This document shows positions 1-64,000 of a stretch of DNA of 64,000 bases, piece by piece. The position numbers and the translations under genes are program-made. Numbering within the stretch: position 1 is the first letter of the stretch; the number at the start of each line of letters is the position of its first letter. This DNA comes from Longimicrobiales bacterium (GTDB lineage: Bacteria > Gemmatimonadota > Gemmatimonadetes > Longimicrobiales > Gaopeijiaceae): the NCBI GenBank assembly GCA_965238005.1, contig OZ250165.1, positions 4,736,001 through 4,800,000 of the forward strand, written 5' to 3'. The notes beneath the pieces were generated by a model, which worked only from the letters and a program-made list of their open reading frames with translations, did no database searches and was not told the origin of the DNA.

Positions 1-1
1 A

Positions 2-748
2 ATCCAGTACAACCTTGCGGTGGGCCGGCTCAAGGCAGTGGCGCTCAGCACCTCGAGCTACACCACGGGCCAGTCCGTAACCTGGATCCAGGGGTGCGAT
101 CTCCTGGATTGGAGTCGACCGCAAAGGCGCTCGCGGAAGACAGTGCTCACCGTCGATCACGTGATGGCGTCGGCTTCCCTCCCGCTATTCTTCCCGGCCA
201 TCCGCATCGGTGACGAGTTCTATGGTGACGGGGGGGTGCGTCTCGCCGCACCGCTCTCCCCCGCGCTCCATCTCGGAGCCGAGAAGATCCTGGCCATCTC
301 CACGCGCTACGAGCGCTCACCAGCCGAGGCTCGGGTTCCTGAAGTGACCGGTTACCCGCCCCCGGCCCAGGTACTGGGTGTACTGCTCAACTCGGTCTTT
401 CTCGATCTCCTCGACCAGGACGCGCTGCGGCTTGAGCGGCTAAACCGTCTCATGGATCAGGTGCCCCTCAGCGGAAGGGACGGTCTGCGACGGGTGAGCC
501 TCCTGATCCTGCGCCCCCCAGTCGATCTCGGACACCTCGCGAGCGAGTTCGAGCCCAAGCTTCCCAAGACCTTCCGCTTCCTCACGAGAGGGCTGGGCAC
601 CCGTCAGACCGCCAGTTCGGACCTCCTCAGCCTCGTTCTTTTCCAGCCGGACTACATGCATCGCCTCATCGAGCTCGGCGAGACCGACGCCGAGGCAAAG
701 GCCGACGAGATCGACGAGTTCATTGTGGCGGAGGGCTCCGACGATTGA
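2..748 (+). CDS. Patatin-like phospholipase, 5' end outside the window
   Basis: ASASLPLFFP and YGDGG (patatin DGG motif); frame is open to the window edge. Confidence 0.8.
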   Translation: MQYNLAVGRLKAVALSTSSYTTGQSVTWIQGCDLLDWSRPQRRSRKTVLTVDHVMASASLPLFFPAIRIGDEFYGDGGVRLAAPLSPALHLGAEKILAISTRYERSPAEARVPEVTGYPPPAQVLGVLLNSVFLDLLDQDALRLERLNRLMDQVPLSGRDGLRRVSLLILRPPVDLGHLASEFEPKLPKTFRFLTRGLGTRQTASSDLLSLVLFQPDYMHRLIELGETDAEAKADEIDEFIVAEGSDD

Positions 749-925
749 TTCCGACGGGACCGCTAGATGCCTTGTGCGCGACCCGCTGTACTCCTTCAAG
801 AGGACTCTTGATCTCCATCCAGAGAGACGACGGGCACACGCAGACGGAGGCACGGGTTACATTTCTAAGGTGCAGCGGACCATAGCTGGAGTCCCGTCCC
901 AGTCCGCAACCAGGGGAAGACGGTC

Positions 926-2887
926 ATGTCGCAGGAGCCCAACAAGGCCCTGGCCAGCGTACAGGAAGCACGGCAGGTCGCCGAGGCCGCACGAGAGACC
1001 GAGTGGAAGAACCGGAGCTTCGCCCGGGCGCTGTTCGACGGCCGGCTAGACCTTCATGTGGTATATCCGCCGCCCGAGCCGAGCCCTGAGCAGGAGGCCA
1101 GGGCCGAGCCGTTCCTGAAGGCGCTGGAGGAGTTCACGATCGCCCACATCGACGGCGATGCCATCGACCGCGATCGCTGGGTCCCCCAGGAGGTCCTGGA
1201 TGGCCTGGCGGCGCTCGGCGCCTTCGGCATCAAGATCCCCCAGGAGTACGGTGGTCTCGGGCTCTCTCAGTATCACTACAACAAGGCCCTCGGCATCGTC
1301 GCCAGCCGGTGCGGCTCGACGGGTGCGTTCCTGTCCGCGCATCAGTCCATCGGCGTCCCGCAGCCGCTGATCTACTTCGGCACCGAGGAGCAGAAGAGGA
1401 AATACCTCCCACGGCTCGCGGCGGGTGAGCTGTCGGCCTTCGCCCTGACGGAGCAGGACGTCGGTTCAGACCCGGCAAACCTGTCCACCACGGCGGAGCT
1501 CTCGGAGGACGGCCAGCACTGGATCCTGAACGGCGAGAAGCTCTGGTGCACCAACGGACCGCGGGCGGACATCATCGTTGTCATGGTACGGACCCCGGCC
1601 CGGGAGGGGGTACGGGGGCGGAAGCCTATCAGCGCATTGATCGTCGAGACGGCGTGGGAAGGCGTCGAGGTCGGACATGTCTGCACGTTCCTGGGCCTCA
1701 ACGGCCTATCCAACGGCGTGATCCGCTTCAACAACGTCAAAGTCCCCAGGGACAACCTGCTCTGGGGAGAGGGTCGAGGGCTCAAGCTGGCTCTCATCAC
1801 CCTGAATACGGGACGGCTGTCCATTCCGGCGTTCTGCGCCGTGGGAGCGAAGGGAGCCCTCCTGTCGTGCCGGCAATGGGCGGCCGAGCGCGTCCAGTGG
1901 GGGGCACCCGTGGGCAAGCACGATGCCATCGCCCAGAAGCTCGGCACCATGGCCGCCAATACGTTCGCCCTCGACGCCGTCGTCGACCTGACCGCCCGCA
2001 TGGCCGACGCCAAGAGCTTCGACATTCGTATCGAGGCCGCCATCGCGAAGATGTGGAACAGTGAGACCAGCTATCAAGTCATCGATGACGCCGTGCAGAT
2101 CCGGGGCGGGCGGGGGTACGAGCAGGCCGACTCCCTTCGCGCACGTGGTGAGCATCCTTACCCGATCGAGCGCGCGCTCCGGGACAGCAGAATCAACCTC
2201 ATCTTCGAGGGATCCAGCGAGATCATGCGCCTCTTCATCGCCCGGGAGGCCGTAGACAGCCACCTGAGCGTGGCAGGCGACTTGATCGATCCCAAGGCGC
2301 CCATGGGGAAGCGCCTCGCCGCCTTGATCCGGGCGGGCCTCCACTACGCCTGGTGGTATCCCACCCGCTGGCTCACCTGGGGCCGGTGGCCCCGGTATCG
2401 GGAGTTCGGCCCCTTGGCAGGCCACCTGAGGTACGCCCACAGAACCTCGGCACGGCTGGCGAGATCAATCTTCTATGCCATGGCTCGCTTCGGCCCCGGC
2501 CTCGAGCGAAAGCAGGCGGTTCTCGGGAGGATCGTCGAGATCGGCTCCGAGCTGTTCGTGATGATCTCCACGATCGTGCGGGCCCAGAGCCTCGTGAGGG
2601 CGAGTCCGTCGGACCGGTCCCCGTACACGTTGGCGGACCTCTTCTGTCGTCAGGCCAGGGCCCGGATCAGGGACCGCTTCGATCGCCTGTTCTCGAACAA
2701 CGACGCCGCCACGTACAAGGTGGCACAACAGACGATGAAGGGGATGTTCGCCTGGGTGGAAGAGGGGCTGGTGAAGGAAGACTGGATTCCATCCGAGGAG
2801 CCGGCCACCACCACCCCTGTGGAGCCCGTGGCACCCCCGGTGCAACCCGCACCGGCGGACTCACCGGAGCCGGCAGCGACGGGATAG
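926..2887 (+). CDS. Acyl-CoA dehydrogenase (long ACAD9/VLCAD-like form)
   Basis: FALTEQDVGSD, LNGEKLWCTN, QIRGGRGY and IFEGSSEI motifs; C-terminal extension. Confidence 0.92.
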   Translation: MSQEPNKALASVQEARQVAEAARETEWKNRSFARALFDGRLDLHVVYPPPEPSPEQEARAEPFLKALEEFTIAHIDGDAIDRDRWVPQEVLDGLAALGAFGIKIPQEYGGLGLSQYHYNKALGIVASRCGSTGAFLSAHQSIGVPQPLIYFGTEEQKRKYLPRLAAGELSAFALTEQDVGSDPANLSTTAELSEDGQHWILNGEKLWCTNGPRADIIVVMVRTPAREGVRGRKPISALIVETAWEGVEVGHVCTFLGLNGLSNGVIRFNNVKVPRDNLLWGEGRGLKLALITLNTGRLSIPAFCAVGAKGALLSCRQWAAERVQWGAPVGKHDAIAQKLGTMAANTFALDAVVDLTARMADAKSFDIRIEAAIAKMWNSETSYQVIDDAVQIRGGRGYEQADSLRARGEHPYPIERALRDSRINLIFEGSSEIMRLFIAREAVDSHLSVAGDLIDPKAPMGKRLAALIRAGLHYAWWYPTRWLTWGRWPRYREFGPLAGHLRYAHRTSARLARSIFYAMARFGPGLERKQAVLGRIVEIGSELFVMISTIVRAQSLVRASPSDRSPYTLADLFCRQARARIRDRFDRLFSNNDAATYKVAQQTMKGMFAWVEEGLVKEDWIPSEEPATTTPVEPVAPPVQPAPADSPEPAATG

Positions 2888-2889
2888 AC

Positions 2890-4664
2890 TCAGAACACCA
2901 GGGCGTCGCCGGACTGTCGCCGATACAGGCGGTCGTAGACGTCACTCCTCTCGAGAAGCTCCCGGTGCGAGCCCTGGTCCACGATGGTGCCCCGGTCCAG
3001 CACCAGGATTCGGTCCGCCCGTATCACCGTCGACAGGCGGTGGGCGATGACCAGGGTCGTGAGCCCCTCCATGAGGTGCCGAGAGCGTTCTGCACCAACG
3101 CTTCGCTCTCCGCGTCGAGGCTGCTCGACGCCTCATCCAGGATCAGGACCTTGGGGCGCTCCAGGATGACCCGAGCGATGGCCACGCGCTGGCGCTGGCC
3201 GGCGCTGAGGGTAACGCCGCGCTCACCCACCATCTGGTCGAGCCCATCAGTCAGGTCGGCGATGAACTCGGCGGCATGAGCGGCCTGCGCCGCCTCTTCG
3301 ATCTCCGCCTCAGTGGCATCCAGGTTCCCGTAGATCAGGTTCTCACGAACGGTCCCGGCGAAGAGCATCGGCTCCTGCGGAACGATGCCGATCTCACTTC
3401 TGAGCTCGTGGAGGGATAGCTGGCGCACGTCGACCCCGTCCAACGACACGGAGCCCTCTTCCACGTCGAAAAAGCGGGGGATCAATGAAACGAGGGTGCT
3501 CTTGCCCACCCCAGAGCTGCCCACCAGAGCCACGGTCTCGCCCTCCTCCAGCGTGAGGTCGATCCCGTCCAGGACGTGTGGTAGATGCGGCCCGTAGCGG
3601 AAGACGACCCCCGCCGTAGCGAACTACCCCACGGGTCGGGCGGGGGAGCGGCTTCGGATCGCGGGGCGACTCGATGGTCACTGGATGATCCAAGAGCTCG
3701 AAGATACGCTTGGCGGCGCCGGCAGCCTCCTGGAGATTCCCCCAGAAGCCGGCCAACGACGTGATCGCCCCGGAGATGGTCACGGCGTACAGCAGAAAGG
3801 CCACCAGCGTCCCGGGGGTAAGCGCCCCGGCCAGGACCAGGCGGCCCCCCTCCCACAGGACCACGACGATGGCCCCGAACGCGGCAAGGTCACGGCGCCG
3901 TGAGACTCGCTCGGGCCACAGCACGCCGGAGACCTTCGTCCCGGGCACGATTCACCTCGGTCTCATACGCCTCCGCCTCGTATCCCTCACGAGTGAAGCT
4001 CTGCACAGTGCGGATCTGGGTGAAGACTTGCTCCGCCCTGGAGACGGCGTCGGCCAGGCGATCCTGGATGTGCGTGCTGATGTGCCGGACGCGGCGACCG
4101 AAAAACCAGCCCACCAGAGCGGCGAAGGGGATCGCCGTGAGTGTCACGAGAGTGAGTCGTGGATTGGTGATCGTGACGAGCACGAGAGCGCCGACCAGGA
4201 AGATGCCCTGCCCGACGATCTCGGGGACGCCGAAGCGAAGAACGCCCCTGGATGAGACCCGAGTCCGACGCCAGTCACGATGTGAGCTCTCCGACGCGTC
4301 TGGAGGCGAAGAAGCCCGGAGGCTGGTGGACGAGGAAGCCGAAGAGGTCCCGTCTCAGGTCCGCGACGACCCGTTCGGAGACCGAAGCGGTCAGGTAGCT
4401 CTGGCCGAAATTGACCACCGCCTGCACCCCGAAGAGCCCCAGCAGCCCCAGGGCGACGCGATTGAGGAGGCCGGAGTCGTTGGCGAGGAAAGCGGCGTCT
4501 AGGAGCTCCCGGACGATGAGCGGGAACGCCAGGCCGACGCCCGTACTCATGAGCATGAGAACGGCGGCCCCGACCAGGGCGAAGCGATAGGGTCGGATCC
4601 GTGGCGTGAGGCGCCGGAGGAACCCCACGGTCTTCTTCGGGCTCAGGCGCTCCCGTGGCGGCAT
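2890..4664 (-). pseudogene. MsbA-like ABC exporter (TMD+NBD), broken into at least 5 pieces
   Basis: Walker [28 protein letters not shown] and IAHRLST lie in different frames; in-frame TGA at 4275-4277 in GELTS*LASD, where Arg is expected. Confidence 0.85.
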
Positions 4665-4762
4665 GGAAGCGTCCTCTTATCTATTGGATCCATGAACGGA
4701 TGGGTAATCTGTTAGGTTCTCTGGGGCTAATCCCCCGGGCAAGATATTGGCGAGGATCGGGT

Positions 4763-5710
4763 ATGAACACCGCGCAGCATCACAGGGGCTTCTACGTCGC
4801 CACGGTCTGGACCCTGGGGCTCCTTTTTCTGGGGAGCATCGTCCACGCCACGGAATCCAGCCTTGCGTGCCCCGACTGGCCCACGTGCTACGGCACCATG
4901 GTCCCCGAGATGACGGGGGGCGTCTTCTGGGAGCACCTGCATCGCCTGGTGGCCGGCGGCCTGGTCCTGATCTTCGCCGCGGCGACCTACGTGTCTTGGA
5001 AGCCGGAGGCGCACCGGCCGGCTATCAGGAAGTGGGCCCTTGCGGGCATCGGCCTGCTCATCGTTCAGAGTGTCTTCGGTGGGCTCACGGTCCTTCTGCA
5101 GCTCCCTGACGCCATCTCGACGACCCACTTGGCGTTGGCCTTCCTCTTCCTGGCCCTGGCCACGGGCCTGACCGTGGTCACTTCGCCCCGGTGGACGTCG
5201 GGGGAGGGGGCCGCGATCAGCCTCGTGGGTCTTCGCCGGATCGCGCTCGTGGGGGCGGTCCTCACCTTCCTCCAATCGGTCCTTGGAGGAGCCGTTCGGC
5301 ACATGGACGCAGGACTCGTGTGTCCCGATGTCCCCCTGTGCCTCGGCCAGTGGGTGCCCCCCCTGGAGACCGCCACTGTCGCTGTCCACTTCGGACACAG
5401 GGTGGTCGGCATCCTGCTGTTGGTGTCCCTGTCGGTCCTCGCGGTGCGGGCGATGAGGGAGCTGGAACCCTCGGTGGCCAGGACGCTTGCTCTGACGGCC
5501 GGAGCCCTCGTGGTCCTTCAGGTGACGTTGGGATTCCTTTCGGTGTATATGCGGCTGGCCGTCATGCCCGTGTCACTCCACACGCTGCTGGCCGCCACTA
5601 TCCTGACCCTCACCGTGGCGTTGGTGGTGATGACGTTGGCTCCGCAGGCAGGCACTTCCGGCACCGTGGACGTAGCCACCGAAAGCGAGGCCGTCGCACC
5701 CGGGAGCTAG
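4763..5710 (+). CDS. ctaA: Heme A synthase COX15/CtaA family
   Basis: LACPDWPTC, EHLHR, second CPDVPLC/HR repeat, multiple TM helices; ATG 4763 is preceded by GAGGA. Confidence 0.88.
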   Translation: MNTAQHHRGFYVATVWTLGLLFLGSIVHATESSLACPDWPTCYGTMVPEMTGGVFWEHLHRLVAGGLVLIFAAATYVSWKPEAHRPAIRKWALAGIGLLIVQSVFGGLTVLLQLPDAISTTHLALAFLFLALATGLTVVTSPRWTSGEGAAISLVGLRRIALVGAVLTFLQSVLGGAVRHMDAGLVCPDVPLCLGQWVPPLETATVAVHFGHRVVGILLLVSLSVLAVRAMRELEPSVARTLALTAGALVVLQVTLGFLSVYMRLAVMPVSLHTLLAATILTLTVALVVMTLAPQAGTSGTVDVATESEAVAPGS

Positions 5711-5985
5711 TGTGGTGTCCCAGAAGTTCGCGAGCCACCGAGAGTGCCGAGGCGCCGGATCCGGGGTACCCGCGACGTTAGGCGTGGGTCAGTCGGGGCG
5801 ACGAGGAATAGCAACGCGGGCACCGCGGCCAATGGCCGTGGTCTGACGAGGAGGAACGCCGCAGGGCCGGATGCATCGGTGCTCGAGCCGAGCGACCTTC
5901 ATGCTCGTCGTGAGCGTCGAGTTAACCGCGAGACGATCGAGGGCAGCGAGATCAATGGCCGAGACACTTCTGGGACACCACACTA
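5708..5985 (+). mobile_element. MITE-like element type A, copy 1 (flanking TA included)
   Basis: Perfect TIR GTGTGGTGTCCCAGAAGT/ACTTCTGGGACACCACAC, TA on both sides; near-identical copies at 27.3 and 48.6 kb. Confidence 0.9.
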
Positions 5986-6013
5986 GTTAGGCAGAGAGCT
6001 CAAGGCGGGGGGT

Positions 6014-6763
6014 TCAGGCCAGCGGAACGGCGATCTCTACCTCCGCGCCTCCGTCGGTGCGGTTCCTCAGGTGGATTCGCCCGGCCTGTTGCTCCACGGC
6101 CCTCCGTGCGTGCGAGAGGCCCAGGCCCAACCCCCCCTCGGTCGTCGTGTAGAAGGGATCGTACGCCCTGGACAGGGCTTCCGCCGTGAAGCCGGGACCT
6201 TCGTCCTGAACGAGTACCCGACCCCACTCTCTGTCGCTGGACACCGTCACGACTACTCCCTTTCCCTCACCGAACACCGCCGCATTGTGAAGAATGAGGT
6301 AGAACGCATCGAGGAGTGCTTCGGTATTCACCTGGACTGAAACCGGCCCCTTGGCGGACACCCGCACCGACAGATCCCAATCCGCCTCGTAGTCGTGGAC
6401 GGCCTCCTTCGCGATGCGCAACAAGTCGTCCTCGTCGATCTCCCCTGTCGGATCCTCGAGGAAGAAGTGGAGATCGTCCACCGCCGCGACGGCCTGCTCC
6501 GCTGCCTTCCTGAGAGAGAGCCTTCGGTCCTTGAAGGCCGCGGACAGTGGAGCATCCACGTTCTGGCGCAGATACCCCCCGATGCGGGAGAGGGCGAGGC
6601 TGAAGGCCTCGTCCGGGCCGCCACCCCCACCTGAGGTTACGGAACCGGGCTTGGCCACGCCAGACGTGCCCCCCTGTGGACGACTCGAGCTCCTTCCTAC
6701 GAAGAAGCCCATCAAAGCCGCCACCAGGGCGGCCATCACCGATACCGCCGACAACCCGTCCAT
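6014..6763 (-). CDS. Membrane-anchored histidine-kinase-like ATPase (HATPase_c) with degenerate H-box
   Basis: N-terminal TM; ILHNA, DEGPG, DPFYTT and GLGLGL boxes. Confidence 0.8.
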   Translation of the reverse strand: MDGLSAVSVMAALVAALMGFFVGRSSSRPQGGTSGVAKPGSVTSGGGGGPDEAFSLALSRIGGYLRQNVDAPLSAAFKDRRLSLRKAAEQAVAAVDDLHFFLEDPTGEIDEDDLLRIAKEAVHDYEADWDLSVRVSAKGPVSVQVNTEALLDAFYLILHNAAVFGEGKGVVVTVSSDREWGRVLVQDEGPGFTAEALSRAYDPFYTTTEGGLGLGLSHARRAVEQQAGRIHLRNRTDGGAEVEIAVPLA

Positions 6764-6832
6764 GTACCTCCTACTCGGGCTCGCAACGCGCGGGAGCCCC
6801 GTGATGTCTTGAGAACCTACGGACCAGGTCTC

Positions 6833-7483
6833 TTACCCATGAGGCACCTGCTCCACCCCTCCTGGAATCCCCCACCGACAAAAGGCGTCTCCACGGGCCT
6901 CACAGGCCAGATGATCCACTGCCGGTGCGCCGTGGATCGTGGCGTTCAAAACGGCAGAGCAGAGACCCGACACGAGGGCGCATGCGTCACCACCGGGGTC
7001 ACTCTGCATGAAGAGGAGCGCACGACCCTCCAAGGTGAAGCCACCGCGTGCGAACCCCCCCAAGCGTCTTCCGAACAAAGCCTTCAGCCGGCGGCGAACG
7101 TGCCGACGGGCAAGGGCCAATGCCAGCCTGCGGGGCGTGAACCGAGACCGACGATCGTTCTGCTTGTTCGCGAGCCGCCTGCCGCACTCGAAGAACACGT
7201 CCTCGGAGTCGGGCCTCTTGATGACGAGACGCACCAGATTCCCGAACTCTTCGTCGGAGATCTTCCGCCCTCGCCTCGTCTCGTCTTGATAGCTGCGGAT
7301 CTGGCGCTCCACGACATCGCTCAGCCCCAGCCGCCGGGGCATGGTGACGGACGTGTCCTCCTCCTCGAAAACCTCGGAGGGTCGATCATGCGCACGAATG
7401 ACCTCCAGAAACGTGAGGGCGACCAGGGCAGAGACCCGTGGGCGTCCGTTGGCGGCAGGCTTGTGAGTTTGGCTGTGGCGCAT
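6833..7483 (-). CDS. Hypothetical protein with V4R-like C-terminus
   Basis: C...SGL...HLACEARGDAFCRW pattern; start uncertain. Confidence 0.6.
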   Translation of the reverse strand: MRHSQTHKPAANGRPRVSALVALTFLEVIRAHDRPSEVFEEEDTSVTMPRRLGLSDVVERQIRSYQDETRRGRKISDEEFGNLVRLVIKRPDSEDVFFECGRRLANKQNDRRSRFTPRRLALALARRHVRRRLKALFGRRLGGFARGGFTLEGRALLFMQSDPGGDACALVSGLCSAVLNATIHGAPAVDHLACEARGDAFCRWGIPGGVEQVPHG

Positions 7484-7884
7484 CGCGATGGTTTCGGTGA
7501 TCGCCGGTCCTCGAGGGGATCTGCCTCAACCTCAACGGGTGCGGCCTGGGGAGGCAGATGGCTACGGCTAATCTCGCTGAGCATCCCGCAACCGGCAACG
7601 CACCCGTCTCAAGACACATCTCGAGCCCGTACCGATATGAGAGTGACATCTCATTGCGCCGGTCGTATATAGCGATACGACTACCGACGATCAGGTTTTA
7701 CACCGTCTTGTTGGGGCGGGTGCAGTGTAACGGGAATCGTGCGGCCACCCTGGGGGGGCTGGTTTCGAGCCGCGACGACCGTTCCTCCATCCGCCCTTCG
7801 TCGTTTCCGATTGTTCCATCCCCCGGATAGCTTGGGTCTGACACCGGCCCGCCGAAGCACCTGCACCGATCTGAACCATCACGA

Positions 7885-9002
7885 ATGAAGCGGTACCCGA
7901 CATACGACCCGCCGGAATACCTGGAATGGACTCCGGATCTGGGATCGTCGATGCGTACGAGCGCGCGGTCCTGGAGGACGAGGAGCGGGCCGAGATCATC
8001 GCCGACCTGGACGGGGCACGGCTGGGCACCCTGTACCGCGACCTGTTGCTCACCCGCTTGCACGACATCGGACTCAAGCGATGGGTTCGGCAGGGTGTGC
8101 TTACGAAGGCGTGGCTGGGCACTGGCGAAGAGGCCGTCACGGTGGGCTCGGTCTCGGCGCTCGACTGTGAGCGAGACTTGGTCTGCCCCATGATCCGGAA
8201 TGCCGGTGCCTGCCATATGATGGGCATGCCCATGGCCGATCTATTCAGAGCCTATCTGGCTACCGCCGACTCGCCCAGTGGCGGGCGCGACCTCCATGCC
8301 GGCGATCCGTCGGTAGGGGTCATACAACCCATCAGCCACATGGGCACGAGCGTCGCGGTCATGGCGGGTGTGGCGCTGGCATTCAAGCTACGGGGCGAGG
8401 ATCGTGTCGCCATGACTTGGGTGGGCGATGGGGCGACCCGTACCGCCGCCTGCCACGAAGGGATGAACTTCGCCGCTGTCCAAGATCTCCCCGTGGTCTT
8501 CGTGATACAGAACAACCAAGTCGCCCTCGGCACACGACTCGACCAGCACGGGGCCGGAGACATGGCGCACTGGCCGGACATGTATGGCATCCCTTCCTGG
8601 GCCGCCGATGGAAAGAACGTCCTGGACGTACTCGCGACCACGACCCTAGCCGTTCGCCGATGTCGGGAAGGACGCGGGCCGGCTGTCGTGCTGGCGGAGA
8701 CTTTCCGTATGGGTGGACACGCGACCCACGACGAGGGCGAGGCCCGCGCCACGTTCCCGGCGGAGATGTTCGAGACCTGGGGACGCCGGGATCCCGTGGG
8801 GCTCTTCGAGGAGTTACTGAAGAAGAAAGGAATCTCTCAGGCGCAGTTGGCCTCCATCGAGGAAGAGGCGGCTGCCCTCGTGGATGGGGCCGCAGAGGCG
8901 GCTCTCACCTCGCGGGACGATCTCCCGAAGCCCGAGCAGGCGCTATACACAGGCTTCTCACAGGGGGGTCGCTTGGCTAACCTAGAGCGTCGGCCCGTAT
9001 GA
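7885..9002 (+). CDS. TPP-dependent 2-oxoacid dehydrogenase E1 alpha-like, probable frameshift near 7940
   Basis: GDGAT...EGMNFA...QNNQ TPP motif and RMGGHATHD; probable N-terminus MKRYPTYDPPEY is in another frame. Confidence 0.8.
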
Positions 9003-9033
9003 GGTCACGCGCCCCGTCCCGGCAGGAGGGGCC

Positions 9034-9088
9034 TTGTAGCCGAGTATCCGACGGAGCATATTTCAAACTGAAAGTGAGAATCATTATT
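9034..9088 (+). promoter_or_regulatory. Candidate sigma70 promoter (TTGTAG-17-CATATT) followed by Fur-like box at 9070-9088
   Basis: GAAAGTGAGAATCATTATT matches 15/19 positions of GATAATGATAATCATTATC. Confidence 0.6.
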
Positions 9089-9117
9089 GGTAATCGAGAT
9101 GCCATAGTCGAAGCCCG

Positions 9118-9789
9118 ATGACTCTCACCGACGGCCGTACCTCACTGGAACACCACATGGTAAAGTCGAACATAGACGAGCAGTTAGCGACGTATGTCTT
9201 GGAGGAACCCCTCGCTCAACTCAGTGACGAAGACCTGGTCACCGCTCACCTCCAAGGCCGAAACGGCGCCTTCGAAGACCTCTACGAGCGCTATCACGAT
9301 CGCCTAGTCCACTTCGTCACCCGCAAGACCGGCGACGGCGACAGGGCCCAGGATCTCGTTCAGGAGGCCTTCATTCGCGTGACCCGACACCTCCATCGGT
9401 TCGACACGACTAAGAAGTTCTCTACCTGGGTCTACACCATCGCCAGTAACCTCGCCAAGAACGAGCTGCGCAACCGATCCCGCAGTCCTCTCATTCTCTT
9501 CCAGCGGCTCACCGGCAATTGGGACGACGACCACCGGCCCCTTCAGTTCGAGGACTTCCGCATGAGGCCCGACGACCTCTACCGGAAGCGATTCCTGAGA
9601 CGCCTCGTCGAGGCCACAGTCGAGGAGTTGCCGGAGCACCACCGGTTGGTGTTCAGGCTCCGTGAGCTCGAGGGAAAAAGCTACCAGGAGATCGCCCAGA
9701 TCACCGGCGTCAACCTCGGAACCGTGAAGAGCCGGCTGCATCGTGCCAGGAACTCATTCGCCCAGAGGATCGAGCCCTTCCTCAATTAG
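9118..9789 (+). CDS. ECF sigma factor (RpoE/SigW-like)
   Basis: DLVQEAFIR, FSTWVYTIASN, SYQEIAQITGVNLGTVKSRLHRAR. Confidence 0.93.
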   Translation: MTLTDGRTSLEHHMVKSNIDEQLATYVLEEPLAQLSDEDLVTAHLQGRNGAFEDLYERYHDRLVHFVTRKTGDGDRAQDLVQEAFIRVTRHLHRFDTTKKFSTWVYTIASNLAKNELRNRSRSPLILFQRLTGNWDDDHRPLQFEDFRMRPDDLYRKRFLRRLVEATVEELPEHHRLVFRLRELEGKSYQEIAQITGVNLGTVKSRLHRARNSFAQRIEPFLN

Positions 9790-9820
9790 GCACGATGTTC
9801 CACAATTAGGCACCATGTTC
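9783..9820 (+). repeat. Tandem duplication with 20-bp period
   Basis: CAATTAGGCACGATGTTC followed by CAATTAGGCACCATGTTC. Confidence 0.85.
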
Positions 9821-10477
9821 GACAAGCTGCGCCGAGCCTTCCGGGAAGCCGTAGACAACTTCAAGGAAGAACTGGACCGGGATGACGTCCCGGAGGCCGT
9901 GGATCGTCTCCTGAGGGAAATGAAGCGCGAGGCCGCAGACACCCAGGCCGAGACCAAGCGGCTTGAGGCGGCCATCAAGAAAGCCCTCGAGGCCACCGAG
10001 ACCGAAAAGCGCGAGGGCGAGACTTGCCGGCGGCGGGAGAAGATGGCCTCCGAGATCGGTGATGAGGAGACCGCCCGGGTCGCCCGGGAGTACGCCGAGA
10101 AGCATGAGCACCGCCGGGACGTCCTCGAACAGAAGGGCTTGGCCCTCAAGGAGGAGCTGGACATGCGGCGGGGCGAGTTCCGGGAGATGATCGAGGCGAT
10201 CAAGAGCGCCGAGAAGAATCGGGAGAAGCTCACGGCAACCGCCGGACGGGCGTCGGCACGGAATTCCATCGAAGGGGCGGACGATCTATTCGCCGAGCTG
10301 GATCGCATCACCAGCGACATCGAAGACGACGATGCTCGTCGAGAGGCCCACCTGGAAGTGGACGAGGCGCTGGACGACGATCCTCTGGAAGAGTTCAGAT
10401 CGGCTCCGGAGCCACCCCCCATTGACGTGGACGCTCGATTGGAAGCACTGAAACGTGCCATGGGGAAAGACGAGTAG
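9815..10477 (+). CDS. PspA/IM30-like coiled-coil protein
   Basis: MFDKLRRAF start, GDEETARVA, C-terminal VDARLEALKRAMG. Confidence 0.7.
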   Translation: MFDKLRRAFREAVDNFKEELDRDDVPEAVDRLLREMKREAADTQAETKRLEAAIKKALEATETEKREGETCRRREKMASEIGDEETARVAREYAEKHEHRRDVLEQKGLALKEELDMRRGEFREMIEAIKSAEKNREKLTATAGRASARNSIEGADDLFAELDRITSDIEDDDARREAHLEVDEALDDDPLEEFRSAPEPPPIDVDARLEALKRAMGKDE

Positions 10478-10515
10478 GACCAGAAGGCTGCCCACTGTAC
10501 TTCCTCAACAGCCTT

Positions 10516-11022
10516 CTACTCCAGGTCCAACTCTTCCCCGGCCTCGGCGAGCTCGCGGAAGAAGAGCAGGCCGGCACACTCTCCCGCCAGAAAGAGCAGG
10601 TCCTCCCTCGTCCCAGCCGTCACGGGTTCGTTGGCGGCACCGCGATCATCCAGCACGAGAAACCAGCTCTTGCCGTTTCGGCTCCCAAGATACACCGCCA
10701 ACTCGTCGCCCTCCTCGAGGACCGTGGGTGCCTCCCCGACGTCATCGCCTTCGACAACCGGGAGCGTGAAGTCCGTCCGGGCGGGCTCCGCCGCCAGGTC
10801 CAGGACGAAGAGCGCCTGCGGCTCGGAGTCTCCCTCGGCCACCCAAACCAGGCCCCCCCTTCCGCCACCGACCAGGTAGATCGACCGCCAGATGGGTAGG
10901 GCGAAGCGCGATCGCTCCCCGTCACCACCCCAAACGGAGAAGCTGCTGCGCGAGCCGTCCGGTTCCCCATCGGCGGGGGCTCGGCCCCGATACCTGGTCA
11001 GATCGATGACATCGTCGTTCAC
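10516..11022 (-). CDS. Hypothetical protein
   Basis: Protein-like ORF; GTG start inferred. Confidence 0.6.
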   Translation of the reverse strand: MNDDVIDLTRYRGRAPADGEPDGSRSSFSVWGGDGERSRFALPIWRSIYLVGGGRGGLVWVAEGDSEPQALFVLDLAAEPARTDFTLPVVEGDDVGEAPTVLEEGDELAVYLGSRNGKSWFLVLDDRGAANEPVTAGTREDLLFLAGECAGLLFFRELAEAGEELDLE

Positions 11023-11282
11023 GATCCAACCGTAGACCCGCGGGCCCCGGGGCGCAATGAGATCCGCATGGGGTGAGGCAGAGGGCCCACAATTGAGCTC
11101 GCTAACGCTCGCTCGTCTCGGCGGTCGCCTCCCAGGCCACATCGCGGCAACGGCCGACTGACGCCTCGGCTCGGTTCACCTGGGGTCCTGCCGGTGGCGC
11201 CAATCGGCGGATCATTTAGATTCTCCTTCCTGAGGCCTCGGCCTTTGACATCGAGACCACGCTTGACCCCAAACGGTGACCA

Positions 11283-11561
11283 ATGGAGAACTGGATCGGC
11301 ATCGGCATCTGGATCGTGATGGGAGCCTTTGTCGGCCTCCTCATGCGGATGGCCATCAAACGACCGGAAGAGACCTCCGGTCACGTCCCTCTCCTCATGG
11401 TGCTCGGCGCCTTCGGTGCCGTCATCGGGGGCATGCTGGGAGTCGGTATATTTGAGTTTGACGAACCCCTCGCGCTGAGCGCCGGCGGAATGGGCGGTGC
11501 CCTGGCGTTTTCAGCGTTGATGAGCTTCGTCTACCGGTGGGGCATTCGCGGTCTCATCTGA
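11283..11561 (+). CDS. Small membrane protein (GlsB/YeaQ/YmgE-like)
   Basis: Three Gly-rich TM helices, WIVMGAFVG. Confidence 0.7.
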   Translation: MENWIGIGIWIVMGAFVGLLMRMAIKRPEETSGHVPLLMVLGAFGAVIGGMLGVGIFEFDEPLALSAGGMGGALAFSALMSFVYRWGIRGLI

Positions 11562-11649
11562 TCGGTAGGACGACCGGTGTTGGACATGTAAGAGGCGGCG
11601 GCCCGCAGGCCGGCGCCTCTTCGTATACCCCTCTTCAAGAAGATCGAGC

Positions 11650-13011
11650 ATGAGTGACGTTCAGAGGTACGTCGGAGAAGGACTGCAGCGCTTTACAGAA
11701 GAGATCTTCGACTTCCTACGGATCCCTTCCATAAGCGCCAAGTCGGACCACAACGCCGACACCCGCCAAGCCGCCGAGTGGCTGCAGGCGAAGCTGGTAG
11801 ACGCCGGTCTTCAGGCTGAGGTCATCGATACGGCCGGTCATCCGATAGTGCTGGGGGAGTGGCGGGGTGCCGGTGACGACGCCCCCACAGTCCTTGTGTA
11901 CGGTCACTACGACGTGCAGCCTCCCGAGCCACTGGAGCTCTGGGAGTCTCCGCCTTTCGAGCCGGAGTTCCGGGAGGGTCGTCTCTACGCCCGTGGCTCG
12001 GCCGACGACAAAGGTCAGCTCTACCTTCATGTGAAGGCGGCTGAGGCGCATCTGAAGGCCGGGGGCGGACTCCCGGTGAACCTCATCATCCTGGCCGAGG
12101 GCGAGGAAGAGGTGGGCTCGCCCAACCTGGTGCCCTTTGTCGAGGCGAACAGGGACCGGTTGACGTGCGACACCGTCGTCATCTCTGATACGGCGATGTT
12201 CGCCCCGGGGCTTCCCTCTCTCCTCTTTTCGCTGCGGGGCCTCGCCTACTGCGAGATCCACGTGGACGGACCGTCCAGCGATCTGCATTCCGGCAGCTAC
12301 GGCGGGCCCGTCGTGAACCCCGCCATGGCCCTCTCGCAGATCCTGGCCACTCTGTTCGATGACGACGGCCGCATCGCCATCGACGGCTTCTACGACGATG
12401 TCCTCGAATGGGACGCCGAGACTCGGGACGCCATCGGGAGCCTGCCCTTCGACGAGGAGGAGTTCGCCGAGTCGGTCGGAGCTACCCTTGCGGGTGGTGA
12501 GAGCGGGTACTCGGTCCCCGAAAGGCTCTGGACCCGGCCTACCTGCGAAGTGAACGGGCTGCTCTCGGGTTACACTGGCGAGGGGGCGAAGACAGTGCTC
12601 CCGGGCAAGGCCATGGCCAAGGTGAGCTTCCGCCTGGTGGCGGACCAGAATCCCAGGCGCGTTTACGAGCTACTGCAGGCACATGTCGCCAAGGTCGCTC
12701 CTGCGGGCGTCACGGTCCGGGTCGAGGAGCTCCACGGCGGCATGCCCTGGCGGGCCCAGCTGAGCGAGAGTCTCAAGGAGGCCGCCACGACGGCTTTGAT
12801 GAAGGCGTTCGGGGCGGCACCGGTCCTGGCCGGCGAGGGCGGAAGCATACCCATTGTGGGAGAGTTCGAGCGAATCCTCGACGCCCCCGCCCTACTCCTC
12901 GGCTTCTCCCTTCCGGGAGCCAATCTGCACGCGCCCAACGAATGGTTTCCGGAGGAGCACATCGAGAAGGGCATCCGGGCTCTGGCCTACCTCTACCAGG
13001 AGCTCGGCTAG
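11650..13011 (+). CDS. M20 family dipeptidase
   Basis: YGHYDVQP, RGSADDKG, EGEEE, GGSIP and HAPNE motifs. Confidence 0.93.
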   Translation: MSDVQRYVGEGLQRFTEEIFDFLRIPSISAKSDHNADTRQAAEWLQAKLVDAGLQAEVIDTAGHPIVLGEWRGAGDDAPTVLVYGHYDVQPPEPLELWESPPFEPEFREGRLYARGSADDKGQLYLHVKAAEAHLKAGGGLPVNLIILAEGEEEVGSPNLVPFVEANRDRLTCDTVVISDTAMFAPGLPSLLFSLRGLAYCEIHVDGPSSDLHSGSYGGPVVNPAMALSQILATLFDDDGRIAIDGFYDDVLEWDAETRDAIGSLPFDEEEFAESVGATLAGGESGYSVPERLWTRPTCEVNGLLSGYTGEGAKTVLPGKAMAKVSFRLVADQNPRRVYELLQAHVAKVAPAGVTVRVEELHGGMPWRAQLSESLKEAATTALMKAFGAAPVLAGEGGSIPIVGEFERILDAPALLLGFSLPGANLHAPNEWFPEEHIEKGIRALAYLYQELG

Positions 13012-13098
13012 TGTTCCGTTGCCGAAGTTCGCGAGCCACCAAGAGGGTCGGGGCGCCGTGCCCTCGACTGGCCGAGACACTTTGGTAACGGGACACTA
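13009..13098 (+). mobile_element. MITE-like element type B, short copy
   Basis: TIR GTGTTCCGTTGCCGAAGT/ACTTTGGTAACGGGACAC, TA flanks; internally deleted relative to the 34.9 kb copy. Confidence 0.85.
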
Positions 13099-14595
13099 GT
13101 CCCCCGGTGCCAGCATGGCGCCGGCCCTCAAGAGGGCCCGTGCCTTGTTGAGCGTCTCCTCGTACTCGCGACCCGGATCCGAGTCGGCCACGATACCGGC
13201 ACCCGCCTGGACATACGCGGTGCCATCCTTCACCACGACGGTTCGGATCGTGATGGCCGTATCCATGGCGGCTCCTCCCCAGCCGAAGTGACCCACAGCC
13301 CCGGCGTATGGGCCCCTCTTGACCGGCTCTAGCTCGTCGATGATCTCCATGGCACGGACCTTGGGGGCCCCCGAGACCGTACCGGCGGGAAAGCACGCCC
13401 GGAACACATCCATGGACGACAGGCCCGGCCGGAGCTTCCCCTCCACCTGGCTGACCAGGTGCATGACGTGGGAGTAACGCTCCACCAACATCAGGTCGGG
13501 GACCGTGACCGAGCCGTATTCGGCGACCCGGCCCACGTCGTTGCGCCCCAGATCCACCAGCATGCGATGCTCCGCCAGCTCTTTTTCATCACTGGCCAGG
13601 TCCTGCGCCAGCGCCCGATCCTGCTCCGGGGTGGCTCCCCTGGGCCTCGTCCCGGCAATGGGCCTCACTGTCACGACGTCGTCCTCGACCCGGACCAGGA
13701 CCTCCGGTGAGCTCCCCACCAGGCAAAGGCCGTCGAGCTCCAGGAAGTAGAGGTAGGGGGACGGATTCAGCGACCGGAGCGCTCGATACAGGTCGAAGGG
13801 CCCGGCGGGAAGCTGCATCTCGAGGCGTTGACTCAAGACCACCTGAAATGCGTCACCGGCCATGATGTAATCACGGATCCGCTCCACGGCCGCCTCGAAT
13901 TCCTCGCGACTCATGGTGCTCGTGAAGCTCGGGTCCTCGTCCGGCTCGGGGCCCAGCTCCAATGGAGGCGGAGATGGCTCCTCCCACAGCCGCGACACGA
14001 GGTCGTGTGTCTTCTCGGCCGCCAGATCGTACCGCCTGCGGAGCTCCTCTTCGTTCAGGCCCTCCTCCACCTCGACGGTGGCGATGGCCATGGCGCGCCC
14101 CAGGAGATTGTCGATGGCGAGCACGACATCGATGAAGACGAAGAGGCCGTCAGGAAGATGCAGATCGTCCGGGGGGCCATCGGGCAAGTGCTCGATCTGG
14201 CGCACCACGTCGTACCCGAAGTACCCTACGGCGCCTCCCCACAGCCGGGGCAGGCCCCCGGTGGTGAGGGGTTGACGAGCTCGCAGCCGTTCGTCGAGAT
14301 CGGCCAGAGCGTCGTCGGTGGCGATGGGCGCCCAGCTGTCACCCCGAGTCCACAGCTCGGCCCGGCCCTGGATCAGGCGCCAAGCTTCGGCGGGCTCGCT
14401 CCCCAGAAAGGTGTATCGGGCCCACTGCTCACCGCCGACCACGGACTCGAGCAGAAAGCCGAACGGGGAGCGTCGGATTTTGGCATAGGCGGTGACGGCG
14501 GTGTCCACATCGAACAGGAACTCCCTCCACACCGGGAGGACGCCGCCGCGGTTCGCCTGGGCGCGGAACTCTTCGAAGCTGGGCTTGAGCTGCAT
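13096..14595 (-). CDS. trpE: Anthranilate synthase component I
   Basis: FLLES, NPSPY, GSSPE, EHRMLVDLGRND and PAGTVSGAPK motifs. Confidence 0.95.
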   Translation of the reverse strand: MQLKPSFEEFRAQANRGGVLPVWREFLFDVDTAVTAYAKIRRSPFGFLLESVVGGEQWARYTFLGSEPAEAWRLIQGRAELWTRGDSWAPIATDDALADLDERLRARQPLTTGGLPRLWGGAVGYFGYDVVRQIEHLPDGPPDDLHLPDGLFVFIDVVLAIDNLLGRAMAIATVEVEEGLNEEELRRRYDLAAEKTHDLVSRLWEEPSPPPLELGPEPDEDPSFTSTMSREEFEAAVERIRDYIMAGDAFQVVLSQRLEMQLPAGPFDLYRALRSLNPSPYLYFLELDGLCLVGSSPEVLVRVEDDVVTVRPIAGTRPRGATPEQDRALAQDLASDEKELAEHRMLVDLGRNDVGRVAEYGSVTVPDLMLVERYSHVMHLVSQVEGKLRPGLSSMDVFRACFPAGTVSGAPKVRAMEIIDELEPVKRGPYAGAVGHFGWGGAAMDTAITIRTVVVKDGTAYVQAGAGIVADSDPGREYEETLNKARALLRAGAMLAPGD

Positions 14596-14646
14596 GGACC
14601 TCGTCCGTCACGTTAGGGGGGCCCCGGGTCGGGGCCTGGAGAACTT

Positions 14647-16636
14647 ATGAGCGAAGCGAGAAAGGGAAAGATCTGGCGGGTCGTCGCCGTCGACACGGGG
14701 GGTACCTTCACCGATATCCTCGTCCTCGACGCCGGCCGTCTCCGATCGCTCAAGGTACCCTCCACCCCCACCGATCCAGCCGACGCCGTCCTCGAGGGAC
14801 TCAGGACGCTGTTGGGCACGGGCGAAGGCGACTACCTGCTCCTTCACGGTTCCACCGTGGCCACGGAACGCCCTTCTGGAGCGAAAGGGCGCTCGGGTCA
14901 AGCTCGTCACCAACGCCGGCTTCGAGGATGTCATAGAGATTGGACGACAGAACCGGCCTCAGCTGTACGCCCTGGTCGGCCATCGCCCCAGTCCTCTGGT
15001 CCATCGAGACGACCGCGTCGGCATCCGCGGCAGAGTCGGACCGGAGGGCCAGGTGGTCGAGCCCCTCGACCAGGACGAGTTGGACGGTCTGGCCGAGCGG
15101 CTCGCTGGTGCTGAGTCCGTTGCAGTGGTCCTTCTCCACTCGTACGCGAACCCTGCGCATGAGGAGAGTGTCGCCGAAGCTCTGGCGGAGGTCTCTGTTC
15201 CTCTGTCGGTATCCGCAAGGCTGTTGCCCGAGTACCGGGAATACGAGCGAACATCCACGACAGTGGTGAACGCGTACGTGGCACCCCGCGTGTCCGCCTA
15301 CCTGGGCCGGCTGGATCGGGAGACCGGAGCGGAGCGGGTGAGGATCATGGGCTCCAACGGAGGATCGCTGCCGGTGAGCCGTGCGACCCGAGAGCCGATC
15401 CACACCGTACTGTCCGGCCCCGCGGGGGGAGTGGTGGGGGCGCTGGCGTGGGGACGCCTCGCCGGATTCGATCAGATTGTCTCATTCGACATGGGCGGCA
15501 CGTCCACCGACGTGTCTCTTTGCCCCGGTGGGCTCCTACACACACGGGAGTCCGAGATCGGGGGCCAGCCCGTGGCTGTCCCCGTCATCGATATCCACAC
15601 GGTGGGAGCAGGAGGAGGCTCCCTCGCTCGTGTCGACCCGGGCGGTGCGCTACGGGTGGGCCCCCAGTCCGCCGGTGCCGACCCCGGTCCCATCTGCTAA
15701 GGGAAGGGAGGGGACGCCGTCACGGTCACCGACGCCCACGTCTGGCTCGGTCGCCTTCCCGCCGATGCCTTTCTGGGTGGTGAAGGTACGCTCGACCGGA
15801 ACGGAATCGAGCCCACGCTTGCCAGCCTTGCCGAGAGCCTGGACGCGAGCCTCGAGGACACTGCCGAGGGGATTCTGGCTGTGGCCGACTCGGCCATGGA
15901 GCGAGCCCTCCGTGTTATCTCCGTGGAGCGCGGGTACGACCCAGCCGACTTCGCGCTCGTTGCGTTCGGAGGTGCCGGCGGACTCCACGCTGCGGGCCTC
16001 GCCCAAAAGCTGGGTGCCGACCGCGCTATCGTCCCACCCACGCCGGGCCTCCTTTCGGCCTACGGCATGCTGGCGGCCGACGTGACCCGCGAGACGTCAC
16101 GGACGGTGCTGATCTCCACCGAGACGCCCTCTGGAGAGAGACGCATAAAGGAGGTGTATCTGGAGCTCGAGAGGCACACGCTCGAGGCGATCCGACAGGA
16201 GGACGTGGAGGACGCGACAATCGAGCTCCACCGGTGGGTCGACGCTCGCTACGCCGGGCAGAGCTTCGAGCTCCAGGTGCCGGGCACGGACTGGGTGGCT
16301 GCCTTCCACGCTCTTCACCAGGAGAGGTACGGCTACCGGCGGGAGGGCACTCCGGTGGAGGCCGTTACCCTTCGGGTGGTCGCCTCTGCACCCGGTCCCG
16401 AACTGGAGCTCCAGCGCCTTCCTCCCACCACGGGGCCCGCCACCCTCAGCCCCACTCAGGTGCACGTAGATGGGCGCTGGGTGGAGGCTGGCCGTGTCTG
16501 GCGGAGCAAGATTTCTCCCGGACACGAACTGGAAGGGCCGGCGGTGGTTTCGGAGTACAGCTCCACCACATGGGTTCCGGAAGGGTGGCGGCTGACGGTG
16601 GACGACTGGGGGAACCTGCACCTCACGACAAGGTAG
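14647..16636 (+). pseudogene. Hydantoinase/5-oxoprolinase A subunit, disrupted
   Basis: DTGGTFTD, SGPAGG, DMGGTSTD and GAGGGS motifs; extra G near 14866 and in-frame TAA at 15698-15700 (PGPIC*G, where Tyr is expected). Confidence 0.85.
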
Positions 16637-16750
16637 CACGAGCGCGGTGGGCCTCTTTGAAGGCGGCACACGACTGAGCGGCCACTCCTTGGTGATCCTC
16701 TTCAAGTGCTATCTTGGGGCCCGCCGAGCAGCACTCCAGCGAAGGGCGAG

Positions 16751-19090
16751 ATGAGCCTCACCGACACCGAAACAGCCCCCAAGCTCGTCGACGACGACGA
16801 GCGGGGGGTAAGAGATGGTCCCAAAGTCGACGGACCGCCCTACGGCTGGGCGGTCATCGTCGCTCTGGGGGTGGGCCTCATTTATGCGATCACCCTGGCT
16901 CCCACCACAGCCTTCTGGGACACGAGCGAATATATAGCCACCGGGCATATCCTGGGGATTCCCCATGCGCCTGGGAACCCGCTCTTCGTGGTCCTGGCAC
17001 GCACGTGGGACGTCCTCCTGGCCCCCCTCGGTCTGACGGTGGCCACCCGCATCAATCTCTTCTCCGCGCTAATGGGGAGCCTGGCCCACGGCCTCTGGTT
17101 CCTGGCCGTATACCACGTCCTCGGGTTCTTCTCCAACGATCGACGCTTCCGGTTGGTCGGCGCCGTGACCGCGGCTCTCGTGAGCGCGACAGCCTTCACC
17201 GTCTGGAATCAGTCCAACGTGAACGAGAAGGTCTACACGGTCTCGCTCTTCACCATCGCTCTCTTGACCTGGCTCGTGTTCCACTGGCGAGAGAACCTGG
17301 GCAAGGGCAGGGACGACAACCTGCTGGTGCTCATGGCTTTCATCCTGGCGTTGTCGGTGGGGAACCACCTGATGGCGTTCCTGGCCGCCCCTGCTCTGGC
17401 TGTGTTCATCCTGCTGATCTCGCCTAAGACCCTTCTCAACTGGCGACTCTTCGCTGTTGGCGCCCTGGCGGTGTTCCTCGGCCTCTCCATTCACCTCTTC
17501 CTGCCGCTCCGGGCCGGTCTGGCCCCCATCATCAACGAAGGCGACCCGACCTGTTCGAGCATCCAGAGCGCCCTGACAAGCATCGTCACGTGGGGGCAAG
17601 CGGGGTGCATGGAGCTGTCATCGGCCCTCTCCAGGCAGCAGTATGACAAGGCACCTCTCTTCCCACGCCCGGCACCCCTGTGGTCTCAGTACGCCAACTA
17701 CCTCCAGTACTTCGACTGGCAATGGGCCAGGGGCGTGGCCGGACCGGAGACGGTCTTCCCACTCCTGAGGCTCCCGTTCACCGCTCTCTTCGCAGCCCTT
17801 GGGGCCTATGGCGCCAGCCAGCACCTCCGCCGTGACTCGGCCACCGGGCTCTACACCTTGGTCCTGTTCGTCACGCTCTCGCTGGGCCTGGTCTTCTACC
17901 TGAACTTCAAATACGGGTACTCCCTCGCGTCGCCCGCCCCGGGGACCGACATCCACGAGGTGCGTGAGCGGGATTACTTCTTCATCGTCGGCTTCTCGGT
18001 CTGGGGGCTCTGGGCCGGACTCGGAATCGCAGCGCTCTGGCAGCGGGTTGCCGAGCGGACGGGCGGCTCCTGGCTGCGGGCGGCCCCAGTACTGTCGCTG
18101 GCCCTCATACCGCTTCTTCTCAACTGGTCCTGGGCCAGCCGCAGGGGCGACTACTCGGCCAGAGACTGGGGGTACAACCTCCTCATGAGCGTGGAGCCGT
18201 ATGCGGTTCTCTTCACCAACGGGGACAACGACACATTCCCCCTCTGGTACCTGCAGGAAGCGGAGGGCATCCGACGGGACGTGATCGTCATCGTCACGTC
18301 CTATCTCAACACCGACTGGTATACCAAGCAGATCCGCGACCTGACCCGCCCCTGTCCCGCCAACGTGGACCCCGAGCAGGATCCGACGACGATCGTCTGC
18401 CAGCGTCCCTACCAAGCCTCATCGACGGCGGCGATGTATACCCACGATCCCGGCGAGGCCGAGGCTTTGGGAAAGATCGGGATCCTGATGGACGAGCCGG
18501 TGACCACACCGCGGAAGTCGATCCTTGCCCTGGACGACACCGTCATCGAGCAGGTGGTCAACCCCGCGGGGTATGTCAAAATGGAGGAGACCCGCGAGTT
18601 CCGCTTCGGGCCCGTGGTCGCCACGCTGGACGGAGGTACGGTGGTCGCCCCCTGGCAGCAATTCGCCCTGGCGCTGATCCAGAACAGCATCGACGACCGG
18701 CCCATCTATTTCGCCTCCAGCGGTAACGCCCCGTGGTCCCTGGGCTTGTCCCCCTATCTGGTCCGGCAGGGCGTGGCTTTTCGGCTCAACCCAGGCCCTC
18801 CGGATCTGAGCCCGAGGAACGTTCCCATGCAGGCCGCGGGCCTGTGGCCTGCCACGGGCCCGTGGCTCGACGAGGAGCGGACTCGCACGCTGGTCGACAG
18901 CGTGTTCGTGCACCGGGGGGGGATCCCCGACGAGTGGGCATACTGGCCGGACCGATCCACCGCCGGCATCCCGAAGTACTACGCCTGGGCCTACGCGGCT
19001 CTCGTCCAGAGTGCGATCCGGAGCGACGACGAAAGCTCGGCAGCTCGCTACGAAGATCGTCGGATCGCCTGGGAGGCGTTGGCGCGGTAA
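16751..19090 (+). CDS. DUF2723/TMEM260-like membrane glycosyltransferase
   Basis: FWDTSEY, HAPGNPLF, RERDYFF and GDNDTFPLWY motifs. Confidence 0.85.
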   Translation: MSLTDTETAPKLVDDDERGVRDGPKVDGPPYGWAVIVALGVGLIYAITLAPTTAFWDTSEYIATGHILGIPHAPGNPLFVVLARTWDVLLAPLGLTVATRINLFSALMGSLAHGLWFLAVYHVLGFFSNDRRFRLVGAVTAALVSATAFTVWNQSNVNEKVYTVSLFTIALLTWLVFHWRENLGKGRDDNLLVLMAFILALSVGNHLMAFLAAPALAVFILLISPKTLLNWRLFAVGALAVFLGLSIHLFLPLRAGLAPIINEGDPTCSSIQSALTSIVTWGQAGCMELSSALSRQQYDKAPLFPRPAPLWSQYANYLQYFDWQWARGVAGPETVFPLLRLPFTALFAALGAYGASQHLRRDSATGLYTLVLFVTLSLGLVFYLNFKYGYSLASPAPGTDIHEVRERDYFFIVGFSVWGLWAGLGIAALWQRVAERTGGSWLRAAPVLSLALIPLLLNWSWASRRGDYSARDWGYNLLMSVEPYAVLFTNGDNDTFPLWYLQEAEGIRRDVIVIVTSYLNTDWYTKQIRDLTRPCPANVDPEQDPTTIVCQRPYQASSTAAMYTHDPGEAEALGKIGILMDEPVTTPRKSILALDDTVIEQVVNPAGYVKMEETREFRFGPVVATLDGGTVVAPWQQFALALIQNSIDDRPIYFASSGNAPWSLGLSPYLVRQGVAFRLNPGPPDLSPRNVPMQAAGLWPATGPWLDEERTRTLVDSVFVHRGGIPDEWAYWPDRSTAGIPKYYAWAYAALVQSAIRSDDESSAARYEDRRIAWEALAR

Positions 19091-19209
19091 TCCCGCTGCG
19101 TGCGCGGTTCCCCCCGCGCGATCCGTCGGCCCTGCCACGGGGATGGCGGTAGCGCGACCTCGACAGCTATCCTCCTCAGGATTTCAATCCCACTGACAGG
19201 AGGAACCAG

Positions 19210-19647
19210 GTGAGCAGCGTCCCACAGAATTTCGAGAATCACGCCAGGTTCGTGCCCATGTACCACCTCGGGTCCTTTGGGCTCATCGCCGTATACGCCC
19301 TTTGGTCGCTGTATGTGATGGTGACCGCGTTCTCCCTCGCGTCGCTCATGTCCCTGCTCTTCGCCATCGGCGTGATCATCACCTTCTTCTTCGCCCGAGT
19401 CTTCCCGCTTGGAGTGCAGGATCGGGTCATTCGCCTCGAGGAGCGGTTACGCCTCGAGCGCCTCCTGCCGCCGGAGCGGCGCGACGCGATCTACAATGTG
19501 GACACCGAACTGCTCATCGGCCTCCGGTTCGCCTCCGACGGCGAGGTCGCCGACCTTTTCGACGCCATCGTCACCGAGGGCATCACCGACCGGGACGAGG
19601 TGAAGAAGCGGGTGACGAGCTGGCGGGCCGATCACCAACGGATCTGA
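19210..19647 (+). CDS. Conserved membrane protein (DUF6526-like)
   Basis: QNFENH, QDRVIRLEERLR, LRFASD and WRADHQRI; RBS AGGAGG. Confidence 0.75.
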   Translation: MSSVPQNFENHARFVPMYHLGSFGLIAVYALWSLYVMVTAFSLASLMSLLFAIGVIITFFFARVFPLGVQDRVIRLEERLRLERLLPPERRDAIYNVDTELLIGLRFASDGEVADLFDAIVTEGITDRDEVKKRVTSWRADHQRI

Positions 19648-19726
19648 CGCATCGGGTGGAGCACGAATCACCGTCGGGCGGGACCACGGCCTCCGATCCG
19701 TCTCCAAGCCATGGCTCGAGGCGGAG

Positions 19727-20134
19727 ATCATCCTACGGATCGTGCAGACCGTGGACCGCTGGTACCTGGGGGTACAGAACCTGGCCCGCTCCGTAGGGAT
19801 CCTGGGTTAGGGGCGGGAGTCGATTCAGGATTACGAGGCCGAGGGTCTCCGGTACACCGAGTTCCCGGACCTCAGCGACGAGGGCTGGCCGGGGTTCCGC
19901 ATGGTGATTCCCCCTGAAGCCACCTTGAGCCACACGACATCCGGTGTCTTCTACAGGGGCGTCCACCATCGCAGTCACCTCGTGCGGGAAGAGCCGGTGG
20001 TCAGGTACAAGGCGGCCCTGGTGGATGCCGGCCTTCGGTATGAGTCCGGGGACGACCCCATGGAGGACTTCCTCCGGATGGGTGACCTCGGCGGCGACGT
20101 CAGGATCCGCATCGCGCGAACACGGCGGGGGTGA
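19727..20134 (+). pseudogene. Possible degraded hypothetical gene
   Basis: Protein-like frame interrupted by a TAG near 19808; function unknown. Confidence 0.3.
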
Positions 20135-20241
20135 ACCGCGATCTCCATCGGGCAGTATCGGGACCACTCGAACGTCGAGGCCGTCATCCGTGAAACCGCG
20201 AGGAGGATGAGATCGGCGGAAACGTAGGGTATTCGCCAGGG

Positions 20242-21654
20242 TCAGTGGACCCATAGCTTCCCTACTCCGCTTCTCCGGATGCGCGTATGAGGCGCGCCGG
20301 CCCGGTCCACACGCAGGTCCACGATCCAATCGAACGATTCGGGAATCGTGTCCAGGATCTCGCCCCGGCAGAAGAGGAGGATCTTCGGAACCTGGGGCAG
20401 CATGTTCCGAAGAAGCCCGACGGCCCGGACCTTGGCCTCAGGCTCGAGGCGGTCGAAGGTATCACCGAGGAGCACCTCCTCGAACTGAATTCCCTGCTCA
20501 GCGGCGAGATCGATGAGCGCGAGCCGGAGCGCGAGCAAGTACGCCGCCACTTCCTCGTCGGACTGCAGCCGTCTCGCCCCCTCGTCCCGGACGACCGTAG
20601 GCTCTCCGTCTCCGGTGAGGCCCACTCCCAGAACGCCGCCGCTGGTCAAGTGATTGAGGTAGCGGCCCGTCCGGCCCGCAAGCATGTCCCGGGCGTCCGA
20701 GAGCAGCTCGGCTCGGAGGGCCTCCAGAGCCCGGCGACGCCGATCGACGTCTTCGCTGGCCACCCCGCGGTCCTCCAACCGCGTCGATCTCCGTCGATCC
20801 CTCGAGGTTCCAGCGGCCCGTACCGCGGCGAGCGTGTCCTCGGCTTCCGCCAACTCCGCGAGCCGCGCACGGATACGCTCCATCTCCTCCGTGCACTCCT
20901 CGATCGCCGCCTGAAGCCGGATCGCCTTCCCCTCCAGGTCCTGAAGATGAGAAGGCTTGAAGTCCAGCTGCTCTCGACGCCGCTTCCACCAGCTGCCGTC
21001 CTGAACGACCGACTCCCACTCTTCACGCAGCACGGTCAAAACGGACTCGAACCGTTCGGCGAGCAGGCGATCGCACGTGGGACACTCGCTCTCAGGGGCC
21101 CCAGCCTCCAGCTGCTGGAGCCGCACCTTCAGCTCACGGGCGCGATCCCGATAGGCCAGGAGGTGCGTCTCCGCGTCCTGCCTCTCGCGCAGCCAGTCCA
21201 TGTTGGCGACCTCCATGTCGCCACTCACCTCCGCTGCGTCGGCCCGCATCTCCCGGAGCTCACGCTCTTTTGTTCGCACGGCCTCCGGAAGCCGACGGAG
21301 CTCCTGGACCCGGGCACGGAGGTTCTCCACCCCCGAGTCCATGGAGATGAGGCCCGAAGTCGCCGAACTCTCTCTCTCCAGATCCGAAACTTCCCTGTCC
21401 ACCCCGTCCAGTCCGAGCCACTGCGCCAGCACTCGCACGGCGCACCGCCACGCCTGTGCGGGCTCCGTCAGTCCGTGTCCGGCCACCAACGTCGCCAACC
21501 GCTCGTCGCCCTTCGCTAATGGACCGGCGAATCGCTCGAGCGCCTCGCTGCGGAGCGGTCCGTCGCCACCGACGAGCGCGGCAAGGCCGGGGCCGAGCCG
21601 GAAGCCCAGCCGGTCCGCGTCCCACGACGATGTGCCGAGATTGAGGCTGCTCAA
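20242..21654 (-). CDS. SbcC/Rad50-like coiled-coil protein with zinc hook, ATPase motifs degenerate
   Basis: Coiled coil around CPTC; C-terminal head-like region with SDEE, LLGDTFDRLE and LFCR; no Walker A. Confidence 0.75.
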   Translation of the reverse strand: MSSLNLGTSSWDADRLGFRLGPGLAALVGGDGPLRSEALERFAGPLAKGDERLATLVAGHGLTEPAQAWRCAVRVLAQWLGLDGVDREVSDLERESSATSGLISMDSGVENLRARVQELRRLPEAVRTKERELREMRADAAEVSGDMEVANMDWLRERQDAETHLLAYRDRARELKVRLQQLEAGAPESECPTCDRLLAERFESVLTVLREEWESVVQDGSWWKRRREQLDFKPSHLQDLEGKAIRLQAAIEECTEEMERIRARLAELAEAEDTLAAVRAAGTSRDRRRSTRLEDRGVASEDVDRRRRALEALRAELLSDARDMLAGRTGRYLNHLTSGGVLGVGLTGDGEPTVVRDEGARRLQSDEEVAAYLLALRLALIDLAAEQGIQFEEVLLGDTFDRLEPEAKVRAVGLLRNMLPQVPKILLFCRGEILDTIPESFDWIVDLRVDRAGAPHTRIRRSGVGKLWVH

Positions 21655-21666
21655 CGCGCTTTCCTG

Positions 21667-22743
21667 CTACAATTGCGTCGCTGTGAGACAATCCTCCACC
21701 AGCCGTACCAGATCCTCGAGGCTCCCCCCATCCTCCGTGAGGCGCTCCGCCAGCCTGGACGCCAAGCGCACCGAGGGCCGCTCCTCGGCGGATTCCCCCG
21801 CCGTTCGGTCATCGAGCTGCACCTCCAGATGCAGAGCTCTGCGTCGGTACTCGGGAAAGAGCCCTTCCAGCAGGTCCAAGCGGTCCGGGGGAAGCCCCTC
21901 AATGCGAATACGCACGATCTTCTCTTCGATTCCACCCGGGACCTCGTTCAGTACTTCCCGGACACGTTCGCGGAGCCGGTTCGGGCGATCCGCCTCATAC
22001 GGGATCGAGGCCAAGGAGACGACGGGACGACCGTGGATGGCGTGGAAGCGAACACGCCCCGACTCCAGCTCGCACGTCAGGAAGCCCTTCTCCTCAGCCG
22101 CCTCCTCCCACGGCGTAGGCCCCACCCGCTCGAGGGATCCGGCATAGTGCACAGGCCCTCCAACCCTCCGGCGGTGGTGCTCGTAGCCGAGAGCCACGTA
22201 GTCCCACTTCGAGGGGTCCAATGCGAGCATGGCATTGTCCCCTCCGTCCGTCGATCCGTAGCCCACTAGCACGTTCCAGCGGGCATCGGGGTTGGGAGCC
22301 ACCGGTGGAGGCGGTCCCTGCAGCGTGGCCCGATGGGGAACGAGCGTCACGTTCAACCCCAGCTGAGAGTAATACACCGAGCGCGTCGTTCCGGTCACGG
22401 CCTCCACGGCGGCCATGGTGTCGAACGTCGCCAACGGACCCGGATCGGCCACGGGAGCCGGTGTATCGCGCGCCCCCGCCGCCAACAGCACCGGCGTGTC
22501 CGGGAGAGCTTCCCGGAGGGCCTGGAGCCCCTGTGCGAGGGCTACCAGGGCGGAGTGAGGTGGCTCCGGCCGATCGAACACGTCACCCGCCACTACCACG
22601 GCCGCCGGGCCCAGTCCGATCACCTTCTCGATGGCCTGGTGGAAAGCGCGGGTAACGTCCGCCTCTCGGACGTTACGGCCCTGCTCCACATGGGCGTACG
22701 CCCGGTACCCCAGGTGGAGGTCAGAGAAGTGGGCGATGATCAC
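21667..22743 (-). CDS. SbcD/Mre11-like metallophosphoesterase, motifs III-V degenerate
   Basis: HFSDLHLG, AGDVFD, YAGSLER and EEKG present; GARD and LGYEH replace GNHD and LGHxH. Confidence 0.8.
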   Translation of the reverse strand: MIIAHFSDLHLGYRAYAHVEQGRNVREADVTRAFHQAIEKVIGLGPAAVVVAGDVFDRPEPPHSALVALAQGLQALREALPDTPVLLAAGARDTPAPVADPGPLATFDTMAAVEAVTGTTRSVYYSQLGLNVTLVPHRATLQGPPPPVAPNPDARWNVLVGYGSTDGGDNAMLALDPSKWDYVALGYEHHRRRVGGPVHYAGSLERVGPTPWEEAAEEKGFLTCELESGRVRFHAIHGRPVVSLASIPYEADRPNRLRERVREVLNEVPGGIEEKIVRIRIEGLPPDRLDLLEGLFPEYRRRALHLEVQLDDRTAGESAEERPSVRLASRLAERLTEDGGSLEDLVRLVEDCLTATQL

Positions 22744-23387
22744 GAGGGCTTCATCTCGGACTCGGGCTTCGCAAGAGGCTCCAGGTCCACGTTGGATGCC
22801 GACGGCACGTCAGTGTCCGACTCAACCGCCCCTTCCAGAATCCACCCCTGCAAGAGGGCGGTGCCGGACAGGACGATGAGGAGGAAAAGCAAGAGAGACG
22901 GGGCACCCAGGCGCGACAGTCCGCTCAAGCCGGTCGCCAGAACCCCGAGCGCGGCACCCAGAGCGGCGACTGCCCCGGCCCTCGGCGGCCCATCGGTAAT
23001 CCACACCGTAGAGATAGCCGCCAGTAGGCGGCCACAAGCGTAGAGTGGCAACCCTGCCAGCAACGCCAGGCCGAGAGCCTGGGTCGTAGCCCCCGCGCCG
23101 AATCCCTCCCCGAACGTCCAAGCGACTGTAAAGACCGACGCGGCCAGGAAGGCGATGAGCACCGACAGCCATCGCCTCCGGAGAGATTCTACTACCCCCG
23201 GCCACTCCGCCACAGGGGGACCCGCCAGCCCGACGCCCAAGGCCACCAGCTCGACCGCGACGATCAGCGTCAGCGACCGGAGCATGCCCTCGCCCGAGTA
23301 CAGCAGCAGTGCCACGGCGACGGCTGCGGCCGTGGCCGCGGCCGCCCCCACAACGAAAGAGGGCACCCACGCCAGACGGGCCCTCAA
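22740..23387 (-). CDS. Multi-pass membrane protein
   Basis: About 6 TM segments; stop overlaps the SbcD-like start (GTGA). Confidence 0.7.
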   Translation of the reverse strand: MRARLAWVPSFVVGAAAATAAAVAVALLLYSGEGMLRSLTLIVAVELVALGVGLAGPPVAEWPGVVESLRRRWLSVLIAFLAASVFTVAWTFGEGFGAGATTQALGLALLAGLPLYACGRLLAAISTVWITDGPPRAGAVAALGAALGVLATGLSGLSRLGAPSLLLFLLIVLSGTALLQGWILEGAVESDTDVPSASNVDLEPLAKPESEMKPS

Positions 23388-23448
23388 CGATTCGCCGTTT
23401 CCCGCAGATCGACCTCACCCGGGGCCGTCCGGTGGTCAGGCGGCACCT

Positions 23449-23477
23449 TTGATTTCCCCCAGGGGCCGGGATAGCTT
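23449..23477 (+). promoter_or_regulatory. Candidate promoter TTGATT-17-TAGCTT, probably leaderless
   Basis: -10 box ends 6 nt before ATG 23484; no SD sequence. Confidence 0.5.
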
Positions 23478-23483
23478 TTCCGC

Positions 23484-24494
23484 ATGGTCAAAGGCCTTCA
23501 GAGGGTCCCGTTGCTCGGGATTGTAATGGTCGGGTTGGGTTGCGACAACGTGGAGTGGGGAGGGGTCGACATGAGGCTGAGATCTCCCTCGGAGCCTACG
23601 ATCATGGAGGCTCCTGCTCCGCCCGCCGACGCGACTGCAACTCCCGTGACTCCCAGACCCTCGGAGCCCGTCCTGTACCTGGGCCGGCGGGTGGGATCCG
23701 AGGCCTGGCTGGTGCCTGTAGCGGAAATGCACGCCGATGGGCTACACGCGCTCCCAGGAGATGGCGGGGGCCAGGAGAGTCGGGCATTTGCCGAACAACA
23801 CTTCGCGGCGGGCTCGACGTTCACCCTCTTCACGGAAGGGGTGCGGGTGGGGACTCTCACGGCAGCCGGGTATGGCGCGGATGCGAGGTATTGTGGAGCG
23901 AGACCCCGGGTCCGTGGTCCCATCGAGCTCGTCCCGGACGCGGCCGCCAGCAGCGCCTTCCTCGCTCTTCCGAGCGATATAGGGGCATCGTTCGCGTACG
24001 AGGATCATGAGACAATCGTGCAGACTCGTGACCTGAGAGTCACGTCGCTCAACATGATGAGGGCACTCTTTCCCACGCTGAGAGCCACTTGGCCCGAATC
24101 CGTCCTCGCTATCCGGCGTGACATACAGATGTTCCGGAACGGCTCCGAAGGGGCCCCCACGGTCGTCGCGACCTTCGTGTACGGCGACTCCCTACAGGTG
24201 GGACCCGCGCCCCCCGACGCCTACTCGGTCTTTCTCATCGCCTCCGACCCCGACGGCAGTGGATACCAGACCACGTACGTCGATTACCGGGTATGGAGCC
24301 AGCACGGCAAGGGTGCTGCGCGCTACTTCGGCCGCATGGACGTGGATGGCGACGGCACACCCGAGCTCATCCTGGAGGTGCTGGGTGAGAGCTCCGTCTG
24401 GATCGCCACCCTGAAGCGAGAGGACGTCGGCTGGAGCGAATCGTACCGGGACTCTTGCGGCCTGCCGGCGCCCGTGGCCACAAGGGCCCCGTGA
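23484..24494 (+). CDS. Putative lipoprotein
   Basis: Signal peptide with LGC lipobox; DVDGDGTPEL motif. Confidence 0.75.
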   Translation: MVKGLQRVPLLGIVMVGLGCDNVEWGGVDMRLRSPSEPTIMEAPAPPADATATPVTPRPSEPVLYLGRRVGSEAWLVPVAEMHADGLHALPGDGGGQESRAFAEQHFAAGSTFTLFTEGVRVGTLTAAGYGADARYCGARPRVRGPIELVPDAAASSAFLALPSDIGASFAYEDHETIVQTRDLRVTSLNMMRALFPTLRATWPESVLAIRRDIQMFRNGSEGAPTVVATFVYGDSLQVGPAPPDAYSVFLIASDPDGSGYQTTYVDYRVWSQHGKGAARYFGRMDVDGDGTPELILEVLGESSVWIATLKREDVGWSESYRDSCGLPAPVATRAP

Positions 24495-24512
24495 CGCGAG
24501 CGTCCGGCAGCA

Positions 24513-24627
24513 GTGGCCCGTAGCCAATGATCGATTGGTGTTGATCTCGCTTCGCTCGATCGTCTCGCGGTCGACTCGGCCCTCACGACGAGCACGAAGG
24601 TCGCTCGACTCGAGCAGCGCTGCATCC
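24513..24627 (-). repeat. Degenerate, truncated MITE relative
   Basis: About 85 bp matching the internal module of type A, plus a B-like terminal repeat remnant. Confidence 0.7.
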
Positions 24628-24630
24628 ACC

Positions 24631-25527
24631 GTGACTTCGTTGCGCCGGCTCGGCACGTGTGTGCTGGTCGCCTCGCAGCTGAGTTGCACAGCCGATCAAG
24701 GCACCACTGGAGGCGATTCACCCGAGGGCCCCCCCCCAGGCTCCGCTGCGAGCGACTATCCCATCCTGGTCATCGATGACTCGGGGGCGCAGCATCGTTT
24801 CGACGCCCCTCCGGAAAGGATCGTCTCGCTCGTGCCGTCGGCAACCGAGACGCTCCTGGCTCTGGGGGTCCGGGCGAGCCTGGTGGGTCGAACGGACTAC
24901 GACCATTTGCCGGAGCTCGCCGAGCTGCCGTCGGTGGGGGGTGGACTCCAGCCCAACCTCGAGGTCCTGGTCTCACTCGATCCCGACCTGGTCGTCCGGT
25001 TCGCGGGCGAGTCTGACCAGGCCACGGCAGAGCGCCTGAGCGACCTCGGTATCCCACACTTCGCCATCCAGCCTGACGGCATCGCCGACGTTCAGTCGAT
25101 CATCGGACGTCTTGGAGCGATCACCGGCGCCGCTTCAGCCGCCGATTCGATCTTGGCGGGGATCCAGGAGGCCCTGGACGACGTGGCGGCGCGCGTCGAC
25201 GGCCTGCCCCGTCGCAAGGTAGTTTACCTCATGGGTGGCGAGCCCCCGTGGGTGACCGGGCCCGGGACGTACATACACGAGCTCATAGTGGCCGGCGGGG
25301 CGGAGAACGTCTTCGACGACCTTGAAGGGTTATATGTCCCCATAAGTCTGGAGGAGCTGATCACCCGTGAGGTAGACTTGATCCTCGTCTCCGAGGGGAG
25401 CGTGCCGCCGCAGGTCTCCGATGTCGAGCACGTGCCGCTGCCCAGCTCGGTGGAGGTGCCGGGGCCCGGACTGGGGGAGGCCGCCAGGACCATCGCTCGT
25501 CTGATCCACCCGGAGGCTTTCCGGTGA
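24631..25527 (+). CDS. Cobalamin/iron-chelate ABC substrate-binding lipoprotein (BtuF-like)
   Basis: PERIVSLVPSATE and PNLEVLVSLDPDLV; LSC lipobox; start inferred. Confidence 0.82.
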   Translation: MTSLRRLGTCVLVASQLSCTADQGTTGGDSPEGPPPGSAASDYPILVIDDSGAQHRFDAPPERIVSLVPSATETLLALGVRASLVGRTDYDHLPELAELPSVGGGLQPNLEVLVSLDPDLVVRFAGESDQATAERLSDLGIPHFAIQPDGIADVQSIIGRLGAITGAASAADSILAGIQEALDDVAARVDGLPRRKVVYLMGGEPPWVTGPGTYIHELIVAGGAENVFDDLEGLYVPISLEELITREVDLILVSEGSVPPQVSDVEHVPLPSSVEVPGPGLGEAARTIARLIHPEAFR

Positions 25528-26522
25528 GGCCGCTCGCTTGGGCTGGAGTGCTCCTCCTGGGTGTAATGGGCGCGTTCGCTGTGAGCATCTGGCTCGGCTC
25601 GGTCGCGCTCACACCGTCCGAGGTCGTCACCGCGTTGACGGGTGGAGGAGACCCCAATGTCCAACGAATCGTGGTGGAGCTACGGGCGCCGCGGGCGGCG
25701 CTGGCCATCCTGGTGGGCGGAGGACTGGCCCTGGCCGGAGCGGTTTTTCAAGCACTGCTCCGGAACCCCCTGGCGGAGCCGTACATTCTGGGGATCTCCG
25801 GCGGAGCCGCCACCGGAGCCGTCTTGGCCCTGTCTCTCGGCCTGGTAGCGAGTGGCTCCTGGGCTCTCCCGGCCGCGTCTTTCACGGGAGCCCTCCTGGC
25901 CATCGTTCTCGTGATGAGGGTCGCGGCTGCCGCCGATGACAGAGTCGACGTGCGAGTGCTCCTTCTGGCCGGGGTCGTGGTGGGCGCGTTCTTCAGTGCC
26001 TGTATCTCGTTCGTCTTGTCCGTCTCCGACGCCCGTACGGTGCGGAGCGCCGTCCTGTGGATGATGGGCAGCCTCGCCGGCGCAGATTGGCCCACCGTGG
26101 CAACGGTGACGCTGTATACCGTGCCGGCCGCTGTTCTGCTGGCGGGTCTCGCACGCCCGCTCAACCTCATGGCAATCGGCGAGGATACGGCAGGCTACCT
26201 CGGGACGAACGTGGAGCGCGTCAAGAAGACGGCCTACGTAGTGGCTTCGCTGCTGACCGCGGCGGGGGTGGCAGCCACAGGGGTCATCGGGTTCGTGGGG
26301 CTCATCGTGCCCCACGGCGTACGGCTGGTCGTCGGGTCCGACTACCGCATGCTGCTTCCGCTCTCGTTCCTTGCCGGAGCCGTGTTTCTTATCCTGGCCG
26401 ACGTGGTGGCCCGGACGATCCTGTCACCCACCGAGGTACCCATCGGCGTCATCACCGCGTTCGTGGGAGTGCCTCTATTCCTCATTCTGCTCCGCCGCAG
26501 CTTGGGAAGCGGAGGCCGCTAG
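25524..26522 (+). CDS. FecCD/BtuC-type ABC permease
   Basis: RNPLAEPYILGISGGA, GVIGFVGLIVPH and EVPIGVITA motifs. Confidence 0.92.
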   Translation: MRPLAWAGVLLLGVMGAFAVSIWLGSVALTPSEVVTALTGGGDPNVQRIVVELRAPRAALAILVGGGLALAGAVFQALLRNPLAEPYILGISGGAATGAVLALSLGLVASGSWALPAASFTGALLAIVLVMRVAAAADDRVDVRVLLLAGVVVGAFFSACISFVLSVSDARTVRSAVLWMMGSLAGADWPTVATVTLYTVPAAVLLAGLARPLNLMAIGEDTAGYLGTNVERVKKTAYVVASLLTAAGVAATGVIGFVGLIVPHGVRLVVGSDYRMLLPLSFLAGAVFLILADVVARTILSPTEVPIGVITAFVGVPLFLILLRRSLGSGGR

Positions 26523-27329
26523 GTGACCGACGAATCCAACGCTCTGGAAGCAGTCGAGCTCACGGTCCGTTATCCTGGGATGGACCATCCCGCCCTGGAC
26601 GACGTGTCCATGGTCGTCCCACGGGGATCCTTCTACGCAGTCCTTGGTCCCAACGGATCGGGAAAGTCGACGCTGCTCAGAGCCCTACTCGGAATGGTCC
26701 CCTACGTGACCGGAGAGACCCGGGTCTCAGGACGGAGCGTCTCGGAGTGGAACCGGCGGGCGCTGGCCAGAGAGGTGGGGGTCGTGCCTCAAGCGGAGTC
26801 GGTGGCATTCCCACTCACCGTCCGGGATCTCGTAGGCATGGGTCGCTACCCATACCTTGGACCGCTCCAGCCTGAGACTCCGGCCGATCGGGAGGCCATC
26901 CAGCGGGCCATGGAACGCTGCGACGTATGGGAGCTCGGACATCGGTTCATCTCGACCCTGTCGGGGGGCGAGCTTCAGCGGGCACGAGTCGCCAGGGCCC
27001 TCGCCCAGGAGCCCGAGGCGCTGGTCCTGGATGAGCCCACCACCAGTCTCGACATACGCCACGAGATGGAGATCCTGGAGCTCCTCAGATCCTCCGCAAA
27101 CGGGGGGATGACGATCTTCCTCATCACCCACCACCTCGACCTGGCCGCCCGCTTCGCAGACCGTGTATTGCTTCTGGACCGTGGCCGCGTCGCCGCTGAG
27201 GGAGAGCCTCGCGAGGTCCTTCGGGAGAGCACACTCCAGCAGGTGTACCAGTGGCCCGTGACCGTGGATGACGATCTGGCCACCGGGGTCTTGCGAGTAA
27301 CACCCCTGTCCGGGCGCTACAGGTCGTAG
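26523..27329 (+). CDS. BtuD/FecE-type ABC ATPase
   Basis: GPNGSGKST, LSGGE and LDEPT motifs. Confidence 0.92.
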   Translation: MTDESNALEAVELTVRYPGMDHPALDDVSMVVPRGSFYAVLGPNGSGKSTLLRALLGMVPYVTGETRVSGRSVSEWNRRALAREVGVVPQAESVAFPLTVRDLVGMGRYPYLGPLQPETPADREAIQRAMERCDVWELGHRFISTLSGGELQRARVARALAQEPEALVLDEPTTSLDIRHEMEILELLRSSANGGMTIFLITHHLDLAARFADRVLLLDRGRVAAEGEPREVLRESTLQQVYQWPVTVDDDLATGVLRVTPLSGRYRS

Positions 27330-27606
27330 TGTGGTGTCCCAGAAGTGTCTCGGCCATTGATCTCGCTGCGCTCGATCGTCTCGCGGTCGACTCGGCGCTC
27401 ACGACGAGCATGAAGGTCGCTCGGCTCGAGCACCGACGCATCCGGCCCTGCGGCGTTCCTCCTCCTCGGACCACGGCCTTCGGCCGCGGTGCCCGCGTTG
27501 CTATTCCTCGTCGTCGCGCCTGACCCACGCATCCGGCGCGGGTACCCCGGATCCGGCGCCTCGGCACTCTCGGTGGCTCGCGAACTTCTTCTGGGACACC
27601 ACACTA
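27327..27606 (-). mobile_element. MITE-like element type A, copy 2 (inverted)
   Basis: Same TIRs and interior as 5708-5985; TA flanks. Confidence 0.9.
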
Positions 27607-27638
27607 GGAGCCCCTCGCCATGACTCGGACCGGGCTTT

Positions 27639-28538
27639 TTAGGACTCGGCTTCCTCGAACAGGGTCCTATAGCTTTCGAAGCGACCGGTGTCGATTTCTC
27701 CTGCAGCGACCGCTTCGCGCACGGAACAGTCCGGCTCGTGCAAGTGGCTACAGCCTCGGAAACGGCAGCCGGATGCAAGAGAGCGGAGCTCCGGAAAGCA
27801 CTCATCCAGGTCCGCCTGTCGTACCCCCCAAACCCCTATGTCGCTGAAGCCGGGAGTATCCGCGACCAGCCCACCACACCGGAGCTGGATCAGCCGTGAA
27901 GTCACGGTGGTGTGACGACCCGTGCCCCGCTTGCGGCTGAGCTCCCCGGTCCTGAGTTCCTGCTCCGGCTCGAGGGCGTTGACCAGACTCGACTTCCCAA
28001 CCCCGGACGGGCCCGCAAGAGCCGCGATACCTTGGCAGACCTGCCTGGCGAAGCTGTCCATGCCCTGACCGGTGAGGGCGCTCACCTTCAGCACGTCGTA
28101 ACCCAAGGGCTGGTAGACCCGTTCCAACTCCTCTGCCACCTCGCCGGCGCCCTCGAGGTCGGCCTTGTTCAGGACTACGACGGGTGTGACCCCACCGTAC
28201 TCGCCCACCACCAGCAGCCGATCGATCAGGTCACGACGGGGCTTCGGCCTGCTGGCGGCGAAGACTGCGAGGAGTCGATCGGCGTTGGACACCAGGACCT
28301 TGGTGGAGCGCCCGCCGAAGCGGGTGCGAGTAATGGTCGTCTCGCGCTCGAACACCTCCTCGATGACGTGGGTCTCGCCACCCACTTCCGTCACGCGGAC
28401 TCGATCCCCGATGACCACCTGATCGCCCGTGCGCTCCTCGAGCTTGAGACGACCCCTCAGTGATGCCTCGACAACGGTCCCCGACTCGAGCGCCACGGTG
28501 TACACTCCACCGCGGACAAGGTGAACCATGCCTTTCAT
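27639..28538 (-). CDS. rsgA: Ribosome small subunit-dependent GTPase
   Basis: NKAD, GPSGVGKSS, GRHTT, DTPG and CRFRGCSHLHEPDC motifs. Confidence 0.95.
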   Translation of the reverse strand: MKGMVHLVRGGVYTVALESGTVVEASLRGRLKLEERTGDQVVIGDRVRVTEVGGETHVIEEVFERETTITRTRFGGRSTKVLVSNADRLLAVFAASRPKPRRDLIDRLLVVGEYGGVTPVVVLNKADLEGAGEVAEELERVYQPLGYDVLKVSALTGQGMDSFARQVCQGIAALAGPSGVGKSSLVNALEPEQELRTGELSRKRGTGRHTTVTSRLIQLRCGGLVADTPGFSDIGVWGVRQADLDECFPELRSLASGCRFRGCSHLHEPDCSVREAVAAGEIDTGRFESYRTLFEEAES

Positions 28539-28564
28539 GTGCTCAGTGGGATAGGCAGCACACG

Positions 28565-28618
28565 AAAAAAAACCCCGCCCCCCACCGAGACCGTCCGATC
28601 CCGGGGAAGGCGGGGCTT
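28565..28618 (-). terminator. Intrinsic terminator after sigma-70 gene
   Basis: CCCCGCC...GGCGGGG stem followed by a T-run on the minus strand. Confidence 0.7.
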
Positions 28619-28631
28619 CCCTGCCGGTGGG

Positions 28632-29531
28632 TCACGCCGCGAACGACTCCAGCGCGTCTCCCTTACCACCCTCGCGAAGCCTCCGCAGGGCCCGGTCACG
28701 CAGCTGGCGAATCCGCTCGCGCGTCACTCCCAGCAGGTTGCCGATCTCCTCGAGCGTGTGCTCGCGCTCGCCCTCCAGACCGAAGTAGAGTCGAAGCACC
28801 TTGGCGTCCCGCGCCTCGAGCGTGCTCAATGCGTCGCCGACGGTCTGGGTCAAAAGCCGGCTCTCGACCTCCTGCTCTGGCTCGGCCGCCTCTTCAGTGA
28901 TGAACCGCTCGACAAGCTGAGAATCCTCGCTGTCGCCGATGGGGGCATCGAGCCGAATCTCTGCCGCGTTGAGAGTCTGGAGAGACTCGATCAGCTCCGG
29001 CGTGAGGTCCGTCGCCGAACTCAACTCCTCGGACGTGGGCTCACGATTCAGCTCCTGCTTGAGGCGCTCCTTCTCACGAAAGATACGCGCCAGGTCGGAC
29101 GCCCGGTTGAGAGGCACACGCACCGCACGCCCGTGATTGGCCAGAGAGGCCAGGATCGCCTGACGAATCCACCAAACCGCGTAGCTGATGAACTTAACGC
29201 CCTGCTCGGGATCGAACTTCCGGGCGGCCGTGACCAATCCGACATTTCCCTCTTGGATCAGGTCCGTGAGGGCCACACCCCGGTTCTGGTACTTCTTGGC
29301 CACGCTGATGACGAATCGAAGATTCGCCCGGGCGAGCTCCTGAATCGCGTTCTGGTCACCATTCTGAGCGAGGGCACCGAGCTCCTTCTCCTTGTCGGGA
29401 GTGATGAGCTCATGGCGACTGACATCCCTCAGATACTGATCGAGGGCGGTCTTTTCTTCGATGCTCGCGTCGAAGCCGGCCAGGGGGTTGCGCCGCCCCT
29501 TCCGCTCTCTGCGCGTAGTAACCGTAGCCAT
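28632..29531 (-). CDS. RpoD/SigA-family sigma-70 factor (short, no region 1.1)
   Basis: ANLRFVISVAKKY, DLIQEGN, KFISYAVWWIRQ and TRERIRQ motifs. Confidence 0.93.
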   Translation of the reverse strand: MATVTTRRERKGRRNPLAGFDASIEEKTALDQYLRDVSRHELITPDKEKELGALAQNGDQNAIQELARANLRFVISVAKKYQNRGVALTDLIQEGNVGLVTAARKFDPEQGVKFISYAVWWIRQAILASLANHGRAVRVPLNRASDLARIFREKERLKQELNREPTSEELSSATDLTPELIESLQTLNAAEIRLDAPIGDSEDSQLVERFITEEAAEPEQEVESRLLTQTVGDALSTLEARDAKVLRLYFGLEGEREHTLEEIGNLLGVTRERIRQLRDRALRRLREGGKGDALESFAA

Positions 29532-29616
29532 CGAAAATCTATTCTCCTAACCACTCAGGTTTTCTATTGTGAGCCGACCTTCCTCGAACGTCGAATCCGT
29601 ACGATAGGCAGCCATT

Positions 29617-29645
29617 AAGATAGTAACATGTCTCGTTCTTGTCTA
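29617..29645 (-). promoter_or_regulatory. Candidate promoter TAGACA-17-TATCTT
   Basis: Consensus-like boxes in an AT-richer intergenic region. Confidence 0.5.
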
Positions 29646-29923
29646 GATGCTTCGAGAGCTACTTAGACACCGAGCCACGAAAAGGGTTCCCACTCTTGGG
29701 AACGCGTCCGGCCACCCGCAACATGATCTCGATCGCCTCGGCGTCTGCCCTCAAACGGCGGTAGATCGGGCAGGTCGGTAACCACCACATGCTAACCCTG
29801 TTGCCCCCTCCGGTTCCCTCCGTCGCGCCTCGCTCGCGCTCGCGAACACTGTCCCTATCGGCGTTGCGCATCCTCCTGCTGCGGTTAAGCTTCCTGCTCA
29901 AGCATCTCTCACCTGGAGCACCC

Positions 29924-30670
29924 TTGGCACTCACCTGGCGGGTGGCGGGCATGTCGGACCCCGGACTCAAGCGAGACCGAAACGAGGACACCCTGCTCCT
30001 GGACGAGACCAACGGAATCGTGATCGTGGCCGACGGCATCGGCGGCCGTCCCGCCGGTCATCTCGCGTCCGCGGAAGCCGCACGAACCGTGCAGGAAGGC
30101 CTGACGTCCGGAGGATCGAGCTCGGGCTGGGGCGAGAGAATGGTTGAGGCAGTACAGCGGGCCAACCGCAACATCTGGGAAGCCGCCAGAGAGGAGCCCG
30201 AGCACACGGGCATGGGCACTACTGTGACGGCCCTCGCCATGCAGGGGAACTCAGGGCTCTGGGTCGTCGGCCACGTGGGTGACAGCCGCGCCTACCTCCT
30301 CCGGGATGGAGGCCTGAAGCGGATCACCCGCGACCACACGGTCGTCCAGGAGCTCGTGGAGTCGGGAGCGCTCGCGCTGTCGGCTGCCGAGGGACATCCT
30401 CTCAGCCACCTCATCAACCGGGCCGTGGGTACCTCCGATGAAGTCGAGCCCGATGTCTTCGACGGATCCGCCCAAGCCGGTGACATCTTCCTGCTCTGCA
30501 CCGACGGCCTGGCCGGGCTGATGACGGACAGCGAGCTCGAGGACGCGCTAGAAGGCCTCACGTCGGACGGTCTCGAGGACACTACCGCCAGCCTGATCAC
30601 CGAGGCCCACGCCCGAGGCGCCCCGGACAACGTTACGCTTGGCTTCTTGGTACTCGAAGAAGCGAGCTGA
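29924..30670 (+). CDS. PP2C-family Ser/Thr phosphatase
   Basis: NED, VADGIGG, GMGTT, HVGDSR, CTDGL and DNVT motifs; TTG start after GGAG. Confidence 0.9.
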   Translation: MALTWRVAGMSDPGLKRDRNEDTLLLDETNGIVIVADGIGGRPAGHLASAEAARTVQEGLTSGGSSSGWGERMVEAVQRANRNIWEAAREEPEHTGMGTTVTALAMQGNSGLWVVGHVGDSRAYLLRDGGLKRITRDHTVVQELVESGALALSAAEGHPLSHLINRAVGTSDEVEPDVFDGSAQAGDIFLLCTDGLAGLMTDSELEDALEGLTSDGLEDTTASLITEAHARGAPDNVTLGFLVLEEAS

Positions 30671-30694
30671 GTAGAGCCAGAGTCCACACGAGCG

Positions 30695-31984
30695 TTAGCC
30701 CCGGCGGGTGATTCGCTCCAAAACCTGATCACGGTCCAGTGAGCGGCGCTCGAAGGTGAACACCCGGAGGACCCGTGAAGTCGTGTAGAGGTCTTGAGCC
30801 AAGCGCGGCAGATCGATGAGTCCCGGGAGGCCACCCAGACCTAGGCGCTGGACCTGCCCGGTCCGCCTCTCGATGAGCAGATCCAGCTGGAACATGGCAC
30901 GCTTGGCGGGAAAGTCGATGACCACCTCGCCGGGCCCGAGGCCCACCTCCTCGGCCAACTGATCCTCCACCGCCCTCTTCATGGGTGTCTCGGAGACCAC
31001 CCAGTCCTCCACGACCCGATCGCCCAGCTCGGCGGCCGTGACCTCCAATGCCCGCTTGGGAAGCTTGCGGGTCCTGAGGGCGGGGAGCCACCGTGTCGAA
31101 AGCCTCTCGGCGACGGGACTGTCGGCAACCTGAGCGCGGCGGGTCGTCTCGTAGATCAGCTCCTCGTCGGTAGCGCCGACAAGCTCCTCCGGGTCGAGGA
31201 TCCCATCCCGCACGGCCTCGTCCACGATCCTCTTGTAGAGAGCCGTGGCAGCGCGCACGCCGTGATGCCAATACACGTTTCTGAACATCTGATACTTGGC
31301 GAAGAGGAGCGACTCGAGGGCCGCCACCGCCTTCTCGTGGACCCCTACCTCCGCCCGCCCAGTCTCGGGATCCGTGAGGACGACGATCCCCTGGAGCAGC
31401 CGGTCCACGTCCACCTCGCCGTATGGCACCCCGCAAAAGCGGGCGTCCCGTCGGAGGTACTCCATCTTGTCCAGGTCCAGGCTGCCCGCCACCAGGCCTC
31501 CAAGGGGATTGTCGCTGCGTGCACGGATCAGGGCATGGATCTTCGGCGCTGCGCCGGGTCCGATGGTCGCCAGAGCATCGTTCAGCTCCGGCGAATCGAA
31601 GAAGCGAGCGCTGATCGCCTCGTGATCCCCCGGGAGGAGATCCGCCTCAAGCTCCTCCAGGGCGTGGGAGAACGCGTAGTGCCCGATGTCGTGCAGAAGG
31701 GCGGCATACGGCACAAGGTACGCATCCTCCCAGATGTCCTCGGGGATTCGACGCCCTTCCTTCAGACGCCGGATGGCCGTGACGGCCAGATGATACACGC
31801 CGATGGCGTGATCGAATCGGGTGTGCGTCGCCCCGGGATAGACCAGGTGGGCAAAGCCGAGCTGTCGGATGTAGCGAAGCCTCTGGAAAGCCTGCGTATC
31901 CACGATACGCACAGCCGTTGCATCGAGTCGAATTGTGTTCCACAGCGGGTCCCGAATGACCCGATCCCGGCTCTCGGAAGGCAT
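30695..31984 (-). CDS. HD-domain phosphohydrolase (dNTPase/SAMHD1-like)
   Basis: FQRLRYIRQLG, HTRFDH, LLHDIGH, DKMEYLRRD and VYWHH motifs. Confidence 0.9.
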   Translation of the reverse strand: MPSESRDRVIRDPLWNTIRLDATAVRIVDTQAFQRLRYIRQLGFAHLVYPGATHTRFDHAIGVYHLAVTAIRRLKEGRRIPEDIWEDAYLVPYAALLHDIGHYAFSHALEELEADLLPGDHEAISARFFDSPELNDALATIGPGAAPKIHALIRARSDNPLGGLVAGSLDLDKMEYLRRDARFCGVPYGEVDVDRLLQGIVVLTDPETGRAEVGVHEKAVAALESLLFAKYQMFRNVYWHHGVRAATALYKRIVDEAVRDGILDPEELVGATDEELIYETTRRAQVADSPVAERLSTRWLPALRTRKLPKRALEVTAAELGDRVVEDWVVSETPMKRAVEDQLAEEVGLGPGEVVIDFPAKRAMFQLDLLIERRTGQVQRLGLGGLPGLIDLPRLAQDLYTTSRVLRVFTFERRSLDRDQVLERITRRG

Positions 31985-32072
31985 GGCGGACGTTAGCGGT
32001 GCGGCGCCACCGGGAGCAATGGCTCTTTGGGTCGGGGCCCCTTATACTTACCGAAGGAAAAGCGAAAGTGTA

Positions 32073-33200
32073 GTGACTCCAACACCAGAGAGCGTGCCAA
32101 CCTCCGCCCTCCGAGAGCACGTACGTACCCACGCCGAGAACCGACCGGGCATCTATCAGCTGCTCGGCGTCGATGGGCATCCTCTGTACGTGGGAAAGTC
32201 GGTGCGGGTGAGGACGCGCCTGCTCTCCTATTTCCGGGCGCCACCGGGTGACAAGGCCGCCAATCTGATCCGTGAGACCGGTCGCATCCGCTGGGAGTAC
32301 ATTCCGAACGAGTTCTCTGCCCTGGTGCGGGAGATGAAGCTCATCCAGCACTGGCAGCCCCGCTTCAACGTCCAGCACAAGCGCAAGCGCATCTACGGGT
32401 TCGTGAAGCTGACCCGGGAGATCGCACCGCGTATCCTGCCCGTGACCCGTGTCATCGCCGACGGATCCCTCTACTTCGGTCCATTCCCGGCCATGGAACG
32501 GGTGGGGCGCACCGTTCGAGAGCTGGCACAGGCCGTGGGTTTGAGGGATTGTCCGGGATCCACGCCGGTATGCTTCGACGACCAGCTCGAGATGTTCAGC
32601 GGCGGGCGCACGCCGCTCTGTATGAGAGCCGAGCTGGGGACGTGCCTCGCCCCGTGCTGTGGGGGGACTACCGGAGACGCTTATCAGAGACAAGTCGCCG
32701 TGGCTCGCCGGTTCCTCGAAGGTCGGACCCGCGAGCCCCTCGTGGGCCTCGAGCGTCGCATGGAGGCGGCGGTGAGTCGTCTCGATTTCGAGTACGCGGG
32801 CGTCCTCAGGGATCGGATCGCAAGGCTACAGGCCTTCCAGGATCGGCTCGCCGCGTTCAGGGGTCGTATCGAGAGCCTGACGTTTCTATACAGAGTGCCG
32901 GGATTCGCAGGCGACGATCGTATCTATCTGATCCGCCGGGGCCGCATTCGGCGTGACTATGCGTATCCGAAGTCGAAGCGGGATCGGAGCCGGGTGTCGA
33001 AAGCCGTCGGGGACGTATACCGGAGCGTCGAGCGGGGTCCCGCGGCGCTGCAGCCCCACGAAGCGGCGGAGATCCTGTTGGTGGCGCGTTGGTTCGAGCT
33101 TCGCCCGAGGGAGTTGGAACGGACGGTGACGCCTCAGAGGTGGCTGGAGGAAGGGGCCATACGACGGCCCCGCCGAGGTAAATGCAGGGCCCCAGCATGA
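32073..33200 (+). CDS. UvrC N-terminal-like (Cho-like) GIY-YIG nuclease with UVR domain
   Basis: PGIY...LYVGKS, PRFN, CLAPC and [11 protein letters not shown]; no C-terminal RNaseH-like/HhH part. Confidence 0.85.
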
Positions 33201-33469
33201 TGGATCACCTCGAGGGTCTTCGAGTGGTGGATCTGACGCAGAACCTCGTGGGGCCCTATTGTACGCAGATCCTCGGCGACCTCGGCGCGGAGGTCGTGAA
33301 GATCGAGCCGCCCAATGGAGATGCCGCCCGTGCCCGGGGTCCCCCGTTCTGGGGCGGCGAGAGCCCTCTGTCCTCTCTACGAACCGTAACAAGTGGAGCG
33401 TCCACCTCGACCCGAAGAGCGACCGCGGCAGGGAGATCGTCTGGAAGCTGGCCGAAGGGAGGCCACTAG
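33197..33469 (+). pseudogene. CaiB/BaiF CoA-transferase III N-terminal remnant
   Basis: [11 protein letters not shown]...GPYC...[11 protein letters not shown], frameshifted NRNK, truncated at about 90 aa. Confidence 0.85.
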
Positions 33470-34944
33470 GCCGGTGCCCTCACCACTTCCCGAACGGAGT
33501 CCATCTCCTCGGCGGCGCCCTCCGGCGGGGAGGTGGCCAGGCTGACGCCGATGGTCACCACGAACCCTACCGCGAATCCGGGGATCATCTCGTAGAGATC
33601 GAAGAACCGCCCCTTGAGCAGCAGAACCCAGAGCACGGCCGCCAGGAATCCACAGACCATCCCTGCGATAGCCCCGGCCCGGGTGGTCCCCTTCCAGAAG
33701 AGCGAGCAGAGAACCACCGGTGTAAAGGCGCTGGCCAGACCCGACCAGGCGAAGAGCACGAACCAGAAGATCGCCCTGGCGTCCGTCAGTGCCGCCGCCA
33801 ACGCCGCGGCTCCGATGACGACGGTGACGCCCTTTCCGTAGAGGGAGAGCTGCCGCTCGCTTACGTCGGGGTGGAAGATCTGCTGGACGATGTCCCTCAC
33901 CACCGCCGAGGACGCAAGGATCAAAAGGGAGTCCACCGTGGACATGATGGCCGCCAGGACCACCACCAGGAAGATCCCCGTGAAGAGCGCCGGGAAGAGG
34001 GAGCTGCTCATGACCGGAAGGATCGTCTCCTGGTCGGCGAGCCCCGGGAAGAGCACGCGTCCCGCCATCCCTCCGAAGACCGCCCCGAGGTCGAAGACCA
34101 GGATGCAGAACACGGCGATCCTGCCCCCCCGGACGATGTCGCGGTGCCCCCGGGCGGCGATGAAACGGGTGAGAAGCTGTGGCGAGCCCATAAAGGCGAG
34201 TCCGATGGCGATGAACCCGGCGACATCGATGATGCCCCTGAGACTGAATCCGGCGGCGCCCATGGGGCCCAGGAGGCTTGGGTCCTGCGCCTGAAGGCCC
34301 TCGACCATCGACGACCAGCCTCCTGCGGCGGCGATCCCAACCACCGGGAGCACGGCCAGGCACATGAACATCAGCACGCCCTGGAAGAGATCGCTGTATG
34401 CCACCGCCTTGAAGCCACCCACCGTCGTGTAGTAGAGGATCACCGCGGCACCGATCCAGACCCCCATCGAGTAGCTCGTGTTCAGGAACGACCCGAAGGC
34501 TTTCCCCGAGGCCGTCAGCTGAGCCGCAGTGTAGGCGGTGACCATGCTCACGATGATGATCATGCTGATCACGCGAATGACGTGACCTTTATCGTGGAAC
34601 CTGGATTCCAGATAGTCGGGAACCGTGATGGAGTCGTGCCGGTCGGTGTACTCCTTGAAGGGGCGGGCCACGTACTTCCACGCCACTAGAACGCCGAGGA
34701 ACTCTCCCACAACGACCCACAGAGCGTGGAAGCCTACGGCGTACCCCATCCCGGTGAGCCCCAGGAGCAGCCAGGCGCTCTCACCGGTGGAGTTGGAGCT
34801 GAAGGCGATGACCCACGAAGGAAGCCTCTTGTCGGCCACGTAGTAACCGGCCACGCTCCCGGAGGCCCTGCTCCCCCACATGCCGAGGCCCAGAAGGACG
34901 AGCAGGTATACAACGAGGACCCCGATGATGACCGTGGAGGTCAC
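33466..34944 (-). CDS. Sodium:solute symporter (PutP-like)
   Basis: [25 protein letters not shown] and AAIMSTVDS motifs. Confidence 0.9.
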
Positions 34945-34948
34945 CGGC

Positions 34949-35114
34949 TAGTGTTCCGTTGCCGAAGTCCGCGAGCCGCCAAGAGGGTGGGGGCGCCCTG
35001 GGATCAAGGCGGGACGACGCGGCGTAGCCAAAGCTACGGTAAGGAGTCCCAACGCCGAGCCCAGGGATGCAGCGTGCCCTCGACTGGCCGAGACACTTCG
35101 GCAACGGGACACTA
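34949..35114 (+). mobile_element. MITE-like element type B, long copy
   Basis: TIR GTGTTCCGTTGCCGAAGT/ACTTCGGCAACGGGACAC, TA flanks, nested hairpins. Confidence 0.88.
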
Positions 35115-36434
35115 GGCGCCCTCGACCCGGTGACACGCCCGCTCCAGGCGCTCCAGTCCCTCCGCCATCTCGTCCTCGGTGATGAGGAGTGACGGTCCGA
35201 TGCGGATGACGTGGCCGTGGAGGCCTCCGATCCCGATGAGGAGACCTTCCTCCCTGGCGGCCTCCAGAAGGGCCTTCGTCTTCTGCGGCGACGGCTCCTT
35301 CGTGTCCGGATCCTCCACGAGCTCCAGAGCCTGCATGAGGCCCATCCCCCGGGCATCTCCGATCCAGCGGAAACGCGCGTAAAGCTCCATGAGGCCTGCG
35401 TGGAGCTGCCCGCCCCGCTCCTTGGCCCTCTGCGGCACGTCCTCCTCCACCATGACCTCCAGGGTGGCAGTGGTCGCCGCCATCGACACCGGATTGCCCC
35501 CGAAGGTGGAAATGGTCTTCGCCTTCCAGGACGCGGCAATGTCCGGCCGTGTGATGGTGGCGCCCACGGGCATTCCGTTGGCGATGCCCTTGGCCATGAC
35601 CATGATGTCGGGCTCGACTCCCGCATGCTCGATCGCGAACCAGCGCTCGCCCGAGCGGCCGAAGCCGGACTGAACCTCGTCCGAGATGAAGAGCCCGCCG
35701 TACGATCGGATGATCTCGGCGGCCCGCTCGAAGTATCCGGGCGGCGGCACGATATAGCCCCCGACACCCATGACGGACTCGGCGATGAACGCGGCTGGAC
35801 GTCCGTTGGTGGTCGTCCGGATGACGTCCTCGAGGTCCTGGGCGAACGCCTCGGTGCAGCTCTCGTCGCACGGCTGCTTGAACGGGCAGCGGTAGGGGTA
35901 GGGAGTCAGCGTGTGCTTGATGCCCGGGAACGTGGTAGCCATCGGCCGCCAAGCACTCACGGCCGTGATGTTGGTGGCCAGGAAGCTGCGGCCGTGGTAC
36001 GCCTGCCGGAGGGCGACGATCTCCGTGCGACCCGTGTGCAAGCAGGCCATATGGATGGCCGTCTCGATGGCCTCGGTTCCTGAGTTGGTGAAGAACGTCT
36101 GGCTCAGCTGGCCGGGCGCGATGTCGGCCAGGCGGCGGGCGGCCTCCACGTGAGGCTCGGTGACGTAGAGCGTGGAGGTGTGGCCCAAGCGTGCCATCTG
36201 CTCCTGGACTCGCGCGACCACCCTGGGGTTGCAGTGTCCCACGGACGTGGTGAGGATGCCACTGAACAGGTCCAGGTACTCGCGACCGTCGGCGTCTCGC
36301 ACCCGCACACCTTCGCCCTCGGCCAGGACGAGAGGCTTGTCGTATAGGGGCTTTGCGGCCGGGAATACGAACTCGTTCTGGCCCGCCCTGACGGCCTGGC
36401 TCTTCATCAGCGTCTCGGCTCCGCTGGTCTCCAT
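35112..36434 (-). CDS. Class III PLP aminotransferase (AGXT2-like)
   Basis: NSGTEA, DEVQSGFGRSG, MAKGIANG and TFGGNP motifs; ATG 36434 after GGGAGG. Confidence 0.9.
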   Translation of the reverse strand: METSGAETLMKSQAVRAGQNEFVFPAAKPLYDKPLVLAEGEGVRVRDADGREYLDLFSGILTTSVGHCNPRVVARVQEQMARLGHTSTLYVTEPHVEAARRLADIAPGQLSQTFFTNSGTEAIETAIHMACLHTGRTEIVALRQAYHGRSFLATNITAVSAWRPMATTFPGIKHTLTPYPYRCPFKQPCDESCTEAFAQDLEDVIRTTTNGRPAAFIAESVMGVGGYIVPPPGYFERAAEIIRSYGGLFISDEVQSGFGRSGERWFAIEHAGVEPDIMVMAKGIANGMPVGATITRPDIAASWKAKTISTFGGNPVSMAATTATLEVMVEEDVPQRAKERGGQLHAGLMELYARFRWIGDARGMGLMQALELVEDPDTKEPSPQKTKALLEAAREEGLLIGIGGLHGHVIRIGPSLLITEDEMAEGLERLERACHRVEGA

Positions 36435-36544
36435 CCTTGCCTCCCGTGTGCTTCGCATGGGGCCGCGGAGCCCCGATCTGCCAGGCGAGCCTTTCGACAA
36501 CCAAGCGAGATGAGGCGGCCTCTACGTTCTAGACTGCTGGTCGG

Positions 36545-38080
36545 TCAGGCGTCGCTCGGGAAGGCGAACTTCGCCCCTTCCCGAACCTCACTCGACGGCC
36601 AGCGCTGGGTGATGGTCTTTCGTCGTGTATAGAAGCGCACGCCGTCAGGCCCGTAGGCGAAAAGATCGCCCAAGAACGAGCGCTTCCAGCCGCCGAAGCT
36701 ATGGTACGCCACCGGCACCGGCAGGGGGACGTTGATCCCCACCATGCCCGCCTTGATGTGATCGCTGAAGTACCGCGCCGCTTCACCGTCGCGGGTGAAT
36801 ATGCAGGTGCCGTTGCCGAACTCGTGCTCGTCTGTGAGGTCCATGGCCTCCTGCAAGCCGTCGACGCGCACTACAGAGAGCACCGGCCCGAAGATCTCAT
36901 CGGCGTAGATGCGCATGCCAGGCTTCACGTTGTCGAAGAGGCAGGCTCCGAGGAAGAAACCGTCCTCATGACCGGGCACCTGAAGATCCCTGCCGTCCAC
37001 GACCAGGTCGGCGCCTTCCTCCACACCCAGGTCGACGTAGCGCCGGACCTTTTCGTCGTGCTCGCGGGTGACCAGCGGCCCCATGTCGTTCCCGACCTCA
37101 CATCCGGCGCCCACCTTCAGCCGCTCGATACGCTCCGACAACCCCGCGACCAGGGCATCACCCGTCTCCTCCCCGACCGCCACCACGACCGAGATCGCCA
37201 TGCAACGCTCGCCGCAGGAGCCGTAGGCGGCCCCCATCAACGCGTCGACCGCATTCTCCATGTCGGCATCGGGCATCACGATGGCGTGATTCTTGGCGCC
37301 ACCCAGGGCCTGTACGCGCTTGCCGTTGGCGGTGCCGGTCCGATACACGTACTCGGCGATGACCGTGGAGCCCACGAAGCTCACCGCCTGTACGCGCTCG
37401 TCGGTCAACAGGGTGTCTACCGCTTCCTTGCCGCCGTTCACGAGGTTGAAGACGCCGTCCGGCAGGCCTGCCTCCTTCAGCAGCTCGGCCGCCAGCATCG
37501 GCGCACTCGGGTCCCGCTCCGAGGGCTTCAGAATGAAGGTGTTCCCGCACACCAGCGCGATGGGATACATCCACATGGGCACCATCACCGGGAAGTTGAA
37601 CGGCGTGATGCCAGCCACCACGCCCAGCGGGTGGAACTCGGACCAGCTGTCGATGGCGGGGCCGACGTTCTTGCTGTACTCGCCCTTCAGCAGATCGGGA
37701 GCTCCGCACGCGTATTCGACTTTCTCGATGCCGCGCTGAAGCTCGCCCGCGGCATCCTCGAGGACCTTGCCGTGCTCCTCGCTCAGGAGTGCCACCAGAC
37801 GATCGGCGTTCTCCTCGAGCAGCCCCTTGTAGCGGAACATGATGCGGGCCCTCTTGGCCGCGGGCGTGTCTCTCCAGGCCGGGAACGCCGCGTGGGCGGC
37901 CTCAATGGCCTGCTCCACCGTCTGCCTGCCGGCGAGGGCCACATGGCGGACGACTTCTCCCCTCGCCGGGTCATACACAGCCTGCGTGTTCACGGAGTCG
38001 GCCACCGGCCTGCCGTTGATGAAGTGGCCGATGACCGGGGTAGCCGTTCCGGTCTCGGGCGCCGTCAGTGTGTCAGCCAT
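36545..38080 (-). CDS. mmsA: CoA-acylating (methyl)malonate-semialdehyde dehydrogenase
   Basis: TPFNFP, FVGST, LGGAKNH, GERCMA and EIFGPV motifs. Confidence 0.92.
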   Translation of the reverse strand: MADTLTAPETGTATPVIGHFINGRPVADSVNTQAVYDPARGEVVRHVALAGRQTVEQAIEAAHAAFPAWRDTPAAKRARIMFRYKGLLEENADRLVALLSEEHGKVLEDAAGELQRGIEKVEYACGAPDLLKGEYSKNVGPAIDSWSEFHPLGVVAGITPFNFPVMVPMWMYPIALVCGNTFILKPSERDPSAPMLAAELLKEAGLPDGVFNLVNGGKEAVDTLLTDERVQAVSFVGSTVIAEYVYRTGTANGKRVQALGGAKNHAIVMPDADMENAVDALMGAAYGSCGERCMAISVVVAVGEETGDALVAGLSERIERLKVGAGCEVGNDMGPLVTREHDEKVRRYVDLGVEEGADLVVDGRDLQVPGHEDGFFLGACLFDNVKPGMRIYADEIFGPVLSVVRVDGLQEAMDLTDEHEFGNGTCIFTRDGEAARYFSDHIKAGMVGINVPLPVPVAYHSFGGWKRSFLGDLFAYGPDGVRFYTRRKTITQRWPSSEVREGAKFAFPSDA

Positions 38081-38246
38081 GGTGCTGCCTGCCTTATTAC
38101 CGAGGGGGCGCTCCCGTGGAGCGGTCCCAATTACCAACGGATACGCCCTAAAATACGCGGCCCGCGTCCTGGCCGCACGGGACTGCCAGAGCGGACGGCG
38201 CAAAAACCGGGGCTCCGGAGCGAGGGCTCCGTGTCTACAGAGGGGG

Positions 38247-38320
38247 CGCTAGAGCCCGGCCCCCCCTGGGCCGCTAGAGCCCGGCCCCCCCTGAGGCGCT
38301 AGAGCCCGCCTCCCCTGAGG
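38247..38320 (+). repeat. Three tandem 24-25 bp repeats
   Basis: CGCTAGAGCCCGGCCCCCCCTG(G/A)G unit; the third copy is the 3' end of the 38299 ORF. Confidence 0.85.
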
Positions 38321-38682
38321 CGCTGGAGTGCCTGGGTCGCCGGCGGATTGTCATGCACCAACTCGAGGGATTTCTCGTACGCCTCGATGGCTGCCTCCGT
38401 CTCGTCCTCGAAGGCGTGGATCTGCCCTTTGAGCAACCAGAACCCGAACGATTCCGGATGGTGCTCCAGGTTCAGCTCCACCACCGCCATGGCTCCCTGC
38501 GAGTCGCCACGGGCCACGGCTTCGGCCACCCGCTCCAGAGGCCTCGGTCCGAACTCGTATGCACCCCTCCCGAAGTACTCCTCACGGAGCTCGTCGTAGC
38601 GCGCTCTCAGAGCCTCCAAGCCGCCGTCCTCCATGGCCCAGGTCACCTCCTGCTCGAGCGTGGCGGGCTCCTCAACCCCCAC
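38299..38682 (-). CDS. TPR-containing protein, probably a C-terminal remnant
   Basis: LNLEHHPES...AIEAYEKSLEL TPR pattern; start buried in the EVE gene. Confidence 0.55.
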   Translation of the reverse strand: MGVEEPATLEQEVTWAMEDGGLEALRARYDELREEYFGRGAYEFGPRPLERVAEAVARGDSQGAMAVVELNLEHHPESFGFWLLKGQIHAFEDETEAAIEAYEKSLELVHDNPPATQALQRLRGGGL

Positions 38683-39130
38683 CCATTTTCAGGATCGTGT
38701 AGAACTCCTTCTTCCGGACGGGCTGCACCGAGAGCCGGGAGTTGTTCACCAGGACCATGTCTGAGAGCGACTTCACGGCCTTGACGTCATGAAGGCTCAC
38801 CTCCGACTTCAGCTTCTTCACGAAGCGGACATCCACCATCCACCAGCGCGGCTTCTCCTCGCTAGACTTCGGATCGTAGTACTTGTGCTTCTTGTCGAAC
38901 TGGGTGAAGTCCGGATACGCCTCTTTGACCACCCGGGCCACCCCCACAACCCCCGGCGGCGTCTCCTGGCTGTGGTAGTAGAGGACCTCGTCGCCCTTCT
39001 TCATGGCCATCATGTGATTTCGGGCCTGGTAGTTCCGCACGCCCTCCCAATAGGTCGTCTCGTCGTTCTTGAGGTCGTCGATGGAGTAGACGTCGGGCTC
39101 GCTCTTCATGAGCCAATAGGACTTAGCCAT
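38672..39130 (-). CDS. EVE domain protein
   Basis: YWLMKSEP, WEGVRNYQARN, YYDPKS and SRLSVQPV motifs. Confidence 0.93.
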   Translation of the reverse strand: MAKSYWLMKSEPDVYSIDDLKNDETTYWEGVRNYQARNHMMAMKKGDEVLYYHSQETPPGVVGVARVVKEAYPDFTQFDKKHKYYDPKSSEEKPRWWMVDVRFVKKLKSEVSLHDVKAVKSLSDMVLVNNSRLSVQPVRKKEFYTILKMGGG

Positions 39131-39390
39131 GTGTCGCTCGTTCACTCGGTTGGAGGCGGGGGCCTCGTAACAGCCGCCCTGGCGAACTCCGGCGGCGTGC
39201 TCGCCCGTTCTACGGGTTCGGAGATTACGCCGAGCAAACGATGCTTGACAACCGATGGTCCTACTCGACAGGCACACGGCCTTCTGGATGGGCGACCTGG
39301 AGGCCTAGTCCGGCAGGGATCGGTTCGGGCGGTTCAGGACGTCCGACCTCGCGGTGACCGGCTACCCGGACCGACGGGCGTAAGGCCACC

Positions 39391-41016
39391 CTATCTCGGG
39401 CCCGCCTCCTTCACGTCCTCGGGGACGTGGTCCTCGAAGTTGCCGAAGTTCTCTTTGAACATGGAGGCCAACTTCTCGGCGGCTGCGTCGTACTCGGCCC
39501 CGTCGGCCCAGGTGGTGCGCGGGGTGAGGATCTCGGCGGGCACGCACGCCACCTCCGCTGGGATCTGCAGCCCGAAGACCGGATCGGCCTCGGTGGCGAC
39601 CCCATCCAGCTCACCGGCCAGCGCGGCGCTCACCATGGCCCGCGTGTACGACAGCTTCATGCGGCTTCCCACACCGTATCCCCCCCCACTCCACCCGGTG
39701 TTCACGAGCCAGACACTGGAGCCGTGCTCCCGGAGTCGCTCACCGAGCATCTCGGCGTACTCCCCCGGGTGTCTCGGCAGGAACGGCGCCCCGAAGCAGG
39801 CGCTGAAGGTTGCCTTGGGCTCGGTGATCCCCCGCTCGGTCCCCGCCACCTTCGCCGTGTAGCCCGATACGAAGTGATACATGGCCTGCTCGGGCGAGAG
39901 CTTGGAGATGGGAGGCAGGACGCCGAAGGCGTCGGCCGTCAGGAACACCACGTTCTTCGGGTGCCCGCCCAGACCCGGGACCACGGCGTTGGGAATGTAG
40001 TGGATGGGGTACGACGCACGGGTGTTCTCGGTGATGCTCCCGTCGTCGAAGTCGATCTCCCGGGTGTCGTCGTCGAGGATGACGTTCTCGAGGATCGTCC
40101 CGAACATCTTGGTCGCCTGGTAGATCTCCGGCTCACCCTCCGGCGAGAGCTTGATGGTCTTCGCGTAGCAACCGCCCTCGAAGTTAAAGATCCCGGCCTC
40201 GCCCCAGCCGTGCTCGTCGTCGCCGATGAGCCCCCGCTGCGGATCGGCCGAAAGCGTCGTCTTGCCCGTGCCCGAAAGGCCGAAGAAGAGCGCCGTGTCG
40301 CCGTCGGGACCGACATTGGCCGAGCAGTGCATGGGCAGCACGCCCTGGTCCGGGAGCATGTAGTTCAGGACCGAGAAGATCGACTTCTTGATCTCTCCGG
40401 CGTAGTTGGAGCCACCGATCACGACCTGGCGCTCCTGGAAGTTCAGGACGATGAACGTGCCGCTGTTCGTGCCGTGCCTCTCCGGGTCGGCCAAGAAGCC
40501 CGGCGCATGGAGCACCGTGAAGTCGGGCTGGAACTCCGCGAGCTCCTCGCCGGTGGGCCGCAGGAACATGTTGTACGCGAACAGGTTGTGCCACGCGTTG
40601 TGCGTCACCACCCGGACGTTCAGTCCGTGACCCGGATGGGCGCCGGCCCTGGCGTCCCGGACGAACAGCTCCTGCCCGTTCAGAAAGGGGATGATCTCGT
40701 CACGAAGCACGTAGAAATGCTCTTCGCTCAGGGGCACGTTCAGGGCGCCCCAGTCGATGCTCTCGCCCGTAGCGGACTCCTTGACCGTGAACTTGTCGTT
40801 CGGCGAGCGCCCCGTGTGAGGGGCCGTAACGGCCGTGAACGCACCCATGTGGGCCAGTCGTCCCTCCCCCCGCGCCAGCGCCCGCTCGTAGAGCTGAGCG
40901 GGGGAGAGATTCCAGTGCACCTTCTTCTGCGGGTCGAGTCCGTGGGTGTCCAGTCCCGCTCGGGCGGAGGCCTTCGCTCCAATCATCGACCGATTGCCCT
41001 CGATCTGGGTCGCCAT
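39391..41016 (-). CDS. pckA: Phosphoenolpyruvate carboxykinase (ATP)
   Basis: GLSGTGKTTLSAD, IGDDEHGW and NFEGGCYAK motifs. Confidence 0.96.
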   Translation of the reverse strand: MATQIEGNRSMIGAKASARAGLDTHGLDPQKKVHWNLSPAQLYERALARGEGRLAHMGAFTAVTAPHTGRSPNDKFTVKESATGESIDWGALNVPLSEEHFYVLRDEIIPFLNGQELFVRDARAGAHPGHGLNVRVVTHNAWHNLFAYNMFLRPTGEELAEFQPDFTVLHAPGFLADPERHGTNSGTFIVLNFQERQVVIGGSNYAGEIKKSIFSVLNYMLPDQGVLPMHCSANVGPDGDTALFFGLSGTGKTTLSADPQRGLIGDDEHGWGEAGIFNFEGGCYAKTIKLSPEGEPEIYQATKMFGTILENVILDDDTREIDFDDGSITENTRASYPIHYIPNAVVPGLGGHPKNVVFLTADAFGVLPPISKLSPEQAMYHFVSGYTAKVAGTERGITEPKATFSACFGAPFLPRHPGEYAEMLGERLREHGSSVWLVNTGWSGGGYGVGSRMKLSYTRAMVSAALAGELDGVATEADPVFGLQIPAEVACVPAEILTPRTTWADGAEYDAAAEKLASMFKENFGNFEDHVPEDVKEAGPR

Positions 41017-41092
41017 TGATCGGTCCTCTATTCCTTCTCTTCAGTAGAGCTCAACACCGAGAAAACACCGACCGTCTGGGTCGAGTCCGGCA

Positions 41093-43360
41093 CTAATCTT
41101 GTGCAGATCGGGCCTGGGCGTCCACCGACGCCAGAGTGACCAGATTCACGACGTCCTGGACGGTGGATCCCCGCTGCAGGAAGTGCACGGGATGCTTCAT
41201 CCCCAGCAGGATCGGACCGATCACATCCGCCCCTCCGATCTCCGCCAACAACTTATAGGAAGCGTTGGCGGAAGCGAGGTTCGGGAAGATGAGCACGTTG
41301 GCCGCCCGCGTGAGCGTGCTGAACGGATACTGCTCCCGCAAGAGCTCCGTGTTGACCGCCGTGTCAGCCTGCATCTCGCCGTCGACCTCCAGATCCGGGC
41401 GGAGCGCCTTCACCTGGTCGACGGCCGCCCGCACCTTCTCGGACTCGAGATGGCGAGCCGATCCGAAGTTGGAGAACGAGAGCATGGCGATGCGCGGCTC
41501 GATTCCGAGATTCTCCACGAAGCCGGCTGTGAGCAGAGCGATGTCCGTGAGAGCATCCGCGTCTGGGTCGATGTTTACGGCGGTGTCGCCGAAGAAGAGG
41601 AGCTCCCTGTCGCGGAGCGCCACCATGTACATGGCGGCCACCCTCCGCACCCCGTCGGCCCGACCGAGAACCTCCAGCGCCGGCCGCAAGAGCTCCGCAT
41701 AGTGGGACTCGATGCCGGCGACCATGGCGTCGGCGTCACCTCGCCGGATCATCATGCCGGCGAAGTAGCCCGGCTGGTACATCCGCGAACGAGCCTCGGC
41801 GCGGGTCAGTCCCTTCCGCAGACGGGACTGGTACAGCTCCTCGGCGTATTCATGGCGCGCCTCGTCGCTCAGGATCGGGTGGACGATCTCAGTGCCGGTA
41901 ATGTCGACGCCGTGGAGCTCACAGATCTTGTGGACCTTGTCTTCCCGGCCGATGAGGACCGGAATCGCGACGCCGTCCTCCACGATCTGCTGGCAGGCAC
42001 GGATCACGCGCTCGTTGTAGCCGTCCGTGAGGACCACGCGCATGGGTCGCTTCCGCGCACGGCTGACCATCCCTCGCATGACCTCGCCACTCGGCCCCAG
42101 GCTCGCCTTGAGCCGATCCTCGTACTCCACGAGGTCGATCTCCTCCCGCGCAACGCCGGACTCCATGGCCGCCTTCGCCACGGCCGGAGCCACGTGGAAG
42201 AGCACCCGGGAGTCGAACGGCTTGGGAATCAGGTACTCGTGGCCGAACTCGAAGGACTCGCCGCCATAGGCCGCGGTCACGGATTGCGGCACCGTGGCCT
42301 TCGCCAGATCGGCCAGGGCGCGGGTGGCCGCCAGCATCATCTCCTCGTTGATGGCCTTGGCCCGGACGTCCAGGGCGCCACGGAACAGGAACGGAAACCC
42401 GAGAACGTTGTTGACCTGATTCGGATAGTCCGAGCGCCCCGTAGCGACGATAGCGTCGTCCCGCACCTCGGCCACCTCTTCGGGCGTGACTTCTGGATCG
42501 GGGTTGGCCAGCGCGAAAATGATGGGACGCTTGGCCATGGAGGCCACCATCTCCTTGGTCACCAACCCGCGAACCGAGAGGCCGATGAACGCGTCGGCCC
42601 CTTTCATGGCGTCCTCCAGGGTACGGAGGTCGGTCCGGACGGCGAAGGGCGCTTTGTATTCGTTCATGCCCTCCTGGCGTCCCTCGTAAATCACCCCCTT
42701 GCTGTCCACAATGAGGATGTTCGCACGGAGAATCCCGATCCGCGTGAAGTGCTCCGCGGTGGAGATGGCCGACGCACCGGCGCCACTGAACACCACCTTG
42801 ATCTTCGATGGCCTCTTTCCGACGAGCTCGAGTGCGTTCATGAGAGCCGCGGCGCTGATGATGGCGGTCCCGTGTTGGTCGTCGTGGAAGACCGGAATGT
42901 CCAGGCTCTCCTTGAGTCGCCTCTCGATGACGAAGCAGTCGGGAGCCTTGATGTCTTCCAAGTTGATTCCACCCACGGTCGGCTCGAGGAGCTCACAGAA
43001 CCGGATCACGTCCTCCGGGTCCTCCGAGCCGACCTCCAGATCGAACACGTCGATGCCGGCGAACTTCTTGAAGAGCACGCCTTTGCCCTCCATGACCGGT
43101 TTCGACGCCATCGGTCCGATGTTGCCGAGTCCCAGAACCGCCGTCCCATTGGAGACAACAGCAACCAAGTTGCCGCGCGCCGTATAGTTGAAGACGTCGT
43201 CCGGTCTCTTGTGGATCTCTAGACAGGGCACCGCCACACCCGGACTGTACGCGAGAGACAGGTCTCTCTGAGTGCTCAGTGGCTTGGTGGGAAGGACCTC
43301 TATTTTGCCAGGGCGACCCTTGGTGTGATACTCCAAGGCCGCTTTGCTACGAGCGTCCAT
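41093..43360 (-). CDS. maeB: NADP-dependent malic enzyme with PTA-like domain
   Basis: [29 protein letters not shown] and DGEMQAD motifs. Confidence 0.95.
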
Positions 43361-43382
43361 TCGGAAGCCTTATTAGAGGGGA

Positions 43383-45188
43383 ATGTTTAGGTTAGCCGAG
43401 AAAAACCGAGTGTCAATCGCCGCCGCTGGAGAGCGTTGGGCCCGAAGTCTCACCCGAGCGCTGATCCTCCTCGCCGCGTTGACCGCCTCGGGGCCGGCTG
43501 GGCTTGTGGGACAGGCGTGTCCGAACGGCCAGATCTCCTTCATTTTCATAAACAGCCACTCGGTCTTCGACACGACGAACGTCACCAACGGAAGGTCCTT
43601 CGAGTGGCTCTATAATTTCGCCAACTGGCTCCACATGGAGACAGACGAGGAGTTCATCCAGGGGGAGCTGCTCTTCAAAGTAGGCGATTGCTACGATCCG
43701 TTTCTGGTCGCGGAGTCGGAGAGAATCATCCGCCAACTGGGCTTCATCGCTCGGGTGGACGTATTCGCCGTCCCCCAGTCCGACGGGTCCGTCCACATCG
43801 TAGTGGACACGCAGGATGAGTGGACCCTCCAGGTGACGGTCCGCGCCCGTTTTGACGAGGGCTTCGAAGTCAACGGACTCGACGTCACGGAGAAGAACGT
43901 CCTTGGGAAGGGTGTCGCGGCCCGCGGCTTTTACTGGGAGCGCCGGGAAGCTCGCGAGATCGGAGGGGCGGTCCAGGCAGCCCGCTTCCTGGGCACCCGA
44001 TGGGACGCCCAGCTCCAAGCGGGAGAGACCCGTGTCGGTCCTTTCTTCCAACAGGCCTTCGTTTATCCGTTCGTCGGCGAGGTGGGCCGGTACTTTGCCA
44101 CCCAGTTCTACACCCGTCGGGAGGACCTCTTCGCATACGCCCTTCCGGAAGGCGGAGTGTACACACACGTCGTGACCCCCTTCTTGAGGAAGCGTGCCGA
44201 GCTCACAGTGGCAGGACGACTGGGAGAGGCGGGACGGCTGACGATCCTGGGCCTCGGGATCTCTCGAGACGATCTCGACTTTGCGCGATTCGAGGAGGGT
44301 CCCGAGGCGGTCCGGAATCGGGACTTCGCGAACGCCGAGCCAGCCCCTCCGGAGCTGTCCGCGCCGGTCTCACCGCAGACCCGAGGACGCTCCGCGACCC
44401 GGCTCAACCTAATGCTCGGACAGAGGAACCTGCGGTTCGAGCGGCGGGCCGCTCTTGACGCTGTGCGCGGTGTCCAGGACGTACCTGTGGGCGGCGAGAT
44501 CTCCCTGACGCTGGGTCGTAGCGTGGGGTTCCTCGGCCCCGACTCGGAAACGGAGGACGACAACTTCTTCGGACGCATCCGTGTCTTTGGAGGGCTGGCA
44601 CCGGGCCGTTGGGTCCTCGCCGGAAATGTGGACTTCGAGGCCCGTCACATCTTCGACGGCCCCCAAGAAGGCTGGCGGGACGCCATTGGCGAATTCGACG
44701 TCTACACCTACTGGCAGCCGTTGGCCCTACCTCGCCACACGCTCTTCGCGCGGATCTCGGGGGCGGCGGGGTGGTCCATGACGGTTCCCTTCCAGCTCAC
44801 GCTGGGAGGCCCGTCCAACCTCAGGGGCCACGGCCTCGACCACGCCCCGGGCGGCCGGCGACTGATCGGATCGTTTGAGGACCGGATCTATCTTGGGTCG
44901 CCTGCTGGTAGTCTCTTCGACCTGGGGCTCACCGTGTTCCTGGACGTGGGCTCAGTCTGGCGGGGCGACACGCCGTTCGGCAGCAACTCCGGCTTCGGTG
45001 CTAGCGCCGGGGCCGGCCTACGCGTCGGCTTCCCCGGAGGTACCCGGGGAGTGATCCGGATCGACCTGGCGTTTCCGGTGAACGGCCCCGACGCCTTCAA
45101 GGAGCCCGTGTTCCGAATCACGGCCGCCGAGTTGCTCGGATTGCTGCAGGGATTCGAGGATCCACAGTTGCGCCGAAGCCGCCGGTAG
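43383..45188 (+). CDS. BamA/TamA (Omp85)-like outer membrane protein
   Basis: POTRA-like ELLFKVGD...ESERIIR, LGGPSNLRG and IRIDLAFP; true start probably slightly downstream. Confidence 0.75.
   Translation: MFRLAEKNRVSIAAAGERWARSLTRALILLAALTASGPAGLVGQACPNGQISFIFINSHSVFDTTNVTNGRSFEWLYNFANWLHMETDEEFIQGELLFKVGDCYDPFLVAESERIIRQLGFIARVDVFAVPQSDGSVHIVVDTQDEWTLQVTVRARFDEGFEVNGLDVTEKNVLGKGVAARGFYWERREAREIGGAVQAARFLGTRWDAQLQAGETRVGPFFQQAFVYPFVGEVGRYFATQFYTRREDLFAYALPEGGVYTHVVTPFLRKRAELTVAGRLGEAGRLTILGLGISRDDLDFARFEEGPEAVRNRDFANAEPAPPELSAPVSPQTRGRSATRLNLMLGQRNLRFERRAALDAVRGVQDVPVGGEISLTLGRSVGFLGPDSETEDDNFFGRIRVFGGLAPGRWVLAGNVDFEARHIFDGPQEGWRDAIGEFDVYTYWQPLALPRHTLFARISGAAGWSMTVPFQLTLGGPSNLRGHGLDHAPGGRRLIGSFEDRIYLGSPAGSLFDLGLTVFLDVGSVWRGDTPFGSNSGFGASAGAGLRVGFPGGTRGVIRIDLAFPVNGPDAFKEPVFRITAAELLGLLQGFEDPQLRRSRR
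43389..43416 (-). promoter_or_regulatory. Candidate maeB promoter TTGACA-16-TAACCT
   Basis: Perfect -35 box. Confidence 0.55.
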
Positions 45189-45296
45189 ACCTCCGGATAG
45201 CGGCGTCCCCGCCCGGTATCTAACAACCGCGACCTGCCATAATGACACCAGGGGACGCCATTCGTGGCTCGAACCCCCGCCCATTGAAGAAAACCT

Positions 45297-45325
45297 TTGA
45301 CTCCAGAAACACACTTTTATAAGTT
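45297..45325 (+). promoter_or_regulatory. Candidate promoter TTGACT-17-TAAGTT
   Basis: Consensus-like boxes in an AT-rich intergenic region. Confidence 0.5.
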
Positions 45326-45459
45326 TCACACCCTTCGCCGCGACGCGAGTTAAGCTGTTCTCTTCGCCTCGTTTAGCAGGTCGCTTCGCGCCGAGGACGG
45401 CATGTTGTTTGCATAGCTCACGATCCCTCTCAACCTCCAAAACGAGGCGCCCGGAACGA

Positions 45460-46320
45460 ATGTTTTCAACTTCCCGAGGCCTGGATTCGTTCGACCAGTA
45501 TCTGCAAGACGTCGAGAAATACCCACTGATCCAGGACCCCGCGGAAGAGCGGGCCCTGGCACGCCGCGCCCGCACCGGCGACAAGGAGGCGGCCGAGCGC
45601 CTGGTCACCGCCAACCTGCGGTTCGTCATCTCATACGTGAAGAAGTACCAGGGCCGTGGCCTAGGCCTCGCCGAGCTCGTATGCATCGGCAACGAGGGGC
45701 TACTCAAAGCGGTGAAGAAGTTCGATCCGGACAAGGGCGTGAAGTTCATCTCGTACGCCGTTTGGTGGATTCGCCAGACCGTCCTCCAGGCCCTTGCAGA
45801 GCAGACACGCTCGGTTCGCATCCCCCTCAACCAGAACTCGAATCTGGCCAAGCTGGCCCGGATCGACACGGCTCTCACGCAACAGCTCGGGCGCTCACCG
45901 ACGATCCAGGAGATCTCGCGTGAGATGGAGGAGCCCATCGAGACGATCCGTGCTCTCCGGCGAGTGGCGGCGAGCGAGCTCAGTCTCGACGCTCCCATCG
46001 ATCGGAGCGACGGCAACAGCGCTAGCTTCGGTGAGAGGTTCGCCGGAGCCGAGGCCACCGACATCGAGGGGAATGTGGAGGCAATCGCCCGTCGGGACTT
46101 CCTCGAGACGATGTTCGACAGCTACCTCACCGAGCGCGAGCGGAAGATCCTGTACCTCTACTACGGCCTCGACGACGGTGAGGAGCGGACGTTGGAGGAG
46201 ATCGGCTCACTCCTCGGCGTAACGCGCGAACGGATCCGCCAGATCCGGAACCGGGCGTTCGAGAAGCTCCGCGAGAGCCCCCACGGTGACTCTCTCTCGG
46301 GATTCTGGAGCGCGAACTGA
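45460..46320 (+). CDS. Second RpoD/SigA-family sigma-70 factor
   Basis: ANLRFVISYVKKY, KFISYAVWWIRQ and TLEEIG...TRERIRQ motifs. Confidence 0.92.
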   Translation: MFSTSRGLDSFDQYLQDVEKYPLIQDPAEERALARRARTGDKEAAERLVTANLRFVISYVKKYQGRGLGLAELVCIGNEGLLKAVKKFDPDKGVKFISYAVWWIRQTVLQALAEQTRSVRIPLNQNSNLAKLARIDTALTQQLGRSPTIQEISREMEEPIETIRALRRVAASELSLDAPIDRSDGNSASFGERFAGAEATDIEGNVEAIARRDFLETMFDSYLTERERKILYLYYGLDDGEERTLEEIGSLLGVTRERIRQIRNRAFEKLRESPHGDSLSGFWSAN

Positions 46321-46343
46321 CGCCTCAAGCCACCTCGGCAATC

Positions 46344-46377
46344 AGGGCCCTGTCCGCGATCGGACGGGGCCCTTTTT
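46344..46377 (+). terminator. Intrinsic terminator
   Basis: AGGGCCCTGTCCG-CGAT-CGGACGGGGCCCT followed by TTTT. Confidence 0.85.
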
Positions 46378-46426
46378 CGTGCCAGCGACGGGGGAACCGG
46401 CGCCGTGCGGTACGCGTACGATCTGC

Positions 46427-48499
46427 ATGACCGAGAAGCCCAGTCTGTCACTTCCCACCCGGACGCAGGGTCTCACCTCCACCATCTTCCTGCTGCTCGT
46501 TTGTCTCGTGCCCGGGGTGGAGGCGCAGTCCGACGGCGTATGGAACGGACCTAGAGCGATGGGGCTGGTAGGAGAGGCGAGGGATCTCCGCCAGGCCGTG
46601 GCCGTGGACTCGGCCTTTCAAGCGTACGAGGCCGACGCCAGGGGCTACATCTACTTCTTTCTGGACCGCCCCGACAGCGACGAGCGCACCTTGGTGAGGA
46701 CCGACCAGATCGCGTTGCAGGTCTACTGGCGAGCCCCGGCGCAGACGAAGCAGCGGGTAGTCGGGCTCCGGGACGAGAAACAGCTCCCGACGAACATCAA
46801 GTACCACCTCGATCACCTCACCGTGGTGCAGGACGACTTCGGGGACCTCATCCGTTTGGGGGACGGAGACGAGGTGGCTGCCGTCATACACCCCGTCGCA
46901 CCCGGGTCCGAGGAGATCTACGACTTCCGTCTCACCGACTCCCTCACCCTTTCGCTTCCGGGCCCGACTCCGGACATCCGCGTGTACGAGGTCGAAGTCC
47001 GGCCCAAGGACCCAGGCTCTCCAGGGGTGATCGGGAGCGTGTTCCTGGAGCGAGGGTCCGGGGCTATCGTCCGGATGAACTTCACGTTCACGCCGGCTTC
47101 TTACGTCGACGGCAACCTGGACTACATCCGCATCTCCATGGACAACTCGGTCTGGGAGGGGAAGTACTGGCTCCCGTACCGCCAGGAAGTGGAGTTGAGG
47201 AGGGAGCTCCCGATCATCGACTTCCTGGCCGGCAGCGTCATTCGAGGCCGTTTCGAGATACGGAACTACCAGTTCAACCCACAGCTGCCGGAGTACCTCT
47301 TCTTCGGTGGGCCGGTCTCGTCGGTTCCCCAGGCAGCGAGGGAGAACTTCCTGTTCGAAACGGGGCTGTACGATCAGCTGGAGGAGGAGGGCCTCGAGAC
47401 CTCGCCGGAGATCGAGGCCATCCGGCGACAGGCCATGACGGTGGTGGGTCGCCGATACCTGAGTGGGCTGAAGCCTTCCCGCCTCTACGTTCCTTTCGTC
47501 TCCTCGGTCTACAGGTACAACAGGGCGGAGGGCTCCTTCGCTGGAGCAGGTGCGGCCTTCATTCTCGGGCCCACCTGGAGACTGCAGTCCCACGGCGGGT
47601 ACTCGTTCGGGCGTGACAAGGGCCAGCTCTCGGTGACCCTCGCCCGAACACCCTCCAATCAGGGACTTGGACTCCGTCTCCGATGGAACGAGCTGAACGA
47701 CGCCAGCGGGCGACTACGCGGCTCCAGCGCAGCGATGAACAGCCTGGGGGGACTTCTGGCGGGAGAGGATTACACGGATCCTTACTTCTCGTCGAGCGCG
47801 GAGCTGAGATACAGTTGGGCGGTGGGCAGCACAGGCACTCTGCGCTTGGCGGGAGTGTGGGAGCGCCATCGCTCCGGGGGGAACGTGGTCGTGGACGCGG
47901 CCGGTGGAGCGGGCACGCATCGCCCCGTGCTCCCGGTCGATGAGGGAGACGGTTGGGCCCTCGAATTATCCTACTCGAGGCGTATCGGGATGCGTGGCTT
48001 CACGACTTCGGCCACAGCGCGGATCGGCGCCTTCGATGACCGGAGCTACGGCTCGGTGTGGTGGGAGTCCAGCCTTCAGCGCCGGCTGCACTCGTCGGGC
48101 ACGACGGTGGAAGGCCGCCTCCAGCTGGGCCTCTCCTCAAACGAGATTCCGGCTCAGTCGCTCTATCTCCTGGGTGGCAGACACACCCTGCCCGGATATC
48201 CGTACCGATCCTTCATCGGCGACCAGATGGCGCTCATGAGGGTCGAGGGTAGCCAGCCCTTGCTCGCACCCTGGCTGTCCATACGGGCCTTCGTGGCCAC
48301 CGGCAAGACGGGCTTCAGCCGCAACGAGTTGCCCGACGGATGGCCAGGCCGAAGCACCGACGGGCTCAGGAGCTCCGCAGGAGTGGGCCTCGGGCTCGGG
48401 TGGGACCTCCTGCTCCTCGACGTGGCGCGGGGCCTCAACGCGGACGGGGACTGGGAGCTCGTCCTCTCGGTGCAGCGTCGCTTCTGGGAGTGGCTCTAG
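46427..48499 (+). CDS. Exported, probable outer-membrane beta-barrel protein
   Basis: Signal peptide, YRYNRAEG, LGGRHTLPGY, aromatic C-terminus. Confidence 0.7.
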   Translation: MTEKPSLSLPTRTQGLTSTIFLLLVCLVPGVEAQSDGVWNGPRAMGLVGEARDLRQAVAVDSAFQAYEADARGYIYFFLDRPDSDERTLVRTDQIALQVYWRAPAQTKQRVVGLRDEKQLPTNIKYHLDHLTVVQDDFGDLIRLGDGDEVAAVIHPVAPGSEEIYDFRLTDSLTLSLPGPTPDIRVYEVEVRPKDPGSPGVIGSVFLERGSGAIVRMNFTFTPASYVDGNLDYIRISMDNSVWEGKYWLPYRQEVELRRELPIIDFLAGSVIRGRFEIRNYQFNPQLPEYLFFGGPVSSVPQAARENFLFETGLYDQLEEEGLETSPEIEAIRRQAMTVVGRRYLSGLKPSRLYVPFVSSVYRYNRAEGSFAGAGAAFILGPTWRLQSHGGYSFGRDKGQLSVTLARTPSNQGLGLRLRWNELNDASGRLRGSSAAMNSLGGLLAGEDYTDPYFSSSAELRYSWAVGSTGTLRLAGVWERHRSGGNVVVDAAGGAGTHRPVLPVDEGDGWALELSYSRRIGMRGFTTSATARIGAFDDRSYGSVWWESSLQRRLHSSGTTVEGRLQLGLSSNEIPAQSLYLLGGRHTLPGYPYRSFIGDQMALMRVEGSQPLLAPWLSIRAFVATGKTGFSRNELPDGWPGRSTDGLRSSAGVGLGLGWDLLLLDVARGLNADGDWELVLSVQRRFWEWL

Positions 48500-48612
48500 G
48501 GAACCTCTGCCTTCAGAGCGACGCCTAGGATCCGGGGGGGGGGGGGGGGCACCCGCCGAAGGCGGGTCGGCGCTCGTAACGAGGCCCACCAGACTTGTGC
48601 AGAGGTTCCCTA
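48497..48612. mobile_element. MITE-like element type C
   Basis: TIR GGGAACCTCTGC/GCAGAGGTTCCC, TA flanks, internal ACCCGCC-GAA-GGCGGGT hairpin and G16 run. Confidence 0.75.
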
Positions 48613-48882
48613 GTGTGGTGTCCCAGAAGTTCGCGAACCACCGAGAGTGCCGAGGCGCCGGATCCGGAGTACCCGCGCCGTTAGGCGTGGGTCAGGCACC
48701 GACGACGAGGAATAGCAACGCGGGCACCGCGGCCGTGGTCCGAGGAGAGGGAACGCCGCAGGGCCGGATGCATCGGTGCTCGAGCCGAGCGACCTTCATG
48801 CTCGCCGTGAGCGCCGAGTCGACCGCGAGACGATCGAGCGCAGCGAGATCAATGGCCGAGACACTTCTGGGACACCACACTA
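48611..48882 (+). mobile_element. MITE-like element type A, copy 3
   Basis: Same TIRs and interior as copy 1; shares TA 48611-48612 with type C. Confidence 0.9.
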
Positions 48883-48900
48883 ACACAAGCCGATACCGCC

Positions 48901-49275
48901 CTAGGCCGCGGCCCCCGCGGCCTCCGCCTCCTGCACGTCCACCGCCTCATTCGACGACGAGAGCAGCACCAGCTCCCGGACGTTCACGTCGGCAGTGGGG
49001 ATGCTCACTCCGTCTCGCTCGTAGGTGTCGTATTCGAGGTGGCCCTCCACGTAGATCCGGTCGCTCTTCTTGACGTAGTCCTCGGTGAACTGCGCCAGGC
49101 GGGCCCAGAGGGTGAGGCGGTGCCAGTCCGTCCTCTCCTGGGGATCGTCCCCGTAGGGGGGACGATTCGTCGCCATGGACATATGGACGACCTTGGTCCC
49201 GTTCTTCGTCTCACGGACGTCCGGATCGCCACCGACGTTGCCCACGAGAATGATCTTGTTGATGGTGCGGCCCAT
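48901..49275 (-). CDS. ssb: Single-stranded DNA-binding protein (short, no DDIPF tail)
   Basis: INKIILVGNVGGDP, TDWHR and IYVEG motifs; GGGAGG RBS. Confidence 0.88.
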   Translation of the reverse strand: MGRTINKIILVGNVGGDPDVRETKNGTKVVHMSMATNRPPYGDDPQERTDWHRLTLWARLAQFTEDYVKKSDRIYVEGHLEYDTYERDGVSIPTADVNVRELVLLSSSNEAVDVQEAEAAGAAA

Positions 49276-49694
49276 TCTGTTCCTCCCGCGTGTGAGTTCC
49301 GGCCGCCGAGGAGAGGACGAGTGATCTCCCGTCCGCGTCAGCCGGTCCGGAGTGGAGCAGTAAAGTGCTCGGCTGAGCGGGGCCTTGGGATGGCTGTACG
49401 GGACCGAGGGGCGCGGCGGGGAGGAACCGAAGCGGTTCCGAGTTCCTCTTCGGAGACGTATACGTATCTCTATATCCTGAGTATACGTACAAACGTGCAT
49501 GTCCAAGAAGGCGCTGGACAAGTTTATGCATCGTGACAGAGAAGCAATGTCATGAGCTTTCGATTTGGCTTACAGCGACCGGGCCAGCATTCGCATCATC
49601 GAGAATGTCCCCTTTCGGCCAGAACCGGTCATTCAGATTAAGCCGCTGAGAGGCGATCAGTTCAGACACCTGCCTGCTGGAATATTAGAAATTA

Positions 49695-49734
49695 GGGTCA
49701 GAGTAAAATTATCTACGAATTGTTACTCTGACCC
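49695..49734. repeat. REP-like inverted repeat
   Basis: GGGTCAGAGTAA-16-TTACTCTGACCC in AT-rich DNA. Confidence 0.7.
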
Positions 49735-49767
49735 CAATTATTTCAAGTTTCGACGGTGTGCCAGCTA

Positions 49768-50155
49768 TCAGCTTTCCACAGCCGCACCAATCACGACGAG
49801 AACCGCGTAGTCTTGCTTGTTGCAGCTCTCGACTGGAGGCATCGGGCCCCCTGGAGTAACTGGAAATGCAGTCATCTGCGCCTTGGCCGGCGAACACGAA
49901 TTATCACTCGTCGCCGGTGTGTAGCGCGCGGAGCGGCAGGCCAAGTGCGTCACATCATAGAGCGTCGCGCCGTTGTCGAGCTCCCAACGCTGAGTACCGT
50001 CCTTTTTCATAGGATGAACGGTCAGCACGGTCGTCACCTCGCGGAGACCTGTGACCAAGCATTTGCCAGGAGGGACCGGGAAGTCTGGATTCTCCATAAT
50101 CAAGCCGTGTTCCTCCAACCACCAATCTGTGCTGTCGAATTTCCACTGTGCTGGG
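49768..50155 (-). pseudogene. 3' remnant of an unidentified lower-GC gene
   Basis: WKFDSTDWWLEEHGLIME...LYDVTHLACRSARYTP frame begins abruptly under the lipoprotein tail. Confidence 0.5.
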
Positions 50156-50822
50156 GCGACACCACCTCGTCGATTGTCTCCGTCTCCTCGGCCACGACCG
50201 AAACGACTTGCACCTGCTCGAACAGGTTGACGCAGTTCGCAGCCACCTCTGTAATAGTGACGCCGTAGTTACCGGGCTCCAGCTCCTCGTAGATCACCGA
50301 CCCGGACGTACCCACCTCGAACTCATCGATGAGGGCGTCGAAGTTCTCGTCCCATAGCCCGATGAAGTAGCCGTCGGGGTCGAGGTCCAATCCGGTGGTG
50401 GAGAGGCTGACCCTGATAGCCCCGGTCAGCAGCTTGACTGTTGCCTGCGCCGAGGCGCTCGCCGTTTCCCCGCTCGCGTTGATTGCGAAGACCTGACCGG
50501 TGTAAGTAGCGCCGGGCGTCAGTCCGGTGAAGTCGGCGAACACGGCCGTGGCGCCAACTGTCTGCGTGCGCGTCGCCTCGTCGGGCGTCACCAGAGTGAC
50601 CCTGTGGGAGGTGGCCCCGGAGCCCGGCGTCCAGGTGACCCGAATCGCCAGCCCTTGGACAGTCAGCGTGACGCCCGTCGGTGCACCCGGTGGTTGTGGT
50701 TGCGGCGGTGTGTCCGTGCCGGGGCACAGGGGGCCCGAGACGCAGCCCCCCTCGCTGCCACACGACATGGTTAGACACACGAGTGCGAAAGCGACCGACC
50801 AACGCAACGGAGAGTTTTTCAT
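50100..50822 (-). CDS. Lipoprotein with fibronectin type III domain, tail probably truncated or fused
   Basis: MSC lipobox; PGAPTGV...W...FTGLTPGATY...VFAINASG. Confidence 0.75.
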   Translation of the reverse strand: MKNSPLRWSVAFALVCLTMSCGSEGGCVSGPLCPGTDTPPQPQPPGAPTGVTLTVQGLAIRVTWTPGSGATSHRVTLVTPDEATRTQTVGATAVFADFTGLTPGATYTGQVFAINASGETASASAQATVKLLTGAIRVSLSTTGLDLDPDGYFIGLWDENFDALIDEFEVGTSGSVIYEELEPGNYGVTITEVAANCVNLFEQVQVVSVVAEETETIDEVVSPQHSGNSTAQIGGWRNTA

Positions 50823-50917
50823 GGTAAGGCGGGTTCGAGTTCTATCGAGGCCAAGTCCCCCTCAGTACTTAAAAAGGGTATACCGGTTCCGGTTTGCTGG
50901 ACAAGTCGGCGGCCTAA

Positions 50918-51854
50918 TCAAGCCGCCTTCAGGGTGAGCTCCTGACGGACCTGGGCCGGGGTCCGATACCCATGCCGCTCTAGGAGCCACCCGCGGTTGT
51001 AGCGTTCGATAAACGCGTCGATCTCCTGTCTGGCCTCCTCGAGACTCTTGAAGTCGTGGAGGTACAAGCACTCCTCCTTCAGCGTCCGCATGAAGCGCTC
51101 TGCGACGCCGTTGCACTCCGGCTCTCCCACGTACGAGGCCGTCGAGCGGATCCCGAGCCAGGCCAGCTCCCCCTGGAACTGATGCGCCGTGTACTGCGGT
51201 CCCCAGTCGTGCCGTAGGCCGAGCCCCAGAGCGATCTTGGGCGCGTAGTCGTCCATGTGGGTCCGTACGCCCTGGCGGATCGGCTCGAGCGCTGCCCACC
51301 GATCGCCCTTCTTCGCCACGTGCCAGCCCACCACGTCCGTGACGCAGTGATCCACCGCCACGAAAAACCAGCACCACCCATCCTCCTTCGTGTAGAACCG
51401 CGTCGCGTCCGTGCCCCACAGCTCGTTCGGCACGTCCGTCGTGATCCGGCCACTGTGGCTCCGGTCCCCATGCGGATGCTTCCCGCGTCGTACAGGGGCC
51501 AGCAGCCCATTCTCCCGCATCAGCCTGAGCACGCGGTTCTTGCCCACATGGATCCCCTTCGGCCTCAGGCGCGCCCTCACCTTTCGATGACCCTCGCCCA
51601 GGAAGTCGCTCTGCTTCAGCACCTGTCGGATCTCCTCTACCAACTCCTCGTCGCTCAGCTTCGTCTTCGGTCCTCGTTTCTTCGGCTCTGCCGGCCCCTC
51701 GCTCTCTTCTCGATCCCGGGCCGCATAGACCGTCGAGCGCCCCACCCGCCAGGCCTCGCAGATCATCGTCAGAGGGTAGGGCCGCCCGGTCCCCGGACTC
51801 ACTCGCGTCCACGCTTCAAGAGCGTCCGTAGCTCGTCCCCGTACCCCCTTTTTT
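50918..51854 (-). CDS. IS3 OrfB DDE transposase
   Basis: WGTDAT, LRHDWG and NGVAERFMRTLKEE; in -1 frame relative to OrfA. Confidence 0.88.
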
Positions 51855-52158
51855 CCAGGAGCTCTCTCGCAAGCTCCAGTCGCATCGTCAACTCTCCCAG
51901 CTTCGCCTGGGTCCGGGTCAGCTCTCGTTCTCCAGGGTCCCGGCCCCGGCGCCTCAGCCCCTGCTGACCGGTCTCCAGAAACACCCGCCGCCATTCCTCC
52001 AACTCCGGTGGTGAGACCTGCACCTCGCGGCTGACCTCCACCAGATCCTCCCCCCGCAGCAGGCGCAGCACCACCTCCGTCTTATGCTGTGCGCTCCACC
52101 GCTCGGGTACCTTCTCACGACCTTCGGTCGCCTTCTTTTCCCTCGGCTTCTGGGCCAT
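51799..52158 (-). CDS. IS3 OrfA (HTH)
   Basis: RWSAQHKTEVVLRLLRGE...VSRE...WR...KLGELTM. Confidence 0.85.
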   Translation of the reverse strand: MAQKPREKKATEGREKVPERWSAQHKTEVVLRLLRGEDLVEVSREVQVSPPELEEWRRVFLETGQQGLRRRGRDPGERELTRTQAKLGELTMRLELARELLEKRGYGDELRTLLKRGRE

Positions 52159-52228
52159 CACGTCCCTTTCTCTCTGGACCCGCTCTCTTTGCCAATCTAC
52201 TGTCCAGAGAAACCGGGGGGCTGTCTCA

Positions 52229-52860
52229 ACCTGACGCTGGCGGCTCCCGGAGTGAACCGTAGCCAGAAGGGTGCCCGCGACGCCACCGATTGGCTTCCCG
52301 ATCAGAACACTTGTTGGTTCGCTGGTCGCGTCATCGCGGTTCGTCAAAAGTACCGGCTCACCATCGACCGGCGCGAAGCCGATACCCTTGAGCGCGTACT
52401 GGCTGGTTGCACCTCGACCAGCTTGGTCGTGGTGGGTCGTGGCACCGTTCCACCCGCCTCTGCTGGCGACTCCCCTGACGTCGTCGGCACGGACAGCGCT
52501 GCGCTCGCCCAATGGGATGACAACGGCAACGGCCAGATCGCCTGCGCCGAGGCCCGCGCACACGGGATCGCGCCGGTGCCCCGCGGGCATCCCGCCTATC
52601 AGTACATGCGCGATGCTGACGGGGACGGCATCGTGTGCGAAACGGACGGCCGTGCGGACAGGGGCAGCACCGCGCGCCAAGTGCCGGTACCCTCGACGGT
52701 AACCCGGGGTGGATACGCGCTCAGTCAGTACGACGATAACGGCAACGGCCGGATCACCTGCGCTGAGGCCCGCGCACATGGGATTGCACCGGTGCCCCGC
52801 GGTCATCCCGCCTATCAGTACATGCGCGATGCTGACGGGGACGGCATCGTGTGCGAGTGA
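52229..52860 (+). pseudogene. DUF1524/HNH-like nuclease C-terminus with two Excalibur Ca-binding repeats, 5'-truncated by IS3
   Basis: NLTLA...NRSQKG..D..DW; two copies of D.NGNG.I.CAEAR...DADGDGIVCE (about 52516-52640 and 52732-52856). Confidence 0.75.
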
Positions 52861-52983
52861 AAGCGACGATCTAGCCTATCCGCCACGATGGAACGCTTGG
52901 TCCCGGATCACTCACCTGTTTGATCAATCGCCGAGACTGCTGTCCGCCCGCCCGCGCCCTCTTCTCCCTGTCAGGAGGATCCG

Positions 52984-53460
52984 ATGTCACTCGCAGACCA
53001 GGCGGTCGCCGAACTCGAGAGCACTGAGCAATTCTTCAACCGCTCGACCCGCTCGCTCACCGAAGAGCACTCGGGTGTGAAGCCCACGCCAGATGTGATG
53101 ACCGCCGCGCAGCAGGTGGCCCACGCGGCCCAGACGATCGACTGGTTCATCGAAGGCGCGTTTCGGCGTGAAGGTTTCGACACGAACTTCCAGGCTCACG
53201 CCAAGGCCATCGAGAACTGCACGTCGCTCACCGACGCGCGGGCTTGGTTTGCCAAGGCGGTGGCCGTTGCCAAGGCCACGCTGTCCTCCAAGAGCAACGC
53301 GGAGTTGACGGCGCCGATCGCCGACGGGCCGATCATGGGCGGCGCACCCCGCATGGCCATCATCAGCGCCATCACCGACCACACCGCGCACCATCGCGGC
53401 GCGCTGACCGTCTACGCGCGCGTCAGCGGGCTCGTGCCGCCCATGCCGTACATGGACTAG
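52984..53460 (+). CDS. DinB family protein
   Basis: QVAH and DHTAHHRGAL motifs; AGGAGG RBS. Confidence 0.88.
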   Translation: MSLADQAVAELESTEQFFNRSTRSLTEEHSGVKPTPDVMTAAQQVAHAAQTIDWFIEGAFRREGFDTNFQAHAKAIENCTSLTDARAWFAKAVAVAKATLSSKSNAELTAPIADGPIMGGAPRMAIISAITDHTAHHRGALTVYARVSGLVPPMPYMD

Positions 53461-53569
53461 TAGGGCCGTCCTCGTCGCTGCCGGTGAGAATCCTGGATAA
53501 CCCGAGCCTGGGCTATCCCTCCCGCGTTTCGGAGCCTGTCAACCCGGATGAGACACTTGGGGGAATCAA

Positions 53570-54335
53570 TTAGAGAGCAATCTCCTGTGTAGTGAGGGTG
53601 GGGCTTGGAGGATTGATCCAGACGGCCTCCGGGAGTGGTTTAGGCTTCGGCTCACCGGAGACGAAGCGGTCGGGATGAGCGGCCCATGCCTCGCGGAGCA
53701 CGGCCTTCCTGCGGGCGATGACCTGATAGGCGAAACCGAAGTGGACCTGTTCGGGGGTCAGCATGGAGATGCCGCCATGGCGGTGCTCGGCATTATACCA
53801 ACGGAAGAACGAGCGACAGAAGGTCTTGGCCTGATTCTGATCCCCGAACCGCCCGGGAAAGGAGGGATGGTACTTCAAGGTCTTGAACTGAGTCTCGGAG
53901 AACGGATTGTCATCCGAGACCTGGGGTCGGCTCAACGAGCGGGTCACGCCGAGATCGGCGAGTAGCTGAGCCGTGCATTGGCTCGTCATGGGAGCCCCTC
54001 GATCCGAGTGCAGCGTCAGGATCTGCGGCTGGACACCATGCTTCAGGCAACTCTGTTGGATCAGCCTGCCGGCCAGGGAAGAGTTTTCCCGATCCGCCAC
54101 CATCCAGCCCACGACGTAGCGGCTGAAGATGTCCAGGATCACGTAGAGGTAGAAGTAGCTCCACTTCTTCGGCCCCAGTAGCCGGGTGATGTCCCAGGAC
54201 CAGACCTGGTTCGGGCCTGTCGCCATCAACTCGGGCTTCTGGTACTCGGGATGGCTCCGCTGCGCTCGGCGTTCCTGAACCGGCACCTCGGAGGCCAGAA
54301 CGCGATACATCGTACGCTCGCTGCACAGGAAGCAG
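53570..54335 (-). pseudogene. IS3-like transposase, integrase-core remnant
   Basis: WSWDIT, DIFSRYVVGW, HSDRG and DNPFSETQFKTLKY; N-terminus missing. Confidence 0.85.
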
Positions 54336-54630
54336 GCGCGCGACACCGGGAGGAAGGACTGCAACGACTGTCCCATCAATATCGTCAAGCGCCATCGGCT
54401 CCAGCGATACGATCCGTGGCTGCGAGCTGACCAGCTCACAGACGGACGAAGTGTTCGCGCGCACGTGCGGGTTCGAGATCGTCAAGGCTGCGAGATCTAC
54501 TTGTTCAGCGACGAGCCAGCGCCATCGGGATGGCGCAGGCCGCGCCAGCGTACGGGGCGAGTACACCCGATGGCAACGCACCGGCGCCATCATCCGGGAG
54601 CGCCAGCCCAATGTGAAAGAACCGACCGGT

Positions 54631-54732
54631 TCAGCTTATCGAGTCTCCGCCGGACAGGTAGGCCGCCCAGTCGTTCATGAGCCGGCGCCGGCGGTCGAAC
54701 AGGTCCGTGCGCCGATAGGCCGCCTCGGCAGA
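54631..54732 (-). pseudogene. Tyrosine integrase C-terminal fragment (P4-like)
   Basis: My translation: EAAYRRTDLFDRRRRLMNDWAAYL. Confidence 0.8.
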
Positions 54733-54893
54733 GTACAGATGGTGTGAATCACGGCAAGTACTCGTCTAAGTTCAATCAGGACTGCACGATCTGCCGCACT
54801 TGCCGATGGCCGATGGCTGATTGCAGCGTACCGAAATGGCGGGAAAACGGCATTGAATGGCGGGAATCCCGGTCGTATCAGATCCCGTGTCCC

Positions 54894-55386
54894 TCACACG
54901 CCGAATTGGCGAAGATGATAGTCAAGGTGTCTCCAGCAGAGCAGACCCCATTCCTCACCCGAGACTTGCCCGAAGACCGGATGTGTACCCCACTTTTCCG
55001 AAGAATCTTTCTGGCCCACACGGTCCACCAAGGCATGGAGTGCCGCGACGTCGTCACGCCATTCGGCTGAAGACGTCGTCAACATCTCTGGGGGAGCGCC
55101 GATCCATGCTCTCGGCCACGGCAGCCAGTGGGACCAAGACTCGTCGGAAGCATCTGAACCTGAGGAGTCCCGGTGTCACCTTTACTTCCCGAGTGCCGAA
55201 TCTCAGCCGGAGCGGTCCTGCATGCACCTTGAGATCGCCGAGTGCGACCCATAACTGATCGGCGTCGTGGCAGACCATCTCTCTCGCAGTCATAGTACCC
55301 CATCACCGGATGCTCTCTGGCGAAAGTCGGTCGATTCGTGCGTGGATCGCCGCTCGCGCCGATTGTCCGAACAGGGTAGTGCTCAT
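54894..55386 (-). pseudogene. DUF1569/DinB-like gene, disrupted
   Basis: WGTMTAREMVCH and HPVFG...HLDYHLRQFGV; in-frame TGA and frameshift. Confidence 0.8.
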
Positions 55387-55569
55387 GAGCCTTCAGCGCC
55401 TCCAGTGAGCGTGCCAGCGGTTCGAGCGCGAACTGTTGAGACGGCATCCACCGGCAAACCCGGGGCGGTTCAGTTCCTGTTAGTGCTCTCCAGGGCACCG
55501 CGCCAATCGGACCGCCCGGGTCTGAGGGCGATTGTGTGCGGAAGGGAGTTATCGCAAGCCGCTCCGTCT

Positions 55570-55655
55570 CTGGCCATCCCGCCCTCGCCAAGCTCACGCT
55601 CGACGCGGTAGCGGCCTTCGAGGGCAGCGTTCGGGCGGGTAATGGGGTCGGTCAT
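55570..55655 (-). pseudogene. Ser/Thr protein kinase N-terminal stub
   Basis: AALEGRYRVERELGEGGMA followed by unrelated sequence. Confidence 0.75.
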
Positions 55656-55750
55656 GGCAGATTTCTAAAGTCGTTCCCGTCCACAAAGTGGGGCTCGAAC
55701 TCCCCACGCCCGGACAAGCTGTAAGCACGAACTTCGACGCGGTCTTCTGC

Positions 55751-57328
55751 TTACGGTTCGTCGGCTTTCACCAACTCCTCTACCTCAACAACCTTCGTCT
55801 CCGTGGGTTCCGACCGGGCCGAATTGCGGATGACTTTGCCCAACACTGCCGGCAACTCAATGCCCGCCTGCTCGGCCAGCTCGTGGATCGCCGGCAGCGA
55901 CCCGATCAAGCTCGACAGAAAATCGGCCGTCCCACCGCCGTGCTTCGATCCACGACCACCGTTCCCCGAATCCCACACAGTGATCTTGTCGATCTTGAGG
56001 TTCTGAATCGCCTTCACCTGCTCGGCGACCAAGGTAGGAAGCTGCTCGATCATGAGCAGAGTCGGAGCGATCTGCGGATTCCCGGCGCAGGCCTCGACCA
56101 GTCTCTGGTACCCCGCGGCCTTGGCCTCCAGCACCTTTTGCGTACCCTCCGCCTCGGCCACGAATTTGGCCAGCATCGCGTCGGCCTCACCGCGCGCCTC
56201 GCGCCGCAGTTGCTCCGCAGTCGCCTCGGCCTTGATCTCGACCCGCTCTTTCTCGATCTCCTGAGGCGCCAGTTCGTCTTTGCCCAAGCGGGCGATCTCC
56301 TGCTCGCGCTGAGCCCCGAAGATCGCCTCGTCCGCCTGTGCGGCCGCGATCTCAGCCCTGCGCTTCGCCTCGGCCCGCACCTCTGCGAGCTGGGCGTTTG
56401 AGTTCGCGATCTCTCCCTGTGACGAGTTCTCGCCCTGAACCGCCGTCGACTCCGCCGCGGCAACCTGCACCCGCTGCTCCTGCTCCGCGTTCTTCTTAGC
56501 GGCGATGGTCTCGGCTTCCCGCTCGGCGGTTGCGATCTCGTAGTCGCGCTTCGACTTCACCTCGCCCTCAATCGCGGTCGCCTCCAGCGCAGCCACGCGC
56601 ACGCGCTGATCGCGCTGGGCATCCTTCTGCCCGGTAGCGCCGTCGCGATCCTGCTGGGCGACCTCCACCTTGGCGCGATTGATCGCCTCCGCCGCCGCAC
56701 GTTTCCCGATGGCTTCGATGTAGCCACTCTCGTCGGTGATGTCACGGACGTTCACGTTGATCAGCGCGAGCCCCACCTTGTTGATCTCCTCGGCTACGTT
56801 CGTGTTGATGAGATTCATGAACTTCTCGCGGTCCTTGTTAATCTCTTCGATCGACAGGGTCGCAATGACCAGCCGCAACTGACCCAGAATGATGTCCTGG
56901 GCTTGCTCGCGAATCTGGTTCTCATCCAGGTGCAGTAGTCTTTCCGCTGCTGAGTTCATGAGCACCGGGTCGGTGGAAATGCCCACCGTGAACGTCGAGG
57001 GAACGTTCACCCGGATGTTGTTGAGCGACAGCGCTCCTTCCAGGGGGATATCGATGACCAGCGGCTCGAGAGGCAAGAACGCGTAGTCCTGCAACAGCGG
57101 GATTATGAACTTGCCGCCGCCGTGGAGGCACTGTGCCGCCTGTGCGCCCGCGACCCTCCCATAGATGACCAGGATCCTGTTGGAAGGACAGCGCTTGTAT
57201 TGCTTCACCAAGAACGAGATGCCGAAGAAGAGGATAAGCAGACCCCCACCTATCAAGCCGAGCCACACCCTCGAATCGCCCTCGAACGCGCCCACTTGGA
57301 GGAGTGCCACCGTGGCGAACAGGAACAT
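55751..57328 (-). CDS. SPFH/flotillin family protein
   Basis: YKRCPSN, GQLRLVIATL.IEEIN.DR, Ala/Glu coiled coil and IDKITVWD. Confidence 0.92.
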   Translation of the reverse strand: MFLFATVALLQVGAFEGDSRVWLGLIGGGLLILFFGISFLVKQYKRCPSNRILVIYGRVAGAQAAQCLHGGGKFIIPLLQDYAFLPLEPLVIDIPLEGALSLNNIRVNVPSTFTVGISTDPVLMNSAAERLLHLDENQIREQAQDIILGQLRLVIATLSIEEINKDREKFMNLINTNVAEEINKVGLALINVNVRDITDESGYIEAIGKRAAAEAINRAKVEVAQQDRDGATGQKDAQRDQRVRVAALEATAIEGEVKSKRDYEIATAEREAETIAAKKNAEQEQRVQVAAAESTAVQGENSSQGEIANSNAQLAEVRAEAKRRAEIAAAQADEAIFGAQREQEIARLGKDELAPQEIEKERVEIKAEATAEQLRREARGEADAMLAKFVAEAEGTQKVLEAKAAGYQRLVEACAGNPQIAPTLLMIEQLPTLVAEQVKAIQNLKIDKITVWDSGNGGRGSKHGGGTADFLSSLIGSLPAIHELAEQAGIELPAVLGKVIRNSARSEPTETKVVEVEELVKADEP

Positions 57329-57349
57329 CGTGTTATCCCCCTCTGGAGT

Positions 57350-57955
57350 TCATGCCTTCGTTACTGTTACTGAGTTGTCCTCATTTATGCTCACGACGCG
57401 GACCTTCTCGCTCCGGGGCAGTGCCTCGCCCTCCGTGATCGCTTTGTAGAACCGTTGGCGGTCGTCGATCAGGACACGCACGCGCCCCTTCCCGAGACCC
57501 TTGGCGGGGATCTTCGCGTACACCGTGCCCTCCGCCTCCAGGGTCTGGTATATGGGCACGTTGCCGCTGCTCTGGAGGCCATACATGGCCGTGAGCAATT
57601 TCGCGAGGAACCAAACCATGCCCGTTCCACACGCCACCGCGAAGACGACGCTGATCGTGCCCCCCCAGCCTCCGCCGCGGAACGCACCCAGCCCTCCCCA
57701 GCCAAAGCCCATCAGAAAAGCAGCGATCGCCTGGACGGACAGGACCTTGAAGGCGTACGAGGACTCGCCGTTATCTACGTCGATATCGGCTCCCGCATCG
57801 AGATCTACATCGACATCGAAGTCCACATCGACGTCCACGCCCGTATCGGCACCCCCGACGAGCATGAGGAGCGTACGCAAGGAGAAGAACACGGTGCCGG
57901 CAATCGCTGGCACGGTGAACCAGATGGCGACGGGACCGAAAAACAGCTCCTGCAT
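57350..57955 (-). CDS. NfeD-like partner of flotillin
   Basis: TM helices plus OB-like GTVYAKIP...G.V; directly upstream of flotillin. Confidence 0.8.
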   Translation of the reverse strand: MQELFFGPVAIWFTVPAIAGTVFFSLRTLLMLVGGADTGVDVDVDFDVDVDLDAGADIDVDNGESSYAFKVLSVQAIAAFLMGFGWGGLGAFRGGGWGGTISVVFAVACGTGMVWFLAKLLTAMYGLQSSGNVPIYQTLEAEGTVYAKIPAKGLGKGRVRVLIDDRQRFYKAITEGEALPRSEKVRVVSINEDNSVTVTKA

Positions 57956-58248
57956 ACGGCTTCCATCTCGGGGGGTGGCGGTTACTGGAGGATACGCGGA
58001 GGCCGTGATCCGCCTTCAGAGCATCACGTTAGTCGCCCCCCGAGGGAGCCGCAACCAACGCTGGGCTGCCTTGCCGCCTTTCTCAGTTCACGCGGGATCC
58101 CAACGGGGCTTCAAGGCCGAACGCAGTGTGATGCGGCGAGCCTGTCCGAGGGGACTGTGATCTGACCTCCTTTTCCATGTCTCGACCCGTCCAGAATTCT
58201 AAAACTGGACTTGGTCTCGTCTTAGGGGGTCAGATCAGCCTCGCTGGG

Positions 58249-58370
58249 CAGCTGGCCCACCGGGTCAGGGACCCCAACGGCCGGGCCTACAACCGGACGG
58301 CGTTCCTGCCCGAACGTAGACAGATGATGCAAGCCTGGGCCGACTATCTGGACCGGCTCAGGGTCGGGGA
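58249..58370 (+). pseudogene. P4-like integrase C-terminal fragment
   Basis: QLAH...AYNR...RRQMMQAWADYLD. Confidence 0.8.
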
Positions 58371-58389
58371 AGAGATCGAGGCGACTCAC

Positions 58390-58665
58390 GGAACCGGGTA
58401 CGGGTGTTCCCCGATCCCAAGACCGACCTGTTCCAGATCGAGTGGCGCGAGAACGGGCGCAGGCTCAGCAGGTCGCTGAAGCACCGCGACTGGGCTCGGG
58501 CGAAGAGGCAGGCGGACAAGGTCGCCGCCGACTTCGCGGTCCACGAGCCCGGTGGCAAGGCGGAAGCCGAACCCGAGCCGCTCACGCTGGGAAGGCTTTT
58601 TGACATCTACGGTGAAGAGGTGACGCCCACCAAGGGCGAGCGGACCCGGGGGCGCGACAGGGTCT
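58390..58665 (+). pseudogene. Phage integrase N-terminal fragment
   Basis: EWRENGRRLSRSL...AKRQAD...PLTLGRLFDIY; no catalytic domain. Confidence 0.6.
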
Positions 58666-58965
58666 GTCCAGCACCGCATGATCGATTCTTCCCTTGGGCA
58701 GGCTTCCCGGATCGCCGGGATCAAATCCTCACGTGCACCGTGCTCATGTTCCCGGACCTCCTTCCTGTTGGCCTTTGCGGGCCGAAATGATGCGTATGGC
58801 GGAGCCGCGCATCGTGTAGATCAGGACGAAAACCCGTCCTTCTATAGCGCCGACAAGCCGGTAGCGATCCTCTTCGTAATCCCACCGGCGGTCCCGTCCT
58901 TCGATCCGGACCGGATCGAGGAACGCTCGGATGGCATACGCGAAATCGAAGCTGCCTCCTCGGGA
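58665..58965 (-). pseudogene. BrnT-family toxin remnant plus start of overlapping partner gene
   Basis: My translation: FDFAYA...DYEEDRY...VLIYTMRG..IRIISARK, then a frameshift. Confidence 0.8.
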
Positions 58966-59291
58966 GCCGTCTAGGAGATCCCCGAGGCGGTCCCGCGCCG
59001 TCCAGGAGGAGATGACAGCGTCCGGATTCGGGAGCGTGCAACGGCCGTCCTCGGCCGGAGGAGGGCGCTAACCGGAGAACCGGAGGGCGACAACCGGAGA
59101 ATCGCAATCTCATAAGTCGTTGCGGCACAACACCCGGACCTCATCTCCACCCCGACTCCGACAGAGGGAGGGAGGGGGGGGCAGTATGCCGGTCGGCTCG
59201 GCTCCCTGGGGGTCGCCGACCGGCGCTCCCTCTGTCAAGCGATTGTGTTTCCGCCGCCTCGAGGACCACAGGGAGGAGAGAGAGCCTCTAG

Positions 59292-60573
59292 CCTGGATTT
59301 CTCACAGCAATAGGTTGGCATCGGACACGACCCCCTGCTGGCGCTGCTGTCCGGCAAGATCGAGGGCGGGCGCAAGGGCTGTCGGGCGCTGGCGGGCAAA
59401 AGTACGCTGAACCGTCTCGAACACGCGCCCAGGGACGGGAAGCCGGGGCGCTACCACAAGATCACCCACGATCCCGAGGCGCTTCAGGCGCTGCTCACCG
59501 AGTTGTTCATCGAGTCCTGGCCGGGGCGGCTGCCGCCGTCGCGGCTGGTGCTGGACATCGACTTCGACGGACGATGCGGCGCACGGTCGCCAGGAGGGCC
59601 GCTTCTTCCACGGCTACTACGGCCACTACTGCTTCCTGCCGCTCTACATCTTCTGCGGCAAGCATCCGCTGTGCGCCGTGCCGCGGCCGGGCAACTCCGG
59701 TCCCGCCGCCGGCGCCCTCGAAGCGCTCGGCCGCCTCGTCGCCCGGCTCCGCCGCGAGTGGCCCGGGCTCGCCATCCTGGTGCGGGCCGACTCCGCCTAT
59801 GCCCGCGAAGACCTGCTGGCGTGGTGCGAGGACAACGGCGTGGACTACGTCATCGGCGTGGCCAGGAACTCGCGGCTCACCGGGAGGATCGGCCCGGAGC
59901 TGGCCCGCGCTGGCCAACCGCAAGCTGGCCCGCGAGGGCGGCGACCCGCTCGCCGAGAAGCGCCGTATGCAGGGCGTGCCGAGCTTCGTCGTCACCTCTC
60001 TGCCCCGGACCGTCTCGGCACGGATCGTCTACGAGCGCGTCTACTGCCCCCGGGGCGACATGGAGAACGCCATCAAGGAGCAGCAGCTCGATCTGTTCTC
60101 CGACCGCACCTCCGCCTCCCGCTTCCCCGCCAACCAGCTCCGGCTCCTCTTCGCCGCCCTGCGCCGCGCTCTCCGCGGCACCCGCCTGGCTCGCGCCACG
60201 GCTGGCACGCTCCGCCTCAAGCTCCGCGCGGGTCAACGGTCTCGGTGCGGAGGGTCAAGGTGGCCATGGACTCCGCACATCCCCACTCCGCCGCCTTCGC
60301 CCGGGTCCACGCCCGATGGCCGGGATAGAGCCCTCGGCCCGACGTGCCGGGCCTCCCCGAAACACACCCTGTCACTCTCCCTACCGGGACCCGTGCCTCC
60401 CGAGGTCACCATCCGACAATCCGCACCGCCCCTGATCGCCGTCCGGGCCCTCGCTGACGCCCTCTCGAACCACTCCGCCTGCTTTGCTGACCCCGCTTCG
60501 CCGCGCAACCGCCCGAATCCGACCTCAGCCCTGCTGCCGCGGCCTCGTTACGACGCCGTGTGAGAAATCCGGG
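59292..60573 (+). mobile_element. Internally deleted IS1380-family element
   Basis: TIR CCTGGATTTCTCAC/GTGAGAAATCCGGG with CTAG on both sides; broken transposase (GKSTLNRLE, HGRQEGRFFHGYY, RADS, RGDMENAIKE). Confidence 0.85.
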
Positions 60574-60726
60574 CTAGGCGGCCGGAATCGGCCGAAAGCC
60601 TTAGCGGCACCCAGGGCTGCGCTGTCGGAGTGCGGGGCGGTATCAAGGATTCAGAAGCTCGCCTCCGGCGTCATCGACATTGCAGCATTGCAGGCGGCTC
60701 GCATCGAATGCCGGCCCGGTGGGCTT

Positions 60727-63700
60727 CTACCGCAAGCGCCACTGTCCTCTGAAGATCAGCGCATGGGTCGCCGGTCCGGTCGCGCTCTCCCGGTGCGAGG
60801 CTTCCAGGAACAGGCTTCCGCGCATGTCCGCCTGGTAGCGGACCCCGCTGTTGAACACGCGCGACCCGCCTTCGCCGAGATAGAACCCGCCATAGGGCGT
60901 TCCGGCGAAGGATCGGAGACCATACTCGACCTCGGCGTTAAGGACGCCACCTCGGCCTCGTGGAACGAGACCGTTCCCCGCCGCACCCATCGCGCCGTGC
61001 TCCCACAGCTGATGCACGCCTCCGGAACTTTCGCCCCAGGACGGCACCAGCCGCAGCGCCAATCCCTCGCCGAGGGTCTGGGGGTCGATCTGGATGCGGC
61101 CGCTGAAGCCCCACTCCCGGTAGCCCTCCTGACGCGTGGCCATCATCCGGCCCCGGGCCTCCGCCGTGAGTCCGAGCGACGGGCGCGCGTAGCGCAGGCC
61201 ACCACCCAGTTCGAGCGCACCGCCCTCCGCCCCGTCTCCGCCGTCATAGCGCAAGCCGGTTTCCAGCGAGAGGGCGAGTTCGTCGCCCGAGTCGAAGTGG
61301 TGCGCGCGATTGCCCTCGACCGCCAGCCGTCCCCGCTTCATGTCCACGGCCAGGGCGTCCATGTCGCGGTTCTCTTCCACGTTGACGCGCGTCATCCAGA
61401 CTTCGCCCTTGGCGCGCAACGAGGCTGAACCCGGCGCGAGCACGGTGGCGCTCCCGCCGAGGGCCGCGGTAAGCAACCGGGTCTCGCCGGAGCGGGCATT
61501 GCCGGTGGATTCTTCGATCGATACCTCGCCGCCGCCGTAGCCGGCCGTCGTCCAGATGGCCAGGCTCCGTTCGCCGGAGAACCAGGCCAGGTATGGATGC
61601 ACGCTGGTGATATCGGCTTCATAGTCGCCGGAGACGACCTGAGGGCCGGTCCGGTCCGTGAAATCGAAGGCACTGGTGGACCGGGACAGCGCCACGCCGC
61701 TGAGGAGATCGGAACGGAGCCGTGTGTCGGCTCCCGCGTGCAGGCTGAGGATGTCCCCGTTCCAGTCGGCGGCGCCGTTCCGGGGCCCGTCGAGAACGCG
61801 ATAGTCGCCGGCTCCCCAGGCCATGGTGCGCGCGGCTTCAGTGGATTCCTCCTGACTGCCGTTGCCGGCCATGCCCAGCGGCATGAGGAAGGACGTTCCG
61901 CCCAACGACTGCCGCAGGCCCAGACCTCCGATGCCGGCGAGGGCGCCGAGCCCGACTGTGGGTGCGCCGGTGCGTCCGGTCTCGGCCGGTTCGGGATCTC
62001 CGGGCTGGTTTGGGACACCACCTCCGCGGCGGAGAGCCGCGATGGCGGGAGTGAAAATGGACGGGGCCGGTGACGCACCCGCAACGCCGCTGCCCATTTC
62101 GGCGGTCGTTCCGTTCCCCTGTGGGGAGCCCGGAGCGATGCCGCGGGCCACCATTCCCACCATGCCCGCCAGGGAGGAGAAACCGCCCAGGCTGGTGCGC
62201 GGCCTCCCCTGGCTTCCGGTGGCCGCACCCTCGATCCGATCCGTGATCGCCGATACCGTGCTCGCCGTCATCGCGGCGGCGGCGTAGGGCAGGATGTTCA
62301 GGTTGATTCGGTTGGCTCGCTCCTTCGGGTTGTCCGTGCGGGCGCTCGCGACATTGGACGGCGGACCCGCGCCGACGGTGTTGACCGCCCGGACGCGGTA
62401 GTACCGTGTCGTGCCCGGTGCGACCATGTCGGCGTAGCTGGTGGCCAACGAGGTTGCCAGGCTGATCCAGCCGGATTCGCCGTCGTCCGAGCCCTCGATT
62501 TCATAGCTGGTGACGGGAGAGCCTCCGTCGTATGCCGGTGGATTCCAGGACAGGTCGATCCGGGTGGTCGACGTGACCATCGCCCCCAGGTTTGTCGGCG
62601 CGTCGGGCAAGGTGGCATCGGTGGTGGCGTCCGCCACGTTCGAGGGCGGACCTGTTCCTTCGGCGTTGATGGCGAACACCCGGTAGTAGCGCATGGTCGC
62701 GGGATCGAGGTTTTCGTGGCTGTACTCCGTGGCCGTCGAGCCGGTGTTGGCCATCAGGATCAACCAGCCGCCTCCCGAGCTGGTCGAGACATCGATTCTG
62801 TAGCCGATGACCGGTGAGCCGCCGTCGAAGGTCGGCGGGCTCCAGGCGAGGTCGATCTGGTCCGCACCGTCGGCCACGGCGATAAGGTCGCCGGGTGCTC
62901 CGGGCAGGGTGGCGTCGGTGGTGGCCGAGGCCACGTTCGAGGCGGGCCCCACGCCCACGCGGTTGACTGCGGAGACCTGGTAGTGGCGCGTGGTCCCGGG
63001 CGGGAGCATCTCGTGGGCGTAGGTGGTGGCGGTCGAACCGGTATTCATCCGGAGGATGCTCCAGGTAGCGCCGTCATCGGTCGAGACTTTGATCTGATAC
63101 CCCGTGATCGGAGCCCCGCCGTCGGAGGCGGGCGCACTCCACGAGAGGTCGATCTGCGATATCCCGTTCGCCGCTGCGCTCAGAGTAAGCGGGGCGCCGG
63201 ACAGGACGGTCGTCGTGGTGGCGGAGGCCACGTTCGAGGGCAAACCTGTTCCGATGGAGTTGATCGCGTAGACGCGGTAGTGGCGCGTGTTCTGCGGTTC
63301 CAGGCCCGTGTGCTCGAACATTGTCAGTGTCGAACCCGTGTGCGCCCGGAGAACGCGCCAGGTGGCGCCCCGGTCCGCGGATACCTCGATACGGTAGCCG
63401 GTGACCGGACTTCCTCCGTCGTGGGCCGCTGCGCTCCAGTACAGGTCGATCCGCCTCGAACCCACCGCCTGAGCCATCAGTCGGGTGGGGGGATCAGGTT
63501 CGGTCTTGGACGCGCCACCGCCACCCCCTCCACCGCCACCGCAAGACTCGCATGGCGTGGCAGCCGCGGTTGCGGACGGACCGTGGCCGACGGAGTTGAC
63601 GGCGCGCACACGAAAGGTGTATTCGATGCCGTTGTCGAGACTCGAGATGGTGGCGCGCCTGGTCAGGCCGGTAGAAGTCCAGCTGTCGGTGACCCCCTGA

Positions 63701-63999
63701 CTCCACTCGTAGCGCGTGATGGAGGCTCCGCCGTTGTTCTCGGGTGGATTCCAGGTGAGGGTGACCCGGCGATTCGCGGGTTGCGCCTGCAGGTTGGTCG
63801 GGGCGCTCGGCGCGAACTCAGTCTGCGACGGTGTGGCGTCGATGCTGACTTCCGGGCCCTCGCCACTGTCGTTCACGGCCCGGACGTAGAATGTGTACCC
63901 GGTATTGTTGTTGAGGCTGGTGACGAGAACGGTGGCGGCGGTGCCCGTCGAAGTCCAGCCCCCGCTGCCCTGCTTCCACTCGTACTTTCTGATGGGTGA
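60727..63999 (-). CDS. Large Fn3-repeat autotransporter-like surface protein, 5' end outside the window
   Basis: At least 5 full Fn3 repeats (L.W..P..DGG..I..Y...YRV.A.N..G), poly-Gly linker, C-terminal barrel-like domain. Confidence 0.85.
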   Translation of the reverse strand, partial: SPIRKYEWKQGSGGWTSTGTAATVLVTSLNNNTGYTFYVRAVNDSGEGPEVSIDATPSQTEFAPSAPTNLQAQPANRRVTLTWNPPENNGGASITRYEWSQGVTDSWTSTGLTRRATISSLDNGIEYTFRVRAVNSVGHGPSATAAATPCESCGGGGGGGGGASKTEPDPPTRLMAQAVGSRRIDLYWSAAAHDGGSPVTGYRIEVSADRGATWRVLRAHTGSTLTMFEHTGLEPQNTRHYRVYAINSIGTGLPSNVASATTTTVLSGAPLTLSAAANGISQIDLSWSAPASDGGAPITGYQIKVSTDDGATWSILRMNTGSTATTYAHEMLPPGTTRHYQVSAVNRVGVGPASNVASATTDATLPGAPGDLIAVADGADQIDLAWSPPTFDGGSPVIGYRIDVSTSSGGGWLILMANTGSTATEYSHENLDPATMRYYRVFAINAEGTGPPSNVADATTDATLPDAPTNLGAMVTSTTRIDLSWNPPAYDGGSPVTSYEIEGSDDGESGWISLATSLATSYADMVAPGTTRYYRVRAVNTVGAGPPSNVASARTDNPKERANRINLNILPYAAAAMTASTVSAITDRIEGAATGSQGRPRTSLGGFSSLAGMVGMVARGIAPGSPQGNGTTAEMGSGVAGASPAPSIFTPAIAALRRGGGVPNQPGDPEPAETGRTGAPTVGLGALAGIGGLGLRQSLGGTSFLMPLGMAGNGSQEESTEAARTMAWGAGDYRVLDGPRNGAADWNGDILSLHAGADTRLRSDLLSGVALSRSTSAFDFTDRTGPQVVSGDYEADITSVHPYLAWFSGERSLAIWTTAGYGGGEVSIEESTGNARSGETRLLTAALGGSATVLAPGSASLRAKGEVWMTRVNVEENRDMDALAVDMKRGRLAVEGNRAHHFDSGDELALSLETGLRYDGGDGAEGGALELGGGLRYARPSLGLTAEARGRMMATRQEGYREWGFSGRIQIDPQTLGEGLALRLVPSWGESSGGVHQLWEHGAMGAAGNGLVPRGRGGVLNAEVEYGLRSFAGTPYGGFYLGEGGSRVFNSGVRYQADMRGSLFLEASHRESATGPATHALIFRGQWRLR

Positions 64000-64000
64000 A

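Follow-up and report, generated by a model that had tools for sequence, protein, structure and literature searches.

Can a pair of SbcD- and SbcC-like proteins (the bacterial counterparts of Mre11 and Rad50) be a working complex when the catalytic motifs of both have been replaced? The question is raised by three neighboring genes of the window analyzed here (the whole stretch of 64,000 nucleotides from a Longimicrobiales genome). A preliminary description of this DNA saw in the pair an intact, apparently dead enzyme that had been repurposed together with a membrane protein. We have examined how far the family as a whole agrees with that view.

Organization of the locus

The features of the cluster are collected in Table 1. 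As described before, both ORFs of the pair are unbroken and lie 12 bp apart, and the start of the SbcD-like gene is overlapped by a gene for a protein of about six transmembrane segments (its hydropathy profile shows six hydrophobic stretches). An overlap of 4 nt between stop and start is a layout typical of translational coupling. Counting the window with 71 other loci, it is seen in 67 of 72, and a homologue of the membrane gene stands directly upstream of the pair in 71 of the 80 loci examined. The SbcD-like and SbcC-like ORFs share a reading frame, with one TAG and four codons between them, and in 50 of 79 relatives they are fused into a single ORF of about 835 aa. Two loci (L072 and L073) are without the membrane gene despite having room for it upstream, which counts against the main reading given below, and in a relative that is 96% identical (L001) the membrane gene is split.

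The integrity of the pair had been set against decaying genes elsewhere in the window. The breaks themselves are real: the hydantoinase gene is spread over three frames (14647-16636). However, of 12 close relatives that we inspected, 11 have this gene as one uninterrupted ORF, and L001 is broken at the membrane gene instead, so that the breaks are specific to single assemblies and could be indel errors. The contrast with the intact pair is therefore weak.

Table 1. Coordinates of the three genes and of their motifs within the window.
Feature	Position	Strand	Description
6-TM membrane protein gene	22740-23387	(-)	215 aa, unbroken ORF
Mre11/SbcD-like gene	21667-22743	(-)	358 aa, unbroken ORF, GTG start; phosphoesterase domain, capping domain, C-terminal helices
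Short Rad50/SbcC-like gene	20242-21654	(-)	470 aa, unbroken ORF, TTG start; reduced N-lobe, short antiparallel coiled coil with CPTC hook, C-lobe
GTGA overlap	22740..22743	(-)	TGA stop of the membrane gene over GTG start of the SbcD-like gene
Spacer, SbcD-like stop (TAG) to SbcC-like TTG start	21655..21666	(-)	12 nt, contains AGGAAAG
SbcD-like motif I, DLH (D8, H10)	22714..22722	(-)	kept; D 77/79, H 78/79
SbcD-like motif II, GDVFD (D54)	22573..22587	(-)	kept; G53, D54, F56, D57 each 79/79
SbcD-like motif III, AGARDTP	22459..22479	(-)	replaces GNH(D/E); aligned with AGNHE of Mre11
SbcD-like position 137, VPHR	22330-22341	(-)	His137 in the window
SbcD-like motif IV position, LVGYGS	22252..22269	(-)	Tyr162 in place of the canonical His
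SbcD-like motif V, LGYEH	22177..22191	(-)	half kept, departs from G-H-x-H; first His replaced by Tyr, His189 retained; aligned with LGHIH
SbcC-like degenerate P-loop region, GLAALVGGDGPLRSE	21544..21588	(-)	Walker A Lys replaced by Arg35, Gly by Leu34
SbcC-like hook module, residues 145-240	20935..21222	(-)	CPTC at 21073-21084
SbcC-like signature position, QSDEE	20551..20565	(-)	replaces xSGGE, departs from SGG(E/Q); aligned to canonical SbcC
SbcC-like Walker B/D-loop, VLLGDTFDRLE	20443..20475	(-)	canonical LILDEVFGSLD; departs from hhhhDE
SbcC-like His-switch position, LFCRG	20362..20376	(-)	canonical ITH; Arg430 in the window in place of His

Conservation and selection

Of 243 related genome loci we examined 80, of which 78 bear a Gemmatimonadota name. 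Locus counts come from these 80, and the motif censuses from 79 SbcD-like and 81 SbcC-like sequences. The SbcD-like protein had 887 database matches (listed down to 48% identity) and the SbcC-like protein 368 (listed down to 40%). Flanking synteny is kept, with a lipoprotein gene in 70, a TMEM260-like transferase in 68 and RsgA in 67 of 81 loci. The core neighborhood (sigma factor, RsgA, ABC importer, lipoprotein, TMEM260-like transferase and hydantoinase) is found in 61-70 of 81 across the phylum. At dS values of 0.7-0.94, dN/dS was 0.07-0.12 for the SbcD-like and 0.09-0.16 for the SbcC-like protein, far from the values near 1 of a decaying gene. The pair is thus intact and maintained by selection. 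The conservation of the substitutions and of the three-gene cluster in relatives, which had been suggested as a check, is borne out by the motif census and by the gene order and overlap counts given above.

The SbcD-like protein

Sequence searches place this protein near SbcD and outside the curated families. It matched Pfam Metallophos (8.1e-5) and TIGR00619 sbcd (2.7e-13, 50.3 bits, below the cut-off of 77.65), and it scored 17-48 bits against equivalog models with cut-offs of 450-750. Mre11 chains were matched by the sequence (7e-10), and the predicted structure (pLDDT 81.3), with a phosphoesterase fold and a capping domain, matched Mre11/SbcD structures (best 8.8e-18), to which all of the best 50 PDB matches listed belong.

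The metal-binding motifs are affected unequally. Motifs I and II are kept, and so is the second half of motif V, with H189 in 79/79. Motif III has been rewritten throughout the family: the Asn position holds P in 50, A in 25 and S in 4 sequences, the His position is Arg (R92) in 79/79 and D93 follows in 79/79, so that all 79 read G[P/A/S]RD and none has the Asn-His of Mre11. The first His position of motif V is G in 52, H in 17, Y in 8 and S in 2. At the motif IV position (162) H appears in 51 sequences, Y in 27 and T in 1, while position 137 has H in 35 and Y in 44. A His is present at one or the other in 77/79 (H137 with Y162 in 25, Y137 with H162 in 40). D8, H10, D54 and H189 apparently correspond to the ligands of one Mre11 metal site; the second metal of Mre11 is bound by the motif III Asn together with the leading His of motif V. 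Within the protein dN/dS is lowest in the phosphoesterase domain, at 0.04-0.08.

The SbcC-like protein

None of the Pfam ABC/SMC models (AAA_23, SMC_N, SbcC_Walker_B) matched the SbcC-like protein at E<=1. Its predicted structure (pLDDT 80.5) matched Rad50, SMC and LmuB heads, with a TM-score of up to 0.73 for Rad50 heads (normalized to the target, 1f2u_D), and the family profile matched Rad50 chains over both lobes (4.4e-5), as a bipartite head with an antiparallel coiled coil would. These models assign the Mre11 fold to the SbcD-like protein and the Rad50 fold to the SbcC-like one.

The preliminary description had denied this protein any Walker A, a statement that has to be corrected. A degenerate P-loop, GGDGPLRS (residues 29-36), stands at the expected place, preceded in the model by a strand (23-29) and followed by a helix (33-43), and it aligns with GENGSGKS of Rad50 and GPNGAGKS of canonical SbcC. 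The Lys position is Arg (R35) in 77/81 sequences, the following Ser/Thr position is R in 51 and S in 14, and the third Gly position is A in 24, S in 22 and L in 19, with Gly in just 4/81; the protein thus departs from GxxGxGK(S/T). The remaining ATPase motifs have changed as well. The signature begins with S in 74/81, followed by E in 53 or D in 28, E in 77, and D in 53 or E in 26. The His-switch position is R in 69/81 and H in 1/81. In the Walker B/D-loop the Asp position holds E (48) or G (26) and the Glu position E (42), D (26) or Q (13), followed by P (58) or T (19), F, D401 (79/81), R, L and D (47) or E (26). Most relatives therefore read (E)(E/Q)PFDRLD, e.g., EEPFDRLD, which is nearer to the canonical sequence than the window copy is, and for this reason some nucleotide-dependent behavior may be possible in most of them.

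All motif strings were confirmed by translation, and the profile alignment to canonical SbcC pairs SDEE with SGGE, VLLGDTFDRLE with LILDEVFGSLD and FCR with ITH. Every substitution listed beforehand (GARD, VGYG, LGYEH, SDEE, LLGDTFDRLE and FCR) is present, as are the retained DLH and GD of the SbcD-like protein and the coiled coils and CPTC hook of its neighbor. Four of the replacements take the same form across the family: those of the Lys in Walker A, of SGG in the signature, of the His-switch and of Asn-His in motif III.

The hook is the opposite case. CPTC (residues 191-194) lies in the model between helices 122-188 and 199-230, its cysteines C191 and C194 are present in 81/81 sequences, and zinc binding is predicted. 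The hook module is the most constrained region of the protein (dN/dS 0.007-0.075 for residues 189-240; N-lobe 0.20-0.32).

Relationship to the canonical SbcC of the phylum

The nearest canonical relatives of the SbcC-like protein in a profile search have the full set of motifs, and their named homologues are SbcC proteins of about 813 aa ("SMC family ATPase") from Longimicrobium, Longimicrobiaceae and Gemmatimonadetes. When the window protein is aligned by hhalign with the canonical SbcC of Gemmatimonadota (probability 100, E 2.1e-47), its residues 104-459 pair with 316-798 of the canonical protein, which has long insertions. Of the 87-96 columns in which the hook module aligns with 12 canonical SbcC of the phylum, 38-45 are identical (40-47% identity); the C-lobe has about 30% identity. 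The motifs WLR(E/D)RQDAET and VQDG(S/K)WW(K/R), flanking the hook around CPTC, are common to both. Unlike the window protein, canonical SbcC has GPNGAGKST, SGGE, LILDEVFGSLD, ITH and all of the Pfam ABC/SMC models, and it is about 340 residues longer, chiefly in the coiled coil and N-lobe. Since the SbcC of the phylum carries the same hook module, the pair appears to be a remodeled paralogue, and the existence of a canonical SbcC in the same phylum suits the earlier idea of a repurposed paralogue. Against this, canonical SbcC is known from the phylum and the order and was found neither in the window nor in the 80 loci.

The membrane protein

The membrane protein belongs to a conserved family in its own right (dN/dS 0.22-0.29); the window copy had zero matches in Pfam and NCBIfam. 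About half of the relatives carry a spermidine-synthase-like C-terminal domain, from which the window copy differs in having a transmembrane domain and an unconserved acidic tail only. Positions 236-385 of the family's alignment profile, a part absent from the window copy, match solved spermidine synthases with E 5e-12. The long forms matched TIGR00417 (3.6e-6) and NF037959 (1.4e-4), with all NCBIfam scores below the cut-offs (11.6-20.7 bits for NF037959, cut-off 40), which leaves them outside that family. No spermidine-synthase-like membrane protein linked to an SbcCD-like pair was found in the literature searched.

Possible roles of the pair

Taken together, these observations point to a Gemmatimonadota three-gene operon that encodes a working but non-canonical relative of SbcCD. 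We consider it moderately probable that the pair is a functional, selection-maintained paralogue of the SbcCD of the phylum, with its chemistry remodeled and its architecture kept, which acts by binding or tethering and not by cutting. A dimer of the SbcD-like protein would be seated through its C-terminal helices on the SbcC-like heads, and two short SbcC-like arms would be joined by a zinc hook, as in SbcCD. Such an assembly would have neither the canonical cycle of ATP binding and hydrolysis nor two-metal nuclease chemistry; judging by the motifs, both active sites would be catalytically dead. It would bind or tether, most plausibly DNA ends or structures (DNA binding being assumed from ancestry), and it would be produced together with the membrane protein. 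This protein probably works beside the pair, and from gene order and the start/stop overlap it may be coupled to it physically. As suggested beforehand, the pair may serve as a scaffold, decoy or membrane-tethered DNA sensor.

The nearly invariant residues of the phosphoesterase domain speak against a non-cutting complex. The near constancy of D8, H10, D54 and H189, the invariant Arg92 with D93, the His retained at 137 or 162 and the low dN/dS of the domain have the look of an active site that has been kept. The SbcD-like protein could accordingly be a one-metal or Arg-assisted phosphoesterase (a nuclease or some other phosphodiesterase) that works with no ATP cycle, the SbcC-like protein serving just as a hook-dimerized arm. 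According to PMC3087551, LpxH (UDP-2,3-diacylglucosamine hydrolase) is an active metallophosphoesterase with Arg for His in the GNH(D/E) block, the same change as at R92, and it retains the motif III Asn and the other blocks. LpxH is not of the Mre11 type and is a precedent only for a His-to-Arg change that need not abolish activity. In the SbcD-like family, by contrast, that Asn is missing throughout, and only a minority of members retain the leading His of motif V. The exchange between 137 and 162 tracks the split and fused clades, and may thus reflect a single change passed on by descent, with no compensation that arose repeatedly. The conserved residues would also serve equally well for a structural metal or for phosphate binding in a pseudo-enzyme. 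We regard an altered enzyme as possible but rather improbable. The conserved hook invites another thought. Because it resembles the hook of canonical SbcC so closely, being the part best conserved between the paralogues and the most constrained within the family, mixed zinc-hook dimers may be imagined, through which the pair, as a regulator or decoy, would cap, tether or localize active SbcCD, perhaps at the membrane. A canonical SbcC does occur in the same phylum and order. Its absence from the window and the 80 loci counts against this idea, the likeness of the hooks may be plain inheritance from a common ancestor, kept for homodimerization, and the much shorter coiled coil would make a lopsided heterodimer, and we find such a regulator unlikely. 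To the more specific proposal of a dedicated partner of active SbcCD, with mixed hook dimers and a co-translated membrane protein that holds one end at the cell membrane, we give equally little credit. Were it true, the half of the assembly that does the cutting would be anchored, capped or licensed by an Mre11-Rad50 half with no catalysis of its own, a bacterial case of a pseudo-enzyme paralogue that controls a DNA-end-processing machine.

Far less probable is a role in anti-phage defense, in which a Lamassu- or Wadjet-like SMC/Rad50 module would use the membrane protein as its effector. The LmuB chains among the fold matches and the weak PADLOC matches of the SbcC-like protein to LmuB (8.7e-9, 33 bits, residues 115-388) and JetC (2.3e-6) would fit. 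However, the PADLOC matches lie mostly in the coiled coil and are absent for the SbcD-like protein, the membrane protein and a fused relative, LmuA/LmuC-like genes were not found beside the cluster, and the conserved neighborhood across the phylum is unlike mobile defense islands. Decaying sbcCD remnants that are still open by chance can practically be dismissed. Both proteins do lack catalytic motifs and other genes of the window are broken, but the motif census and the dN/dS values refute this reading: identical substitutions persist down to 36-40% identity across the 79-81 sequences, the family comprises 121 representative clusters at E<1e-30, and the operon structure is conserved.

Comparison with known systems

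The long forms of the membrane protein resemble NF037959 (fused MFS/spermidine synthase) and PRK03612 in joining a transmembrane N-terminal domain (of six segments here) to a spermidine-synthase-like C-terminal domain; the window copy differs from both in having no synthase domain. Lamassu LmuB and Wadjet JetC have a similar short Rad50/SMC-like architecture, reflected in the weak profile and fold matches, and the window cluster stands apart from these systems through the absence of their partner genes, its core-genome location and its remodeled ATPase motifs. It probably belongs to neither.

Fusions of Mre11 (SbcD) to Rad50 (SbcC) are described in PMC3175470 for Mimivirus R555, some Firmicutes, Deferribacter and plasmids. 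They have the same order as the fused relatives of our pair, a Mre11-like N-terminal and a Rad50-like C-terminal part in one polypeptide. As described there, they are sporadically distributed and have the motifs of Walker A, Walker B and the D-loop; the string "Gemmatimon" is absent from that paper. The family studied here differs in its remodeled motifs, its phylum-wide syntenic distribution and its membrane partner.

With SbcCD/Mre11-Rad50 itself the pair shares adjacent genes in the order nuclease-then-ATPase, a predicted Mre11 fold with capping domain and C-terminal helices, and a predicted bipartite Rad50 ABC head with antiparallel coiled coil and CxxC hook. It differs in having G[P/A/S]RD for GNH(D/E), Arg for the Walker A Lys, S(E/D)E for SGG and Arg at the His-switch, with the first His of motif V mostly gone. 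The coiled coil is far shorter (the whole protein has 470 aa, the canonical SbcC of the phylum about 813 aa), the pair scores under the curated family cut-offs, and upstream it has a 6-TM gene joined to it by a start/stop overlap.

Architecture and motifs of the gene cluster

Translation of the window returned the three unbroken ORFs that the preliminary description had reported (listed in the table): a membrane protein gene, with six hydrophobic segments in a hydropathy scan, that overlaps the start of the SbcD-like gene by the sequence GTGA, and the SbcD-like and SbcC-like genes themselves, separated by a 12-nt spacer that contains AGGAAAG. Every motif string listed there was recovered as well. 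In the alignment of the SbcD-like protein with solved Mre11 proteins, AGARD pairs with AGNHE and LGYEH with LGHIH; in the profile alignment of the SbcC-like protein with canonical SbcC, SDEE pairs with SGGE, VLLGDTFDRLE with LILDEVFGSLD and FCR with ITH. The claim that the SbcC-like protein has no Walker A motif had to be corrected, as residues 29-36 (GGDGPLRS) form a degenerate P-loop remnant that is flanked by a strand and a helix in the structural model and matches GENGSGKS of Rad50 and GPNGAGKS of canonical SbcC in the alignment. A longer N-terminus is not possible for this protein because the ORF begins at the first start codon past an in-frame stop.

Features of the window discussed in the text
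Feature	Position	Strand	Remarks
Membrane protein, 215 aa	22740-23387	-	Unbroken ORF; hydrophobic
SbcD-like protein, 358 aa	21667-22743	-	Unbroken ORF
SbcC-like protein, 470 aa	20242-21654	-	Unbroken ORF
TAG plus four codons	21655-21669		Between SbcD-like and SbcC-like ORFs, which share one frame
336-aa protein	23484-24494	+	Divergent from the operon
Hydantoinase/oxoprolinase A	14647-16636	+	Three overlapping frames: 14647-15114, 15053-15700, 15881-16636
ABC exporter fragments	3024-4664	-	ABC_tran 3024-3533; ABC_membrane 3890-4183 and 4275-4664
113-nt direct repeat, first copy	24541-24653	+	Overlaps predicted start of the binding-protein gene
113-nt direct repeat, second copy	27357-27469	+	83% identical to first copy
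Integrase-core (rve) transposases	50918-51994; 53570-54439	-
SSB	48901-49521		Near the rve transposases
DinB-family protein	52984-53460		Near the rve transposases

The Mre11 and Rad50 folds of the two proteins are real, and both proteins lie outside the curated family boundaries, as follows from their matches. The SbcD-like protein matched Pfam Metallophos in its N-terminal part only (8.1e-5), the TIGR00619 sbcd model at 2.7e-13 but with 50.3 bits (below the 77.65 cut-off) and Mre11 chains by sequence (7e-10), and its AlphaFold model (pLDDT 81.3) matches Mre11/SbcD structures over the full length (best 8.8e-18). For the SbcC-like protein no Pfam ABC or SMC model was matched at E<=1, nor any PDB chain by the single sequence. 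Its model (pLDDT 80.5) matches Rad50 heads, SMC heads and LmuB, the profile of its family matches Rad50 chains over both lobes (4.4e-5), and it was grouped with Rad50/SbcC-type clusters in the ESM Atlas.

Conservation of the cluster and its neighbourhood

Relatives are numerous, with 887 for the SbcD-like and 368 for the SbcC-like protein; the best 120 of each reach down to 48% and 40% identity, respectively. Searched with a profile, 1.84 billion representatives yielded 1062 matches at E<=0.001 (121 at E<=1e-30), the best 150 of which were examined. In a scan of one genome per species 243 loci encode a relative. Among the 80 of these examined, 78 bear names of Gemmatimonadota lineages (such as Longimicrobiales and Gemmatimonadales); the other two are a 4-kb contig labelled as Planctomycetota and an entry named "uncultured bacterium".

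In 78/80 loci the SbcC-like part is immediately preceded by the SbcD-like part, the remaining two loci being cut by contig ends. The two are fused into a single ORF of about 830-840 aa in 50 of 79 cases and are separate genes in 29, the window among them; cultured Gemmatimonas has the fused form. In the fused relatives the SbcD-like part runs straight into the SbcC-like part. The fusion is strong evidence that the two proteins function as a single unit. A homologue of the membrane protein is found directly upstream in 71 of the 80 loci. In seven of the nine loci lacking it the contig ends too soon to hold the gene; in two (L072 and L073) there is room upstream, yet the gene is missing. In 67/72 cases (the 71 loci plus the window) the stop of the membrane gene and the SbcD-like start share 4 nt.

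The two ORFs of the window share one frame, with nothing but the TAG and four codons between them, as is also seen in L001, L005 and L006, and read-through of the TAG between them would yield a product of about 833 aa resembling the fused relatives. We see no sign of programmed read-through since the frame is shared in only 8 of the 29 split cases, about what chance would give; the in-frame TAG may instead mark a fission by nonsense mutation. A 1040-aa ORF joining all three genes (locus L041, 4771-7893) is probably a frameshift artefact. At its junction about 23 residues from the SbcD-like N-terminus, motif I among them, are replaced, and the ORF was not counted as evidence.

On one side the neighbourhood holds a sigma factor, RsgA, an ABC importer and a lipoprotein gene in divergent orientation; a TMEM260-like transferase and the hydantoinase lie on the other. 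Each of these is kept in 61-70 of 81 cases. The divergent 336-aa protein, which no family model matched with a meaningful score, is kept at its position in 70/81 (the 80 loci and the window). A scan of 19600-23700 returned one promoter-like and one terminator-like site, neither usefully above the expectation from shuffled sequence.

Altered active sites under purifying selection

We have examined the motif positions in 79 SbcD-like and 81 SbcC-like sequences, the window counted in. In the SbcD-like proteins D8 (77/79), H10 (78/79) and D54 (79/79) are retained. The Asn position of motif III is occupied by P (50), A (25) or S (4), followed by R and D in all 79. Position 162 in motif IV is H in 51, Y in 27 and T in one, position 137 is Y in 44 and H in 35, and motif V opens with G (52), H (17), Y (8) or S (2) but always ends in H189 (79/79). 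The P-loop of the SbcC-like proteins reads GGxG, R (54) or P (17), A/S/L, R35 (77/81) and R (51) or S (14); the signature S (74), E (53) or D (28), E (77), D (53) or E (26); and Walker B a hydrophobic residue, E (48) or G (26), E (42), D (26) or Q (13), P (58) or T (19), F, D (79), RL and D (47) or E (26). The His-switch position is R in 69/81 and H in one, and both cysteines of the hook are present in all 81. Given this uniformity, the substitutions first noticed in the window belong to the family as fixed traits and do not reflect random damage.

Nei-Gojobori comparisons of the window with L002, L003, L004 and L006 (dS 0.7-0.94) gave dN/dS of 0.07-0.12 for the SbcD-like, 0.09-0.16 for the SbcC-like and 0.22-0.29 for the membrane gene; the value near 1 that would have spoken for decay is absent from the pair. 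By region, with L007 added to the set, the lowest ratios fall in the hook and adjacent coiled coil (residues 189-240, 0.007-0.075), the SbcD-like phosphoesterase domain (0.04-0.08) and the ascending coil (106-188, 0.06-0.07), followed by the SbcC-like C-lobe (0.08-0.21); the N-lobe with the P-loop remnant is the least constrained (0.20-0.32).

Relation to the canonical SbcC

Lower-ranked profile matches carry canonical GPNGAGKST, SGGE, LILDEVFGSLD and ITH, and all Pfam ABC/SMC models. A search with one of these (P0324) retrieved proteins of about 813 aa named SMC family ATPase or exonuclease SbcC; NCBI names among the 120 matches listed are Longimicrobium, Longimicrobiaceae, Gemmatimonadetes and Gemmatimonadota, with one "soil metagenome". 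In a profile-profile comparison the degenerate family matched 12 canonical SbcC proteins with probability 100 (E 2.1e-47); residues 104-459 of the window protein pair with 316-798 of canonical SbcC, whose coiled coil holds long insertions. Across the hook module (145-240), 87-96 columns align and 38-45 of them are identical; for the C-lobe the figures are 91-118 and 28-36, and the N-lobe gave short weak matches only. The motifs flanking the hook are common to both consensus sequences. From the profile match, the hook identity and these shared motifs we conclude that the pair is a putative remodelled, shortened paralogue of the phylum's own SbcCD. No ORF in the window and the 80 loci matched the canonical N-lobe (HMM A4), so there is no canonical copy nearby.

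The membrane protein

In 35 of 72 cases the membrane protein carries about 220 additional residues; that of the window consists of the six-TM domain plus an acidic tail that is not conserved. A profile including the long forms matches solved spermidine synthases (5e-12), and NCBIfam spermidine-synthase models match the long forms with scores under their cut-offs; the ESM Atlas gave unnamed clusters plus weak MFS/spermidine-synthase leads. In the long forms (L027-L078, e.g. L050 7581-8855) this domain reads VGGGAS at the position of the GGGDG-type motif of spermidine synthases. Complex predictions of the membrane protein with the SbcD-like protein and with the SbcC-like lobes (1-125 and 300-470), each chain with its own alignment, scored 0.00 in both runs, a value that speaks neither for nor against binding.

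Possible function of the pair

The defining chemistry of Mre11-Rad50/SbcCD is an ATP-driven clamp combined with a two-metal nuclease. In Mre11 of P. furiosus, Asp8, His10, Asp49 and His208 bind one Mn and Asp49, Asn84, His173 and His206 the other, with His85 assisting catalysis. On this mapping the family presumably keeps one metal site intact and is without two or three ligands of the other. Beyond what is established here (fold, fusion, hook conservation, replacement of catalytic residues, purifying selection and operon coupling with the membrane gene), the reading that we somewhat favour, from sequence and models, is that of an SbcCD architecture whose role would be to bind or bridge, with DNA ends as the most plausible target, beside the membrane protein. 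An SbcD-like dimer would sit on SbcC-like heads, with the arms linked by the zinc hook. The canonical ATP cycle would have been given up, as Arg has taken the place of the Walker A Lys, of the Ser/Thr after it and of the His-switch residue and the signature has turned acidic; in the clade of the window Walker B moreover reads GD for DE and the N-lobe is reduced. Two-metal nuclease chemistry would be lost too because motif III is without its Asn-His and motif V without its first His. Pairing of an Arg-rich P-loop with the acidic signature in place of ATP was considered and set aside, the window's clade having only one Arg there.

A still-active enzyme of altered chemistry is the alternative to be taken most seriously, unlikely as we consider it. 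It draws on the invariance of the retained ligands and of Arg92, on the constraint within the SbcD-like protein being strongest in its phosphoesterase domain, on the EEPFDRLD that most relatives keep and on a His present at position 137 or 162 in 77/79 sequences, at a different position in each of two clades, although this swap could be one inherited change. LpxH, with Arg for the motif III His, is an active metallophosphoesterase, but it retains the motif III Asn (PMC3087551). That the complex is a regulator or decoy, pairing with canonical SbcC through the shared hook, seems to us improbable. A defence role is very improbable: PADLOC gave weak LmuB/JetC matches for the SbcC-like protein and none for the other proteins of the cluster, and the conservation of the neighbourhood across the phylum is the behaviour of a core-genome locus, which argues against a mobile defence island. 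Decaying remnants of sbcCD, finally, are scarcely credible.

Frame breaks and other features of the window

Broken genes in the window had been offered as a contrast with the intact pair. The breaks are there, but they are a poor yardstick of decay since they may be sequencing errors: in 11 of the 12 close relatives inspected, including L001, L002 and L005, the hydantoinase is an unbroken ORF of 662-935 aa that spans the three pieces (it is fragmentary in L007), and the membrane gene, whole in the window, is split in the 96%-identical L001 (8263-8912; ORFs 8263-8727 and 8724-8912). The former break reflects a recent pseudogene or else an indel error in the assembly; the latter suggests indel errors in these assemblies. 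The ABC exporter pieces look like one gene broken into several ORFs. The 113-nt repeat flanks a periplasmic-binding-protein/FecCD/ABC-ATPase importer operon; Rfam gave no credible RNA family in 19000-29000 (gathering threshold) or 24350-27650 (E-value threshold), and none for the repeat. The region of the rve transposases is possibly an insertion-sequence-rich patch.

Comparison with known systems

Mre11-Rad50/SbcCD is regarded as universal. In the present family the defining residues of both active sites are replaced in a fixed pattern, with the zinc hook and Mre11 core preserved. If truly non-catalytic, it would be a natural separation of the architectural roles of Mre11-Rad50 (hook bridging, end binding) from the enzymatic ones; if still catalytic, an alternative active-site solution within the Mre11 family. 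Full-text literature searches gave no paper for Gemmatimonadetes with SbcCD, no mention of sbcC or sbcD among the papers listed for Gemmatimonadota or Gemmatimonas, and no such family among the matches listed for inactive or pseudo-enzyme SbcCD paralogues and Rad50-like proteins without Walker A.

Nearest to this family among known systems are SbcCD/Mre11-Rad50 itself and the canonical SbcC of the phylum. Mre11/Rad50 fusion proteins are known from Mimivirus, some Firmicutes, Deferribacter and plasmids (PMC3175470). In that work, which does not mention Gemmatimonadota, the fusions have ATP-binding motifs and a sporadic distribution, whereas here a second, shortened Mre11-Rad50 is maintained across a phylum (78 of 80 loci with names of Gemmatimonadota lineages) under strong purifying selection.
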